DNA of 44,653 nucleotides, from the NCBI GenBank assembly GCA_001771985.1, contig MERG01000361.1, positions 1 to 44,653 of the forward strand, given 5' to 3'. Each line of letters opens with the position of its first letter. Within the stretch, counting starts at the first letter, position 1. Shown here in pieces: positions 1-44,653 of the stretch. The notes under the pieces were generated by a model that worked only from the letters and a program-made list of their open reading frames with translations, ran no database searches and had not been told where the DNA came from. Source of the stretch: Betaproteobacteria bacterium RIFCSPLOWO2_12_FULL_62_13 (GTDB lineage: Bacteria > Pseudomonadota > Gammaproteobacteria > Burkholderiales > SG8-41). A program made the position numbers and the translations under genes.

Positions 1-40
1 CAAACTCGGAACTCTTGAGTATTGATGTATGTTCTCAATA

Positions 41-2192
<2,152 letters not shown>

Positions 2193-2273
2193 GAAAAAAT
2201 CAAATAGAACCGAGGACTGAAGAATTGATGGTGACAACCGGCCAAGCCGCGCGCAGCGATTTGCTTCGTCTGT

Positions 2274-2301
2274 CCTCTCTCCTCACGCCTCTCTCCTCAC
2301 T
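2274..2301. repeat. Four tandem heptamers CCTCTCT CCTCACG CCTCTCT CCTCACT overlapping the guaB stop codon
   Basis: Read directly. The preceding purine-rich stretch at ~2205-2235 (GAGGACTGAAGAATTGATGGTGAC) is only weakly complementary. Confidence 0.8.
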
Positions 2302-3763
2302 CGACACGGTAGTTGGGTGCTTCCTTGGTGATCTGCACGTCGTGCACGTGCGACTCGCGGATGCCGGCTACCGTAACTTCGACGAACTCGGCCTTGCGGC
2401 GCACTTCTTCGATAGTTGCGCATCCGAGATAACCCATACTAGCGCGCAGCCCGCCCATCAGTTGTTGGACGAGTGGCACCAGCCCGCCCTTGTAGGGTAC
2501 ACGGCCTTCGACCCCTTCCGGCACCAATTTTTCGGTATCGAGTTCGTCAACCTCCTGAAAATAGCGGTCCGCCGAGCCCTCCTGCATGGCCCCGAGCGAA
2601 CCCATGCCACGGTATGCCTTATAGGAACGCCCCTGGTATAGCTCGATCTCGCCCGGCGATTCCTCGGTGCCCGCAAAAAGACTCCCGATCATTACCATGT
2701 GTGCGCCGGCAGCGATTACCTTGGCGATGTCGCCCGAATAGCGGATCCCGCCATCCGCAATCAGCGGCACGTCGGTCTTCGCAAGCGCTTTGGCGACGTT
2801 CGCGACCGCAGAGATCTGAGGCACGCCGATGCCGGCTATGATACGCGTCGTGCAGATCGAGCCCGGCCCGATTCCGACTTTTACGGCGTCGGCGCCACTA
2901 TCGACCAACGCTTTGGCCGCTGTCGAGGTGGCGATGTTGCCACCGATGACTTGCGTCTTCGGGTAGTTGCGTTTCACCCATTTCACACGGCTCAACACCC
3001 CTTGAGAGTGGCCGTGCGCGGTATCGACAACGATGACGTCAGCGCCGGCTTCGATGAGCGCTTCGGCACGCTCCTCGGTGCCTTCACCGACACCAATCGC
3101 GGCGCCTACGCGCAGTCGCCCGAGCCGGTCCTTGCACGCGTAAGGATGCTCGGAGGACTTCAAGATATCTTTCACGGTAATGAGCCCGCGCAGCTCGAAA
3201 GTCTTGTTTACCACCAGCACGCGCTCCAGCCGATACTTGTGCATGAGCGCCAGCGCCTCCTCGCGGCTCGCGCCCTCGCGCACCGTGATCAGGCGCTCGC
3301 GCGGGGTCATGATATTCTTGACCGGCTGGTCGAGCTTTGTTTCGAAGCGCAGGTCGCGATTGGTGACGATGCCAACCACCCTGCCTGCCGCGTTCACGAC
3401 GGGGAGCCCCGAAATCTTGTGCCGGCTCGTGAGGTCCAAGACCTCCCGCACCGTCATGCTGGGGTTGATGGTGATGGGGTCCTTCACCACCCCGCTTTCG
3501 TAGCGCTTCGCCTTTGCGACTTCGGCGGCCTGCGCCTTGGGTGACATGTTCTTGTGAACGATGCCGATACCGCCCTCCTGCGCGATCGCGATCGCGAGCC
3601 GCGCCTCGGTGACGGTATCCATGGCCGCCGACGCCACCGGGATGTTCAACGCGATATTGCGGGTGAGTTTGGCTTTGAGGCTGACTTCGCGCGGAAGGAT
3701 GGTCGAGTGGGCTGGAACAAGCAGAACATCGTCGAAGGTAAGGGCCTTCTGCACCACACGCAT
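2297..3763 (-). CDS. guaB: IMP dehydrogenase
   Basis: [21 protein letters not shown]-terminus, tandem CBS region and catalytic [11 protein letters not shown] loop. Start taken at internal ATG 3763 of ORF 2297..3844. Confidence 0.95.
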
Positions 3764-3922
3764 GTTCTTGGTCCTTCGCAAAGATTGTATTATACGCAAG
3801 CGCCGGTAAACCGTAAATCGCGCGCCGGGCGTTAAAAAGCCCAAGAATTGACGGATTTGCGCAATCTCGCTATGGTGATGCCAGTGCTTGCGTGTCCGAC
3901 TCTCTGAACATACGGAGTTTAT

Positions 3923-4375
3923 GTGAAAGCGACTATCGGCCTCATCATGCTGCTGCTGTCGGCTGGCGCCTACGGTCAGCTATTCAAATGCATAGGCAAG
4001 GATGGAAGAATCGAGTACGCGAGCCAGTGCCCGCCCGGGGCAAGACAGGAGGCGACGGGTATCAAGAGCACGCTTTCCAGCCCCGCGCCGAACTCGGCGG
4101 CACCGCAAAAATCCCTCGCCGAACAGGACGCCGAATTTCGCAAGCGAATGACCGAAAGGCAAGAAGCGCAGGCCAAGGAGGCCAAGAAAGTAGCGGAGGC
4201 CGAACAACGGCGTCGCGCCTGTGACGACGCCCGCGCCTACCTCAAGAACCTCCAGGCGGGTAATCGCATCGTCCGCGTCGATCCCAAGACGGGCGAGCGC
4301 ATCTACCTCGAAGACGCGCAGTACTCAACGGAAATTGCCGTTGCCCAGCGTTCAGTCGATACAAACTGCAAATAA
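3923..4375 (+). CDS. DUF4124-like secreted protein
   Basis: Signal peptide [18 protein letters not shown] followed by [21 protein letters not shown], typical of DUF4124, then a charged coiled region. GTG start. Confidence 0.7.
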
Positions 4376-4408
4376 ACCGCCGCACCGCTGCTTTAACGTC
4401 GCATCGAG

Positions 4409-4675
4409 TCAACGCTTCCGCCGCACGCGTTGCCGTCGTGCGTCCCTGGGATCCGAAATCAGGGGACGATAGATTTCCACCCGGTCCCCTTCCCTCAGGA
4501 CTGTGTCCGCCGTCACGAGCCTGCCGAAAATTCCGACCTTGCCGCGCACGGGATCGATGTCGGGAAAGCGCTGTCTGATCCCGGATTGCTCGATGGCCTG
4601 GCGCACAGTCGTGCCAGGCGTGACTTCCAGCGCGAGCAGCACTTGGTCTGCGGGCAGCGCGTAGACGATTTCCAC
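4409..4675 (-). CDS. rnfH: RnfH family ubiquitin-like protein (UPF0125)
   Basis: VEIVYALPADQVLLALEVTPGTTVRQAIEQSG...GDRVEIYRPLISDPRDARRQR matches the RnfH/YfjF pattern. GTG start at 4675, 11 nt after the ratA stop. The upstream part of ORF 4409..4867 overlaps ratA and is not counted. Confidence 0.8.
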   Translation of the reverse strand: MEIVYALPADQVLLALEVTPGTTVRQAIEQSGIRQRFPDIDPVRGKVGIFGRLVTADTVLREGDRVEIYRPLISDPRDARRQRVRRKR

Positions 4676-4688
4676 CGCGAACCGGGCT

Positions 4689-5126
4689 TCACTTCGAGCA
4701 ATAAACGCTCTGCGCGCGCCGCACGAAGGCCTCGACGAAAGTGCTGGCGATATAGTTGAACACCGGGCCGATGAGCCTTTCAAGAGTCTTGCTGGAAAAC
4801 TCGTAATGCAGGCGAAACTCGACCTTGCAGCCACGGTCCGCCAGCGGTATGAACCGCCAGGCACCATCCAGCGTTTTGAATGGTCCTTCCACCAACTTCA
4901 TGCGCATGGATCGCCCGGGTTCCTTCAGGTTCTCGGTGGTGAAGCTTCGCTTGATCCCGCGATAATTGATGTGGATCGTCGCGTGTGTTTTGGCCTCGAC
5001 GCGGTGTTTCACGCCGGAGCCGCCGCACCATGGCAGAAACTCGGGGTAGCGTTCGACCGCATCGACCAGGGCGAACATCTGCTCCGGGGAGAAGTCCACG
5101 AGGACGGATTTTCTTACTTCGCGCAT
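4689..5126 (-). CDS. ratA: SRPBCC/START-fold RatA (YfjG, Coq10-like) family protein
   Basis: 145-aa ORF with VERYPEFLPWC and the conserved ratA-rnfH pair divergent from smpB. Confidence 0.8.
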   Translation of the reverse strand: MREVRKSVLVDFSPEQMFALVDAVERYPEFLPWCGGSGVKHRVEAKTHATIHINYRGIKRSFTTENLKEPGRSMRMKLVEGPFKTLDGAWRFIPLADRGCKVEFRLHYEFSSKTLERLIGPVFNYIASTFVEAFVRRAQSVYCSK

Positions 5127-5130
5127 GACC

Positions 5131-5494
5131 TACGGAAGCTCTGATTAACGTATTTTGACGCACAACGTCGCATGGATAGATGCGTGCGGCGCGATGATTT
5201 GCATCACCCTCGCTCGCCCAAGCTGCGCTCGCTCGCGACACAACCCGCGGTTTTTCAGAGTATCCCTAATTGCGCGGCGTGCCGCGGGTGAAGGCACGAC
5301 ATGGCCTCCCAGCAGCGTGCTGTTAGAATAACATTTGCCCGCAACGAAACAGCGCCACGGAGGTTCTGATTAACGTATTTGAGCGCACAACATCGCAAGG
5401 ACAGGTGTCCGCAATGCGTTGATTTGCATCGCCCTCGCTCGCCCGAGCTGCGCTCGCTCGCGACACAACTCGCGGTTTTTCAAAGTGTCCCCAA
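5131..5494. repeat. Two direct copies (~140 bp, period ~225 bp) of the ratA-smpB intergenic region: copy 1 at 5131-5270, copy 2 at 5356-5494
   Basis: By-eye alignment gives roughly 80-85 percent identity overall. The right-hand ~75 nt are nearly identical (GATTTGCATCRCCCTCGCTCGCCCRAGCTGCGCTCGCTCGCGACACAACYCGCGGTTTTTCA). Confidence 0.85.
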
Positions 5495-5940
5495 TGTCCA
5501 TCGTCCAGAACAAGAAAGCCTTCCACGATTATTTTATCGAGCAGCGCTTTGAAGCCGGCGTCGCCCTGGAAGGATGGGAGGTCAAGGCCATCCGCGCCGG
5601 GCGGGCGCAGTTAAAGGAAGCCTACGTGATCGTGCGCAATGGCGAAATCTTTCTCGTGGGCTGCCATGTGAGCCCCCTGCCGACGGCGTCGACACATATT
5701 TCGCCCGATCCAACCCGGACCCGCAAGCTGCTCCTCCATGCCGCGGAAATCAACAAGCTCATCGGTAGCGTCGAGCGCGCGGGCTACACCTTGGTGCCGC
5801 TTGACATGCATTACAGCCGCGGCAGAGTGAAGCTCGAAATCGGGCTCGCCAAAGGCAAGAAGCAGCACGACAAGCGCGAAGCGGAAAAGGCACGCCAGTG
5901 GCACCGCGAGAAGCAACGGCTGCTGAAACTCGCCAGGTAG
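5494..5940 (+). CDS. smpB: SsrA-binding protein
   Basis: [34 protein letters not shown]... is a canonical SmpB sequence. Internal ATG 5494 of ORF 5419..5940. Confidence 0.95.
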
Positions 5941-5949
5941 CGCCCGCGA

Positions 5950-6810
5950 TCAGGCGGATCTCGCTTTACCCAATATCCCCCGCACCGCGTCCTGCAGGTC
6001 GGCCGGCAGCAGCACGATCTTGCTGTTGTCCGAGGCCACAATCCTGTCGAGCGCGCGAATGTATTTCTCGCCCAGCAGATAGAGCATAGGTGTATCCCGG
6101 TCGCCCACCGCGTTGGCGACCTTCTGGATGGCCTGAGACGAGGATTCCGCGAGCGTGACCTGCGCGATCGCGTCGCGCTTGGCGCTCTCGAGCCGACCCT
6201 CCGCTCCAAGGATCATCGCCTGCTTTTCTCCTTCCGCCTTGGTGACTACCGCCTTTCTTTCCCGTTCGGCGGCTGCCTGCAATTCCATCGACTTGACCAT
6301 GGATTCCGAGGGCTTGACGTCTTGAATCTCGACCGACTTGATTGTCAGTCCCCAGTCGATCGCCTCGTCGGAGATCATTTCTCTCAATCTGGCCTTGATC
6401 TTCTCGCGCGAGGACAACGCCGCGTCGAGTTCCATCTCACCGATGATAGACCGCAGCGTGGTCTGCACCAGATTGCGGATCGCCTCGGCGAAATCAGTTA
6501 TGCCGTAGACCGCCTTGACAGGATCGGTCACCTTGATGAAGGCGATTGCATTGGTGATGATCACGGCGTTGTCCCGGGTGATCACCTCCTGCTCCGGAAC
6601 GTCAAGGATGATGTCCTTGGTGACGACCTTGTACGCCACCTTGTCAAAGTAGGGAATGATAATGCTCAGGCCGGGGTGCAGCGTCTGATTGAACTTGCCG
6701 AAGCGCTCGACGATCCACTCCTCTCCCTGCGCCACGATCCTGACGCCTTTCCAGACTGTGACTGCGGCAAATATCAGGATCGCGACCGCGACGATGGTTC
6801 CGATTTCCAT
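5950..6810 (-). CDS. SPFH/band-7 (stomatin/paraslipin-like) membrane protein
   Basis: N-terminal TM helix followed by an SPFH domain (VRIVAQGEEWIVERFGKF...ITRDNAVI...). Paired with the NfeD gene upstream. Confidence 0.85.
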   Translation of the reverse strand: MEIGTIVAVAILIFAAVTVWKGVRIVAQGEEWIVERFGKFNQTLHPGLSIIIPYFDKVAYKVVTKDIILDVPEQEVITRDNAVIITNAIAFIKVTDPVKAVYGITDFAEAIRNLVQTTLRSIIGEMELDAALSSREKIKARLREMISDEAIDWGLTIKSVEIQDVKPSESMVKSMELQAAAERERKAVVTKAEGEKQAMILGAEGRLESAKRDAIAQVTLAESSSQAIQKVANAVGDRDTPMLYLLGEKYIRALDRIVASDNSKIVLLPADLQDAVRGILGKARSA

Positions 6811-6829
6811 GGTTCCTCCCTTTGAACTC

Positions 6830-7273
6830 TTAAGCTTTGCACACCTTCAGCGTATTACCTTCGACCTCGAGCACCCTGACGCGCTCTCCAATCTTGATTT
6901 CCTCGTCGGCTACAGACGCCCAAACGTCCTCGCCGAGGATCGGTTTCTGCAAGCGAATCTCACCCTTTTCGTAAGGCCGAATGCTCTGGGTCACCAGGCC
7001 GACCTCTCCGATAAGCGAGCCCTTAGCCATTCCCGCCCTGGTCTTGAAGATGTTGGGCTTGAATACCTTGAACCAGAGCCAGATGAACAGGACCGAGCAC
7101 AGCGTCCAAGCGATGATCTGGTAAGCGAGGGAGATTGCAGGGAACGCCAGCAGCAAGAGGCCAACGAGTACGGCGCCGAGCCCGAACCACACCAGGAAGA
7201 ACGCCGGCACCGCCAGCTCGAGCAGCATCAATGCGATGCCGAGCACGATCCAATGCCACCACACAAACTGCAT
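6830..7273 (-). CDS. NfeD family membrane protein
   Basis: Multi-TM N-terminus plus a C-terminal OB-like segment (GEVGLVTQSIRP..GEIRLQKPILGEDVWASV). Classic NfeD-SPFH operon partner. Confidence 0.75.
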   Translation of the reverse strand: MQFVWWHWIVLGIALMLLELAVPAFFLVWFGLGAVLVGLLLLAFPAISLAYQIIAWTLCSVLFIWLWFKVFKPNIFKTRAGMAKGSLIGEVGLVTQSIRPYEKGEIRLQKPILGEDVWASVADEEIKIGERVRVLEVEGNTLKVCKA

Positions 7274-7342
7274 GACTTCCTCCCTTGCGCCTTATTCGCG
7301 GTTTGCGCCGGCGCCGCGATCTGAAAGCAAATTTCGGAGAAT

Positions 7343-7408
7343 CTTCCTAAAATTCTACCCCAAATTTTCCCTTGCGGATTAGTAGCCGGAACATAGATTT
7401 TAGGAAGG
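7343..7408. promoter_or_regulatory. AT-rich inverted repeat CTTCCTAAAATTCTA (7343-7357) / TAGATTTTAGGAAGG (7394-7408) upstream of the HTH gene
   Basis: The arms match at 14 of 15 positions. The repeat lies ~55 nt upstream of ATG 7464 in a low-GC spacer. The operator role is inference only. Confidence 0.3.
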
Positions 7409-7463
7409 CTCAGAGCCCATTTCCCGCTTGCGTTGCTACGCGCATCGCGTATACTTCCGCGCC

Positions 7464-7682
7464 ATGAAGGGAAAAGACATTAAGAGAATCCGGGAGAAGC
7501 TCGACCTGAGCCAAAGTGAGTTCGCCGAGCTGGTCGGCGTCAACCTGCGGACGCTCCAGAATTGGGAAATCGACAGAAATGGACCCACCGCTGCAGCGGT
7601 CGCTCTGCTAAAGGCGGCAGACGCGGGATTGCTCACGAGGCGAACCAGGAAGCGCAAGATTTTGAACGACCGACATCGATAA
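7464..7682 (+). CDS. XRE-family HTH protein resembling the C-terminal HTH domain of MqsA/HigA-type antitoxins
   Basis: LSQSEFAELVGVNLRTLQNWEIDRNGPTAAAVALLK follows the MqsA-like HTH pattern. No toxin partner is visible. The 3' end is overlapped antisense by the tnpA ORF. Confidence 0.6.
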   Translation: MKGKDIKRIREKLDLSQSEFAELVGVNLRTLQNWEIDRNGPTAAAVALLKAADAGLLTRRTRKRKILNDRHR

Positions 7683-8147
7683 GAAAAAGTCGGAAGATGG
7701 CAGGGCAAGAGCGCAGTCCAGGCAGCCTGCCGAATGCGCTTCGAGTACTTGGTTACGAACGTATCGCTCTACCACTTCCCAGCCCCCTCGTTCCCCAACC
7801 GTCGCCACATAATACCCATCCGTCCAAAACCCACCTCCCCATAACGCCTTCCTCACAGCCGGCTTACCCTGAAATATCGCCCTCGCCGTAATGCTCTTGA
7901 ACACCCTCACAATCTGCCCAGGCAATACCTTCGGATGCGCTGTGCACAAAATATGAATTTGGTCTCCGTCACATCCTATCCGCTCAAACTCAATGTCGTA
8001 GCGCTCCTCAATACCTCGTGCCGTCTCAACTATGATCCGAACAACATCATCATCCCGCAACGCTTTCCGGTACGTCACCGGAAACACTACGTGGTAATGT
8101 ATCTGCCAGGCACAATGGCTCCCTTTCTTAACTGCACCTTCGCTCAT
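7608..8147 (-). CDS. tnpA: IS200/IS605-family Y1 (HUH) transposase TnpA
   Basis: HUH motif in WQIHYHVVF, catalytic-Tyr region GFWTDGYYVATVG and ERYVRNQ near the usual C-terminus. The ORF then runs ~45 extra codons into the HTH gene. Confidence 0.8.
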   Translation of the reverse strand: MSEGAVKKGSHCAWQIHYHVVFPVTYRKALRDDDVVRIIVETARGIEERYDIEFERIGCDGDQIHILCTAHPKVLPGQIVRVFKSITARAIFQGKPAVRKALWGGGFWTDGYYVATVGERGGWEVVERYVRNQVLEAHSAGCLDCALALPSSDFFLSMSVVQNLALPGSPREQSRVCRL

Positions 8148-8197
8148 CCAACCATCTTAGGAGGGTCGGTGTCCCCGCGGCAAGACCGCGGGGAATA
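7690..8197 (-). mobile_element. IS200/IS605-like element (ends approximate) with a perfect 9-bp subterminal hairpin TCCCCGCGG-caaga-CCGCGGGGA at 8172-8194
   Basis: tnpA plus the hairpin immediately upstream of its start. The hairpin abuts the truncation point of the ExeA-like fragment. The right-hand limit (~7690) is a guess. Confidence 0.55.
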
Positions 8198-8198
8198 G

Positions 8199-8530
8199 CA
8201 AGTTCATCCCGTGCTCGTCGTCGACGAGGCCCAGCACCTGCGCAACGACGTCCTCGAGGATCTGCGGCTGCTCACCAGCTACGCCATGGACCCGGAGCGG
8301 CGCCCGTGTCTGCTGCTGGTCGGCCTCACCGAACTGCGCCGGCGCTTGATGATGGCCGTGCACGAGTCGCTCACCCAGCGCATCGTCGTGCGCTACCACT
8401 TGAGCGGGCTTACCCGCGAGGAGCTGCCCGCCTACCTCTCCCATCGCCTGCAGCTCGCCGGCTGCTCGCTCCCGTTGTTCGAGCCCGCGGTGATCGAGGC
8501 ACTGTTCGAGGCCACACAGGGCTTGCCGCG
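8199..8530 (+). pseudogene. ExeA/TniB-like AAA ATPase fragment (no Walker A region, C-terminus lost)
   Basis: VLVVDEAQHL (Walker B), LEDLRLLTS, LLLVGLTELRRRL, QRIVVRYHLSGL and GLPR follow the ExeA-like pattern. An in-frame stop lies at 8196-8198 beside the IS hairpin. Similarity is lost after ~8530. Confidence 0.6.
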
Positions 8531-9135
8531 CAACTCGTCGATCTGCTCCACGAACTCATCACCGGCATCGAACACCACTACGCCGCACAGATCCACCGCT
8601 ACCACAAGCGGCAGCGAGAAATCCGCCACAGCCGACAGCATCGACAAGCGCAACCCTCAACGCCTAACGATCCTCCATTCTGAGTCCCGCCGCGCAATGC
8701 CCGAGCGCCCTCGGCCGTGCCGTCTCTACCACTTTGCACCCCCACCCCCCAGCATTGCAACACCCGCTGGCTCTATGCGAGAGACGACTCACCTCGCGTC
8801 ACGAAATAGCGTAAGAGATCGCCGGTCAAATAAACAGCGAGACAACAAACGTGCCGGTGCAGCATCCCCTGCTCCCGCTGCCCTTGATCGCCACGCCTGG
8901 CAGCAGCATTGTCGTGCCTTGTTTCAGACGCCGATCGCCGCCTGAGCAACAAATCGCCACCGACAGACGGCAACAGACAAACCGGCCCTACTGCCACCGC
9001 GCCGCATCTCGATTTTACCGGTAGCGGAGATTGTCTGAGATCAAGTCCCGACTTCTACACTTCAGAAAATCCTGTACCGTCATGCCGGTGCCTTTGGCGA
9101 TCTGGCGCACCACTTTTTGTGACGCCCCGCACCGG

Positions 9136-10626
9136 TCAAGTCATGTTCGACACCCGCCGCTGCTGCGATGCCTCTGCCTGGAGTTCACGAGGTTCTGGTT
9201 CTGTGTTCTCGTAGTAGCCGATCAACTTGGCGACCGCCCTTACCGCGGCCTCTGGCGTAGAGAACACGGCCAAACCCGACTGGAGACATCGTTTGTGGGC
9301 GCCTAAGGTGACGCCCATAATATCCATCTCATAGCCCAAACCAATTACCATTACAAGAGGTTTTGGCAGGCTCTTCGCGGCGGTAATGATGACATCCAGC
9401 GCCTGTTCCATCTGGTTTCCGCCAGCCCAGTGCCGCACATAGCCTTCGGGGTATAGCTGGATCAGGAGGAAATCAATCTGATCGTCAGACGCGACTATTC
9501 CGAGACCATCGGCAAAATCTTTGTACAGACCCGTCATCCCCAGGCCCATCTCCGCAGGATTCCTGACCCCCCGTCCGACCGCCAAGCCTGTCATCTTCTC
9601 CAGGCGCCGCGTTGTCTCCTCAGTGAAAAACGGTACTTGGAGTCCTTCCTTTTCGCATAAGTCTGCGGTGACCACTCCGTGTCCTCCGCCCAGTCCCACG
9701 ATCCCCACCCTCCGCCCGGCAGGTGGAGAAAGGTAGCGTAGCGCTACCAGTTGGTTCAGCGCCTCGTCAAAAGTTTCTACCGCGATCGCATTGGTCTGTT
9801 TGAAAACAGCCTGCCAGACGTGCTGCGAGCCCACCAAGGCAGCGGTATGGGAGCTGATCGCCCTTGCGCCACTGGCGGTAAACCCTGTTTTGAGAATAAT
9901 CAGCGGCTTCCTGCTGCTACATTTGGCGATCGCGTTGAGAAATCGCCGGCCGTCCTTCACACCCTCGATATAGACCATGATGCACTTTGTTTCCGGGTCA
10001 TCCGCCAGGTACTCCAGAAACTCGGGGCTGTCTATATCCACCGCGTTTCCATAGCTGACCACCTTGCTGAAGTGGATGCCTCGGGAGCAGGCGAGGGGTA
10101 CAAAGCGTACCATTGCCGACCCGGTCTGCGACACTATCGCCACGGAGCCCGGCTCCGTGGAGAAGCCATAGCTAAAGCTTAGTCCGCTCGCGGGGCAATA
10201 TAATCCCAAGCAGTTGGGGCCGATAAGCCGGGTGTTACTTCCTTTGATGGCATCGGCGAGCTCCTGTTGAAGCCTCCTCGCTTCTTCCTTGCCACTCTCC
10301 GCAAAACCCCCGCTGTATATGTGAACGTGTCCAACCCCTTTGGAAACGCATTCTCTGAGCAGTCCGGGCACCAGAGAAGTCCGCACTGTGATGATGGCAT
10401 AGTCGACTTGTTCCGGTACGTCTGTTATGGACGCATAAGCCCGCAGCCCCAATATCTGAGACGCGCGCGGATTAATCGGGTACAACCGCCCCTTGTAGCC
10501 GGATTCCTGCAAACGGCCCAACCATCCATCAACGCGTTCAGCCTGTTCATCAGCCGAGGCTCCGATGACGGCTACCGAATCGGGATAGAAAGCTTTGCTT
10601 AGAGGCACGCCAGGATTCCCGTGCAC
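9136..10626 (-). CDS. ADP-forming acyl-CoA synthetase, alpha-type protein (CoA-binding plus CoA-ligase domains, no ATP-grasp domain)
   Basis: FYPDSVAVIGAS...YPINP...ITDVPEQVDYAIITV..., LIGPNCLGL and SQTGS motifs. GTG start 9 nt after the stop of the upstream hydratase gene. Confidence 0.8.
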   Translation of the reverse strand: MHGNPGVPLSKAFYPDSVAVIGASADEQAERVDGWLGRLQESGYKGRLYPINPRASQILGLRAYASITDVPEQVDYAIITVRTSLVPGLLRECVSKGVGHVHIYSGGFAESGKEEARRLQQELADAIKGSNTRLIGPNCLGLYCPASGLSFSYGFSTEPGSVAIVSQTGSAMVRFVPLACSRGIHFSKVVSYGNAVDIDSPEFLEYLADDPETKCIMVYIEGVKDGRRFLNAIAKCSSRKPLIILKTGFTASGARAISSHTAALVGSQHVWQAVFKQTNAIAVETFDEALNQLVALRYLSPPAGRRVGIVGLGGGHGVVTADLCEKEGLQVPFFTEETTRRLEKMTGLAVGRGVRNPAEMGLGMTGLYKDFADGLGIVASDDQIDFLLIQLYPEGYVRHWAGGNQMEQALDVIITAAKSLPKPLVMVIGLGYEMDIMGVTLGAHKRCLQSGLAVFSTPEAAVRAVAKLIGYYENTEPEPRELQAEASQQRRVSNMT

Positions 10627-10635
10627 TTTTCTCGT

Positions 10636-11763
10636 TTACGAAACCTGCTTCGCTTTGCTTGGCAAAATAACCGTCGCTTCGCCAACCATCGTTTTCTCGC
10701 CTCGCTGATTCTCACCCCAAATATCACAGTCCACCAGGCGCTCATTGCCCTCGGTCCGTTTCTTCCTGACATTCCCCTTGCACCAGGTCACGTCTCCGAC
10801 CAAGTTGAACCGCCGGACTTCAGCCCTGATGCGCTTCAGAAATCCATCGTCGCCCATCCAGTTAGTCATCAAGTTGCCCAGCCACGCCACTCTCTGCGGA
10901 CCAAAATCGTAAGGTCCGGGAGCTCCTATTGAACGGGCCAGATCGTTATCCCAATGCACGGCCTCGGGCGTATCCGGCACGCCCAGATCATTGGTTACGG
11001 CGAAGCCGGGATGACGTTTCCGGAATTCCAACATGGCACGGTGCGCCCGAATAAATGGCCGCGTACCCCAGCCCGCTATCCACGCGACCATGTCGGCAAT
11101 GGTGAGCGGGCCCTTGACCACCGGAGTCAAACTGTCGCCCTCCTGGACATCCTCCCAATACCGGGGATTGCTTCCTCTGATCTCCTCATGCTCGATGTCG
11201 GCCTCAACCGCCTTGATCTCCTCCGTCGTCCAGTGCCTCAGAGAAATCTTCTGGTATTTTCCCTTTTTCACGGCGCCCACTCTTTCTGTCCTCATGCCCC
11301 AGAGCTTAAGCGTCGTGATCGGGTTGCCCTCTTTGTTTTTGTAGAAACTCGTATGCTCCAAATAGACCATGCGACCGGCAAAGTGGCCCAATTTTTCCTC
11401 GACAGCCGAAATGCCCATCGTGACGTTTCCCTGTTCGTAAGCCCTCATTGGACGGAAAGACTCGATCTCCGCTCCGGCCCACAAGTTGTGCACACCCGGC
11501 ATCCCCTGACGCATTTGGCCGATCATCGCCAAATGTAAGGTGGGAGGGGCTACGAGGCTTCCGTATCGGGTCTGCTTGGCGTATTCTGGATCGTTAAAGA
11601 GTGGGTTCGTGTCGCCAATCCCTTCCGCAAAATGCCTGATTGAATCTCGCGTAACCTCGGTAATGAAAGCATGACGGACAGGCGCATAAGCGCCGGCCCA
11701 CGACTTCAGTTCAGCTATTCTTTCGTCCGTTATGAGTGATTTCTCCGAAGCTTCTTTCGCCAT
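10636..11763 (-). CDS. Double hot-dog (MaoC N-terminal-like plus MaoC-like) acyl dehydratase / enoyl-CoA hydratase family protein
   Basis: 375 aa. DSIRHFAEGIGDTNPLFNDPEYAKQTRYGSLVAPPT is typical of the FAS1-like dehydratase N-domain, and the size fits a fused two-domain hydratase. Substrate unknown. Confidence 0.7.
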   Translation of the reverse strand: MAKEASEKSLITDERIAELKSWAGAYAPVRHAFITEVTRDSIRHFAEGIGDTNPLFNDPEYAKQTRYGSLVAPPTLHLAMIGQMRQGMPGVHNLWAGAEIESFRPMRAYEQGNVTMGISAVEEKLGHFAGRMVYLEHTSFYKNKEGNPITTLKLWGMRTERVGAVKKGKYQKISLRHWTTEEIKAVEADIEHEEIRGSNPRYWEDVQEGDSLTPVVKGPLTIADMVAWIAGWGTRPFIRAHRAMLEFRKRHPGFAVTNDLGVPDTPEAVHWDNDLARSIGAPGPYDFGPQRVAWLGNLMTNWMGDDGFLKRIRAEVRRFNLVGDVTWCKGNVRKKRTEGNERLVDCDIWGENQRGEKTMVGEATVILPSKAKQVS

Positions 11764-12029
11764 TGTTAGACACTCTCTTTGTTCATTGTCCGTTTATGAG
11801 ATCTGCCAGCTTTCTGGCGTCTCGCCGTGAAAAAAAAGTAAGTGAACCGGCAGGCAGATCTCGCCTAGGGTCTCTGCCCTTGGACCGGCCCTTCTCCTTG
11901 CGCGCGACGATATGATCGCCCTCAACGCGCAGGCTCGCGTCGTCCTGCCAGGACAACGGTATTTCGACATGCATGATTTCAAGGATTAGTTGTATCCAGA
12001 AGTCGCCCGAACCTGTTTCTCTTATATAG

Positions 12030-12203
12030 GTATTGAATCGCGCAATCTTTGATCTATGTCAAAGCCACCATGGTTACATCCGTGACCTTCAAGACCGCGA
12101 GATTGAGCAGGCAATGCGCGCCTACGTCCTCTTCTACAACGGCGCTCGGCTACACTCTTCGCCGAATTACGTGCCGCCAGCGAGGTATGAACGGCTGGCA
12201 TGA
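12030..12203 (+). pseudogene. C-terminal remnant of an IS3-family (rve) transposase
   Basis: Translation ...REIEQAMRAYVLFYNGARLHSSPNYVPPARYERLA* matches the conserved IS3 OrfB tail (YN..R.HS.L.Y..P..). There is no upstream coding continuation. Confidence 0.65.
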
Positions 12204-12290
12204 CGAACCGGTGTGAAACAAAATCGGGGGAAGATTCTGGCGCTTCGGCCACTGCTTTGTTACGATTCAAAAATTAAATATTAATAAATT

Positions 12291-13418
12291 ATGCTACTTG
12301 CCGAATTCCAAGGGAAAGCGCTGCTCCGCAGCGCGGGCGTCGCGGTGCCGCACGGAATTCTCGCCCGCAACCCGGCTCAGGCTGCGAAAGGCAGGATGGC
12401 CCTGCCCGCCGCCGTGAAAGCGCAGGTTGGCGGCGGCGGGCGCGGCAAGGCGGGCGGCGTGGTGCGCGCACAAACCCGCGAGCAACTCGTGGCCGCCGCC
12501 GAACGCATCTTCGCTACCGAGTTTTCCGGGCAGAAGCCGCGCGCCGTTTTGATCGAGCCGTGGGTCGCGATAGAACGCGAGCTCTATCTCGCGGTGACTG
12601 TCGACGGTCGCGCCGGCGGCTACGTCGTCCTCTATTCGCCCGTCGGCGGGATCGATGTGGAATCGGGCACGCCGCCCCTTCGCTACGAAGTTGGCCCAGC
12701 CTCGAATTTCCGCGGCTACCGGTTGCGCGAGGTCCTGCGGCCAGTCGAAGCCGGCGTGGCGCTGCGCGAGCGCCTAATCGAACTGGCACGCACGCTGTTG
12801 CGCATTGCCGCCCGCCATGACTGCACGACGATCGAAATCAATCCGTTGGCGCAGCTTGCCGACGGTAGCTTGCTCGCCACGGATGCCAAGGTGGTGTACG
12901 ACGACTCCGCCGCGTTTCGGTCGAGCGACATCGCAGCAGCCGTCGAGGCGGAGCGCCGCCGGCATCCGCCTCCGATCGCACGCGCCTTGGCGCACAGGCT
13001 GATGCTCGTGTGGCTCGACGGTGATGTCGGCCTCATTTCGGGCGGCGCCGGCATGACGATGGTTACGATGGACCTGATCGACGCGGCCGGCGGCCAGCCC
13101 GCGTGTTTTCTCGACTGTAGCGCCAACCCGACGCCGGAAGGGTACCGGATGGCTTTCAACCTGCTCGACCGGAACCCGAAGGTCACGGTCATCCTGGTCG
13201 CGATGTTCGGCGACGGGGTGCACATCGATCGCGTGGCGCGCGTGATGAAGGAAATCATGCAGAAACGCAGGGCCAAAAAGCCGGTTGTCTTCCGCCTGAA
13301 CGGCACCAACGCCGCAAAGGTGGCCGAGGTTTGGGCCGGCACCGAGCTATACAACCATGCCGCCCTCGAAACGGCCGTCTGGCAGGCGGTCGCGCTCGCA
13401 CGGGCGGCTCCGCCATGA
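12291..13418 (+). CDS. Succinate-CoA ligase beta-subunit-like ATP-grasp protein (substrate unknown)
   Basis: MLLAEFQGKALL, VKAQVGGGGRGKAGGV and GGAGMTMVTMDLIDAAGGQPACFLDCS match SucC architecture. The sequence just upstream is AT-rich with no clear RBS and follows an IS3 remnant. Confidence 0.8.
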   Translation: MLLAEFQGKALLRSAGVAVPHGILARNPAQAAKGRMALPAAVKAQVGGGGRGKAGGVVRAQTREQLVAAAERIFATEFSGQKPRAVLIEPWVAIERELYLAVTVDGRAGGYVVLYSPVGGIDVESGTPPLRYEVGPASNFRGYRLREVLRPVEAGVALRERLIELARTLLRIAARHDCTTIEINPLAQLADGSLLATDAKVVYDDSAAFRSSDIAAAVEAERRRHPPPIARALAHRLMLVWLDGDVGLISGGAGMTMVTMDLIDAAGGQPACFLDCSANPTPEGYRMAFNLLDRNPKVTVILVAMFGDGVHIDRVARVMKEIMQKRRAKKPVVFRLNGTNAAKVAEVWAGTELYNHAALETAVWQAVALARAAPP

Positions 13419-14314
13419 GCGTCCTGATTGATGAAGGAACGCGTCTGCTGATTCAGGGGATCGCCGGCAGATTCGGACGTATTGCGGCGCGCGAGCTGCT
13501 CGCGTACGGCACAAAAGTCGCCGCCGGCATCGCGCACGGGCGTCCCGACACGGCGATTGAAGGCATCCCCGTCTTTCAAAACGTGCGCGCCGCACGCGAG
13601 GCGACGGGCGCTGATGCGGCGATTGCTTTTGTGCCAGCGGTGGCTGCGCTCGATCAGGTCATCGAAGCCTTCGAGGCCGGTATCCGGCTCGTCATCTACC
13701 CCGGCGACGGCCTGCCCATCCAGGATGCGATTGAAATGCGAGCCGCAGCGCGGGCCAACGGTGCGGTGCTGGTCGGCCCCAACACGCCAGGGGTGATTTC
13801 TCCGGGCAAGGCCAAGGTCGGGTTCATGCCTTCGTTCTGCTACGTGGCGGGACCGCTTGGGGTAATCTCACGCAGCGGCTCGCTCTCCTATGAGGTGGGG
13901 CACCGTCTGACCGGCGCCGGCCTCGGACAAAGCACGGTCATCGGCATCGGCGGCGATCCGGTGAAGGGCCTTAACGCAGCGGAAGCGCTCGAGCTGCTGC
14001 ACGCCGATCCTGAAACGCGCGCAATCGTTTATCTCGGCGAGATCGGCGGCACGGACGAGTACGATGTCGCGCGTTACGCCCAGCGGCAAGGCGCGAAGCC
14101 CGTCGCCGCGCTGATCGTCGGGCGGGCGGCTCCCGCAGGAAAGAAAATGGGACACGCCGGGGCGTTGATTGGATCGCATGCCGATACTCACGCGGCGAAG
14201 ACGAAGTTGCTGCGCGAAGCCGGCGTGCACACCGCTGACACGATCACCCATCTCGTGCCGGCGGCGATGGCCGCGCTGAACCACATTGCCTGCGCACCTG
14301 CGGCGCGCGTTTGA
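13415..14314 (+). CDS. Succinate-CoA ligase alpha-subunit-like protein
   Basis: LIQGIAGRFG, GPNTPGVISPG, SRSGSLSYE and the phosphohistidine loop MGHAGAL are present. ATGA overlap with the upstream beta-like gene. Confidence 0.85.
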   Translation: MSVLIDEGTRLLIQGIAGRFGRIAARELLAYGTKVAAGIAHGRPDTAIEGIPVFQNVRAAREATGADAAIAFVPAVAALDQVIEAFEAGIRLVIYPGDGLPIQDAIEMRAAARANGAVLVGPNTPGVISPGKAKVGFMPSFCYVAGPLGVISRSGSLSYEVGHRLTGAGLGQSTVIGIGGDPVKGLNAAEALELLHADPETRAIVYLGEIGGTDEYDVARYAQRQGAKPVAALIVGRAAPAGKKMGHAGALIGSHADTHAAKTKLLREAGVHTADTITHLVPAAMAALNHIACAPAARV

Positions 14315-14559
14315 GCCGTTTCGCTGCGCGCGCATTCGGTAGTTGCCGACGTGGCGTTCCCCAGGAACTCACAAATTGCAGCTCGATGAAATAAGTGACG
14401 TCGGCTTCCTTTGCCCCTGGCCCCAAATCATCCGCAGGAATCAGGCGCGGAACGCGCGCAACCGGGAATCGGACTTCCCGCTGCGTCAAATAAGAATATG
14501 CATGCACCGGCGTTGCGGCCGATTCTCGCACCACTCCCACCCTTGGTAACCTAGAAAAT

Positions 14560-15120
14560 GCTACCGCAAGAATGCATCACACCTGCGCTCAACTTACATT
14601 AACTGTGCCATTTGAAGGTACTCTTGTCAGGTGGTTAGCTTCCAGGATATTTTCGAGGCATGTTCTGTCGTCTTCTTCTTCAGTTGGCAGCCGACAGCGC
14701 GCCCTAGTTCCTGCCACACGGAAAACCTTCGCGACTTATCCTCTACCTTGGCAATGCCCGTCTCTTTGAGCCCTCGATGCATATCGAGAATCGCTCCCAC
14801 CCCTGCGATGAACCCGCGTGATGAAACAAGACGATCCGAAAGCCCATGGCGGCCAGCTCGTCGACCGGGGTATCGTTAGGGTAGGCGAAACTACCTGAAG
14901 AACTATCGCCTTGTAGAAAACTCCGCGCGCGGTGTATGGGCTGGGGCGAGCGAGGCTCGTACACGCGCCGGCATGGGGGCGGGCAGTACCAAGTAATCGC
15001 GGTTGAGTGGTCTGCGCCACGTCACCGGCGCCCGCGACGAAGACATCGACGCCGTTCACCTTCAGAATCTCGGGAGATTGCGGACCGCCTCTCGCCCCTC
15101 GATCATCACGCAGAAGAGCG
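14560..15120 (-). pseudogene. Frameshifted gene remnant, possibly the C-terminal half of a PEP-mutase/isocitrate-lyase- or HpcH-type lyase
   Basis: Pieces in three frames (PNDTPVDELAAMGFRIVLF; GFIAGVGAILDMHRGLKETGIAKVEDK...) read like a TIM-barrel lyase tail. No intact ORF. The family assignment is weak. Confidence 0.25.
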
Positions 15121-15121
15121 A

Positions 15122-15817
15122 CTATTCCAAGATAATGCGCGCGTCCACTGCGATTGCATTGTCCCATCGAGCAAAGATGGGATTAATGTCCATCTCCTTG
15201 ATCTCGGGCGTTTTGGCGACAAATGCAGAGATCTTGAGCAATATATCCTCCAACGCCTTGATATTGGCCGGCTCCGAACCGCGGTACCCTTCGAGCAGCG
15301 GAAAACTTTTGATTTCTTTTATCATGTCCCTAGCGTCACGTTGGGTTATCGGCACTACGCGGAAAGAAACGTCCTTCAGGAGCTCGACCAGGATGCCGCC
15401 AATGCCAAACATGAGTACCGGACCGAACTGCGGGTCCTTCGACATCCCGATGATCACTTCGACGCCCGGTTTGGCCATGTTCTGCACTGATGCACCATCG
15501 ATCTTGGAACTCGGCTGCTTTGCCTTTGTCACGCCCATAATCTCATCGTATGCCTTGCCCACGGCGGCGGCGTTACCCAGCCCCAACTTCACGCCGCCGA
15601 TGTCACTCTTATGGACAATATCCTGGGAGACTATCTTGAGCACTACGGGAAAGCCGATGTCCCGGGCAAGGGCAATGGCCTCAGCACGGGACGTGGCGAG
15701 GCGTGTATCGCTGGTCGACACGCCGGCCTCTTTGAGCAACTGCTTCGATTCAATTTCGTTGAGGTACTTGCGTCCGCTGTTCTGCGCGTTTTCAATAATG
15801 GTTAACATAGCCGGCAA
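15122..15817 (-). CDS. ADP-forming acyl-CoA synthetase beta-type protein (ATP-grasp_5 domain only)
   Basis: YLNEIESKQLLKEAGVSTSD..., GFPVVLKIVSQDIVHKSDIGGVKLGL and EMDINP are typical of the ACD beta domain. 231 aa. TTG 15817 or ATG 15808 start, preceded by GGGAGG. Confidence 0.8.
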   Translation of the reverse strand: MPAMLTIIENAQNSGRKYLNEIESKQLLKEAGVSTSDTRLATSRAEAIALARDIGFPVVLKIVSQDIVHKSDIGGVKLGLGNAAAVGKAYDEIMGVTKAKQPSSKIDGASVQNMAKPGVEVIIGMSKDPQFGPVLMFGIGGILVELLKDVSFRVVPITQRDARDMIKEIKSFPLLEGYRGSEPANIKALEDILLKISAFVAKTPEIKEMDINPIFARWDNAIAVDARIILE

Positions 15818-15859
15818 GGTGCTTTTCTTCCTCCCTGTATTGTATAACTACTCCTGCGC

Positions 15860-16093
15860 CTACAATACAACTTCACCGCTCGTGCGGAGTGCGTAGAAAA
15901 GGTTGATTTCCACCTCTCCCTCACCCACTACGATATGCTGGGCAATCGCTTCTACGATCCGCCGTTTCTCCTCGGACGGCAAGGCAGGGGCACCTTCGTG
16001 GCGCGGCACGATTCCGGTGCGCAAGAATTTCGTTTCTCTAATATTCTCAACAGGCGCAACGAGAACATCACGACCATCCGTACGCGCATTTCA
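15860..16093 (-). pseudogene. Probable C-terminal tail of a serine recombinase (fragment without a start codon)
   Basis: The stop-to-stop frame reads ...LPSEEKRRIVEAIAQHIVVGEGEVEINLFYALRTSGEVVL*. This resembles the conserved tail of large/Pin-like serine recombinases, recalled from memory. Confidence 0.3.
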
Positions 16094-16182
16094 TTCAGGA
16101 TTGACGACCGGCCCGTCGAAATCCGGCGCCGGCGTTTTGATGGAATGGAGTACCACTACTTGTTCACGCACAACCGGCTGGA

Positions 16183-16800
16183 CTAAAGGAACAGAGTGGA
16201 ATACGCGGGGTTCTCACTCGCGGCCAAGCTGCCGAACATCAAGTACGTTTCTCCGGTCACCCAGGCATTGAGCGCAGCAACGCTCCCCTTGTATGGAACG
16301 TGGACTATGTCGCTGCCGGCGGCATCACTGAACATGAAGCCGGCAAGCCGGGGCGCCGTTCCGTTTCCTGGCGATCCGCAGTTCAGCTGCCCCGGCCGCG
16401 CTTTTGCGAGCGCGACGAGGTCCTTTACGGAACGCACCGGCAACGAGGGGTGCACCACCAGGATATTGGGAAAAGACGCAAGTCTGGTGACCGGCGCGAA
16501 ATCCCTTACAGGATCGTAGGGCAGCTTCGGTTGCACGTTGGGATTGATCGCATGCGAGGTGTTGTTTCCCGGGAATATGCTGTACCCGTCGGGTGCAGCG
16601 CGCGCGGCAAGCTCGGCGCCCAGGATCGTTCCTCCCCCCGGCCGATTATCAACCAGGAACTGAATACCCGTGGTTTCTGTAATCTTCCGGGTAATCGAGC
16701 GGGCTACCAGGTCTGCGCCTCCGCCGGGCGGGAAGGGAACAATATAGCGAAACAGCCGCCTGGTCGATTTCGTGGGGAGCACTCCGGCCGGCGACATGGC
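16183..16800 (-). pseudogene. Truncated Bug/TctC-family periplasmic binding protein
   Basis: IVPFPPGGGADLVARSI...VDNRPGGGT...PDGYS...VHVPYKG follows the Bug pattern. There is no signal peptide (upstream frame broken) and the protein stops about two-thirds of the way through (stop at 16183). Confidence 0.7.
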
Positions 16801-17133
16801 ACTCGGCTCGCTGCGCGGACCGATGCATGAGGAGACGCAAGCATGGCTGATGCGGCTCTCCATGGGTATCCCGACGGCGCACGCCACCGCCGCGGAAGGG
16901 CACGACCGGCTGATGCTGGCCAAGGCTTACGATTTGTCAGCTCGTATCAAAGGGCCGGTCCGCCTGCCCATTTCACCGCAGGACGAAAAGCGGAAACTCT
17001 AATTTCAGGACTCCTGACATTGCGTAGAATTCTATGCAAGCCTGGGGGTGTCAGTGGCGAATTCGCAGTATGACGGAATCCGCCCATGCCGTGCAGTCTT
17101 GCACGCGATGGCGGTCGTGGTGACGGTCGTCCC

Positions 17134-17346
17134 ATGCGCGAACTCCTCATCCTCGCCATCCACCTTCTCGTCACCGTAGCGAAACTAATGCGCCCCGGTG
17201 GCGTCCGCGCCGTCGCCGCGGAGTCGCTACTTCTCAAACATCAGCCGCTGACAAGCAATCGATCCAGACAGCGCGCTCCGAATCTGACTGCGCTCGATCG
17301 TTTTCTGCTCGGGCTGACCACGCTGCTTCTCGGTAATAGAAGTTGA
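17134..17346 (+). pseudogene. N-terminal fragment of an rve-type DDE transposase
   Basis: MRELLILAIHLLVTVAKLMRPGGVRAVAAESLLLKHQ...RAPNLTALDRFLLGL matches a common transposase N-terminus (hydrophobic helix plus AE.L.LK.Q motif). It stops after 70 codons. Confidence 0.55.
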
Positions 17347-17424
17347 GCACCCCGCCGAGTCGCTGCCGGCGAGGCACCATCTCGTCATTAGCGGCAACCG
17401 CGTGAGGGAGTGGGTGACTGTGGT

Positions 17425-17776
17425 TCCGCAATTATTAGCGTCGTGCATTTCCCCACAGGTTTGACGGGCGCACGATGACTACTGCATCGCGCCAATCGAA
17501 AAGTCTGGAGAGCAGCGCAGGGCTAACACGAGTCGCATAATCCACACGCGGGGCTTGATGCCTCGCACTATATATCTGGCGAGCTGTTTGCGAAGGACCA
17601 AGTTCTCAGCGCGGATTGCGCTGAACGGGCGCAGGAACAGGATCCCCAGCTTCAAGACGTCTAAGAGCAAACCGACCACCATTCGCGCCAACCCACGCGG
17701 GCTCGCATCCTGGCAGATTCGGCTCACGTCTTCAGCCGTAAAACACCCTGACACCTACGATGCGAATTATTGCGGG
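17425..17776 (-). mobile_element. Internally deleted IS remnant with ~21-bp imperfect terminal inverted repeats, enclosing a second transposase N-terminal fragment (17479-17754, minus)
   Basis: TCCGCAATTATTAGCGTCGTG (17425-17445) against the reverse complement of TACGATGCGAATTATTGCGGG (17756-17776). The internal ORF has LGILFLRPFSAIRAENLVLRKQLA, the same family as the 17134 fragment. Confidence 0.5.
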
Positions 17777-17792
17777 CTACACTGCCGAGATA

Positions 17793-17821
17793 TTAGGAAG
17801 CGCTCAATTGGCGCTTCCTAA
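17793..17821 (-). terminator. Perfect 11-bp hairpin TTAGGAAGCGC-N7-GCGCTTCCTAA just 3' of tRNA-His (no U-tract)
   Basis: Read directly. It lies 12 nt downstream of the tRNA-His CCA end on the minus strand. The terminator role is inferred. Confidence 0.4.
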
Positions 17822-17832
17822 GTCGTTGAATT

Positions 17833-17909
17833 TGGGGTGGCAGATGGGACTCGAACCCACGACAACCGGAATCACAATCCGGGACTCTACCAGCTGAGCT
17901 ACTGCCACC
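17833..17909 (-). tRNA. tRNA-His (anticodon GTG), with G-1 and encoded CCA
   Basis: Folded by hand. Acceptor G-1 plus GTGGCAG/CTGCCAC, anticodon stem CCGGA/TCCGG with loop TTGTGAT, T-arm GTGGG-TTCGAGT-CCCAT, discriminator C. Confidence 0.93.
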
Positions 17910-17922
17910 GTCGGTAAAACGA

Positions 17923-18001
17923 GTGTTGAATGTTGAATATTCAGTGTTGAGCGATCCCGGACAGGTTCCACTTAACGCTTACCACCAAACACTCAACACT
18001 G
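17923..18001. repeat. Heptamer repeats GTGTTGA ATGTTGA ATATTCA GTGTTGA (17923-17950) with a perfect 10-bp stem CAGTGTTGAG (17942-17951) / CTCAACACTG (17992-18001)
   Basis: Read directly. It fills most of the 108-nt spacer between tRNA-Arg and tRNA-His. Confidence 0.85.
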
Positions 18002-18017
18002 CCCGAACGGGCAAATC

Positions 18018-18094
18018 TGGCGCGCCCGGCGGGACTCGAACCCACAACCCCCGGCTTAGAAGGCCGGTGCTCTATCCGGTTGAGCTACGGGCAC
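18018..18094 (-). tRNA. tRNA-Arg (anticodon TCT), encoded CCA
   Basis: Folded by hand. Acceptor GTGCCCG/CGGGCGC, anticodon stem CCGGC/GCCGG with loop CTTCTAA, T-arm GTGGG-TTCGAGT-CCCGC. Confidence 0.92.
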
Positions 18095-18289
18095 TTTCGA
18101 GCAACGGGTTTGCGTATGCCGGATTCTCGCGAAACGCAGCAGGTTACGCTGAAACCAAAGGCGCGTAATATACTCCTCACCCCCCTAAAGGTCAATCAAC
18201 AACGGGCGACGAGAGACGGATATAATCTTGCTTGCGGTTGCCATGGATTTCTGATATTAAAGCGATTTTTTCAGCGGATTAAAGGGAAC

Positions 18290-18712
18290 ATGGCCACGGA
18301 ACTCCATAAGACTTTCCCCGCGTACAAACCGAAGGGGAAAGAAGATTACATGAATCAACGGCAGCTCGCGCACTTTCGCAAGATGCTGGAAGAAATAAAG
18401 CGCGACCTGTCGCAGGATATCGACCGCACCGTCCACACCATGCAGGATGAGGCGACCATTTTTGCCGACCCCAATGATCGGGCGAGCCAGGAATCCGACA
18501 TGTCGCTGGAGCTCAGGAACCGCGACCGCGAAAGAAAGCTCATCAAGAAAATCGATGAGACGATCGCACGCATCGACTCCGGAGATTACGGCTATTGCGA
18601 ATCGTGCGGCGTCGAAATCGGATTGAAGCGTCTCGAAGCGCGGCCCACGGCGACGCTGTGCATTGACTGCAAGACGCTCGACGAACTGCGGGAACGTCAG
18701 GTCGCGAAATAA
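18290..18712 (+). CDS. dksA: RNA polymerase-binding transcription factor DksA
   Basis: Coiled-coil with the acidic tip (DPNDRASQESD) and a C4 zinc finger CESCGVEIGLKRLEARPTATLCIDCK. ATG 18290 is preceded by AAAGGGA. Confidence 0.93.
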   Translation: MATELHKTFPAYKPKGKEDYMNQRQLAHFRKMLEEIKRDLSQDIDRTVHTMQDEATIFADPNDRASQESDMSLELRNRDRERKLIKKIDETIARIDSGDYGYCESCGVEIGLKRLEARPTATLCIDCKTLDELRERQVAK

Positions 18713-18791
18713 GGTGAGGCGTGAAGCGTGAGGAGTGAGGCGGAAATCCGCCGTCATCCACCGCCCTGCGGTTGACCCTCACACCTCACAA
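18713..18791. repeat. Heptamer hairpin module: GTGAGGC GTGAAGC GTGAGGA GTGAGGC (18714-18741), central GGCGG-aaat-CCGCC stem, pyrimidine arm ending CCCTCACACCTCAC
   Basis: Read directly. It starts 1 nt after the dksA stop, in the convergent dksA/pnp spacer. Confidence 0.85.
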
Positions 18792-18803
18792 GTTTCTGTT
18801 GGG

Positions 18804-18835
18804 AAAAAACCAGGGATAGCGGCGAGCTACCCCTT
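18804..18835 (-). terminator. Rho-independent terminator downstream of pnp
   Basis: Minus-strand RNA GGGGUAGC-ucgcc-GCUAUCCC (one G-U pair) followed by UGGUUUUUU. Confidence 0.7.
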
Positions 18836-18864
18836 GTCGTTTCGGACCCCCCGTAATCTGACGT

Positions 18865-20976
18865 TTATGGCGCGGTCTCCGCGGCCTTGGCTTCGGCAGC
18901 GACCGCTTTCATCGACAGGCGGAGCCTCCCTTTGTCATCCGCCTCCAGGACCTTCACCCGCACTGATTGACCTTCCTTCAGGTAATCGGCGACATTGTTG
19001 ACGCGCTCGTTCGCGATCTGTGAAATGTGCAACAATCCGTCTCTGCCGGGAAGCACGCTGACGATCGCCCCGAAATCGAGCAGCTTCAACACCGTGCCCT
19101 CGTAGATCCGGCCGACTTCCACGTCCGCCGTCAGCTCCTCGATGCGCTTCTTGGCCAGCTCTCCGCCTTCAGAGGACACGCAAGCGATCGTGACGGTACC
19201 GTCGTCTTCGATGTCGATCGTCGTTCCCGTTTCTTCGGTGATGGCGCGGATCACGGCACCGCCCTTGCCGATCACGTCGCGGATTTTCTCCGGCTTGATC
19301 TTCATCGTGATCATGCGCGGCGCATAGGCCGAAATCTCGGCCCGCGGGCTTGCGATCGCGAGCTTCATCTTCTCCAGGATATGCATGCGTCCTTCGCGCG
19401 CCTGGGTCAGAGCCGCGTGCATGATCTCCTTGGTAATGCCGTTGATCTTGATGTCCATCTGCAGCGCAGTCACGCCCTGCTCGGTTCCGGCGACCTTGAA
19501 GTCCATGTCGCCCAGATGATCCTCGTCGCCGAGAATGTCGGACAGGACCGCAAATCGGTTGCCATCCTTGATCAGGCCCATCGCGATGCCCGCCACGTGC
19601 GCCTTGAGCGGCACACCGGCATCCATCAGGGCGAGACAGCCGCCGCACACCGAAGCCATCGAGCTCGAACCATTCGACTCGGTGATTTCTGACACCACGC
19701 GCAGCGAATAGGCGAATTCCTCTGGCGTCGGCAGCACCGACAGCAACGCCCGCTTGGCAAGCCGGCCATGGCCGATCTCGCGGCGCTTCGGCGAACCGAC
19801 ACGTCCAGTCTCCCCGGTCGCATACGGGGGCATGTTGTAATGGAGCATGAAGCGTTCGCGATACTCCCCTTGCAAGGCATCGATGATCTGCTCGTCACGC
19901 GAGGTGCCGAGTGTTGCCGTCACCAGCGCCTGGGTTTCGCCACGGGTAAACAGGGCTGAACCATGAGCGCGCGGCAGTACGCTCGTGCGTATCGATATCG
20001 GTCGCACGGTGCGCGTGTCGCGACCGTCGATGCGCGGCTCGCCGTTCACGATCTGTCCGCGCACGATTTTTGATTCCAACGCAAAACAGGCTTCCTTGAC
20101 CAAGTTGGCGTCGGGGCCGCCTTCCGTCCCCACGCCGACCTCGGCGAACACGCGCTTCCAGATGTTGTCGATCGCCTCGGAACGGGCCTGCTTTTGTTTG
20201 ATCCGGAATGCTGCGTTCAGATCGTTCTCGGCAAGTTCCGCGATGCGCGTCGCCAGCGCCTGGTCCTTCGCCGCAGGCGCCCAGTCCCAGAGCGGCGCGG
20301 CCGCCTCGTCGACCAGTTCATTGATGACGTTGATCACCACCTGCATTTGTTCGTGACCATAAACCACGGCGCCGAGCATCACCTCCTCGGACAATTCGTG
20401 CGCTTCGGATTCGACCATCAACACCGCCTGCTGCGTCCCCGCCACGACCAGATCGAGCCGTGAGGACTTGAGTTCGGTGGCAGTCGGATTGAGCATGTAT
20501 TGACCGTCGATATATCCAACGCGGGCGGCGCCGATCGGGCCATTGAACGGAATCCCGGACAGCGCCAATGCTGCGGATGCGCCGATCATCGCCGGAATGT
20601 CGGAGTCGACTTCGCTGTTCGAAGACATCACGGTGGCAACCACCTGCACTTCGTTATAGAAGCCGTCGGGAAACAACGGCCGGATCGGACGGTCGATGAG
20701 CCGACATGTCAGGACTTCCTTTTCCGAAGGACGGCCTTCGCGCTTGAAAAAGCCGCCGGGGATCTTGCCTGCGGCATAGGTCCGTTCCTGGTAATCCACG
20801 GTCAGCGGGAGAAAATCCTGTCCAGCTTCGGCTTTCTTATCGCCCACCACCGTCACCAGCACCACGGTGTCTTCCATGTTGACCATTACCGCGCCGGTGG
20901 CTTGGCGCGCGATTTCTCCGATTTCGAGCGTCAACCGCTGACGTCCCCACATCAGAGTTTTCTTAATATGATTCAA
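18865..20976 (-). CDS. pnp: Polyribonucleotide nucleotidyltransferase (PNPase)
   Basis: Two RNase PH domains, KH ([15 protein letters not shown]) and S1 ([18 protein letters not shown]). Start proposed at TTG 20976 ([26 protein letters not shown]) with AAGGA 8 nt upstream. ATG 20952 is an alternative. Confidence 0.93.
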
Positions 20977-20994
20977 TGTATTGTCCTTAAGATG

Positions 20995-21113
20995 AAAACA
21001 AAAAAGACCGCGCATCAGCGGTCTTGCGTTGGGCTTAGCGGATGCCGCCCAGCGGCAAACTCCGAACGCAATATCCGCTCGGGGCGCCCCCTACGGAGCT
21101 CGTAGCCGGCGCC
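20995..21113 (-). promoter_or_regulatory. rpsO-pnp spacer with two hairpins: GGCGCC..CTACG-gagct-CGTAG..GGCGCC (21083-21113) and a terminator-like AAGACCGC-N6-GCGGTCTT plus U-run (20995-21025)
   Basis: Hairpins read directly. By analogy with the E. coli rpsO terminator and the RNase III-processed pnp leader (established there, inferred here). Confidence 0.5.
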
Positions 21114-21127
21114 GCCATGACCGAGGC

Positions 21128-21397
21128 TTACTTCCGCAGGCCTAAGCGATCGATCAATGCCTTATACTGCTCGGCATTCGTTTTTTTCAAATAATCCAGA
21201 AGCTTACGGCGACGACTCACCATCCGCAACAAACCGCGCCGGGAATGATGGTCCTTCATATGGATCTTGAAGTGCTCGGTGAGATCACTGATACGTGCCG
21301 ACAACAACGCAATCTGCACCTCCGGTGATCCAGTATCGCCCTTGGCCCGCTGATATTCATTTACCAGATGGGCCTTCTGGGTAGTCGTTACAGCCAT
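21128..21397 (-). CDS. rpsO: 30S ribosomal protein S15
   Basis: 89 aa, with [38 protein letters not shown]. Confidence 0.97.
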
Positions 21398-21501
21398 CTT
21401 TGCCTCTCAAGCTGAAAATTTTGTCATTTTACTCTCTAACCTCTCGTTTTTTCAACCAATATATGTGATCGCCCCACGGCGTATCGGTGCCGCTCCGGAT
21501 G

Positions 21502-22437
21502 TCACATTACGCGCGCCGTCGCCATGAGGCGCCGCGGTACGATGATGCCAGGCATTTCGACCGCTCCAATCCCCAGATATCTCTGTCCGGGCCCGTAAAT
21601 CCTGACCAGCCCTGACGATATCACCTGCAGGCTTTCAACTGTCCGGCCATTAGCGATTCTCTCCGCCTGCCGGGCGTCCAGATCAACCCGCGGCAACCCG
21701 GCCACCAGCGAATCCACGGGTAGCAGGTACGTTTCGCGTTGGTCCGGATTCAAATCGCACAATGCCTGCAGCGTCACCGCCGCATCGAGCCTGAAACTCC
21801 CCACCGCCATGCGTGTAAGGGCTGCAAGGCAGGCACCGCAACCGAGTTCACGTCCGATGTCTTGGGCGAGAACGCGGATATAAGTGCCCTTGCCGCACGT
21901 TACCCTCACACGCAGCTCGTCATGCGCGAAACTGGCAAGCTCGATTGCGTGTATGAATACTCGCCGCGCCATACGCTCAAGCTCCAGCCCCGCACGGGCA
22001 TACTTGTAAAGCGGCTTGCCGGCGCGTTTGATCGCGCTGTACATCGGCGGCGTCTGCAGGATTTCCCCGGCAAAGCGGCCGAGCACCGCTTCGACCGCAC
22101 GACGCTCAACGGCCACGGGCGCGGTGCCAGTCACCTCGCCTTCCAAGTCGCCGGTAATGGTGGTGATTCCCAGTTTGATCGTTGCCGCATAACTCTTGTC
22201 AGAATCGAGCAGCAGGTGGGAAAACTTGGTGGCTTCTCCGAAGCATATCGGCAGCAGCCCGCTCGCCATCGGGTCAAGCGTGCCGGTGTGCCCCGCTTTG
22301 GCCGCGGCGAACACTTGCTTTGCTTTCGACACCGCGGTCTGGGAAGTGATACCGGCCGGTTTGTTGAGCAACAGCACACCGTTCAAGGCGCGTTTCCGTT
22401 GCATCCCCGCCGCAGGTTGCGCGATGAAACGGGTCAC
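21502..22437 (-). CDS. truB: tRNA pseudouridine-55 synthase
   Basis: NGVLLLNKPAGITSQ and GHTGTLDPMASGLLPICFGEATKF with the catalytic Asp. GTG 22437 overlaps the rbfA stop (GTGA). ATG 22404 is an alternative start. Confidence 0.92.
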   Translation of the reverse strand: MTRFIAQPAAGMQRKRALNGVLLLNKPAGITSQTAVSKAKQVFAAAKAGHTGTLDPMASGLLPICFGEATKFSHLLLDSDKSYAATIKLGITTITGDLEGEVTGTAPVAVERRAVEAVLGRFAGEILQTPPMYSAIKRAGKPLYKYARAGLELERMARRVFIHAIELASFAHDELRVRVTCGKGTYIRVLAQDIGRELGCGACLAALTRMAVGSFRLDAAVTLQALCDLNPDQRETYLLPVDSLVAGLPRVDLDARQAERIANGRTVESLQVISSGLVRIYGPGQRYLGIGAVEMPGIIVPRRLMATARVM

Positions 22438-22808
22438 TTATTGCTGGAACGGGCGGAATCAGAAGCGACCGCGGCATCGATCAGTCGTGACAAGTTCACG
22501 CCCCGCTCGACCGACGCGTCGTGCTTGAATCGCAGTTGCGGTACGGTGCGCAGCTTGATCCGGCGCGCGAGTTGGCTGCGCAGGTAGCCGGAGGCATGCT
22601 GCAAACCATCGCTCGTTTTCTGGACTTTTCCGGCGTCGCCCAACAAGGTGAAAAAGACCTTGGCATAGGCGTGATCCGGGCTCACTTCGACGCCGGTGAT
22701 GGTGACCATGCCGATACGGGGATCTTTGAGCTCGAGCCGAATGATGTCGGCCAGCTCGCGTTGAATCTGTTCGGCAATACGGAGGGTTCGCGGGTAGTCT
22801 TTCGGCAT
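22434..22808 (-). CDS. rbfA: Ribosome-binding factor A
   Basis: RTLRIAEQIQRELADIIRLELKDPRIGMVTITGVEVSPDHAYAKVFF. Start at ATG 22808; the longer tracked ORF begins inside the repeat module. Confidence 0.93.
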   Translation of the reverse strand: MPKDYPRTLRIAEQIQRELADIIRLELKDPRIGMVTITGVEVSPDHAYAKVFFTLLGDAGKVQKTSDGLQHASGYLRSQLARRIKLRTVPQLRFKHDASVERGVNLSRLIDAAVASDSARSSNK

Positions 22809-22820
22809 CTTCGATGAGCG

Positions 22821-22895
22821 GCTAGGGGCTAGGAGCAAAACCAGAGGTGCGGCTCGGCTTGCTCCAGTCCCTAGCCCCTAGCCTCTAATCCCTAG
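22821..22895. repeat. Heptamer hairpin module: GCTAGGG GCTAGGA.. (22821-22838) pairing with ..CCTAGCCCCTAGC (22859-22882, 13 perfect bp plus AGCAA/TTGCT), then extra units CTCTAAT CCCTAG overlapping the infB stop
   Basis: Read directly. It occupies the 83-nt infB-rbfA spacer. Confidence 0.9.
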
Positions 22896-25447
22896 AGTGT
22901 GCGCGCGACTTCGACGACTTCGTAGACCTCGAGCTGGTCGCCTTCCTTGATCTCGTTGTAGTTCTTGAGCGAGAGGCCGCACTCGAAGCCCGCCTTGACT
23001 TCGCGGACATCGTCCTTGAAACGCTTCAGCGAATCGAGCTCACCGTCGTGAACGACGACGTTATCGCGCAGCAGGCGCACCTGCGCCCCGCGTTTTACGA
23101 CGCCTTCCAGCACCATGCAGCCGGCGACCGTGCCGACCCTGGAAATCTTGTAGGTCTTTCTGATTTCAACCAGGCCGATTACGTTTTCCTTCTGCTCCGG
23201 CGCCAACATGCCGGTAAGCGCCGCTTTCACTTCGTCCACCGCATCGTAGATGACGTTGTAGTAGCGGATATCGACGCCGCTGTTCTCGGCGAGCTTGCGC
23301 GCGGCGGCGTCAGCGCGCGTGTTGAAGCCGATAATCACCGCCTTCGACGCCAGCGCGAGATTGACGTCGGACTCGGTAATTCCGCCGACCGCTGCATGCA
23401 CGATATTGACCCTGACTTCGTCCGTCGAGAGTTTGGTGAGCGCGTGGGACAGGCCCTCGTACGATCCCTGAACGTCGGCCTTGATGATCAGCGACAGCGT
23501 CTTCTTTTCGCCCTCGCCCATCTGCTCGAACATGTTTTCGAGTTTGGCCGACTGCTGCCTGGCGAGCTTCACGTCCCGGAATTTGCCCTGGCGGAACAGC
23601 GCGATCTCACGCGCCTTCCGCTCGTCACCCAGCACCAGCACCTCGGAGCCGGCGACCGGGATGTCCGACAGGCCGAGGATTTCCACCGGAATCGATGGGC
23701 CTGCCTCGTCGATGGCGCTTCCGGTCTCGTCGAGCATCGCGCGCACGCGGCCAAACACCGCTCCCGCGAGCAGCACGTCTCCGCGCTTGAGCGTTCCCGA
23801 CTGCACGAGCACGGTCGCCACGGGACCGCGGCCCTTGTCGAGGCGAGACTCGATCACGATACCCTTCGCCGGCGCATCCTTGGGCGCCTTGAGTTCCAGC
23901 ACTTCCGCCTGCAGGAGCGCGCTGTCGAGGAGCCGATCGATGCCTTTGCCGGTCTTGGCTGAAACCTCGACGAACATGGTATCGCCGCCCCATTCCTCGG
24001 GAACCACTTCCTGCGCTGCAAGATCCTGCTTCACGCGGTCAGGATTGGCTTCGGGCTTGTCGATCTTGTTGAGCGCCACGACGATTGGCACCTTGGCGGC
24101 TTTCGCATGATGGATCGCTTCGATGGTCTGCGGCATCACACCATCGTCCGCGGCAACGACCAGAACCACGATGTCGGTTACCTTCGTTCCGCGCGCCCGC
24201 ATCGCGGTGAACGCCTCATGACCGGGGGTATCGAAAAAGGTGACCATGCCCTTCGGCGTCTCGACGTGATACGCGCCGATGTGCTGGGTGATGCCCCCCG
24301 CCTCGCCACTTGCCACGCGCGTGCGACGAATGTAGTCGAGCAGGGACGTCTTGCCATGATCGACGTGGCCCATGACCGTGACTACCGGTGCGCGCGGCTC
24401 AAGTTTGATCTCGGAAGGGGCTTGCTGCGCTTCCGCCAAGAAGGCGTCGGGATCGTCGAGCTTGGCACGCTTCGCGATGTGTCCCATTTCCTCGACCACG
24501 ATCATGGCCGTATCCTGATCGAGCACCTGATTGATGGTCGCCATCGTGCCAAGTTTCATCAGAACCTTGATCACCTCTGCCGCTTTGACCGACATCTTGT
24601 GTGCGAGGTCGCCGACGGTAATGGTTTCGGGGACCATGACTTCGCGTACGATCGGCTCGGTCGGTGCCGAAAAAGCCTGCTGCAACTCGCCCTCTTCCTT
24701 ATGGGCAGCGTGACGCGCCTTGCGTTCGCGCCAGCCCAGGCCGCCGGTCACATCTCCACGCACCTTGATGCTGCGCTTCTTGACCGTTTCGTCCTTCCAG
24801 ACGACCGCCTTGGCCTGTTTCCTGGCGCCCTTCTTCTCGGCCTTTTTTGCCTTCTCTTCGGGCTTGACAGCGGGTTTGTGTAATGTTCCCTGGACAGGCG
24901 TGGGCGCCCCCGGAGCTCCTGCGGTGGCAGGTTTTGCTGCTACCGGCGCCAGAGCTGCCGTGCCCGCAGCCTGCGCCTCTGCGATCGGGGCCTCCTGCGC
25001 CTTCTTGCGGCGCTGCTGCTTTTTCTGGATCTCTTCGCTTTGACGCGCGATCAACTCCGCCTGCTTCCTCGCTTCCGCTTCGCGCAGCGCGATTTGTTCC
25101 GCATCAAGAACCGGTTTTGCCTCGCTCGGAGCTTCCACCTCCACGGCGTCGCGCTTCACCAGCACGCGCTTCTTCCGCACCTCGACCTGAATGGTTCGGG
25201 ATTTCCCGCTACCGTCCGATTTCTTGATTTCGGTGGTCTGCCTGCGCGTCAGCGTGATCCTCTGCTTGGCTTCCCCTGCGCCGTGCGACTGGCGCAGATA
25301 GTCCAGCAGTTGCGTCTTGTCCTTTTCCGTGAGCGGCGTGTCTTCGGCCAGAGCTTTGTTGACACCGGCCGCTTGCAATTGCTCGATAAGCAGAGCCAGG
25401 GGCAATCCCAGCTCCGTGGCAAATTGAGTGACGTTGAGTTGCGCCAT
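22892..25447 (-). CDS. infB: Translation initiation factor IF-2
   Basis: 851 aa. Charged and Ala/Pro-rich N-terminal region, G-domain [14 protein letters not shown]...DTPGHEAF...NKID, conserved C-terminal domains. Confidence 0.97.
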
Positions 25448-25456
25448 TTATTCCGC

Positions 25457-26941
25457 TCATGCGTTAGTTTCGGCAAACCAGGGCGCGCGCGCTGCCATGA
25501 TCAGTTCCTTGGCCCGCTCGGCATCCAGACCCGCAAGTTCCACCAGATCGTCGGCGGCGTAATCGGCGAGTTCCTCCTGGGTGCCCACGCCCTTCGAAGC
25601 CAGCAGGCGCGCCGTATCATTGTCCATCCCTTCAACCTTCAGCAAATCCTCGATGTCGTGCTCAACCTTTTCTTCGCTCGCGATAGCCTGAGTAAGCAGC
25701 GCATTGCGCGCGCGGCTCCTGAGTTCGTTGACCGTTGCCTCGTCGAACGCCTCGATCTCGATCATTTCGTTGAGCGGCACATAGGCCACCTCCTCGAGCG
25801 TCGAGAAACCTTCCTGCACCAGGATTTCGGCGAGCTCCTCGTCGACATCCAGCTTCTCCATGAAAATCGAGCGGATACGGGCCGTTTCTTCCTCCGACTT
25901 CCTCTGCGACTCTTCGACCGTCATGATATTGAGCTCCCACCCGGCAAGCTCGCTCGCCAGTCTGACGTTCTGGCCGCTGCGGCCGATGGTCTGGGCCAGA
26001 TTCTCCTCGTCCACCACGATGTCCATACTGTGCTTTTCTTCATCAACGAGGATGCTGCTCACTTCCGCGGGCGCCAGCGCATTGATTACGAACTGCGCGG
26101 GATCCGGATTCCAAAGAATGATATCGACGCGCTCGCCGGCCAGCTCCGAGGTCACGGCCTGCACGCGCGAACCGCGCATGCCGACGCAGGTTCCGATCGG
26201 ATCGATGCGTTGATCGTTCGACTTCACGGCAATCTTGGCGCGCGAACCGGGATCGCGTGCGGCGGCCTTGATCTCGAGCAGCCCGTCTTCGAGTTCGGGA
26301 ACTTCGAGTTCGAACAACTTGATCAGGAATTCCGGCGCCGTGCGCGACAAGACCAACTGCGGACCGCGGCTTGCGCGGTCGATTTTCCACAGATAGGCGC
26401 GCACGCGGTCACCCACACGCAGGTTTTCCTTGGGAATCATCTGATCGCGCGGAAGCACCGCTTCGAGGCGGCCCGATTCGATGATCGCATTGCCCCGCTC
26501 CATGCGCTTGATCACGCCGGTCACCAGATGCTCTTTGCGCATCAGGAAATCATTCAGAATCTGCTCACGCTCCGCGTCGCGAATCTTCTGCAAAATGACC
26601 TGTTTCGCGGTCTGAGCGCCGATACGCCCGACTTCCAGAGCCCCCAGCGGTTCCTCGATATATTCGCCAAGCTCAATGTCAGGGTTCTGCTCCTTTGCCT
26701 CACTCAACATGTACTGACGCGAGGGCGCTTCGATTTCCTCGTCATCCACCACTTGCCAGCGGCGGAAAAATGAAAAATCGCCCGTTGTGCGGTCTACCGA
26801 GGCGCGCACGTCTATGTCTTCATGGAAACGCTTCTTGGTAGCGGAGGCCAGGGCGAGTTCCAGCGCGCCGAACACAATTTCCTTCTCGACGTTCTTCTCG
26901 CGCGCCAAAGCATCCACAAGCAATAAAATTTCCCGGCTCAT
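25457..26941 (-). CDS. nusA: Transcription termination/antitermination factor NusA
   Basis: [19 protein letters not shown]1 and two KH domains ([10 protein letters not shown]), C-terminal acidic repeats. Confidence 0.97.
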
Positions 26942-26956
26942 CCCGACCTCCTGCCG

Positions 26957-27385
26957 CTAAAACGCGGGCACCAGCCGCGCCTTCTCCAGGTTGTCCAAAT
27001 CGAGCGACAACAGCTTACCGTCGATTTCGATCTGCACCTTGCCAGCGCGCGTTTCCCGCAATACCCCAACAAAATTCCTTTGTCCGTCAACCGGGATGCG
27101 TAGTTTGATGCGTGCCTTGTGCCCGGCAAAACGCACAAAATCCCGTTCCTTCTTCAGCAATCTGTCCAAGCCCGGCGAGGACACCTCAAGCCTGTCGTAA
27201 GCGACGTTCTCCACCGCCAACACCCGGCTGAGATGCTGGCTGACCGCGGCGCAATCGTCGACATTGACACCGTTCGGTTTGTCGATAAATACGCGCAATA
27301 GTCGGCCCTTGCCGGATCTTTCCAGATTCACCAATTCATACCCGAGCCCGGCCAGTGTCGTTTCCAATAATGCCTGCAAATCCAT
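26957..27385 (-). CDS. rimP: Ribosome maturation factor RimP
   Basis: LGYELVNLE...[23 protein letters not shown]...[15 protein letters not shown] 27385; a TTG at 27397 is possible. Confidence 0.9.
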
Positions 27386-27605
27386 CGCCACAAACAAAAA
27401 ATGGGCGAACCGCCCATCTTCTTATAATACAGAGCTTTGAAGTGTAACAAAAATTGGGGCCGAAATCCAATACTTACCTTACCGCAAGACTTCGGCCGGG
27501 GAGCGGCCCGGCTGGGGTCGGCTGTTGCACAAAGCGTTTGCCGGAACAGCGGATGGCGCCTTGCGGAGATGGCATCCCATTCTCCGCAGGAGCGCGGAAT
27601 TTCCC

Positions 27606-27638
27606 TTGCGGACGTTCGGATACTGTATATAATTACAG
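27606..27638 (+). promoter_or_regulatory. lexA promoter with canonical LexA (SOS) box CTGTATATAATTACAG (27623-27638) overlapping a TATAAT -10 element (27628-27633). Candidate -35 TTGCGG at 27606-27611.
   Basis: Perfect CTGT-N8-ACAG palindrome, 31 nt upstream of the lexA ATG. Confidence 0.85.
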
Positions 27639-27668
27639 CAATAGAGGGTTTCAAGGACGGATAGTTCC

Positions 27669-28271
27669 ATGGACGAGCTAACCCCGCGCCAGACACAAAT
27701 CCTGGACCTGATCAGGAAACATATCGCCAATTCGGGTTTCCCGCCGACGCGCGTTGATATCTGCCGCGCCCTGGGCTTCCGCTCCCCCAACGCTGCAGAG
27801 GAGCACTTAAGGGCGCTCGCCCGCAAGGGTGCAATCGAGATACTGGCGGGGGCCTCGCGCGGCATCCGGCTGAAACAGGCGCCGGGTATCCCGGTGGTTG
27901 GCCGGGTCGCCGCAGGCAGTCCGATTCTTGCCGAGCAGCACATCGAGGGCCGCTACCAGCTCGACCCGTTGCTGTTCAAGCCGCGCGCCGACTATTTGCT
28001 CAGAGTCAGGGGATCGAGCATGCGTGACGCGGGCATTCTCGACGGTGATCTGCTGGCAGTGCACCGCACACAGGAATTCAGGTCGGGACAGATCGTAGTG
28101 GCGCGCATTCATGATGAGGTCACCGTCAAACGTATCCGCCGCCAGCGCCACCTTGTCGAACTGATCCCGGAAAACCCGGCGTTTAAGACCATCACGGTGG
28201 ATTTACGCCGTGATCCGCTGGTGATAGAAGGTGCCGCGGTCGGCGTGATCCGCAATGGCAAAGCACTGTGA
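27669..28271 (+). CDS. lexA: LexA repressor
   Basis: N-terminal winged HTH ([16 protein letters not shown]...[32 protein letters not shown]), cleavage-site region VAAGSP, and Ser/Lys peptidase domain ([11 protein letters not shown]...VKRI). Confidence 0.95.
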
Positions 28272-28308
28272 ATCTCCTCCAGAAATGGTCACAAAGTGCA
28301 TTCAAAAG

Positions 28309-28422
28309 CATCGAACCGCCGATGAACGCAGATGAACGCTGATAAAACCACAACAAAAACATGGGATGATGATTTCTGCTTTTCTATCGGCGTTAATCGG
28401 CATCTATCTGCATTTAATCAAC
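28309..28422. repeat. 10-nt-period repeat hairpin module: GATGAACGCA GATGAACGCT GATAAAACCA (28321-28350), with partially complementary TCTATCGGCG TTAATCGGCA TCTATCTGCA TTTAATCAAC (28383-28422)
   Basis: Read directly, in the lexA-imuA spacer. The 5' 26 codons of tracked ORF 28366.. are translated repeat. Confidence 0.8.
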
Positions 28423-28443
28423 TTTCCTGATTTTGTTCTATCC

Positions 28444-29136
28444 GTGGCTGCGCCTACGCTCGATGCCGTCCTGAATCACCCCGCTATCTGGCGCGGCAAC
28501 GACTGCGCGCGGGTGGCGGTGCCGAGCGTGCCGACCGGCTTTGCCGAACTCGACGTGCTGCTGCCGGGCGAAGGCTGGCCGAGCGGAGCGCTCACCGAGA
28601 TTTACTTCGAACGCCCCGGCATCGGTGAGCTACAGCTGGTGATGCCGGCCGCTGCGCGCCTTACCCGGGCCGAGCGCTGGCTGGCCATGATCGCGCCGCC
28701 TTGCATTCCCTACGCTCCCGCGCTTGCTGCGCACGGTGTGAGGTTATCGCGCCTGATGCTGCTTCAACCGAAAACTGCCGATGAGCAGTTATGGGCGTGC
28801 GAGCAAGCGCTCCACTCGGAAAACTGTGGAGCGGTGTTGGCCTGGATGAATCGCATCCAGGAACGTGCCATGCGTCGCCTGCAGCTTGCCGCGGAGCGCG
28901 GCGGCACACTTGCCATGTTGTTTCGCCCGGCTCGCGCCACTGCCTTCCCGTCAGCGGCGTTGCGGTTGCACGTCAGCAAGGCGGACGGCAGGACCATCGT
29001 GCGCATCCTCAAGCGGCGCGGGGGTGGCATCTCGGCACCCGTCGCGCTCGATCTGTATGGCGAAGTGAATAGGCGTCCGATCACATCGCCCCGCCCTGCG
29101 GTTGTCCTCCCCTGCCTTCCGGCACCGGCACATTGA
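28444..29136 (+). CDS. imuA: ImuA (SulA/RecA-fold translesion-synthesis accessory protein)
   Basis: HPAIWRGNDC...PTGFAELDVLLPGEGWPSGALTEI...GIGELQL matches the ImuA pattern, and the gene sits before imuB-dnaE2. GTG 28444 is proposed; the start is uncertain (28366 in the track). Confidence 0.8.
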   Translation: MAAPTLDAVLNHPAIWRGNDCARVAVPSVPTGFAELDVLLPGEGWPSGALTEIYFERPGIGELQLVMPAAARLTRAERWLAMIAPPCIPYAPALAAHGVRLSRLMLLQPKTADEQLWACEQALHSENCGAVLAWMNRIQERAMRRLQLAAERGGTLAMLFRPARATAFPSAALRLHVSKADGRTIVRILKRRGGGISAPVALDLYGEVNRRPITSPRPAVVLPCLPAPAH

Positions 29137-29160
29137 CCTGCGCAAAACGCTTGACCGCTC

Positions 29161-30606
29161 ATGTTGTGGCTGGCGCTACATTTCCCCCGTCTTTCGCTCG
29201 AGATATTTACACGCGGCACGCGCAAGCCCGGCCCTCTGGCGGTCGCTTCCTCGCCCGGCAGCAACGCGACTATCGTCGCTTGCGACCGGCAATCATATGC
29301 GCGCGGCGTGCGTTGCGGCATGACGGTTTCCGCAGCGTGGGCGCTGATCTCGGAACTCAAGATCATCGCGCATGACGAAGCCGCCGAGCGTGCGGCGCTT
29401 GAACGCATTGCCGTCTGGGGATTCCAGTTCACGCCGGCGGTGAGCATTGCCGCCCCGGCGGAGTTGCTGCTTGAAGCAGGAGGGTCGCTCAAGCTGTTTG
29501 GAGGCTTAAACCGGATGCATCAGTGCCTCGAGCGGGGTCTTGCGGAACTCGGTTATAGCGCCTCTGCGGCCTATGCGCCGACACCGCTCGCGGCACAACT
29601 CTTTGCGCGCGCCGGCCTGTCCGTGCGGATACAGCATCGCGATGTGCTGCGTCACGAACTTGAAAAGCTGCCGGCTTCCCTGCTCGATCGCCATTCCGAA
29701 ACTGCGGCGATGCTCGAGAGTTTCGGCATTCATACCATCGGCGAGTGCCTGCATTTGCCGCGCAGCGGACTGGCGCACCGCCTGGGCCAGCGTCTGCTCG
29801 ATGATCTCGACCGGGCGCTGGGCAAGCGGCCCGATCCCCGGCCGCCTTTCATTCCGCCGCCAGGCTTCACAGCATCACTCCCGTTGCCCGCGCCGGTTGA
29901 ACAGGCGGAAGCTCTGCTGTTCGCTGCGCGGCGCCTGCTCACCGAGCTGTGCGGATGGCTTGCCGCAACCGGTAATGGCGTGCAAAGCCTGCGTTTTACA
30001 CTGGTGCATGAAGATCATGCCGACACGCAGATCGTCATGAAACTGGTTGCGGCAAACCGCGACCTCGAACACTTGACTTGCGTGCTGCGCGAACGTCTGG
30101 TGCGTATTGATCTGCCCCGCGCGGTAACCGCTATCACGCTCGCTGCAGAGCAGTTTCAACCGCTTGCTTCGCACAATCTGTCATTTCTGCCGGATGCTCA
30201 TATTCATGCCGAAGGCATTGTCCGGCTCATTGAACGCCTGCGCGCCCGTCTCGGTGACGAGGCCGTTTGCGGTTTGACCGCCTTTCCCGATTACCGGCCA
30301 GAGCGCGCCTGGCGCATCTGCGAGCCGGGTAACGACGCCGCGCCTGAGGAATTGCAAGCCTTTTTTTCGCGGCCCCTGTGGTTGCTCGCCTCACCCCGGC
30401 CGCTCAGGGAAATCGCCGCCATACCGCACTACGCTGGGCCGCTGTCGCTGCTCGCCGGCCCCGAGCGCATCGAGGCGGGCTGGTGGGACGGGCATGATGT
30501 TGCGCGTGACTACTTTGTCGCCAGCAATCCCGTGCAATCACTGTTGTGGATTTACCGAGAACGCAGTGCGGCGGGCGGCTGGTATCTGCACGGCTTCTTC
30601 GGATGA
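29161..30606 (+). CDS. imuB: ImuB (Y-family DNA polymerase-like protein)
   Basis: MLWLALHFPRLSLE, a UmuC/DinB-like fold, C-terminal ...GWYLHGFFG typical of ImuB. Located between imuA and dnaE2. Confidence 0.88.
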   Translation: MLWLALHFPRLSLEIFTRGTRKPGPLAVASSPGSNATIVACDRQSYARGVRCGMTVSAAWALISELKIIAHDEAAERAALERIAVWGFQFTPAVSIAAPAELLLEAGGSLKLFGGLNRMHQCLERGLAELGYSASAAYAPTPLAAQLFARAGLSVRIQHRDVLRHELEKLPASLLDRHSETAAMLESFGIHTIGECLHLPRSGLAHRLGQRLLDDLDRALGKRPDPRPPFIPPPGFTASLPLPAPVEQAEALLFAARRLLTELCGWLAATGNGVQSLRFTLVHEDHADTQIVMKLVAANRDLEHLTCVLRERLVRIDLPRAVTAITLAAEQFQPLASHNLSFLPDAHIHAEGIVRLIERLRARLGDEAVCGLTAFPDYRPERAWRICEPGNDAAPEELQAFFSRPLWLLASPRPLREIAAIPHYAGPLSLLAGPERIEAGWWDGHDVARDYFVASNPVQSLLWIYRERSAAGGWYLHGFFG

Positions 30607-30623
30607 AAACCAAGCCTTAGCCA

Positions 30624-30720
30624 CAGAGAAAGAACGCGAAAGGCATAAGAAGCAAAGAATATGGGGTGCTGTTCTGTTCACTCCTTTCTCCTCTCACCTC
30701 TCTCCTCTCGCTCTTTCAAG
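30624..30720. repeat. Purine tract (30624-30660, AGAGAAAGAACGCGAAAGGCATAAGAAGCAAAGAA) followed by 7-nt-periodic pyrimidine tract CACTCCT TTCTCCT CTCACCT CTCTCCT CTCGCTC (30679-30713)
   Basis: Read directly, in the imuB-dnaE2 spacer. Arm complementarity is only partial. Confidence 0.7.
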
Positions 30721-30725
30721 CTCTT

Positions 30726-33700
30726 ATGCTTCCCGCCTACGCGGAACTGCACTGCCTTTCCAACTTCACCTTCCTGCGCGGCGCCTCCCATCCGGAGGAA
30801 CTGGTTCAGCGCGCGCATGAACTGGGCTATAGCGCGCTCGCCATCACCGACGAATGCTCGTTTGCCGGTGCAGTCCGGGCTCACGTCGAGGCCAAGAAGT
30901 ACGGTCTGAAACTCATCATCGGAACCGAAATCAGGCTCGTCGACGGATTGAAGCTCGTGTTGCTCGCCATCGACCGCGAGAGCTACGGTCATCTCTCGGC
31001 GCTCATTACCCGCGGCCGGATGAATGCCTCGAAGGGAAGTTACCGTCTTGCGCGCGCTGATCTCGAACAGAACCTCGACGGCTGCCTCGCCGTCCTCGTT
31101 CCGCCGGCCTTGCCGGCTGCGAATCTCCCCATTCCTACCCTCACTCCTGACCTCTCTCCCAGAGGGAGAGAGGAAGCTCGAGCCTCCCTTCTTCCCCCGG
31201 GAGAAGGGTCGGGGATGAGGGACCGAGAAGGGCCGGGGGTGAGGGAAAATGAGATTCTTCAGCATGCGCGCTTCGTCGCTGAGCGCTTTCCGCATCGTGC
31301 CTGGATCGCCGCCGAGTTCTTGCACGGGCCCAATGATCGAGCCCGGCTCGCCGCGCTGCGCAAGCTGGGTAAAAGCACCGGTCTGCCCCTGGTTGCCGCC
31401 GGCGACGTGCACATGCACGTGCGCTCGCGCAAGGCGCTGCAGGACACGCTGACCGCAATCCGTCTGGGCATGCCGGTGCACGCACTTGGGCATGCGCTTT
31501 ACCCCAACGCCGAACAGCATTTGCGGCTGCGGCTGCGGCTCGCGCAGATTTATCCTCCGGATCTGCTCGCCGAAACTCTGCGCATCGCCGAACGCTGCGA
31601 TTTCTCGCTCGACAGCCTGCGCTACGAATATCCCGACGAGATCGTCCCTGAAGGCCTTACGCCCGCGAACTATCTGCGTAAACTGACCGAACAGGGCCTT
31701 GCCCGGCGTTTTCCGCAGGGTGCGCCCGCCCATGTGCGCAACCTCATCGAACACGAGCTCAAGCTCATTTCGGAACTCGAGTATGAACACTTCTTTCTCA
31801 CTGTGCACGACGTCGTGCAGTTCGCACGGTCCCAAGGCATCCTCTGCCAGGGACGCGGCTCTGCGGCGAATTCGGCGGTGTGTTACTGCCTCGACATCAC
31901 CGAAGTCGATCCCGCCCGCATGAACGTGCTGTTCGAGCGTTTTATCTCGCGCGAGCGAAACGAGCCACCTGACATCGACGTCGATTTTGAGCACCAGCGG
32001 CGCGAGGATGTCATCCAGTATGTGTACAACAAATACGGCCGCGATCGCGCCGCGCTGGCGGCGACCGTGATCACCTACCGTCCACGCAGCGCCTTGCGCG
32101 ATGCCGGCAAGGCGCTCGGGCTGGAACTGGCGCAGGTCGACCGGCTGGCCAAATCGATGATGTGGTGGGACGGCAGGCGGATCATGCCGGAGCGCTTGCA
32201 GCAGGCCGGCGTCGACATCGACAGCCCCGTGATCCAGCGCCTGATGATGCTGGTAAACGACCTTGTCGGTTTCCCGCGCCATCTGTCTCAACATGTCGGC
32301 GGTTTTGTGATTTCCCGGAGTCCCTTGTCGCGCCTCGTGCCGATCGAGAATGCGGCAATGCCGGAACGCAGCGTTATTCAGTGGGACAAGGATGACCTGG
32401 AGGCGCTTGGCTTGCTGAAAGTGGATGTGCTGGCGCTCGGCATGCTGTCGGCAATCCGGCGTGCGCTCGAACTCGTGAATCGCTATCGCGGCGGATCGCT
32501 CACGATGCAGGAGATACTCGATCGGGGGGACGACAGGGCAGTTTTTGAAATGATCCGGAAGGCGGACACCATGGGTGTATTTCAGATCGAGTCGCGCGCC
32601 CAGATGTCGATGCTGCCACGGCTGAAGCCCGAGAAGTTCTACGATCTCGTCGTCGAGGTGGCAATCGTGCGGCCGGGGCCGATCCAAGGGGGCATGGTGC
32701 ATCCCTATCTGCGCCGCCGGCAAGGCTTGGAGGCCGTGACCTATCCCTCCGATGCAGTCAAACAAGTGCTGGAGCGCACCTTGGGCGTGCCGATCTTTCA
32801 GGAGCAGGTCATGCAGTTGGCCATGGCAGCGGCCGGATTCACTCCGGGCGAAGCGGACGGACTGCGGCGCTCGATGGCAGCGTGGCGGCGCAAAGGCGGA
32901 TTGGAGCATTTCCATCCCCGCCTCATCAGCGGTATGCGGAAGCGTGGGTATTCGCAGCAGTTCGCCGAGCAGATCTACCAGCAGATCTGCGGCTTTGGCG
33001 AGTACGGTTTTCCCGAGTCGCATTCCGCGAGCTTCGCCCTGCTTGCCTATGTCTCCTCCTGGCTCAAGTACTATGAACCCGCCGCTTTTCTCGCCGCCAC
33101 GCTCAACAGCCAGCCGCTCGGCTTCTATTCCCCTTCCGAGCTCGTACAGGACGCGCGCCGGCACGGCGTCGAGGTGCGGCCTGTGGACGTCGCCGTGAGC
33201 GACTGGGACTGCATGCTCGAGACCCCCTCGGACGCTCTTGATAGCGATGAAAATGGTTATTTAGAAGCATATAGTCATGAAATAGCCCTCGACACAGACC
33301 GCCAATCACCAATCACTAATCACCAATCACGCCCTTCAACCCCAGCCGTGAGGCTGGGGTTGCGGATGACAAAAGGCCTCACCGAAGCCGGCGCCGAGCG
33401 CATCGTCACTGCGCGCAACGCCGCGCTGTTCGAGGACGTCAAGGATCTCGCACGTCGCGCGCGGCTCGACCGGCACGACCTGCGCAACCTCGCCGCAGCG
33501 GGCGCGCTCGCCGCGCTTTCGGGGCATCGCCACGCGGCACATTGGGCAAACGCCGGCATCGACACCGCACCCGGACTGCTCGAGGATGCGCCGGTCCGCG
33601 AGCCGCTGCCGCAACTCGTCCTGCCAACCGAGGGCGAGAACATCGTCGCCGATTACGCAAGCCTGGGGCTGACGCTCGGGCGCCATCCGCTCGCGCTGCT

Positions 33701-34046
33701 GCGCCGCCGCTTGTCGCGCATGCGGCTCGTCACCGCCGCCGATCTTTCGCGGCTGCCCCACGGCCGGCTCGCGCGCACCGCCGGCATCGTCACCTGCCGC
33801 CAGCGTCCAGGCACGGCGAAAGGCGTGGTGTTCGTCACCTTGGAGGATGAAACGGGGTACACCAATGTCGTCGTATGGAACAAGCTGGTGGAAAAACAGC
33901 GGCGCGAGCTGCTCCATTCAAGCCTGCTCGGCGTAGAAGGCGAGATTCAGCGCGAGGGTGAGGTCGTGCACCTTGTCGCCCATCGTCTTGTCGATCACAG
34001 CCGGTTGCTCGGCAGACTGGTCACGGAGTCGAGGGATTTTCACTGA
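30726..34046 (+). CDS. dnaE2: Error-prone DNA polymerase III alpha-like subunit DnaE2 (ImuC)
   Basis: MLPAYAELHCLSNFTFLRGASHPEELV (PHP domain), polymerase core, an HhH region and an OB-fold C-terminus (GVVFVTLEDETGYTNVVVW). Internal ATG 30726 of ORF 30666..34046. Contains two repeat-derived in-frame segments. Confidence 0.95.
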   Translation: MLPAYAELHCLSNFTFLRGASHPEELVQRAHELGYSALAITDECSFAGAVRAHVEAKKYGLKLIIGTEIRLVDGLKLVLLAIDRESYGHLSALITRGRMNASKGSYRLARADLEQNLDGCLAVLVPPALPAANLPIPTLTPDLSPRGREEARASLLPPGEGSGMRDREGPGVRENEILQHARFVAERFPHRAWIAAEFLHGPNDRARLAALRKLGKSTGLPLVAAGDVHMHVRSRKALQDTLTAIRLGMPVHALGHALYPNAEQHLRLRLRLAQIYPPDLLAETLRIAERCDFSLDSLRYEYPDEIVPEGLTPANYLRKLTEQGLARRFPQGAPAHVRNLIEHELKLISELEYEHFFLTVHDVVQFARSQGILCQGRGSAANSAVCYCLDITEVDPARMNVLFERFISRERNEPPDIDVDFEHQRREDVIQYVYNKYGRDRAALAATVITYRPRSALRDAGKALGLELAQVDRLAKSMMWWDGRRIMPERLQQAGVDIDSPVIQRLMMLVNDLVGFPRHLSQHVGGFVISRSPLSRLVPIENAAMPERSVIQWDKDDLEALGLLKVDVLALGMLSAIRRALELVNRYRGGSLTMQEILDRGDDRAVFEMIRKADTMGVFQIESRAQMSMLPRLKPEKFYDLVVEVAIVRPGPIQGGMVHPYLRRRQGLEAVTYPSDAVKQVLERTLGVPIFQEQVMQLAMAAAGFTPGEADGLRRSMAAWRRKGGLEHFHPRLISGMRKRGYSQQFAEQIYQQICGFGEYGFPESHSASFALLAYVSSWLKYYEPAAFLAATLNSQPLGFYSPSELVQDARRHGVEVRPVDVAVSDWDCMLETPSDALDSDENGYLEAYSHEIALDTDRQSPITNHQSRPSTPAVRLGLRMTKGLTEAGAERIVTARNAALFEDVKDLARRARLDRHDLRNLAAAGALAALSGHRHAAHWANAGIDTAPGLLEDAPVREPLPQLVLPTEGENIVADYASLGLTLGRHPLALLRRRLSRMRLVTAADLSRLPHGRLARTAGIVTCRQRPGTAKGVVFVTLEDETGYTNVVVWNKLVEKQRRELLHSSLLGVEGEIQREGEVVHLVAHRLVDHSRLLGRLVTESRDFH
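31138..31245. repeat. 108-bp REP-like palindrome cluster inside dnaE2: CCTCTCTCCC-aga-GGGAGAGAGG (31151-31173), CCCTTCT..AGAAGGG, and GGGTCGGGGATGAGGG / GGGCCGGGGGTGAGGG
   Basis: Read directly. It translates as TLTPDLSPRGREEARASLLPPGEGSGMRDREGPGVRE. The length is a multiple of 3. Confidence 0.8.
33238..33362. repeat. Composite module inside dnaE2: AT-rich purine-biased arm (33238-33287), (CAATCAC)2 TAATCAC CAATCAC (33303-33330), then a perfect 11-bp hairpin CAACCCCAGCC-gtga-GGCTGGGGTTG (33337-33362)
   Basis: Read directly. It translates in frame as DSDENGYLEAYSHEIALDTDRQSPITNHQSRPSTPAVRLG. Confidence 0.85.
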
Positions 34047-34049
34047 ATG

Positions 34050-34081
34050 AAAAAGCCCAGCGTTGCCAGGCTGGGCTTTTT
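34050..34081 (+). terminator. Rho-independent terminator after dnaE2 (A-run/T-run flanked, potentially bidirectional)
   Basis: AAAAGCCCAGC-gttgccag-GCTGGGCTTTT, a perfect 11-bp stem starting 5 nt after the dnaE2 stop. Confidence 0.85.
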
Positions 34082-34134
34082 CATAACATGGGCGCCCTGT
34101 GACGGAAAACAATCAGGGCGCGATACAAGAACTC

Positions 34135-34200
34135 AAGCCCCAACCGGTTGCCGGGCGGGGCTTTTCTGCTGAACGGTGCGTGACGATGTCCTGCTTTGCC
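34135..34200 (-). other. Diverged partial copy of the 5S rRNA 3' end (~25 nt) plus the rrn terminator hairpin
   Basis: Colinear with 44144-44212. Perfect 12-mers CGGGCGGGGCTT and TGACGATGTCCT are separated by 17 nt in both copies, with flanking AAGCCCCA, GGTGC and CTTT matches. Confidence 0.75.
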
Positions 34201-34542
34201 TTCGGCCGCCGTTAACGCGGCTCAACTTTTCGCTCGGCCGCGGCGAAAAGTTGGCCTACGCCGCAATCGGACGTGAGACGAACAAGCGAGTTTGACGGCC
34301 CATTGACGTCGCGAAAGTAGGAGATCGCTTTCGGCGCAGCCGGGGTGCGGGAAAGTGCTTGCCTCGCTCTGGCGGTTGGAATAGATTGCACGGTAATTGA
34401 CCAATAATCCCGCTCAAGACCCACTCAGCTCGCGGTCATCTCCCGGGGAGGAGGAAGCAAGAATGAGCATAAAGCCCATCATGCGCGAGTTGATCTCAAA
34501 CAGCGATTTGTAAACTCCTTCGCACGATGGCAGGGGAGAGAA

Positions 34543-35376
34543 ATGCTCATCACCGACGCACAAGTCCATATTTGGCGCGCCAACTCGCCCGAGCGTCCGT
34601 GGCGAGCCGGAGAGAAATCACATCGAGAACCGCCGCTCGAGGCAGATGAACTGTTGCATGAAATGGACGCTGCGGGAGTGAACCGCGCGATACTCGTGCC
34701 GCCGTTCCTGGATGGCGATCGCAACGATCTCGTGCTGGAGGCGGCGCGAGCGCATCCCGACCGTTTTGCGGCCATGGGCCGGGTTGATCTTGACGACCCC
34801 GCTTCCCGCAGGCTGATTCCGACATGGCGTCAGCAACCCGGAATGCTGGGCTTTCGCTATTCGTTCCACCGGCCGGCGCTGACGCCCGCGCTTACCGAGG
34901 GGCGCGTGGACTGGTTATGGGAAGGCGCAGAGAAAGCAGGCGTGCCAATCATGTTACATGTGCCGCATTCGATGGTGCACCTGATTGACCGCGCCGCTGA
35001 CCGTTATCCGGGACTGAAGCTCGTGATGGACCATCTCTCGCTTCCCATGGGCAAGAAGGATGAAGAAGCCTTCCGTGATCTGGACAAGCTGCTGGCGCTC
35101 GCCACGCGGCCCAATGTTGCGGTAAAGGTAAGTGCGCTGGCGTGCTACACGAACGACCCCTACCCTTATCGGAAACTACATCCGTACGTCCGGCGTGTCT
35201 TCGACGAATTCGGGCCCAGACGCACATTCTGGGGCAGTGACCTGTCGCGACTGTCTTGCACATACCGTGCCAGCGTCATGATGTTCACCGAAGAAATGCG
35301 GTGGTTTTCCGCCGACAACCTGGAATGGATCATGGGCCGTGGCTTAAGCCAGTGGCTGGACTGGAAACCGTACTGA
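34543..35376 (+). CDS. Amidohydrolase_2 (PF04909-like) family metal-dependent hydrolase
   Basis: ITDAQVHIW...GVNRAILVPP...HPDRF...MDHLSLP...FWGSDLS follows the LigI/ACMSD-type amidohydrolase pattern. GGGGAGAG RBS upstream. Confidence 0.75.
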   Translation: MLITDAQVHIWRANSPERPWRAGEKSHREPPLEADELLHEMDAAGVNRAILVPPFLDGDRNDLVLEAARAHPDRFAAMGRVDLDDPASRRLIPTWRQQPGMLGFRYSFHRPALTPALTEGRVDWLWEGAEKAGVPIMLHVPHSMVHLIDRAADRYPGLKLVMDHLSLPMGKKDEEAFRDLDKLLALATRPNVAVKVSALACYTNDPYPYRKLHPYVRRVFDEFGPRRTFWGSDLSRLSCTYRASVMMFTEEMRWFSADNLEWIMGRGLSQWLDWKPY

Positions 35377-35694
35377 AAGTCGTTTTATATAACCCCTTAG
35401 CCCGGTCTGGGCTTCAAGCTGAATCGTGAGGCGTTGAAGGACTCGCTTGTCAAAGCGTGATTGCTCTGCGGATTTTACTATCGACGCCACTATAAACCTC
35501 AGTAGTTCACGGGAAGGAGGAGTCCTGATAGCGATTCTTTAGCCTGACGTGAGGTAGCCTGTGATAGGTTTGCTTGATCTGCCGATTTGTGTCCAATGTT
35601 TGAGCGAAAGCCTATCCGAACTATGCCGTTGGAAATGGCTAGAACTTGACCCTTGGGTGGTCCGGCTCTAACATCTTATAGAGGGAACAAGAAC

Positions 35695-35957
35695 GGTTCT
35701 GGTGCAAGAACATCAGGGGAGTTGGGAGTATAGACTGATCGGGTTCGTCCCCGGAGCCGGTCATGACATCCTTGAGCCGCCTCAACACCGTGTTCAAGTA
35801 TCTGCACTTCGACCGCGAGATCATTATCCTCTGCGTTCGATGGTACGTAAGCTACAAGCTGAGCTGTCGGGATCTGGTCGAGATGATGGCCGAGCGCGGG
35901 GTTGAGCTTGCTCACACTGCGGTGCTCGGCCGGGTGCAACGATTCATAAGTGAGGAA
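35695..35957 (+). mobile_element. IS6-family remnant: terminal inverted repeat GGTTCTGGTGCAAGAAC (35695-35711) plus the first ~65 codons of the transposase (35763 onward)
   Basis: The IR resembles the IS6/IS257 GGTTCTGTTGCAAAG ends. The translation MTSLSRLNTVFKYLHFDREIIILCVRWYVSYKLSCRDLVEMMAERGVELAHTAV matches the IS26-like N-terminus. Confidence 0.7.
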
Positions 35958-35960
35958 TCA

Positions 35961-36902
35961 ATGGGCGACAAAGAGCTGACGGTGTTCTGCATGACCCCCA
36001 GCCCGTACCGCGAGGACGGCTTACTCGACGAGGAAGCGTTGCGCGTCCACCTGCGGCGCCTGGTAGCTGCCCGCACGGGACTCTTCCTCTGCAGCGGCGG
36101 TGCCGGCGAAGCTCACGTGCTCACACCCAAGGAGATGGGGCGGATCTACAAAGTCGGCGTCGAGGAGGCGAAAGGCAAGGTCCCCGTCTACGCCGGCCTG
36201 CGGGAGTCTCGGAGCGCGGCCGCGATGTACGAGGTCGCCAAGGAAGCGATCGACGCCGGTGTGGACGCCGTGCAGATTTATCAGCTCGACAATGGCCACG
36301 GGATGATCCCCAACGCGCGCGAGCAGGAGGCGTACTGGCGTGAGCTGCTTGACGAGATCCACATCCCGGTGGCCATCTCGATCCACTACGACGCGAAGTT
36401 CAGGGCGAGCACGCGACTGCTCCAGGACCTCGTCGCCCGCTACAAGCAGATCTGCGCGTTCAACCTCGTCGGCTCGCAGGTGGCGTACTTCCTCGAGTTG
36501 CGCGAAGCGATTCCGGAATCGATCAAGTTCTACTGTGGCGTCCCCGAGTTCGTCCAGTACGCGACGCTTGGCGCAGCGGGCTACATCAACCCGGCGGGCA
36601 ATATCATCCCCTACGTGTGCCGCAGACTCGTGGACGCATGGATGGCCGGCGACCTCCAGCAGGTTTCGCAGAGCAACTGCACCATTCAGCGCTTTCTCAG
36701 GATCGTCAACCAGTGGGCGCCGTCGACAGCGAGGTGGGTGAAGATGGGTATGAAGGTAAAGGGACTGGGCAACGGCGTCCTTCGCCTTCCTTATCTCCTG
36801 CCACCCGAGGAAGAGCTACGCAAGATGGCAGTCCAATTCGCCGCTCTGCGGATCGACGAGATGGAAGCCCAAGCCGCCGCGTATGTGCGCGGGCACGCCT
36901 GA
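35961..36902 (+). CDS. DapA/NAL-family (dihydrodipicolinate synthase-like) class I aldolase
   Basis: 313 aa from ATG 35961 (GAGGA 5 nt upstream), with DEEALRVHLRRLV and a TIM-barrel DHDPS-like pattern. It is in frame with the IS6 remnant in tracked ORF 35763..36902. The family call is moderate. Confidence 0.65.
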   Translation: MGDKELTVFCMTPSPYREDGLLDEEALRVHLRRLVAARTGLFLCSGGAGEAHVLTPKEMGRIYKVGVEEAKGKVPVYAGLRESRSAAAMYEVAKEAIDAGVDAVQIYQLDNGHGMIPNAREQEAYWRELLDEIHIPVAISIHYDAKFRASTRLLQDLVARYKQICAFNLVGSQVAYFLELREAIPESIKFYCGVPEFVQYATLGAAGYINPAGNIIPYVCRRLVDAWMAGDLQQVSQSNCTIQRFLRIVNQWAPSTARWVKMGMKVKGLGNGVLRLPYLLPPEEELRKMAVQFAALRIDEMEAQAAAYVRGHA

Positions 36903-37012
36903 GCCGGGCACTCGATCGAACAAGGCGGAGGTGTTGAAATGCACCGAATTCTGTTTCGGGATGCGCAGCGAATCTTGACCCACCCCTTTGTGAATCAGAA
37001 AGGAGGCTTAAC

Positions 37013-37972
37013 TTGAAAAAGCTTGTTCTCTCTCTCGTGATTGCTAGCGCGACTCAACTTGCACTCGCTCAGGAGTTTCCCAACAAACCGATACGCATCA
37101 TCGTGCCGTTCAGCCCCGGCAGTACGCTGGACATCCTCCCTCGCCTCCTTGCGCCCCACCTGAACCAGGCATTGGGACAGCCGGTAATAATTGAAAATCG
37201 CGCCGGCGCCGCCGGCGCGATCGGCACGCAAGCCGGCGCCAAAGCGACCCCGGACGGCTACACGCTTCTGATGTCGGCCGTGGGACCACAAGTCCACACC
37301 CCGATCCTCTACCCCAAAACGCCATATCATCCGGTCGAGGACTTTGCGGCAGTCTGCCAGGTCGCCACCGGACCACTGTCGATCGTCGTGCGGCCGTCGC
37401 TGCCGGTGCATAACCTAAAGGAACTGGTGGCGTTCGCCAAGAAACAACCCGGAAAGCTCAATTTCGGCTCAAGCGGCGTGGGCAGCGTCAACCACCTTCT
37501 CGGTGAGATGGTCAATCTCTACGCCGGCACCAAGATCGTGCATGTGCCGTACAAAGGCAATGCGGACGCGATCTCCAATCTGCTCGGAGGAGAGGTGGCG
37601 ATGGTCATGACGGGCGTCCCGGCAGTGATTCCGCACGCCAAAGCCGGAAAACTTCGCGTGGTTGTCATCACCGGCCGCAAGCGCATACCGAGCATGCCCG
37701 AGGTGCAGACGATGGCGGAGGCCGGTCTTCCGGAAGCCGAAATCGTGATCTGGTACGGCTTGGTTGCGCCGGCAGCGACGCCCAAGAAAATCATCGACCG
37801 GCTTAACCGCGAGGTCGTGAAGGTAATGAGTAGGCCGGATATACGCGCGTTGTTTTCCAAGCAGGGTGTCGATCCGGAGCCGGATTCCCCCGAAGAATTC
37901 GCGAAGATCATCCGCGACGACTATGCGCGCTGGACCAAGGTCATCCATGCGACAGGACTCAAGTTCGATTAA
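37013..37972 (+). CDS. Bug/TctC-family tripartite tricarboxylate transporter substrate-binding protein
   Basis: Signal peptide, then FPNKPIRIIVPFSPGSTLDILPR...PDGYTLL...VHVPYKGNADA. TTG start with AAAGGAGG RBS. Confidence 0.88.
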   Translation: MKKLVLSLVIASATQLALAQEFPNKPIRIIVPFSPGSTLDILPRLLAPHLNQALGQPVIIENRAGAAGAIGTQAGAKATPDGYTLLMSAVGPQVHTPILYPKTPYHPVEDFAAVCQVATGPLSIVVRPSLPVHNLKELVAFAKKQPGKLNFGSSGVGSVNHLLGEMVNLYAGTKIVHVPYKGNADAISNLLGGEVAMVMTGVPAVIPHAKAGKLRVVVITGRKRIPSMPEVQTMAEAGLPEAEIVIWYGLVAPAATPKKIIDRLNREVVKVMSRPDIRALFSKQGVDPEPDSPEEFAKIIRDDYARWTKVIHATGLKFD

Positions 37973-38028
37973 GCCCGTCTGAGTAGCTACGATTTTCCTA
38001 TTTGCTATTTACTTGAGGAGAAGTCCAG

Positions 38029-38937
38029 ATGGCTGGCCAGCGGCCTGAGCCGAGCTTCTTCGACCTCGGCATGAACGCCAAGTGGGACCAGGATCGGTTC
38101 TCGCCCGAGGAGAAAGCCGCCTTCGAGGTTTGGTACAACCAATTCCACGGGACCGGCGACCTGAAGCTTGTCCCGTTCGTTCCCTTCCTCATGGAGCACC
38201 TCCCCAGGCAGTTCAAGGATTACCGACGGTGGTTCACGTTCATCGAGGAGTCACGGGATGGGGTTGCCCTGCCGTTCGGCGTGTCGGTGCTGCTCTTCCT
38301 CCACCTCTATGCGGTGATCGCGAACGAGAGGGGCATCCTCTACGAGATCCTCGCCGCTCGCCGCCTGGGGATGTCAAAGGCCGTGGTCATGGACACATTT
38401 GCCTACGCGTTTCTCAGCGGAGGGCCGGCCAGCATCAACGCCGTCGCCACCCTCAGCGACGAGTACCTTAGGTCGTGGCCGGACGACGCCCCGTCTACGT
38501 ACGAGTGGCCGGCGGACTGGGTGCCAAACCCCGCCGCTTTCCGCTCAGGCATGGACCTCTCGACAACCGAGTTGAGTGCCGCCGACGTCGCCGCGATCAA
38601 GGCCTGGCAGACGGCGGCGCACGGCGCGCCTCCGCGACACGTCGATCTCTGGGCGAAGCTGCATCCAGCCGCGTACAAGGCGCAGCGGATTCGCTACGAG
38701 CGCGCGCTCGGAAGCGCTTTGCCGGCCCAACTCGCGCCGCTCTACACGCTCAACGTTGCGACGGTTCGCTTGCAGCGCGACCTGATGAGAAGCTCGGTCC
38801 TTCACGCGATGCAGCTCGGAGTGAAGCGACACCAAGTGGTCCAAACGCTCTACTGGGCCTTCTTCTACGGGGGCGATTTGGTAATGGAGGCAGCCGGCGA
38901 CGCGGTGGGCGATCTGCTCGAAGCTTGGCCGAGCTGA
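38029..38937 (+). CDS. Hypothetical protein, possibly a tandem AhpD/carboxymuconolactone-decarboxylase-like helical fold (no CxxC)
   Basis: 302 aa. GAGGAGAAG RBS, 56 nt after the Bug gene. Two internally similar helical halves (..ERGILYEILAARRLGMSKAVVMDTFAYAF.. and ..RDLMRSSVLHAMQLGVKRHQVVQTLYWAF..). The fold assignment rests on pattern resemblance only. Confidence 0.5.
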   Translation: MAGQRPEPSFFDLGMNAKWDQDRFSPEEKAAFEVWYNQFHGTGDLKLVPFVPFLMEHLPRQFKDYRRWFTFIEESRDGVALPFGVSVLLFLHLYAVIANERGILYEILAARRLGMSKAVVMDTFAYAFLSGGPASINAVATLSDEYLRSWPDDAPSTYEWPADWVPNPAAFRSGMDLSTTELSAADVAAIKAWQTAAHGAPPRHVDLWAKLHPAAYKAQRIRYERALGSALPAQLAPLYTLNVATVRLQRDLMRSSVLHAMQLGVKRHQVVQTLYWAFFYGGDLVMEAAGDAVGDLLEAWPS

Positions 38938-39073
38938 CTCGGCGGGCCGGTCTACGAGCACCACGTTCGCTACATCGGCGGGTACTCGGACCGAGCACGC
39001 GGCGCACAACATCTTTGTCGATTTCCACGCCGGGAATCAAACTCGACTGAGCCGGTTGATGAATGGCGGCGCT

Positions 39074-40534
39074 TTACCTCACGCTATCCGATTGCCGCTT
39101 ATCGAGCAGCCGTTTCACCTTTGAGACCTGCGACACGCCGGTGTATTGATCGAGGTCGCCGCGTTGAACCGGCTTGACCGCGAGCTTCACTGCAAGCGCC
39201 TCATGCAGGCGGCGCTCGAGATCCTTTTGAAAAACGCCCGGATCGACGGAACATCCGGCCACCTCCACCATCACGGTCATTTCATCGTGGCCGGCTTCGC
39301 CGGAACGTTCGACAATGCAGAAATACTCGCCCGTGGATCGAGCGTCCTCCGCGATCAGCGCCCCTATGGCTTCCGGGAAGACGTTCACGCCGCGCAACTT
39401 CACCATGTTGTCGCTGCGGCCGAATATTCTCTCGAGGCGAGCGAGGGTGCTGCCGCACTCGCAGGCGCCAGGCATGATCGCGGAGACGTCGTTAATGTTG
39501 TAACGCACGAGCGGCGCGCTGTACTTGTAAAGAGACGTGACGCAGATATTGCCTTTTTCGCCTTGTGGCATCGGTTTCCCCGTTTCCGGATCCAGGATTT
39601 CCACGATGAAGGCGTCTTCCTGGACGTGCATTCCGTTCCGGTAAGCGCAGTCGGCCGCGATCATTCCCGATTCGTGCGCTCCGTAAAAGTCGTGGCACGG
39701 AGCACCCCACAGCTCTTCTATCGCACCGCGGTCCTCCATGCCAAGGTTGGAGTCGAGCGACCGGATACCGAGGCTGCGCGGGTCGATCTTGAGCTCGTCG
39801 CGCGCCACGATCGCCATGTGGCGCAGATAAGCAGGAAATCCGACGATGACGTTGACGCCCCAGGCGCGCGCGATCTCGATCTGCCTGCGCGTCGGAGTGA
39901 CGTTTCCGCTGCCGGTCATGACCGGAACCGCGCCGGTGTATTTCCAGAGCGCCTCGCGCACGTGAAAACCGCCGTTGGCCAATCCCAGCGACCGGGTCAC
40001 CTGAACGAGGTCGCCGGGACGAACGCCGTGCATCGTCAGGCGGCGCGCCCCGAGAATGGCCATGACTTCCCGGTCCTGCGGGGCGTAGAGCATTGGGCGC
40101 GGCAGGCCTGTCGTGCCTCCGCTCGTCTGTATGACGAGAGGGATGCGCCGCCCGTCTGCCGGCGAAACGCCCATGAAATCGCCGAACGGCGGGCTGCGCG
40201 CGATGCTGTCGCGGATATCGAGCACGGTGTAAGGCGGAATCTTGGTCAGATCGCCGATGCCCCGGATGTCCCCGGGCTCGAGGCCGGCCGCGCGCCAGCG
40301 GCGCTGGTAGAAGGGAACCTCCCACGCCCGGGCAATCTGCGACCGGAATCTGTTTTCCTGCAGATTTCGCAACCGCGGGCGCGGCATGCGGTAAACAGTA
40401 TTGAAGAACGCCGGCGGAGGCGGGTACTCCCCCATAAGCTTCTGGAAGTCCAGCGACTGCCAGTAATACGGCGGCCTCTCCCTGCTCATTCTCGCGATTT
40501 CTGCAGCAGCGGCCATGCGGCTTCTCGAGTTCAA
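39074..40534 (-). CDS. Phenylacetate-CoA ligase (PaaK)/coenzyme F390 synthetase-like adenylate-forming enzyme
   Basis: IQTSGGTTGLPRPM (P-loop-like AMP motif), YGAHESG and RSDNMVKLRGVNVFP are characteristic of the PaaK family. TTG 40534 overlaps the SDR stop; ATG 40516 is an alternative. Confidence 0.8.
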   Translation of the reverse strand: MNSRSRMAAAAEIARMSRERPPYYWQSLDFQKLMGEYPPPPAFFNTVYRMPRPRLRNLQENRFRSQIARAWEVPFYQRRWRAAGLEPGDIRGIGDLTKIPPYTVLDIRDSIARSPPFGDFMGVSPADGRRIPLVIQTSGGTTGLPRPMLYAPQDREVMAILGARRLTMHGVRPGDLVQVTRSLGLANGGFHVREALWKYTGAVPVMTGSGNVTPTRRQIEIARAWGVNVIVGFPAYLRHMAIVARDELKIDPRSLGIRSLDSNLGMEDRGAIEELWGAPCHDFYGAHESGMIAADCAYRNGMHVQEDAFIVEILDPETGKPMPQGEKGNICVTSLYKYSAPLVRYNINDVSAIMPGACECGSTLARLERIFGRSDNMVKLRGVNVFPEAIGALIAEDARSTGEYFCIVERSGEAGHDEMTVMVEVAGCSVDPGVFQKDLERRLHEALAVKLAVKPVQRGDLDQYTGVSQVSKVKRLLDKRQSDSVR

Positions 40535-41322
40535 TACACGCTCCGCAATAATCCACCATCAACCTGGATCGCGGCGCCGGTGATGAAGGATCCCCGCACG
40601 GACACCAGCAGCGCCACCAATCCCGCCACGTCTTCCGGCTTCCCAAGCCGCCGCAGCGGAACCTCATGCAGCAGCTCCTGCATCATCTTGTCAGCGTCCT
40701 CACCCTGCTGTTCCGCGCGTTTTCGCGTCACCAGTGCCAGCCGCCCGGTATCGATGCGCCCGGGGCATATCGTGTTGACCGTAATTCCGAAAGGGCCCAG
40801 CTCCAACGACAGTGTCTTTGCGTAACCCAGCACACCCGCCCAGGTCGCAACCGACAGACCCAGTCCCGCCAGCGGTTGCCGTGCCGACACCGCAGCGATG
40901 TTGATGATGCTCCCGCCGCCCGCAGCTTTCATGTGGGGCACGGTCTGCCGGACCATGCGGATGACGCTGTAGAGATTCTGTTCTACCGCTTTCTGCCAGG
41001 CGACATCGTCGAATTCTTCGATCGCGCCGAGCGGCGGCGCGCCGTCGTTGTTCACCAGGACATCTATGCGGCCAAAGACTTTGACCGTGTTTTCCACCAC
41101 CCGGACACAATCCTCGGCGCGCCTTACATCCGCTGCGACGGCGAGCACGCGCGAGCCTGTTTCCGCGCGGACCACTTCGGCGGCTGCGTTGAGCGGCGCC
41201 TCGCGCCGTGCTGTCATGACGATCCTCGCGCCTTCTTCGGCCAGTGTGCGGGCGACCGCGCAGCCTATTCCCTGGCTCGCGCCGTTCACGATTGCGACCT
41301 TATCAAGCAAATGCAGGTCCAC
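40531..41322 (-). CDS. Short-chain dehydrogenase/reductase (SDR)
   Basis: VAIVNGASQGIG cofactor motif, NNDG, and a C-terminal ITGAAIQVDGG. GTG start with AGGAGA RBS. Confidence 0.88.
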   Translation of the reverse strand: MDLHLLDKVAIVNGASQGIGCAVARTLAEEGARIVMTARREAPLNAAAEVVRAETGSRVLAVAADVRRAEDCVRVVENTVKVFGRIDVLVNNDGAPPLGAIEEFDDVAWQKAVEQNLYSVIRMVRQTVPHMKAAGGGSIINIAAVSARQPLAGLGLSVATWAGVLGYAKTLSLELGPFGITVNTICPGRIDTGRLALVTRKRAEQQGEDADKMMQELLHEVPLRRLGKPEDVAGLVALLVSVRGSFITGAAIQVDGGLLRSVY

Positions 41323-41390
41323 GCTGTCTCCTGGCGGCCTGTCGGACCCCGGATCAAGTCCGGGGCAAGCTTAACAACCTGAACAGGCCG

Positions 41391-42269
41391 CTAAAATTTG
41401 ATGCTCGCGAAGAACGCCTCGGCGTTCTTGTAGAAAACTTTCTCAAGTATCTCCTGACTGTAGTCTTCGGCGTCCCAATCCGCAAAGAGCCGCTCGTACG
41501 TGAAAAGCGGGTAATCGGCGCCGAACATCACCCGGTCTTTCAGGCGGCGGGAAATCTCTTTCTTGAGACTCTCGGTGTAGAACCTGGGCGACCATCCATG
41601 AAGCTCGTACCACACGTTGGGTTTGTGCAGCAGCACGGCGATCATTTCATCCTGCCAGGGCCACGCCGGCCTCCCGGCGATGATCTTGAGATCGGGATAC
41701 CTGGCGGCGACATCGTCGACATGCCGTGGATGGCAATGGTCCAGCCGCACGCCGCTGCCACCGGGGAGGCCGGCGCCCGTACCGGTAAATCCGACCAAGA
41801 TGAGTGCCGGAATTCCCGCCTCTTGGCAAAATCCGTAGAACGGATCGAACGCGGGATCGCTCGCGGGAACGCCAACCGAGCCGCCGGAGACTATGAATCC
41901 GATGAAACCCGAGTTCGCGGCGAGACACCGTTCCACCTCGGCAACCCCGGCGCTTCCGCTCCTGGGATCGATGTTCATCCAGTTGCCGAAGATCACGTCC
42001 CGGTATTTTCTCTGGGTTTCCAGCGCATAGTCATGAAACTCCCTCACCTTCTCGATGCGAAGGGACTTGGTGAACCCGAGATCGAGTATCGTCTTCGCGC
42101 GATGCTTCCGGAAGTACTCCGCCATTTCCTGCTCGGTGACGTAGCTCGCGGCGGATTTCCAGACTTGCGGTTGTTGCGCCTTCTCGGCGTCCGTGCGCAG
42201 ACGGTAACCCTTTTCTGTTCCCCAGTGCGAATGCAGGTCGAAGACCCGCATCTTGGTCCAGTCGATCAT
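41391..42269 (-). CDS. Amidohydrolase_2 family protein
   Basis: VFDLHSHWG, HCHPRHVDDVAARYPDLKIIAGRPAWPW and MFGADYP follow the PF04909-like pattern. Confidence 0.75.
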   Translation of the reverse strand: MIDWTKMRVFDLHSHWGTEKGYRLRTDAEKAQQPQVWKSAASYVTEQEMAEYFRKHRAKTILDLGFTKSLRIEKVREFHDYALETQRKYRDVIFGNWMNIDPRSGSAGVAEVERCLAANSGFIGFIVSGGSVGVPASDPAFDPFYGFCQEAGIPALILVGFTGTGAGLPGGSGVRLDHCHPRHVDDVAARYPDLKIIAGRPAWPWQDEMIAVLLHKPNVWYELHGWSPRFYTESLKKEISRRLKDRVMFGADYPLFTYERLFADWDAEDYSQEILEKVFYKNAEAFFASIKF

Positions 42270-42397
42270 GTCGGAGAGCTTTCCAAGGATAACGGCCTAA
42301 TGCAAAACCGGCGTCAGGGAATTGCAGGAGAAAATGATATTATATATTTACCTCAGTTTTCTTCACGTCCGACCGGTTACCAGGGAGAAAATTCACG

Positions 42398-43390
42398 ATG
42401 AACACGGTACACGCCGCCGCAGCGGCGCTCTTCTTGATGTTTTCTGGTGCGGCGGGCCATGCGCTCGGCCAAAGCCCCGCCGGCAAGAGTGCGGCTTATC
42501 CGAACAAGCCGCTTCGTTTCGTCGTCGGCTATCCGGCAGGCGGCGCCACCGACATCATCGCCCGTCTTGTCGCGCAGAAACTTACCGGGAGCCTCGGCCA
42601 GCAGGTGCTGGTCGACAATCGGCCCGGCGCGGGTGGCATTATCGGGTCGGACATCGTCGCCAAGGCCACGCCTGACGGCTATACCATTGTTCTTGTTACC
42701 ACCTCGCATGGCGTGAACCCGAGTTTGTACCGCAGGCTGCCGTACGATACGGCAAAGGATTTTGCGCCGATTACTCAGGTCGCTTCGCTGCAATTGGTGC
42801 TGGTGGTGAATCCGTCGCTGCCTGTGCGATCCGTGAAGGAGCTGATCGCTCTGGCGAAAGCGAAGCCCGGCCAGCTCAACTACGGATCTTCCGGCAGCGG
42901 CCAGTCGCTGCACCTTGCGGCAGAGCTTTTCAAGACGTTGGCCGGGGTTGACATCGTGCATGTTCCGTACAAAGGCGCTGCTCCCGCGCGAACCGACTTG
43001 CTCGCCGGGCAGGTGCAGATGATGTTCGAGTCGATGATCGGTGTTTTGCCCGTCGTCAAAAGCGGAAGATTGAGGGCACTCGCGGTGAGCGGCGCGCGGC
43101 GCTCTCCTGCAACGCCTGATATACCCACGATGGCGGAAGCCGGCGTTCCGGGCTACGAGGCGAGCGGATGGGTTGGGATATTGGCGCCAGCCGGGACACC
43201 CAAGGCCATCGTCACCCGGCTTAACCGCGAAGTCGTGAACGTCCTGAACAGGGCGGATGTTAGAGAGCTTTTTGCGAATCGTGGCGCAGAACCGGTCGGC
43301 AGCACACCCGAGCAATTCGGCGACTTCACCAAAGCGCAATTTGCGAAATGGGCCAAGGTCGTCAAGGCCTCCGGCGCTCGCATCGACTGA
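42398..43390 (+). CDS. Bug/TctC-family substrate-binding protein
   Basis: Signal peptide, YPNKPLRFVVGYPAGGATDIIAR...PDGYTIVL...VHVPYKGAAPA. Confidence 0.9.
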   Translation: MNTVHAAAAALFLMFSGAAGHALGQSPAGKSAAYPNKPLRFVVGYPAGGATDIIARLVAQKLTGSLGQQVLVDNRPGAGGIIGSDIVAKATPDGYTIVLVTTSHGVNPSLYRRLPYDTAKDFAPITQVASLQLVLVVNPSLPVRSVKELIALAKAKPGQLNYGSSGSGQSLHLAAELFKTLAGVDIVHVPYKGAAPARTDLLAGQVQMMFESMIGVLPVVKSGRLRALAVSGARRSPATPDIPTMAEAGVPGYEASGWVGILAPAGTPKAIVTRLNREVVNVLNRADVRELFANRGAEPVGSTPEQFGDFTKAQFAKWAKVVKASGARID

Positions 43391-43394
43391 TGTA

Positions 43395-43964
43395 GATTCT
43401 CAAGTGGGGTGAGTACCCGGCGTGAACTGGTCGGGGTCGACGTCGCGCCGGCATGAAGCGCAACTTCCAGCTCGCCGGTTTCTCCATGCGCAAGGACGCG
43501 TCGCGTCTCGGGATCGGTCACGCGGATCCGCGCGTCCGGCGAGATCGGAAAGCCGCCCGCCTCAAGGCAGCGGTCCGGCGACAGATCTGGTGAAGAACTT
43601 CAGTAAAGCCGATTCCGCGGAAGGACGGCCAGAAAATAAGCGCCTTGGCCTCTGCACGCCCCAGGGTGTCGGAGAGCTCGGAACTGCGGAAACGCGTATT
43701 TACCGCGAGCACGATCGCGCCAAGCTGCGCGCACGCGAACAACGAGACGACCCACAGCGGAATATTTGGCAGCCAAATCGCGACGCGATCTCCCCGGCCG
43801 ATCCCCAGTTCGCTCAACGCCTGCGCCATAGATCGGCTCAGTCGCAGAAGCTCGGAGAAGCTGAACCGGCCTTGGCTGGAAATGAGGGCCGTATGATGAG
43901 GTTGGTGGCCGGCAGCAGCTTCAAGCAGGCGCGTCAAGGTCGCGCTATTTGTCGCGTTACTCAT
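43395..43964 (-). pseudogene. AMP-dependent synthetase/ligase with a large internal deletion and frameshift
   Basis: The N-terminal ~120 aa look normal (GDRVAIWLPNIPLWVVSLFACAQLGAIVLAVNTRF). The reading then jumps to a late-domain piece in another frame (PISPDARIRVTDPETRRVLAHGETGELEV) and is lost near the Bug stop. Confidence 0.6.
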
Positions 43965-44135
43965 CGTTCGGATTCACCTTGCCGGGGGACAAATTCACGC
44001 CGCGGCATCGCACGCGATTTGGGCATCGGCAATGATCTTCGCTCCATCGTCCCTTTTCCCCGGTGGCTATCTCAAACTCCCCCACCTGTGGCCGGGTCAA
44101 ACTCCTCGGCTACCCACAAATTCTGCGGTACTGCC

Positions 44136-44170
44136 CAAAAACAAAAGCCCCACCCAAATCGGGCGGGGCT
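44136..44170 (-). terminator. rrn operon rho-independent terminator
   Basis: Minus-strand RNA AGCCCCGCCC-gauuu-GGGUGGGGCU followed by UUUUGUUUUU. Confidence 0.85.
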
Positions 44171-44184
44171 TCTGTTTTTATGGG

Positions 44185-44301
44185 TGCCTGACGATGTCCT
44201 ACTTTCGCGCGGGCAATCCGCACTATCATCGGCGCAAAAGCGTTTCACGGTCCTGTTCGGAATGGGAAGGCGTGGTTCCACCTCGCTATGGTCGTCAGAC
44301 A
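44185..44301 (-). rRNA. rrf: 5S ribosomal RNA
   Basis: The reverse complement reads UGUCUGACGACCAUAGCGAGGUGGAACCACGCCUUCCCAUUCCGAACAGGACCGUGAAACGC...GAAAGUAGGACAUCGUCAGGCA. Helix I pairing and the CCGAAC/GUGAAAC loops are conserved. The ends are accurate to within about 2 nt. Confidence 0.93.
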
Positions 44302-44308
44302 TAGCTTG

Positions 44309-44334
44309 AAGTTTTCAGCCAAGGCTGAAAACTT
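44309..44334. repeat. 26-nt near-perfect palindrome AAGTTTTCAGCC-aa-GGCTGAAAACTT in the 23S-5S spacer
   Basis: Read directly. Confidence 0.8.
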
Positions 44335-44387
44335 TATCCGGAAGAAGTAGGGTTTGAATGTATGTAACACGATCGTGACGAGGAGGG

Positions 44388-44422
44388 CTCTTTACCCTTT
44401 ACCCTTCACCGTTCACCCTTCA
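44388..44422. repeat. Five tandem heptamers CTCTTTA CCCTTTA CCCTTCA CCGTTCA CCCTTCA in the 23S-5S spacer, preceded by a purine-rich, weakly complementary stretch (44342-44387)
   Basis: Read directly. Confidence 0.85.
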
Positions 44423-44443
44423 CGGGCGCAGCACACCCGCTCA

Positions 44444-44653
44444 AGGTTATAGGATCAAGCCGCACGGGCAATTAGTACCGGTTAGCTTAAGACATTACTG
44501 CCCTTCCACATCCGGCCTATCAACGTGGTGGTCTTCCACGACCCTTCAGGGGGATCGAGTCCCCGGGAAGTCTCATCTTGAGGCGAGTTTCCCGCTTAGA
44601 TGCTTTCAGCGGTTATCTCTTCCGCACTTAGCTACCCGGCGCTGCCACTGGCG
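44444..44653 (-). rRNA. rrl: 23S ribosomal RNA, 3'-terminal ~210 nt (continues beyond the window)
   Basis: The reverse complement contains GATAACCGCTGAAAGCATCTAAGCGGGAAAC... and ...GCTAACCGGTACTAATTGCCCGTGCGGCTTGATCCTATAACCTT. These match the conserved 23S 3' domain as recalled from E. coli. Confidence 0.9.

Follow-up and report, generated by a model that had tools for sequence, protein, structure and literature searches.

A heptamer repeat carried in frame within a hypervariable loop of the error-prone DNA polymerase DnaE2

How does a tandem repeat with a unit of seven nucleotides come to lie inside a conserved polymerase gene, and does it do anything there? The question is raised by dnaE2 in the window, by which we mean the whole 44,653-nt stretch of DNA analysed here. 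Within this gene, whose overall GC content is 63%, a first-pass annotation had noted an AT-rich arm, four tandem heptamers, and a hairpin with a GTGA loop. All three elements are present where it had placed them (Table 1). The segment also reads through with the peptide that it had quoted; the gene's own frame alone is open, and stop codons are confined to the other two frames (three and six). An intein or intron was considered and rejected because the segment is in frame and too short. We think it probable that the segment is a hypervariable DnaE2 surface loop, made of genomic repeat DNA that is tolerated in frame.

The host protein scores 1505 bits against the NCBIfam DnaE2 model NF004225 (cut-off 939), whereas the best DnaE model gives 611 bits, under its cut-off of 1002. 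These matches identify it as a DnaE2/ImuC error-prone C-family polymerase. Upstream lie lexA (27669-28271; LexA called by TIGR00498), imuA (28366-29136; ImuA called by NF033429), and imuB (29161-30606), a 481-aa gene whose counterparts in relatives contain an IMS domain, placing dnaE2 by annotation in a LexA-linked lexA-imuA-imuB-dnaE2 cassette. The start codon of dnaE2 is the ATG at 30726 (MLPAYAELH...); the GTG at 30666 that opens the mechanical open reading frame (ORF) is a wrong start.

Table 1. Features of the dnaE2 region, in window coordinates
Feature	Position	Strand	Remarks
imuB-dnaE2 spacer	30620..30725	+	purine-rich AT stretch and CCTCTCN heptamer array; intergenic counterpart
dnaE2, error-prone DNA polymerase, 1106 aa	30726..34046	+	host gene of the repeat segment
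Second in-frame repeat-derived insertion in dnaE2	31116..31255	+	residues about 131-176, PHP domain loop
Recombination patch with loop and helix-hairpin-helix region	about 33160..33800 (approximate bounds)	+	about 0.6 kb; switch of identity ranking
Whole variable loop, 41 codons	33222..33344	+	between conserved W-D-C-M-L-E and A-V-R-L-G-L motifs; orthologue alignment
AT-rich arm	33238..33295	+	36% GC (core 33240-33284, 29%); encodes DSDENGYLEAYSHEIALD
Heptamer array CAATCAC x4 (third unit TAATCAC)	33303..33330	+	translated QSPITNHQS
Perfect 11-bp hairpin, GTGA loop	33337..33362	+	arms CAACCCCAGCC/GGCTGGGGTTG at 33337-33347 and 33352-33362, 11/11 complementary

We gathered 120 full-length dnaE2 orthologues. 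The orthologue alignment bears out the earlier view that the site is a short variable loop: the modal length is 21 nt (7 aa; 64 of 166 loci), and the loop here spans 123 nt (41 aa). Between the anchors that correspond to residues 816 and 833 of E. coli Pol III alpha, that enzyme has 16 aa and the protein studied here has 54. The loop occupies the turn of a beta-hairpin just N-terminal of the helix-hairpin-helix (HhH) motif, and AlphaFold assigns a pLDDT below 50 (31 to 37) to residues 836 to 869, between strands 830-832 and 874-876. The model thus predicts a permissive, disordered surface loop, in keeping with the proposal that the gene tolerates the inserted segment.

Heptamer arrays in spacers and in other DnaE2 loops

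The array reads CAATCAC CAATCAC TAATCAC CAATCAC and is called by TRF with period 7 and 4.1 copies; with the third unit a variant, no more than two identical units are adjacent. Its 14-mer pattern, allowing up to two mismatches, has three matches against 0.22 expected, a count reached in none of 100 shuffles. Period 7 stands apart in the window as a whole, with five arrays and none of periods 4, 5, 6, 8, 9, or 11, and period-7 arrays are denser in long-loop loci (6.65 per 100 kb) than in the rest (1.72). NNNTCAC arrays are also present in intergenic spacers, both in this genome and among its relatives, and inverted heptamer arrays were found in rRNA, tRNA, and operon spacers. Transcribed spacers of this Burkholderiales lineage commonly carry heptamer arrays, often in inverted pairs that give long hairpins. 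The spacer immediately upstream of dnaE2 is one example, and it carries heptamer arrays in L163, L167, L168, L001, L166, and L081 as well.

The segment had been described as built like these spacer modules, a likeness that the comparison does not support. It shares their NNNTCAC heptamers, but the intergenic modules are long hairpins formed by two inverted heptamer arrays (fold z from -3.3 to -5.3), and the dnaE2 array is without an inverted partner and is unpaired in the predicted fold. Complete inverted heptamer hairpins do occur in frame in two orthologues, L088 and L004 (fold z -4.7 and -3.0), and the in-frame unit of L004, GAAGGAT, also builds the intergenic module at 509-620 of the window.

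The AT-rich arm has a narrower distribution. Its AT-richness is as first described, and its purine bias is present but weak (57%). Its only homologues lie at the matching position of L165, L166, and L170 (proteins P0009, P0010, and P0037). Short-word BLAST with four arm versions found no second copy in the window or in 171 loci, indicating that the arm is not a dispersed element; its earlier listing as part of a repeat module is not supported. Pairing between arm and array is absent from the RNA folds of the window, L165, and L170. Further, a repeat search of 33150-33450 found no terminal inverted repeats or target-site duplication, only the 11-bp hairpin and short chance pairs.

The loop before the HhH motif is not the only such site in this protein. 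In the second in-frame insertion (Table 1), inverted arms, one rich in C and the other in G, accompany a 10-bp hairpin (31151-31173) and a duplication of 24 nt, and AlphaFold again gives a pLDDT below 50, for residues 130 to 169. Loop 1 of DnaE2 is colonised in L162 and L127 as well as in the window, and L105 and L112 have a third colonised site.

Turnover of the loop and its reading frame

At the same site, NNNTCAC arrays of about 2 to 12 units occur in a large clade of DnaE2 from uncultured Burkholderiales. The window has 4, L164 has 5, L171 about 9, L168 and L081 about 10, and L163 about 12, and all six arrays end in ...TCAC GCC TTT C... In a neighbor-joining tree the array bearers form one large group, outgroup loops being 6 to 7 aa long, and homologous arrays persist at this site down to about 68 to 70% DnaE2 identity. 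In most relatives the arrays are degenerate rather than perfect. The clade-wide arrays, an AT arm common to three other lineages, and the apparent arrival of the loop on a recombination patch all speak against the lineage-specific insertion first proposed.

Evidence for the patch comes from a switch in identity ranking. Inside it, the window DNA is 80 to 94% identical to L165 and L166 versus 57 to 79% to L162-L164 and L167; outside it the ranking is reversed, and the protein gives the same pattern. GC content is 72% inside the patch versus 59 to 62% in the flanks. This mosaic indicates that the loop of this dnaE2, with its AT arm and hairpin, came on a patch from another DnaE2 lineage. A protein search with the patch returned short fragments only, and genome and metagenome scans gave no closer relative of the loop, with nothing above 73% identity among the matches listed.

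The same mosaic could be taken for a sequencing or assembly artefact, including a chimeric contig, since the data behind the window are of metagenome type, chimeras can arise from repeats and mixed strains, and the GC content of the patch differs. This explanation is exceedingly improbable. The independent ENA contig L161 matches the window at 99.92% identity over 10.1 kb, with no indels and eight SNPs that all fall outside the segment, so that two assemblies eight SNPs apart share an identical module and the same mosaic. The ORF is intact, and homologous arrays, AT arms, and hairpins recur in independent JGI, ENA, and NCBI studies. Moreover, identity between the patch and its nearest relatives is only 80 to 94%, so that no co-assembled genome in the data was its source. 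An artefact, which the first-pass annotation had named as a way for its account to fail, is thereby rejected.

The loop itself turns over rapidly. Loops are almost unrelated between proteins that are 94 to 96% identical elsewhere, and the pair L172 and L173, 98.4% identical over 4.6 kb, differ by a sole gap of 21 nt corresponding to three GATTCAC units. Loop length is divisible by three in all 166 loci. Comparison of flank frames in 166 loci and whole-gene tblastn on 173 found no frameshifted dnaE2 (0/173), in a set of loci picked as best full-length matches, in which broken alleles are therefore under-sampled. L098 has an extra, duplicated C-terminal fragment of dnaE2, which is not a frameshift.

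The tract also bears on a contingency locus, raised as conceivable in the first-pass annotation. In this account, the SOS mutagenic polymerase would be silenced by gain or loss of one or two heptamers and reactivated by another slip, leaving the population heterogeneous for induced mutagenesis. The tract lies within the ORF, its 7-nt unit is not a multiple of three, and it slips in relatives, as the three-unit indel in the 98.4%-identical pair attests; given that slip, one-unit slips should be at least as frequent. Set against this are the brevity of the tract (four units, the third imperfect), the mostly degenerate arrays of relatives, and a reading frame kept in 166 of 166 loops and 173 of 173 loci. 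The tract sits at 78% of the ORF, and known switches cluster near the 5' end according to Rehm et al. (PMC4692102), who cite Lin and Kussell on this point. Unit-number variation had been suggested as a check, and the sister assembly L161 shows none, keeping all four units; the only unit change among close genomes is the in-frame one between L172 and L173. We consider a contingency locus very doubtful.

A more specific version is slightly more doubtful still. Here the heptamer tract would be a heritable and reversible switch of the SOS mutasome, in which translation after a one-unit slip stops at the hairpin-loop TGA until a second slip brings back the full protein, or else translation restarts at a conserved ATG 15 nt downstream to give a two-piece DnaE2. 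One shifted frame does put a TGA in the hairpin loop, 15 nt 5' of the conserved ATG of ...LRM, and that ATG is where many database ORFs start: of 147 fragments, 23 are exactly 226 aa long, some of them on contigs of 22 to 105 kb. However, such ORFs are most simply gene calls from the first start codon on fragmentary contigs, and the clusters that contain them (contigs of 1 to 105 kb) also hold fragments starting at other internal Met or Val codons; the pile-up is probably a gene-calling effect. Phase variation at this locus is possible in principle but unsupported.

The absence of out-of-frame alleles is consistent with the tolerated-loop reading, for which we propose the following course. Arrays would grow and shrink by replication slippage, and selection for the C-terminal HhH and OB domains would purge indels that are not multiples of three bases. 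The only changes to persist would be three-unit steps (21 nt, 7 aa) or compensated indels. The resulting S/P/T/H/Q-rich peptide may be a passive linker with no required function.

Some observations sit less easily with a passenger. The array persists across the clade and is followed by conserved sequence (TCAC GCC TTT C...), which could mean selection. The AT arm is kept at about 70% in four lineages, inside a loop with otherwise fast turnover, and the hairpin discussed below differs from its relatives by stem-completing synonymous changes. Broken alleles, as noted, are under-sampled, and many database ORFs begin at the Met right after the loop.

Conservation of the arm raises the possibility of a co-opted peptide, with the insert (for example, N-x-Y-L-x-T-Y-x-Y-E-N of the AT arm, or the S/P/T/H-rich repeat) acting as a functional linker or as a motif on which ImuB, the beta clamp, or some other partner docks. 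The Tyr-rich peptide is recognisable in P0001, P0009, P0010, and P0037 despite fast turnover around it, and the loop adjoins the HhH DNA-binding motif. Those four are, however, the only carriers among roughly 267 DnaE2 sequences inspected, and the peptide is missing in close relatives of both lineages (P0020 and P0022 among them). The lack of relationship between loops of otherwise near-identical proteins, a similar conservation of DNA and protein with no synonymous excess, and the predicted disorder of the loop likewise argue against a required peptide, making this explanation rather unlikely.

The hairpin at the end of the loop

Perfect hairpins of at least 11 bp number six in the window, compared with 0.075 per simulated sequence, and the segment folds better than its shuffles (z = -3.5). 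The insert ends with (S)TPA, encoded by the 5' arm, and the 3' arm encodes the conserved (V)RLGL; read against the orthologues, the 3' arm consists of conserved V-R-L-G-L codons and not of inserted DNA. The stem is near-perfect (9 to 10 of 11 pairs) in L166, L081, L165, L170, and L088, and pairing is at background (4 to 6 of 11) in the remaining relatives, including the nearest by tree. The two hairpin differences between the window and L165/L170 are both synonymous and both complete the stem (ACN to ACC, and CTG to the rare TTG), and L166 reaches the same pairing via G-C, a compensatory pair. A rare AGG or AGA Arg codon supplies the GNRA-type loop in hairpin-bearing alleles only. In L088, an unrelated allele, a small hairpin lies on the same R-L-G codons after its big module.

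These properties would suit a cis-acting nucleic-acid element. In the mRNA, the 11-bp GNRA hairpin, alone or together with the single-stranded heptamer tract, might pause ribosomes between domains, serve as a site of protection or processing, or bind a protein; alternatively, the AT arm might be an internal promoter or a nucleoid-protein site. The hairpin is far beyond chance and the segment well folded; two synonymous changes perfect the stem, which has a single compensatory pair when set against L166 and uses two rare codons, AGG and TTG; and in L088 a small hairpin recurs on the R-L-G codons. Nevertheless, no significant covariation is seen among 14 orthologues, with 63.6% of cells paired versus 62.6% after shuffling and 126 of 500 shuffles as high. 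The hairpin is also missing in the closest relatives by tree, and its inner 6 bp are explained by common codons for P-A-V-R-L-G. A terminator scan reported no intrinsic terminator at 33337-33362, where the stem is followed by CGGATGAC, a tail with no T-run. A search of Rfam 15 gave no RNA family, its only two matches (18.8 and 18.6 bits) being at chance level and below their gathering scores (55 and 70).

A programmed -1 frameshift site was considered and rejected: the stem is suitable and its 6-nt spacing falls in the expected 5 to 9 nt, but no X XXY YYZ slippery heptamer precedes the hairpin. As for a promoter, the AT arm holds the only sigma-70-like match in 1.3 kb (0.1 expected), a weak ATGAAA-17-TATAGT at 33247-33275, but its -35 part is not conserved in L165, L166, or L170. 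Taken together, we regard a cis-acting element as unlikely.

Under the tolerated-loop reading, the perfect hairpin would be a by-product, its inner 6 bp coming nearly free from the P-A-V-R-L-G codons and its outer 5 bp perfected by the two synonymous changes through chance, quasi-palindrome template switching, or weak selection. In quasi-palindrome template-switch mutagenesis, described in E. coli, an imperfect inverted repeat is made perfect with its other arm as template. Such an event would explain how a perfect stem arose with conserved coding sequence as its 3' arm.

Comparison with known repeat systems

Dated comparisons suggest that intergenic-type repeat DNA can settle in a conserved enzyme and stay there for long. 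A non-triplet 7-nt repeat may survive in a permissive loop because selection passes 21-nt steps only, each of which adds a 7-residue repeat. That three DnaE2 loops accept repeat DNA is useful for annotation, where long low-complexity inserts need not be errors, as well as for alignments and protein engineering, and the pace at which these loops change is high enough for them to mark strains in metagenomes. The switch reading, if true, would tie repeat instability to the control of stress-induced mutagenesis, and lineages would hold subpopulations with and without inducible mutagenesis.

Heptameric repeats are over-represented in high-GC bacteria, as in GGGNATC of Xanthomonas and Nostoc (Rehm et al. 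2015, PMC4692102), an excess that this paper credits to a 2007 survey as first noted; others are the STRR of heterocystous cyanobacteria and TAACTGA of Beggiatoaceae (PMC4679880). The arrays described here resemble these (PMC4692102, PMC4679880) in a unit of 7, in having few to tens of units and commonly about four, and in lying mainly in transcribed intergenic regions between co-oriented genes with few copies in ORFs. In both, unit number differs between strains. In contrast to the known heptamers, each locus here has its own unit (CAATCAC, GAAGGAT, GTGAGGC, CCCTAGC, and others) with no genome-wide consensus, many loci consist of two inverted arrays folding into a hairpin, CAATCAC/GTGATTG cannot form a G-quadruplex, and the dnaE2 array is maintained clade-wide inside a conserved enzyme. 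The locus therefore adds a case, here as inverted arrays, to a poorly understood heptamer excess.

Rickettsia palindromic elements and other MITEs are inserted in frame (review PMC10969869, which lists QMITE1 of Coxiella burnetii among them). They share with the dnaE2 segment the presence of normally intergenic repeat DNA within a conserved gene, in frame and at a site compatible with the fold. Those elements are dispersed copies of one 100- to 150-bp consensus with inverted ends and a conserved peptide. The dnaE2 segment has neither terminal inverted repeats nor a target duplication, its AT arm has no second copy, its units differ from locus to locus, and it is a tandem array that changes unit number in place.

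Proteins of Borg elements, in which nucleotide tandem repeats create disordered regions (PMC9879509), offer a closer likeness at the protein level: fast-evolving repeats within ORFs yield low-complexity disordered peptides, and homologues bear repeats at the same place. Borg units within ORFs are all divisible by three, whereas the dnaE2 unit is 7, only 21-nt steps keep the frame, and each unit triplet is read in all three phases (QSPITNH). Finally, the simple-sequence contingency loci of Haemophilus, Neisseria, and Helicobacter, which underlie phase variation (e.g., PMC12721329), are likewise tandem repeats within ORFs whose unit is not a multiple of three, such that a one-unit slip shifts the frame. 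These loci have long, perfect tracts, usually near the 5' end, with on and off alleles among sister strains, whereas the dnaE2 tract is short, imperfect, near the 3' end, and always in frame.

A repeat segment in a permissive loop of DnaE2

The ORF at 30726-34046 on the plus strand encodes DnaE2, scoring 1505 bits with NCBIfam NF004225 (cut-off 939); lexA, imuA, and an imuB-type gene precede it in a cassette shared by its relatives. Its start is ATG 30726 (MLPAYAELHCLSNF...); GTG 30666, from a mechanical ORF list, was rejected. Reading of the sequence confirms the segment that the first-pass annotation described at 33238-33362, with its AT-rich stretch, four heptamers, and hairpin. Only the gene's frame is open there, and it gives the peptide originally quoted. 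The heptamer pattern occurs three times where 0.22 matches are expected, a count reached in none of 100 shuffles, and TRF assigns the array period 7 and 4.1 copies. Six bases, GCCCTT, separate it from the hairpin. Six perfect hairpins with stems of 11 bp or more and 3- to 8-nt loops occur in the window, versus 0.075 per second-order Markov simulation. Inserted DNA does not extend to the 3' hairpin arm, which consists of conserved V-R-L-G-L codons. An independent second assembly, L161 (ENA ERZ4903185), matches over 10,113 bases at 99.92% identity, with eight substitutions and no indel. Because none of these differences falls within the segment, an assembly accident is ruled out there, and an artefactual segment or surrounding patch is extremely improbable.

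Features of the window and of related loci
Feature	Locus	Coordinates	Details
AT-rich stretch	window, dnaE2	33238-33295	36% GC; core 33240-33284, 29%; gene, 63%
Tandem heptamers	window, dnaE2	33303-33330	CAATCAC CAATCAC TAATCAC CAATCAC; four units
Perfect 11-bp inverted repeat	window, dnaE2	33337-33362	CAACCCCAGCC GTGA GGCTGGGGTTG
Second in-frame repeat-derived insert (loop 1)	window, dnaE2	31116-31255	residues ~131-176, PHP-domain loop
Spacer heptamer array	window	507-620	between two minus-strand genes
Spacer heptamer array	window	17924-17996	between tRNA-His and tRNA-Arg
Spacer heptamer array	window	18714-18790	after dksA
Spacer heptamer array	window	22820-22895	after infB
Spacer heptamer array	window	30620-30725	between imuB and dnaE2
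Spacer heptamer array	window	44375-44423	between 23S and 5S rRNA genes
Third-site array	L105	4993-5030	GAATCAC/GAGTCAC units
Third-site array	L112	4911-5012	
Transposase-related	L163	7465-9358	
Transposase-related	L167	7421-8695	
Transposase-related	L165	3426-3686	
Transposase-related	L168	8284-8553	

The segment had been placed in a short variable loop of DnaE2, and this proves correct. When the 120 best full-length homologues are aligned, no part of the protein varies more than the stretch from W-x-C-x-L-E to A-V-R-L-G-L. The loop has a modal length of 21 nt (64 of the 166 loci whose two flanks could be placed by tblastn) and measures 123 nt in the window. E. coli Pol III alpha aligns to residue 816 and resumes at 833, the start of its G-I-G-A-I-K-G-V-G helix-hairpin-helix region, with 16 residues versus 54 in the window protein. 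An AlphaFold model (73 sequences, mean pLDDT 70) gives residues 836 to 869 a pLDDT of 31 to 37 and no secondary structure, between short strands at 830 to 832 and 874 to 876. The insert is thus a predicted disordered protrusion from a beta-hairpin tip.

Heptamer arrays and their turnover in orthologous loops

The insert had been taken as lineage-specific, but it is not: heptamer arrays also sit in this loop in other DnaE2 genes. Peptides such as SPVTGHRS, SPITHHPS, and HESRVTSHAS recur in many orthologues at 68 to 83% identity, and the DNA beneath them consists of NNNTCAC arrays translated in all three phases. Array size runs from about 2 units in L166 through CAGTCAC x3, CAATCAC, CAGTCAC in L164, about 7 units in L165, about 9 in L171, and about 10 each in L168 and L081 to about 12 in L163. 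Nearly all arrays end in ...TCAC GCC TTT C.., followed by S-x-P-A-V-R-L-G codons. In a neighbour-joining tree built without the variable loops, array-bearing DnaE2 proteins form one large group, and outgroup loops have 6 to 7 residues. This distribution fits a single old origin of the clade-wide arrays, part of which may be due to later spread by recombination.

The loops turn over very rapidly. Three protein pairs (P0023/P0027, P0003/P0053, and P0071/P0080) have almost unrelated loops, though they are 94 to 96% identical elsewhere. Loci L172 and L173 share 98.4% DNA identity over 4.6 kb, and their sole gap, of 21 nt, is exactly three GATTCAC units (4 versus 1). Loop length is a multiple of three in all 166 measured loci. 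No frameshift was found anywhere in dnaE2 in 173 loci, a set chosen as best full-length matches, in which broken alleles are under-sampled.

We consider it probable that the segment is tolerated passenger repeat DNA in a permissive loop. Heptamer repeat DNA, generated or retained abundantly in the lineage, would occupy this loop in a non-essential, SOS-induced polymerase. The array would grow and shrink through slippage, every change that is not a multiple of three would be purged by selection to keep the C-terminal HhH/OB domains, and the resulting peptide would be a disordered S/P/T/H/Q-rich linker, presumably neutral. That this peptide has been co-opted is, in our judgment, distinctly unlikely.

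The first-pass annotation raised the heptamer tract as a possible phase-variable switch. Such a switch is mechanistically possible, given the 7-nt unit and the slippage demonstrated in relatives. One shifted frame puts a TGA in the hairpin loop, 15 nt ahead of the conserved ATG of ...L-R-M, and in a search with the patch (P0121-P0267) many database ORFs start exactly at the conserved Met after the loop. Among these 147 fragments, 23 are 226 aa long, some on contigs of 22 to 105 kb, and P0162 clusters at 90% or more with the full-length P0241. However, the same clusters hold fragments starting at other internal Met or Val codons, so the pile-up of 226-aa ORFs probably reflects gene calls at the first start codon on fragmentary contigs, or a contig-end effect, with split alleles a less likely source. 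The tract, moreover, has only four units, one of them imperfect, and lies at 78% of the ORF; L161 has the same unit count, and no out-of-frame allele was seen among the 173 best full-length matches. The switch is therefore unsupported, and we regard it as very unlikely.

Origin of the segment and kinship with other repeats

Only P0009, P0010, and P0037 (loci L165, L166, and L170) share the AT arm at this position, with about 70% identity; the window and 171 loci contain no further copy. These three proteins are not the closest overall relatives of the window DnaE2. In sliding windows, residues 180 to 820 and 1021 to 1106 are 87 to 95% identical to the P0002-P0007 group, whereas residues 872 to 1020 are 77 to 81% identical to P0022, P0009, P0020, and P0010 and 62 to 70% to P0002-P0007. 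Likewise, DNA at about 33160-33800 is 80 to 94% identical to L165/L166 versus 57 to 79% to L162-L164/L167. Outside it the ranking is reversed, the rest of the gene being closest to the L162/L163 lineage, and GC content is 72% in the patch versus 59 to 62% in its flanks. This reversal of sequence identity indicates that a different DnaE2 lineage donated loop, AT arm, and hairpin through recombination, on a patch of roughly 0.6 kb. The loop has diverged far more (50 to 70% identity) than the remainder of this patch.

The window contains five period-7 arrays and none of period 4, 5, 6, 8, 9, or 11. All six tabulated spacer arrays lie in transcribed spacers, and the unit differs from locus to locus. 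Inverted paired arrays form a long hairpin in the first four (fold z -3.3 to -5.3); those in the imuB-dnaE2 and 23S-5S spacers are single arrays without an inverted counterpart. The proposal that the dnaE2 segment is built like these spacer modules holds for kinship, given NNNTCAC arrays in spacers and in-frame modules in orthologues, but not for architecture: the dnaE2 array, unlike the four hairpin modules, has no inverted partner and is predicted to stay single-stranded. Spacers of the window genome and of relatives contain NNNTCAC arrays; in the imuA-imuB spacer of L081, one includes CAATCAC and adjoins an AT-rich GGAAATR array. Period-7 array density is about fourfold higher in loci with a long DnaE2 loop. 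The L088 and L004 versions of the DnaE2 loop each contain an entire in-frame inverted heptamer hairpin (z -4.7 and -3.0). The L004 unit (2799-2901), GAAGGAT, is also that of the window spacer module at 509-620, where it is repeated six times (509-550). As an idea only, the A-GGA-U motif of these repeats may be likened to the GGA sites of CsrA/RsmA-type regulators.

Other DnaE2 sites also carry in-frame repeats. The loop-1 insert has a C-rich arm followed by G-rich arms, a perfect 10-bp hairpin (31151-31173), and a 24-nt duplication (31201-31246). Its pLDDT is below 50, and most orthologues have about 8 residues there. It is homologous to an insert in L162 and partly to those of P0008, P0012, and P0067; L127 has (GGGGACA)4 and its inverse at this site. 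A third site, near residue 330 after ...EEGFRWRFG, holds in-frame heptamer TCAC arrays in L105 and L112. In the variable loop itself, a Thiobacillus MAG (L014) has a 291-nt in-frame insertion (~8330-8620) with several GC-rich CCCCTCTCCCC/GGGGAGAGG hairpins; its peptide reads ...SPLRGEEW...PLSPQAGRGEK....

P0067, a deep-branching DnaE2 (68% identical), carries SPITNHQS, the window's peptide and unit type, in the variable loop, and its loop-1 insert resembles those of the window and P0002, which hints that recombination carries loop sequences from one lineage to another. Several relatives have transposase genes or fragments (IS66, Transposase_mut, DDE_Tnp_1_6, IstB) beside or within their imuAB-dnaE2 cassettes, and L168 has a ParE/RHH toxin-antitoxin pair after dnaE2. 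In L098, a duplicate of the last 51 codons of dnaE2 (6583-6735) follows the intact gene at a distance of about 0.9 kb.

The hairpin, the AT arm, and known repeat systems

When the 11 pairs were judged at homologous positions in each locus, all 11 form in the window, 10 in L166 and L081, 9 in L165, L170, and L088, and 4 to 6 in other relatives, the short-loop average being 5.1. The inner six (CCAGCC/GGCTGG) appear almost automatic from the common P-A-V-R-L-G codons; the outer five are perfect in the window only. Compared with L165/L170, the window shows two synonymous changes (ACN to ACC; CTG to rare TTG), each of which closes a mismatch; L166 achieves equal pairing through G-C, and a rare AGG/AGA Arg codon in hairpin-bearing alleles yields the G-N-N-A loop. 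Stem-completing synonymous changes together with rare codons make a suggestive pattern, but a formal count across 14 orthologues gives no signal: 63.6% of cells are paired versus 62.6% in shuffles, 126 of 500 of which score as high. The AT arm contains a sigma-70-like match, ATGAAA-17-TATAGT (33247-33275, 9/12), the sole one in 1.3 kb, with 0.1 expected; the three homologous arms do not conserve its -35 part, and L166 also has its -10 part. On balance, a cis-acting RNA or DNA element is unlikely, and the hairpin is presumably a by-product.

The stem is not an intrinsic terminator, since no T-run follows, nor a -1 frameshift site, since it lacks a preceding slippery X XXY YYZ heptamer; no Rfam family matches it. 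One base past the dnaE2 stop, a separate perfect 15-bp hairpin (ATGAAAAAGCCCAGC / GCTGGGCTTTTTCAT, 34047-34084) is flanked by A/T runs on either side and resembles a bidirectional terminator.

Heptameric simple repeats are over-represented, without explanation, in intergenic regions of large, high-GC genomes (PMC4692102; see also PMC4679880). Intergenic elements read through in frame include Rickettsia palindromic elements and other MITEs (PMC10969869), and in Borg elements tandem repeats make disordered protein segments, with in-ORF units always divisible by three (PMC9879509). In contrast to the Borg repeats, the length of the dnaE2 unit is not divisible by three, and the unit survives via triple steps. 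Unlike the palindromic elements and MITEs, it forms an in-place tandem array, not a consensus element that has transposed. The array also persists across a clade in a single loop of a conserved polymerase while constantly turning over. These three differences therefore make the dnaE2 array a variant distinct from the known cases, although its kind is known: heptamer excess, in-frame read-through, and repeat-made disorder have each been described.

Follow-up and report, generated by a model that had tools for sequence, protein, structure and literature searches.

The window, by which we mean the whole stretch of DNA that was analyzed, comprises 44,653 nt of contig MERG01000361.1 (assembly GCA_001771985.1, Betaproteobacteria bacterium RIFCSPLOWO2_12_FULL_62_13). 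Its dnaE2 gene closes a lexA-imuA-imuB-dnaE2 cluster, with an upstream gene order common to all relatives, and is followed by a terminator hairpin of its own; about 10 kb further on lies the convergent 3' end of an rRNA operon (rrn), with the 23S gene running off the window (Table 1). Since Rfam places both the 5S and the 23S rRNA on the minus strand, the plus-strand sequence at 44143-44179 is the rrn terminator, here called T, and that at 44183-44205, here called A, is antisense to the final 23 nt of the 5S rRNA. Counterparts of both, T' and A', are found next to dnaE2, where they form the edge of a folded element of about 200 nt that we call X. A lineage-specific block of 9.8 kb, made up of catabolic and transport genes and tiled by nine ORFs, occupies the interval from X to T.

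Table 1. Features of the dnaE2-rrn interval in the window (plus-strand coordinates)
Feature	Position	Strand	Remarks
dnaE2 (error-prone DNA polymerase)	30666..34046	+	homologues 74-83% identity; PHP/DNA_pol3_alpha domains
dnaE2 own terminator hairpin (AAAAAGCCCAGCG..GCTGGGCTTTTT)	34048..34082 / 34044-34084	+	terminator-like hairpin in scan
T', hairpin copy of rrn terminator, left edge of X	34135..34165		colinear with T at 44143-44179
A', copy of last 23 nt of 5S (antisense on plus strand)	34175..34197		21/23 identical to true end
P2 hairpin of X core	34208-34221		alignments A5, A7
P3 hairpin of X core	34222-34254		alignments A5, A7
Conserved single strand of X core, P3-P4 interval			CCTACGCCG / AGCCTACGCCGCAAC
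P4 hairpin of X core	34264-34305		alignments A5, A7; whole core 34208..34305
S, arm complementary to A', sense-like copy of 5S 3' end (CGCGAAAGTAGGAGATCG)	34310..34327		last conserved part of X
9.8-kb lineage-specific block	34328..44135		nine ORFs tile block
amidohydrolase_2	34543-35376	+
IS6 transposase N-terminal remnant fused to DHDPS-like lyase ORF	35763-36902	+
TctC	37013-37972	+
302-aa protein without family match	38029-38937	+
PaaK-like CoA ligase	39074-40534	-
SDR	40531-41322	-
amidohydrolase_2	41391-42269	-
TctC	42398-43390	+
acyl-CoA synthetase N-terminal fragment, 148 residues	43518-43964	-
T, rrn terminator hairpin, A/T tracts both sides	44143..44179	-	aligns with L129 and L138 terminators
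5S rRNA gene, intact	44186..44299	-	Rfam RF00001, 76.7 bits
23S rRNA 3' end, runs off window	44451..44653	-	Rfam RF02541, 169 bits

The original prediction for this DNA described positions 34135-34200 as colinear with 44144-44212 in the same orientation, the two copies sharing perfect 12-mers set apart by an equal 17-nt gap and the left one holding the last ~25 nt of the 5S rRNA some 55 nt past the dnaE2 terminator. This description was accurate. When 34135-34197 is aligned to 44144-44205 on the same strand, 48 of 63 columns are identical, with one 2-nt gap and a gapless core of 46 nt at 80% identity. Both 12-mers are exact, occur in the window at these two places only and are spaced by 17 nt in either copy. 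The 5S-derived part measures 23 nt, and the left copy begins 50 nt past the dnaE2 terminator hairpin. The T' hairpin (AAGCCCC..GGGGCTT) is followed on the plus strand by TTTTCTGCTG; neither T' nor T is called by a simple terminator scan. Terminator stems are low in information, and CGGGCGGGGCTT, when at most 1 mismatch is allowed, reaches 3 matches in 4 of 100 shuffles, which is what could be said for a chance or convergent similarity of GC-rich terminator hairpins. Nevertheless, we give that explanation almost no credence: none of 100 shuffles gives 3 matches to TGACGATGTCCT, two exact 12-mers share an identical spacing, the local score of the joint alignment is 50, where the background over the rest of the window on both strands does not exceed 25 (the sole exception being the palindromic hairpin aligned to its own reverse complement, at 31), and the orthologous copies in other genomes L129, L138 and L127 match the 5S end of their own genome at 23 of 23 positions. 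In addition, the 17-mer TGCCGGGCGGGGCTTTT is found unchanged in T' and in the L129 rrn terminator.

The closest DnaE2 homologues (identities in Table 1) all come from uncultured betaproteobacterial assemblies. Ten orthologous loci, denoted here by L numbers, were recovered, with the common order pnp-rpsO-truB-rbfA-infB-nusA-rimP / lexA-imuA-imuB-dnaE2. In nine of these (L001, L072, L134, L135, L127, L129, L138, L070 and L002), dnaE2 is followed downstream by the 5S/23S end of a convergent rrn operon, which agrees with the ancestral arrangement that had been proposed. The distance from dnaE2 to rrn is ~100 nt in L001, L072 and L134, ~270 nt in L135, 1.5 kb in L129, 2.5 kb in L127, 4.9 kb in L002, 5.8 kb in L070 and 6.7 kb in L138. 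The DnaE2 tree is made up of two clades, (L135,(L129,((L001,L127),window))) and (L130,(L070,L138)). Contigs of the same species (99.5-99.9% identity) from 3-4 independent metagenome samples carry left and right junctions identical to those of the window. Gene content is also variable between dnaE2 and X in the relatives, where cupin, TRAP and Tct genes were seen.

The same pair of 5S-end copies as in the window occurs without any island in four relatives drawn from both clades (L129, L138, L070 and L127). In L129, L138 and L070, a gene is followed by X, only 15-20 nt separate X from T-5S, and A' lies 232-248 nt from the true 5S end with no island between. In L127, X is likewise beside the rrn terminator, except that an IS66-family element has inserted into the loop of P4, leaving an 8-bp target duplication (TGAGTGTC). 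The second 5S-end copy of L070 is only 232 nt from the true one, and the interval between the two is homologous to the window over ~180 nt, well beyond the 66 nt of the original observation. On the plus strand, this homologous element reads T', a 17-nt spacer, A', the junction GGCTCCGGCCGG, the hairpins P2, P3 and P4, and the arm S. Its closing helix, P1, has A' as the 5' strand and S as the 3' strand; a further hairpin, P5, is nested inside P4 in the relatives and is missing from the window's X. The element is 157-189 nt long with four or five helices. The junction GGCTCCGGCCGG follows A' in most copies, and the 5S homology of A' stops at the same base in every copy. T' is well kept in the window only; L138 has a decayed counterpart of it upstream of A', which is called as a plus-strand terminator before X.

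The position of X bears directly on how the block arrived. Homology of the window to the relatives' X-T-5S sequence breaks off directly past S, at 34326-34329, and picks up again at 44136, in the A-tract that opens T, from which it follows that the block was inserted in the short spacer between X and the terminator. Consequently, ~130 nt of conserved X (P2-P4 and S) separate the left copy from the block, and the repeats do not bracket it, contrary to what had been proposed. We consider it probable that the left copy is the edge of an old, conserved X and that the block was inserted later. Judging by the relatives, the repeats pre-date the block and are not a product of its insertion. The ancestral order would have been dnaE2 ... 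T'-A'-core-S, a 15-20-nt spacer and T-A(5S)-23S, and it would make X the distal neighbour of the rrn terminator; in the window's lineage, the 9.8-kb block would have entered the spacer between S and T and pushed the old copies 10 kb apart.

The original prediction instead took the two copies as the attL and attR of an island integrated site-specifically into the 5S 3' end and terminator, with the integrase later lost; in such a scheme, the left copy would be the displaced original end and the right copy would have been supplied by the island. Several of its component claims are sound. The copies do repeat the 3' end of a stable-RNA gene directly and in one orientation, dnaE2 and rrn were adjacent in the ancestor, and the block is indeed accessory, being lineage-specific and absent at this locus from all relatives, in which it retrieves only paralogous matches to its TctC receptors. 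The predicted IS6 remnant is present at 35763-35935 and consists of the first 51 residues (profile positions 1-51 of 202), and the predicted deleted AMP-ligase pseudogene is the acyl-CoA synthetase N-terminal fragment; the presence of an IS remnant and of truncated genes in the block speaks for an island. It had also been noted that no integrase survives, and Pfam and NCBIfam scans of the nine block ORFs detected no integrase or recombinase domain; since the largest non-coding gap in the block is 386 nt, too small to hide a recombinase, the want of even an integrase remnant counts against this origin. Composition, which had been proposed for comparison with the flanks, is native: the block has a GC content of 0.608, a tetranucleotide correlation of r = 0.93 (0.90-0.94 in same-size controls) and a GC3 of 0.69-0.83, like the flanking genes, which implies that the block is old or came from the same or a similar genome. 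Moreover, genomes free of the block do not show one clean, empty target. They have either both copies within 232-248 nt of each other or pieces of X (L001, L072, L134 and L135). Taken with the island-free pairs in both clades and the stretch of X that parts the left copy from the block, these points make site-specific integration into the 5S gene very improbable.

As to how the block was in fact acquired, no repeats were found at the block ends. An IS6/IS26-type composite transposon was considered and rejected, as there is one internal N-terminal remnant only, with no boundary IS6 and no 8-bp duplications. The IS6 remnant and the two truncated genes point away from an integrase and toward recombination that was illegitimate or assisted by a transposon. 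We would like to note that insertion precisely into the 15-20-nt spacer beside S is also what is expected from a site-directed event at X. The conspecific contig L069 diverges from the window within the block, at ~36.9 kb.

The arrangement in the window is similar to that of islands at tRNA and tmRNA 3' ends, where a tyrosine integrase duplicates the attachment site, in that a stable-RNA 3' end is directly repeated with one copy displaced and a lineage-specific block lies between the repeats. In contrast to those islands, the repeat here exists without an island in the relatives and there is no integrase, the displaced copy is off the block boundary, the target would be the 5S gene and its terminator, and the DNA between the copies in the relatives is a conserved, covarying structure, not an island remnant. 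Searches of the literature for 5S-targeted integration or for partial bacterial 5S copies retrieved nothing relevant. An island in 5S rRNA would have been a new integration target; what is seen here is the coincidence of an older repeat with a later insertion, and a duplicate of a stable-RNA 3' end is by itself insufficient evidence for an attachment site.

We also asked whether X corresponds to a known RNA. RF00001 has no match at E values up to 10 in positions 33900-34700 of the window or 13230-13520 of L129, whereas the true 5S genes score 75-84 bits with that model. Rfam 15 at permissive thresholds yielded terminator-type chance matches only for the X of the window and of L129, and ARAGORN detected no tRNA or tmRNA in the X loci. 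Four further candidates were dropped. A group II intron 5' end, suggested by GUGCG after the terminator, was rejected because the motif is the 5S end and Rfam gives no intron domain match; an integron attC site, suggested by RYYYAAC/GTTRRRY-like boxes flanking P3, was rejected for too short a hairpin and an ill-fitting 3' box; resemblance to a dif/Xer site was not apparent on reading the sequence; and, also by reading, small ORFs (frames of the MSYFGSGRR type) are not conserved and are broken in L070.

The original prediction had itself named a remnant of a second rrn operon as an outcome that would speak against it. With respect to the origin of the left copy, that outcome comes closer to the truth, but X is not a recognisable 5S gene now. 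A reading of X as a functionless, decaying tandem second 5S or second rrn 3'-end remnant (5S-T-5S'-T') can draw on the colinearity of A'-17 nt-T' with A-17 nt-T, on the start of X just after T and on the ends of X, which on the minus strand pair like helix I of 5S. As a present identity, we judge it improbable, given the silence of the Rfam 5S model, a length and a helix count that do not make a 5S three-way junction, and a degree of conservation, with compensatory changes, that exceeds that of the 23S-5S spacer and is unlike a pseudogene. As an origin, it is plausible and compatible with our preferred explanation of an old X and a later block. Extra distal 5S genes occur in some rrn operons, such as the 5S-tRNA-5S arrangement of E. 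coli rrnD. X resembles that case as a tandem duplication of the 3'-terminal part of rrn, which might be where A'-T' came from, and differs from it in not being a 5S by Rfam, in being longer and in its helix plan. The rrn operons of E. coli also have tandem terminators (rrnB T1-T2), and the 9S precursor there comprises the 5S end, a spacer and a terminator hairpin. The loci studied here are alike in having a second terminator-like hairpin ~200 nt beyond the first, with the module repeated, but the second unit here repeats 23 nt of the 5S itself, and the interval is filled by a conserved structure of several helices, which A' closes by pairing with its complement.

The four X copies adjacent to rrn are 68-81% identical in nucleotide sequence, compared with 53-67% for their 23S-5S spacers, a comparison sequence that is itself transcribed and partly constrained. 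Window X is only 59-69% identical to the other copies, though its host is near L127 and L129, and apart from lacking P5 it has mismatches in P1 and P4. It thus appears, from these sequence differences, that window X has been decaying since its separation from the rrn terminator, which fits relaxed constraint. Pairing was scored over five intact X copies, all of them from metagenome assemblies of one clade (a four-sequence version was also run). At the 45 proposed pairs, 90.7% of the 225 cells are paired, against 29-49% when the partners are slid by 1-3 columns, with helix values of 96% for P2, 100% for P3 and 96% for P4. Eight of the 45 pairs are altered on both sides in a compensatory manner. 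The covariation score is 0.220 against 0.100 in shuffled alignments and is reached by 0 of 500 shuffles, as is the observed value for 4 of 5 measures, although these statistics are optimistic since the structure was derived from the same five sequences. Within this set, the helices of X are maintained by compensatory changes beyond the controls, as is generally asked of a structured RNA; the evidence from these five copies for X as a functional RNA is suggestive but thin. Compensatory changes favour a folded nucleic acid over a protein-binding scar.

A covariance model, R1, built from window X and L070 X, retrieved matches at the orthologous place in L129 (108 bits), L138 (106 bits) and L127 (57 bits), and a weak one of 16 bits in L130, L131 and L132. 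R1 found X nowhere else in ~1.7 Mb of fetched loci, and its single-copy status is known for the dnaE2-linked rrn only. Loci in which dnaE2 and rrn are nearly adjacent retain part of X as well. In L001, L072 and L134, the 3' part of X directly follows the dnaE2 stop codon; this remnant, AAATCTCGGCGTGTTGTCGTGCC, is identical to positions 150-172 of the L129 X at 19 of 23 nt. Against the L129 X, the score of the L001 remnant is reached by 0 of 300 shuffles and those of the L072 and L134 remnants have p values of 0.003-0.007, and against the L138 X, 0 of 300 shuffles reach the score for all three. A weak remnant of A'-P2 is left in L135 (p about 0.02), and the sole part that L002 has in common with L138 is the pre-terminator spacer. 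With intact copies in both DnaE2 clades and remnants in apparently empty genomes, X is, as far as these sequences tell, ancestral to the clade. Several lineages have a truncated X, so it is dispensable.

Two loci depart from the common order. In L130, the junction is permuted to S-T''-A'-P2, with a toxin-antitoxin pair (RHH/ParE) and IS fragments after it, and L127 carries the A' module three times in tandem. Such forms raise the question of whether X is the terminal module of an old element that integrated at the 5S 3' end through a folded attachment site of the CTX-phi type. Its layout would run from the direct copy A' through a structured loop to the inverted copy S, and on through the cargo to the direct copy A; the relatives would be relics without cargo. 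The cargo of the window does sit exactly between S and T-A, A' and S form a duplex copy of the target sequence, the L130 junction is as it would be in a circular or tandem form with other cargo behind it, and the tandem modules of L127 would be in keeping with this too. We still regard such an element as decidedly improbable, less so than integration of the block itself. X is confined to one orthologous locus and follows the phylogeny of its hosts, no recombinase was seen beside any X copy, and the copies without cargo are the best conserved, with covarying P2-P4 that would be unexpected in a dead scar. The genes on the other side of X vary as well, which marks the interval as plastic, and both the permuted and the tandem forms would result if the direct repeats A' and A crossed over unequally. 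Searches for mobile carriers gave no relevant match to the junction or core of X: in a plasmid collection queried in near and distant modes (with the window junction, window X and L138 X), the IS6 remnant was the sole match, and viral contigs had 0 matches to the A' junction and two to the X core motif, which are not X according to R1 and are at chance level for 18 specified bases.

In CTX-phi-type attachment sites (IMEX), a folded hairpin mimics the target. X is similar in that inverted copies of the target, ~110-140 nt apart, can be folded into a duplex copy of it, and the window has the corresponding topology of direct copy, loop, inverted copy, cargo and direct copy. X differs in that no dif-like site is apparent on reading, there are no phage genes, the locus is single and orthologous, inheritance is vertical, and the loop is structured and covarying.

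If X is an old resident of the rrn flank, it would most likely have originated when the 3' end of rrn, with the 5S end and the terminator, was partly duplicated in tandem. That X is a structured RNA or a transcript-end structure at the meeting point of dnaE2-side and rrn transcription is, on the present sequence comparisons, a proposition that we hold in even balance. We are less ready to believe that it is an undescribed functional RNA with a role in processing the 5S 3' end, in terminating transcription at the rrn boundary or in setting the availability of 5S, which we would call doubtful. Equally tentative is the notion that such an RNA would bear a perfect 23-nt copy of the 5S 3' end (if read from the minus strand) or the antisense to it (if read from the plus strand), masked in the closing helix. 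Orphan structured RNAs and 3'-UTR sRNAs are the nearest comparison. Like them, X has helices with compensatory changes and no coding potential, and in L129, L070 and L127 it lies between a stop codon and an intrinsic terminator, as 3'-UTR sRNAs do. Unlike orphan structured RNAs, X bears a perfect rRNA-end copy or antisense, and it is known from sequence alone; we know of no rRNA-end copy or antisense in described structured RNA motifs. X, which is outside Rfam, has lasted across a clade in which intergenic DNA cannot otherwise be aligned. Were its RNA to act on 5S maturation or on convergent termination, it would represent a new kind of rrn-linked regulator or insulator; if X is not such an RNA, the locus documents how an rrn 3' flank evolves through partial duplication, IS insertions and the insertion of a block.

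The strand from which X would be read can be approached from several sides. A plus-strand version would be a 3'-UTR-type RNA with a masked 23-nt antisense to the 5S 3' end, ending at a bidirectional T, and a minus-strand version would be a trailer of rrn, with the module of 5S 3' end, spacer and terminator repeated at its end. The colinearity of A'-spacer-T' with A-spacer-T is sensible in the rrn direction (minus strand) only. A simple promoter scan found no promoter-like sites near X. In L129, L070 and L127, there is no terminator between the upstream plus-strand gene and X, and a plus-strand transcript must therefore cross X to reach T. The alifold energies are near equal, at -60.9 for the plus and -60.0 for the minus strand, and the wobble pairs, among them a U-G that is invariant at the base of P3, only lean toward the plus strand, by 12 G-T to 5 A-C.

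The 9.8-kb lineage-specific insertion between the conserved element X and the rrn terminator (the block; window 34328-44135) was compared with a metagenome contig of the same species, L069, which matches the window at 98.6% identity as far as window 36896. Past that point, L069 (3973-5332) carries a TctC gene at only 87% identity, followed by unrelated sequence. This divergence between the two sequences indicates that the block is polymorphic within the species. The block's own two TctC genes are paralogues, matching each other at 37696-37877 and 43114-43295 with 71% identity over 112 nt, and several relatives (L070, L132, and L133) also have TctC-family genes between dnaE2 and rrn. At window 35763-35935, an in-frame fusion places residues 1-51 of an IS6-family transposase at the start of a DHDPS-like ORF; this stretch has 85% nucleotide identity to an IS6 of a Paraburkholderia plasmid, and a low-GC, AT-rich non-coding gap (35377-35700) lies upstream of it. 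An N-terminal fragment of an acyl-CoA synthetase (43518-43964, minus strand; profile positions 5-135 of 540) adjoins the right boundary of the block, its 3' side missing.

Directly upstream of X, which spans about 200 nt, three lineages representing both DnaE2 clades carry a bicupin gene. This gene is possibly a long-standing neighbour of X, lost from the window and from the related locus L127. In L127, an IS66-family element (13415-15623) sits inside the loop of the P4 hairpin of X, with inverted repeats beginning GTAAGCGTCCGGTGACGG and an 8-bp target duplication, TGAGTGTC. The same locus has three tandem copies (13204-13322) of the A' module, here the copy of the 5S end plus GGCTCCGGCCGG, separated by spacers of about 13 nt, and the first copy is degenerate.

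A permuted form of the X junction was found in L130 (13360-13458) and is the same in L131 and L132, in the order S-like arm (S being complementary to A'), terminator-like hairpin, truncated A', and then the P2 hairpin. Beyond it lie an RHH/ParE toxin-antitoxin pair and fragments of IS21 and IS66, and no rrn is present within 10 kb of the junction.

Elsewhere in the window, positions 9001-12000 have its lowest GC content (0.55-0.57) and correlate least with the remaining window in tetranucleotide usage (r = 0.70), and may be a foreign segment. Two tRNA genes are also listed below.

Coordinates of genes in the window and in related dnaE2 loci
Feature	Sequence	Coordinates	Strand	Position
Bicupin gene	L129	12175-13263		upstream of X
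Bicupin gene	L070	15708-16820		upstream of X
Bicupin gene	L138	8200-9315		upstream of X
tnpC, IS66-family element	L127	13465-14979		
tnpB, IS66-family element	L127	15065-15358		
tRNA-His (gtg)	window	17833-17908	-	upstream of pnp
tRNA-Arg (tct)	window	18018-18094	-	upstream of pnp
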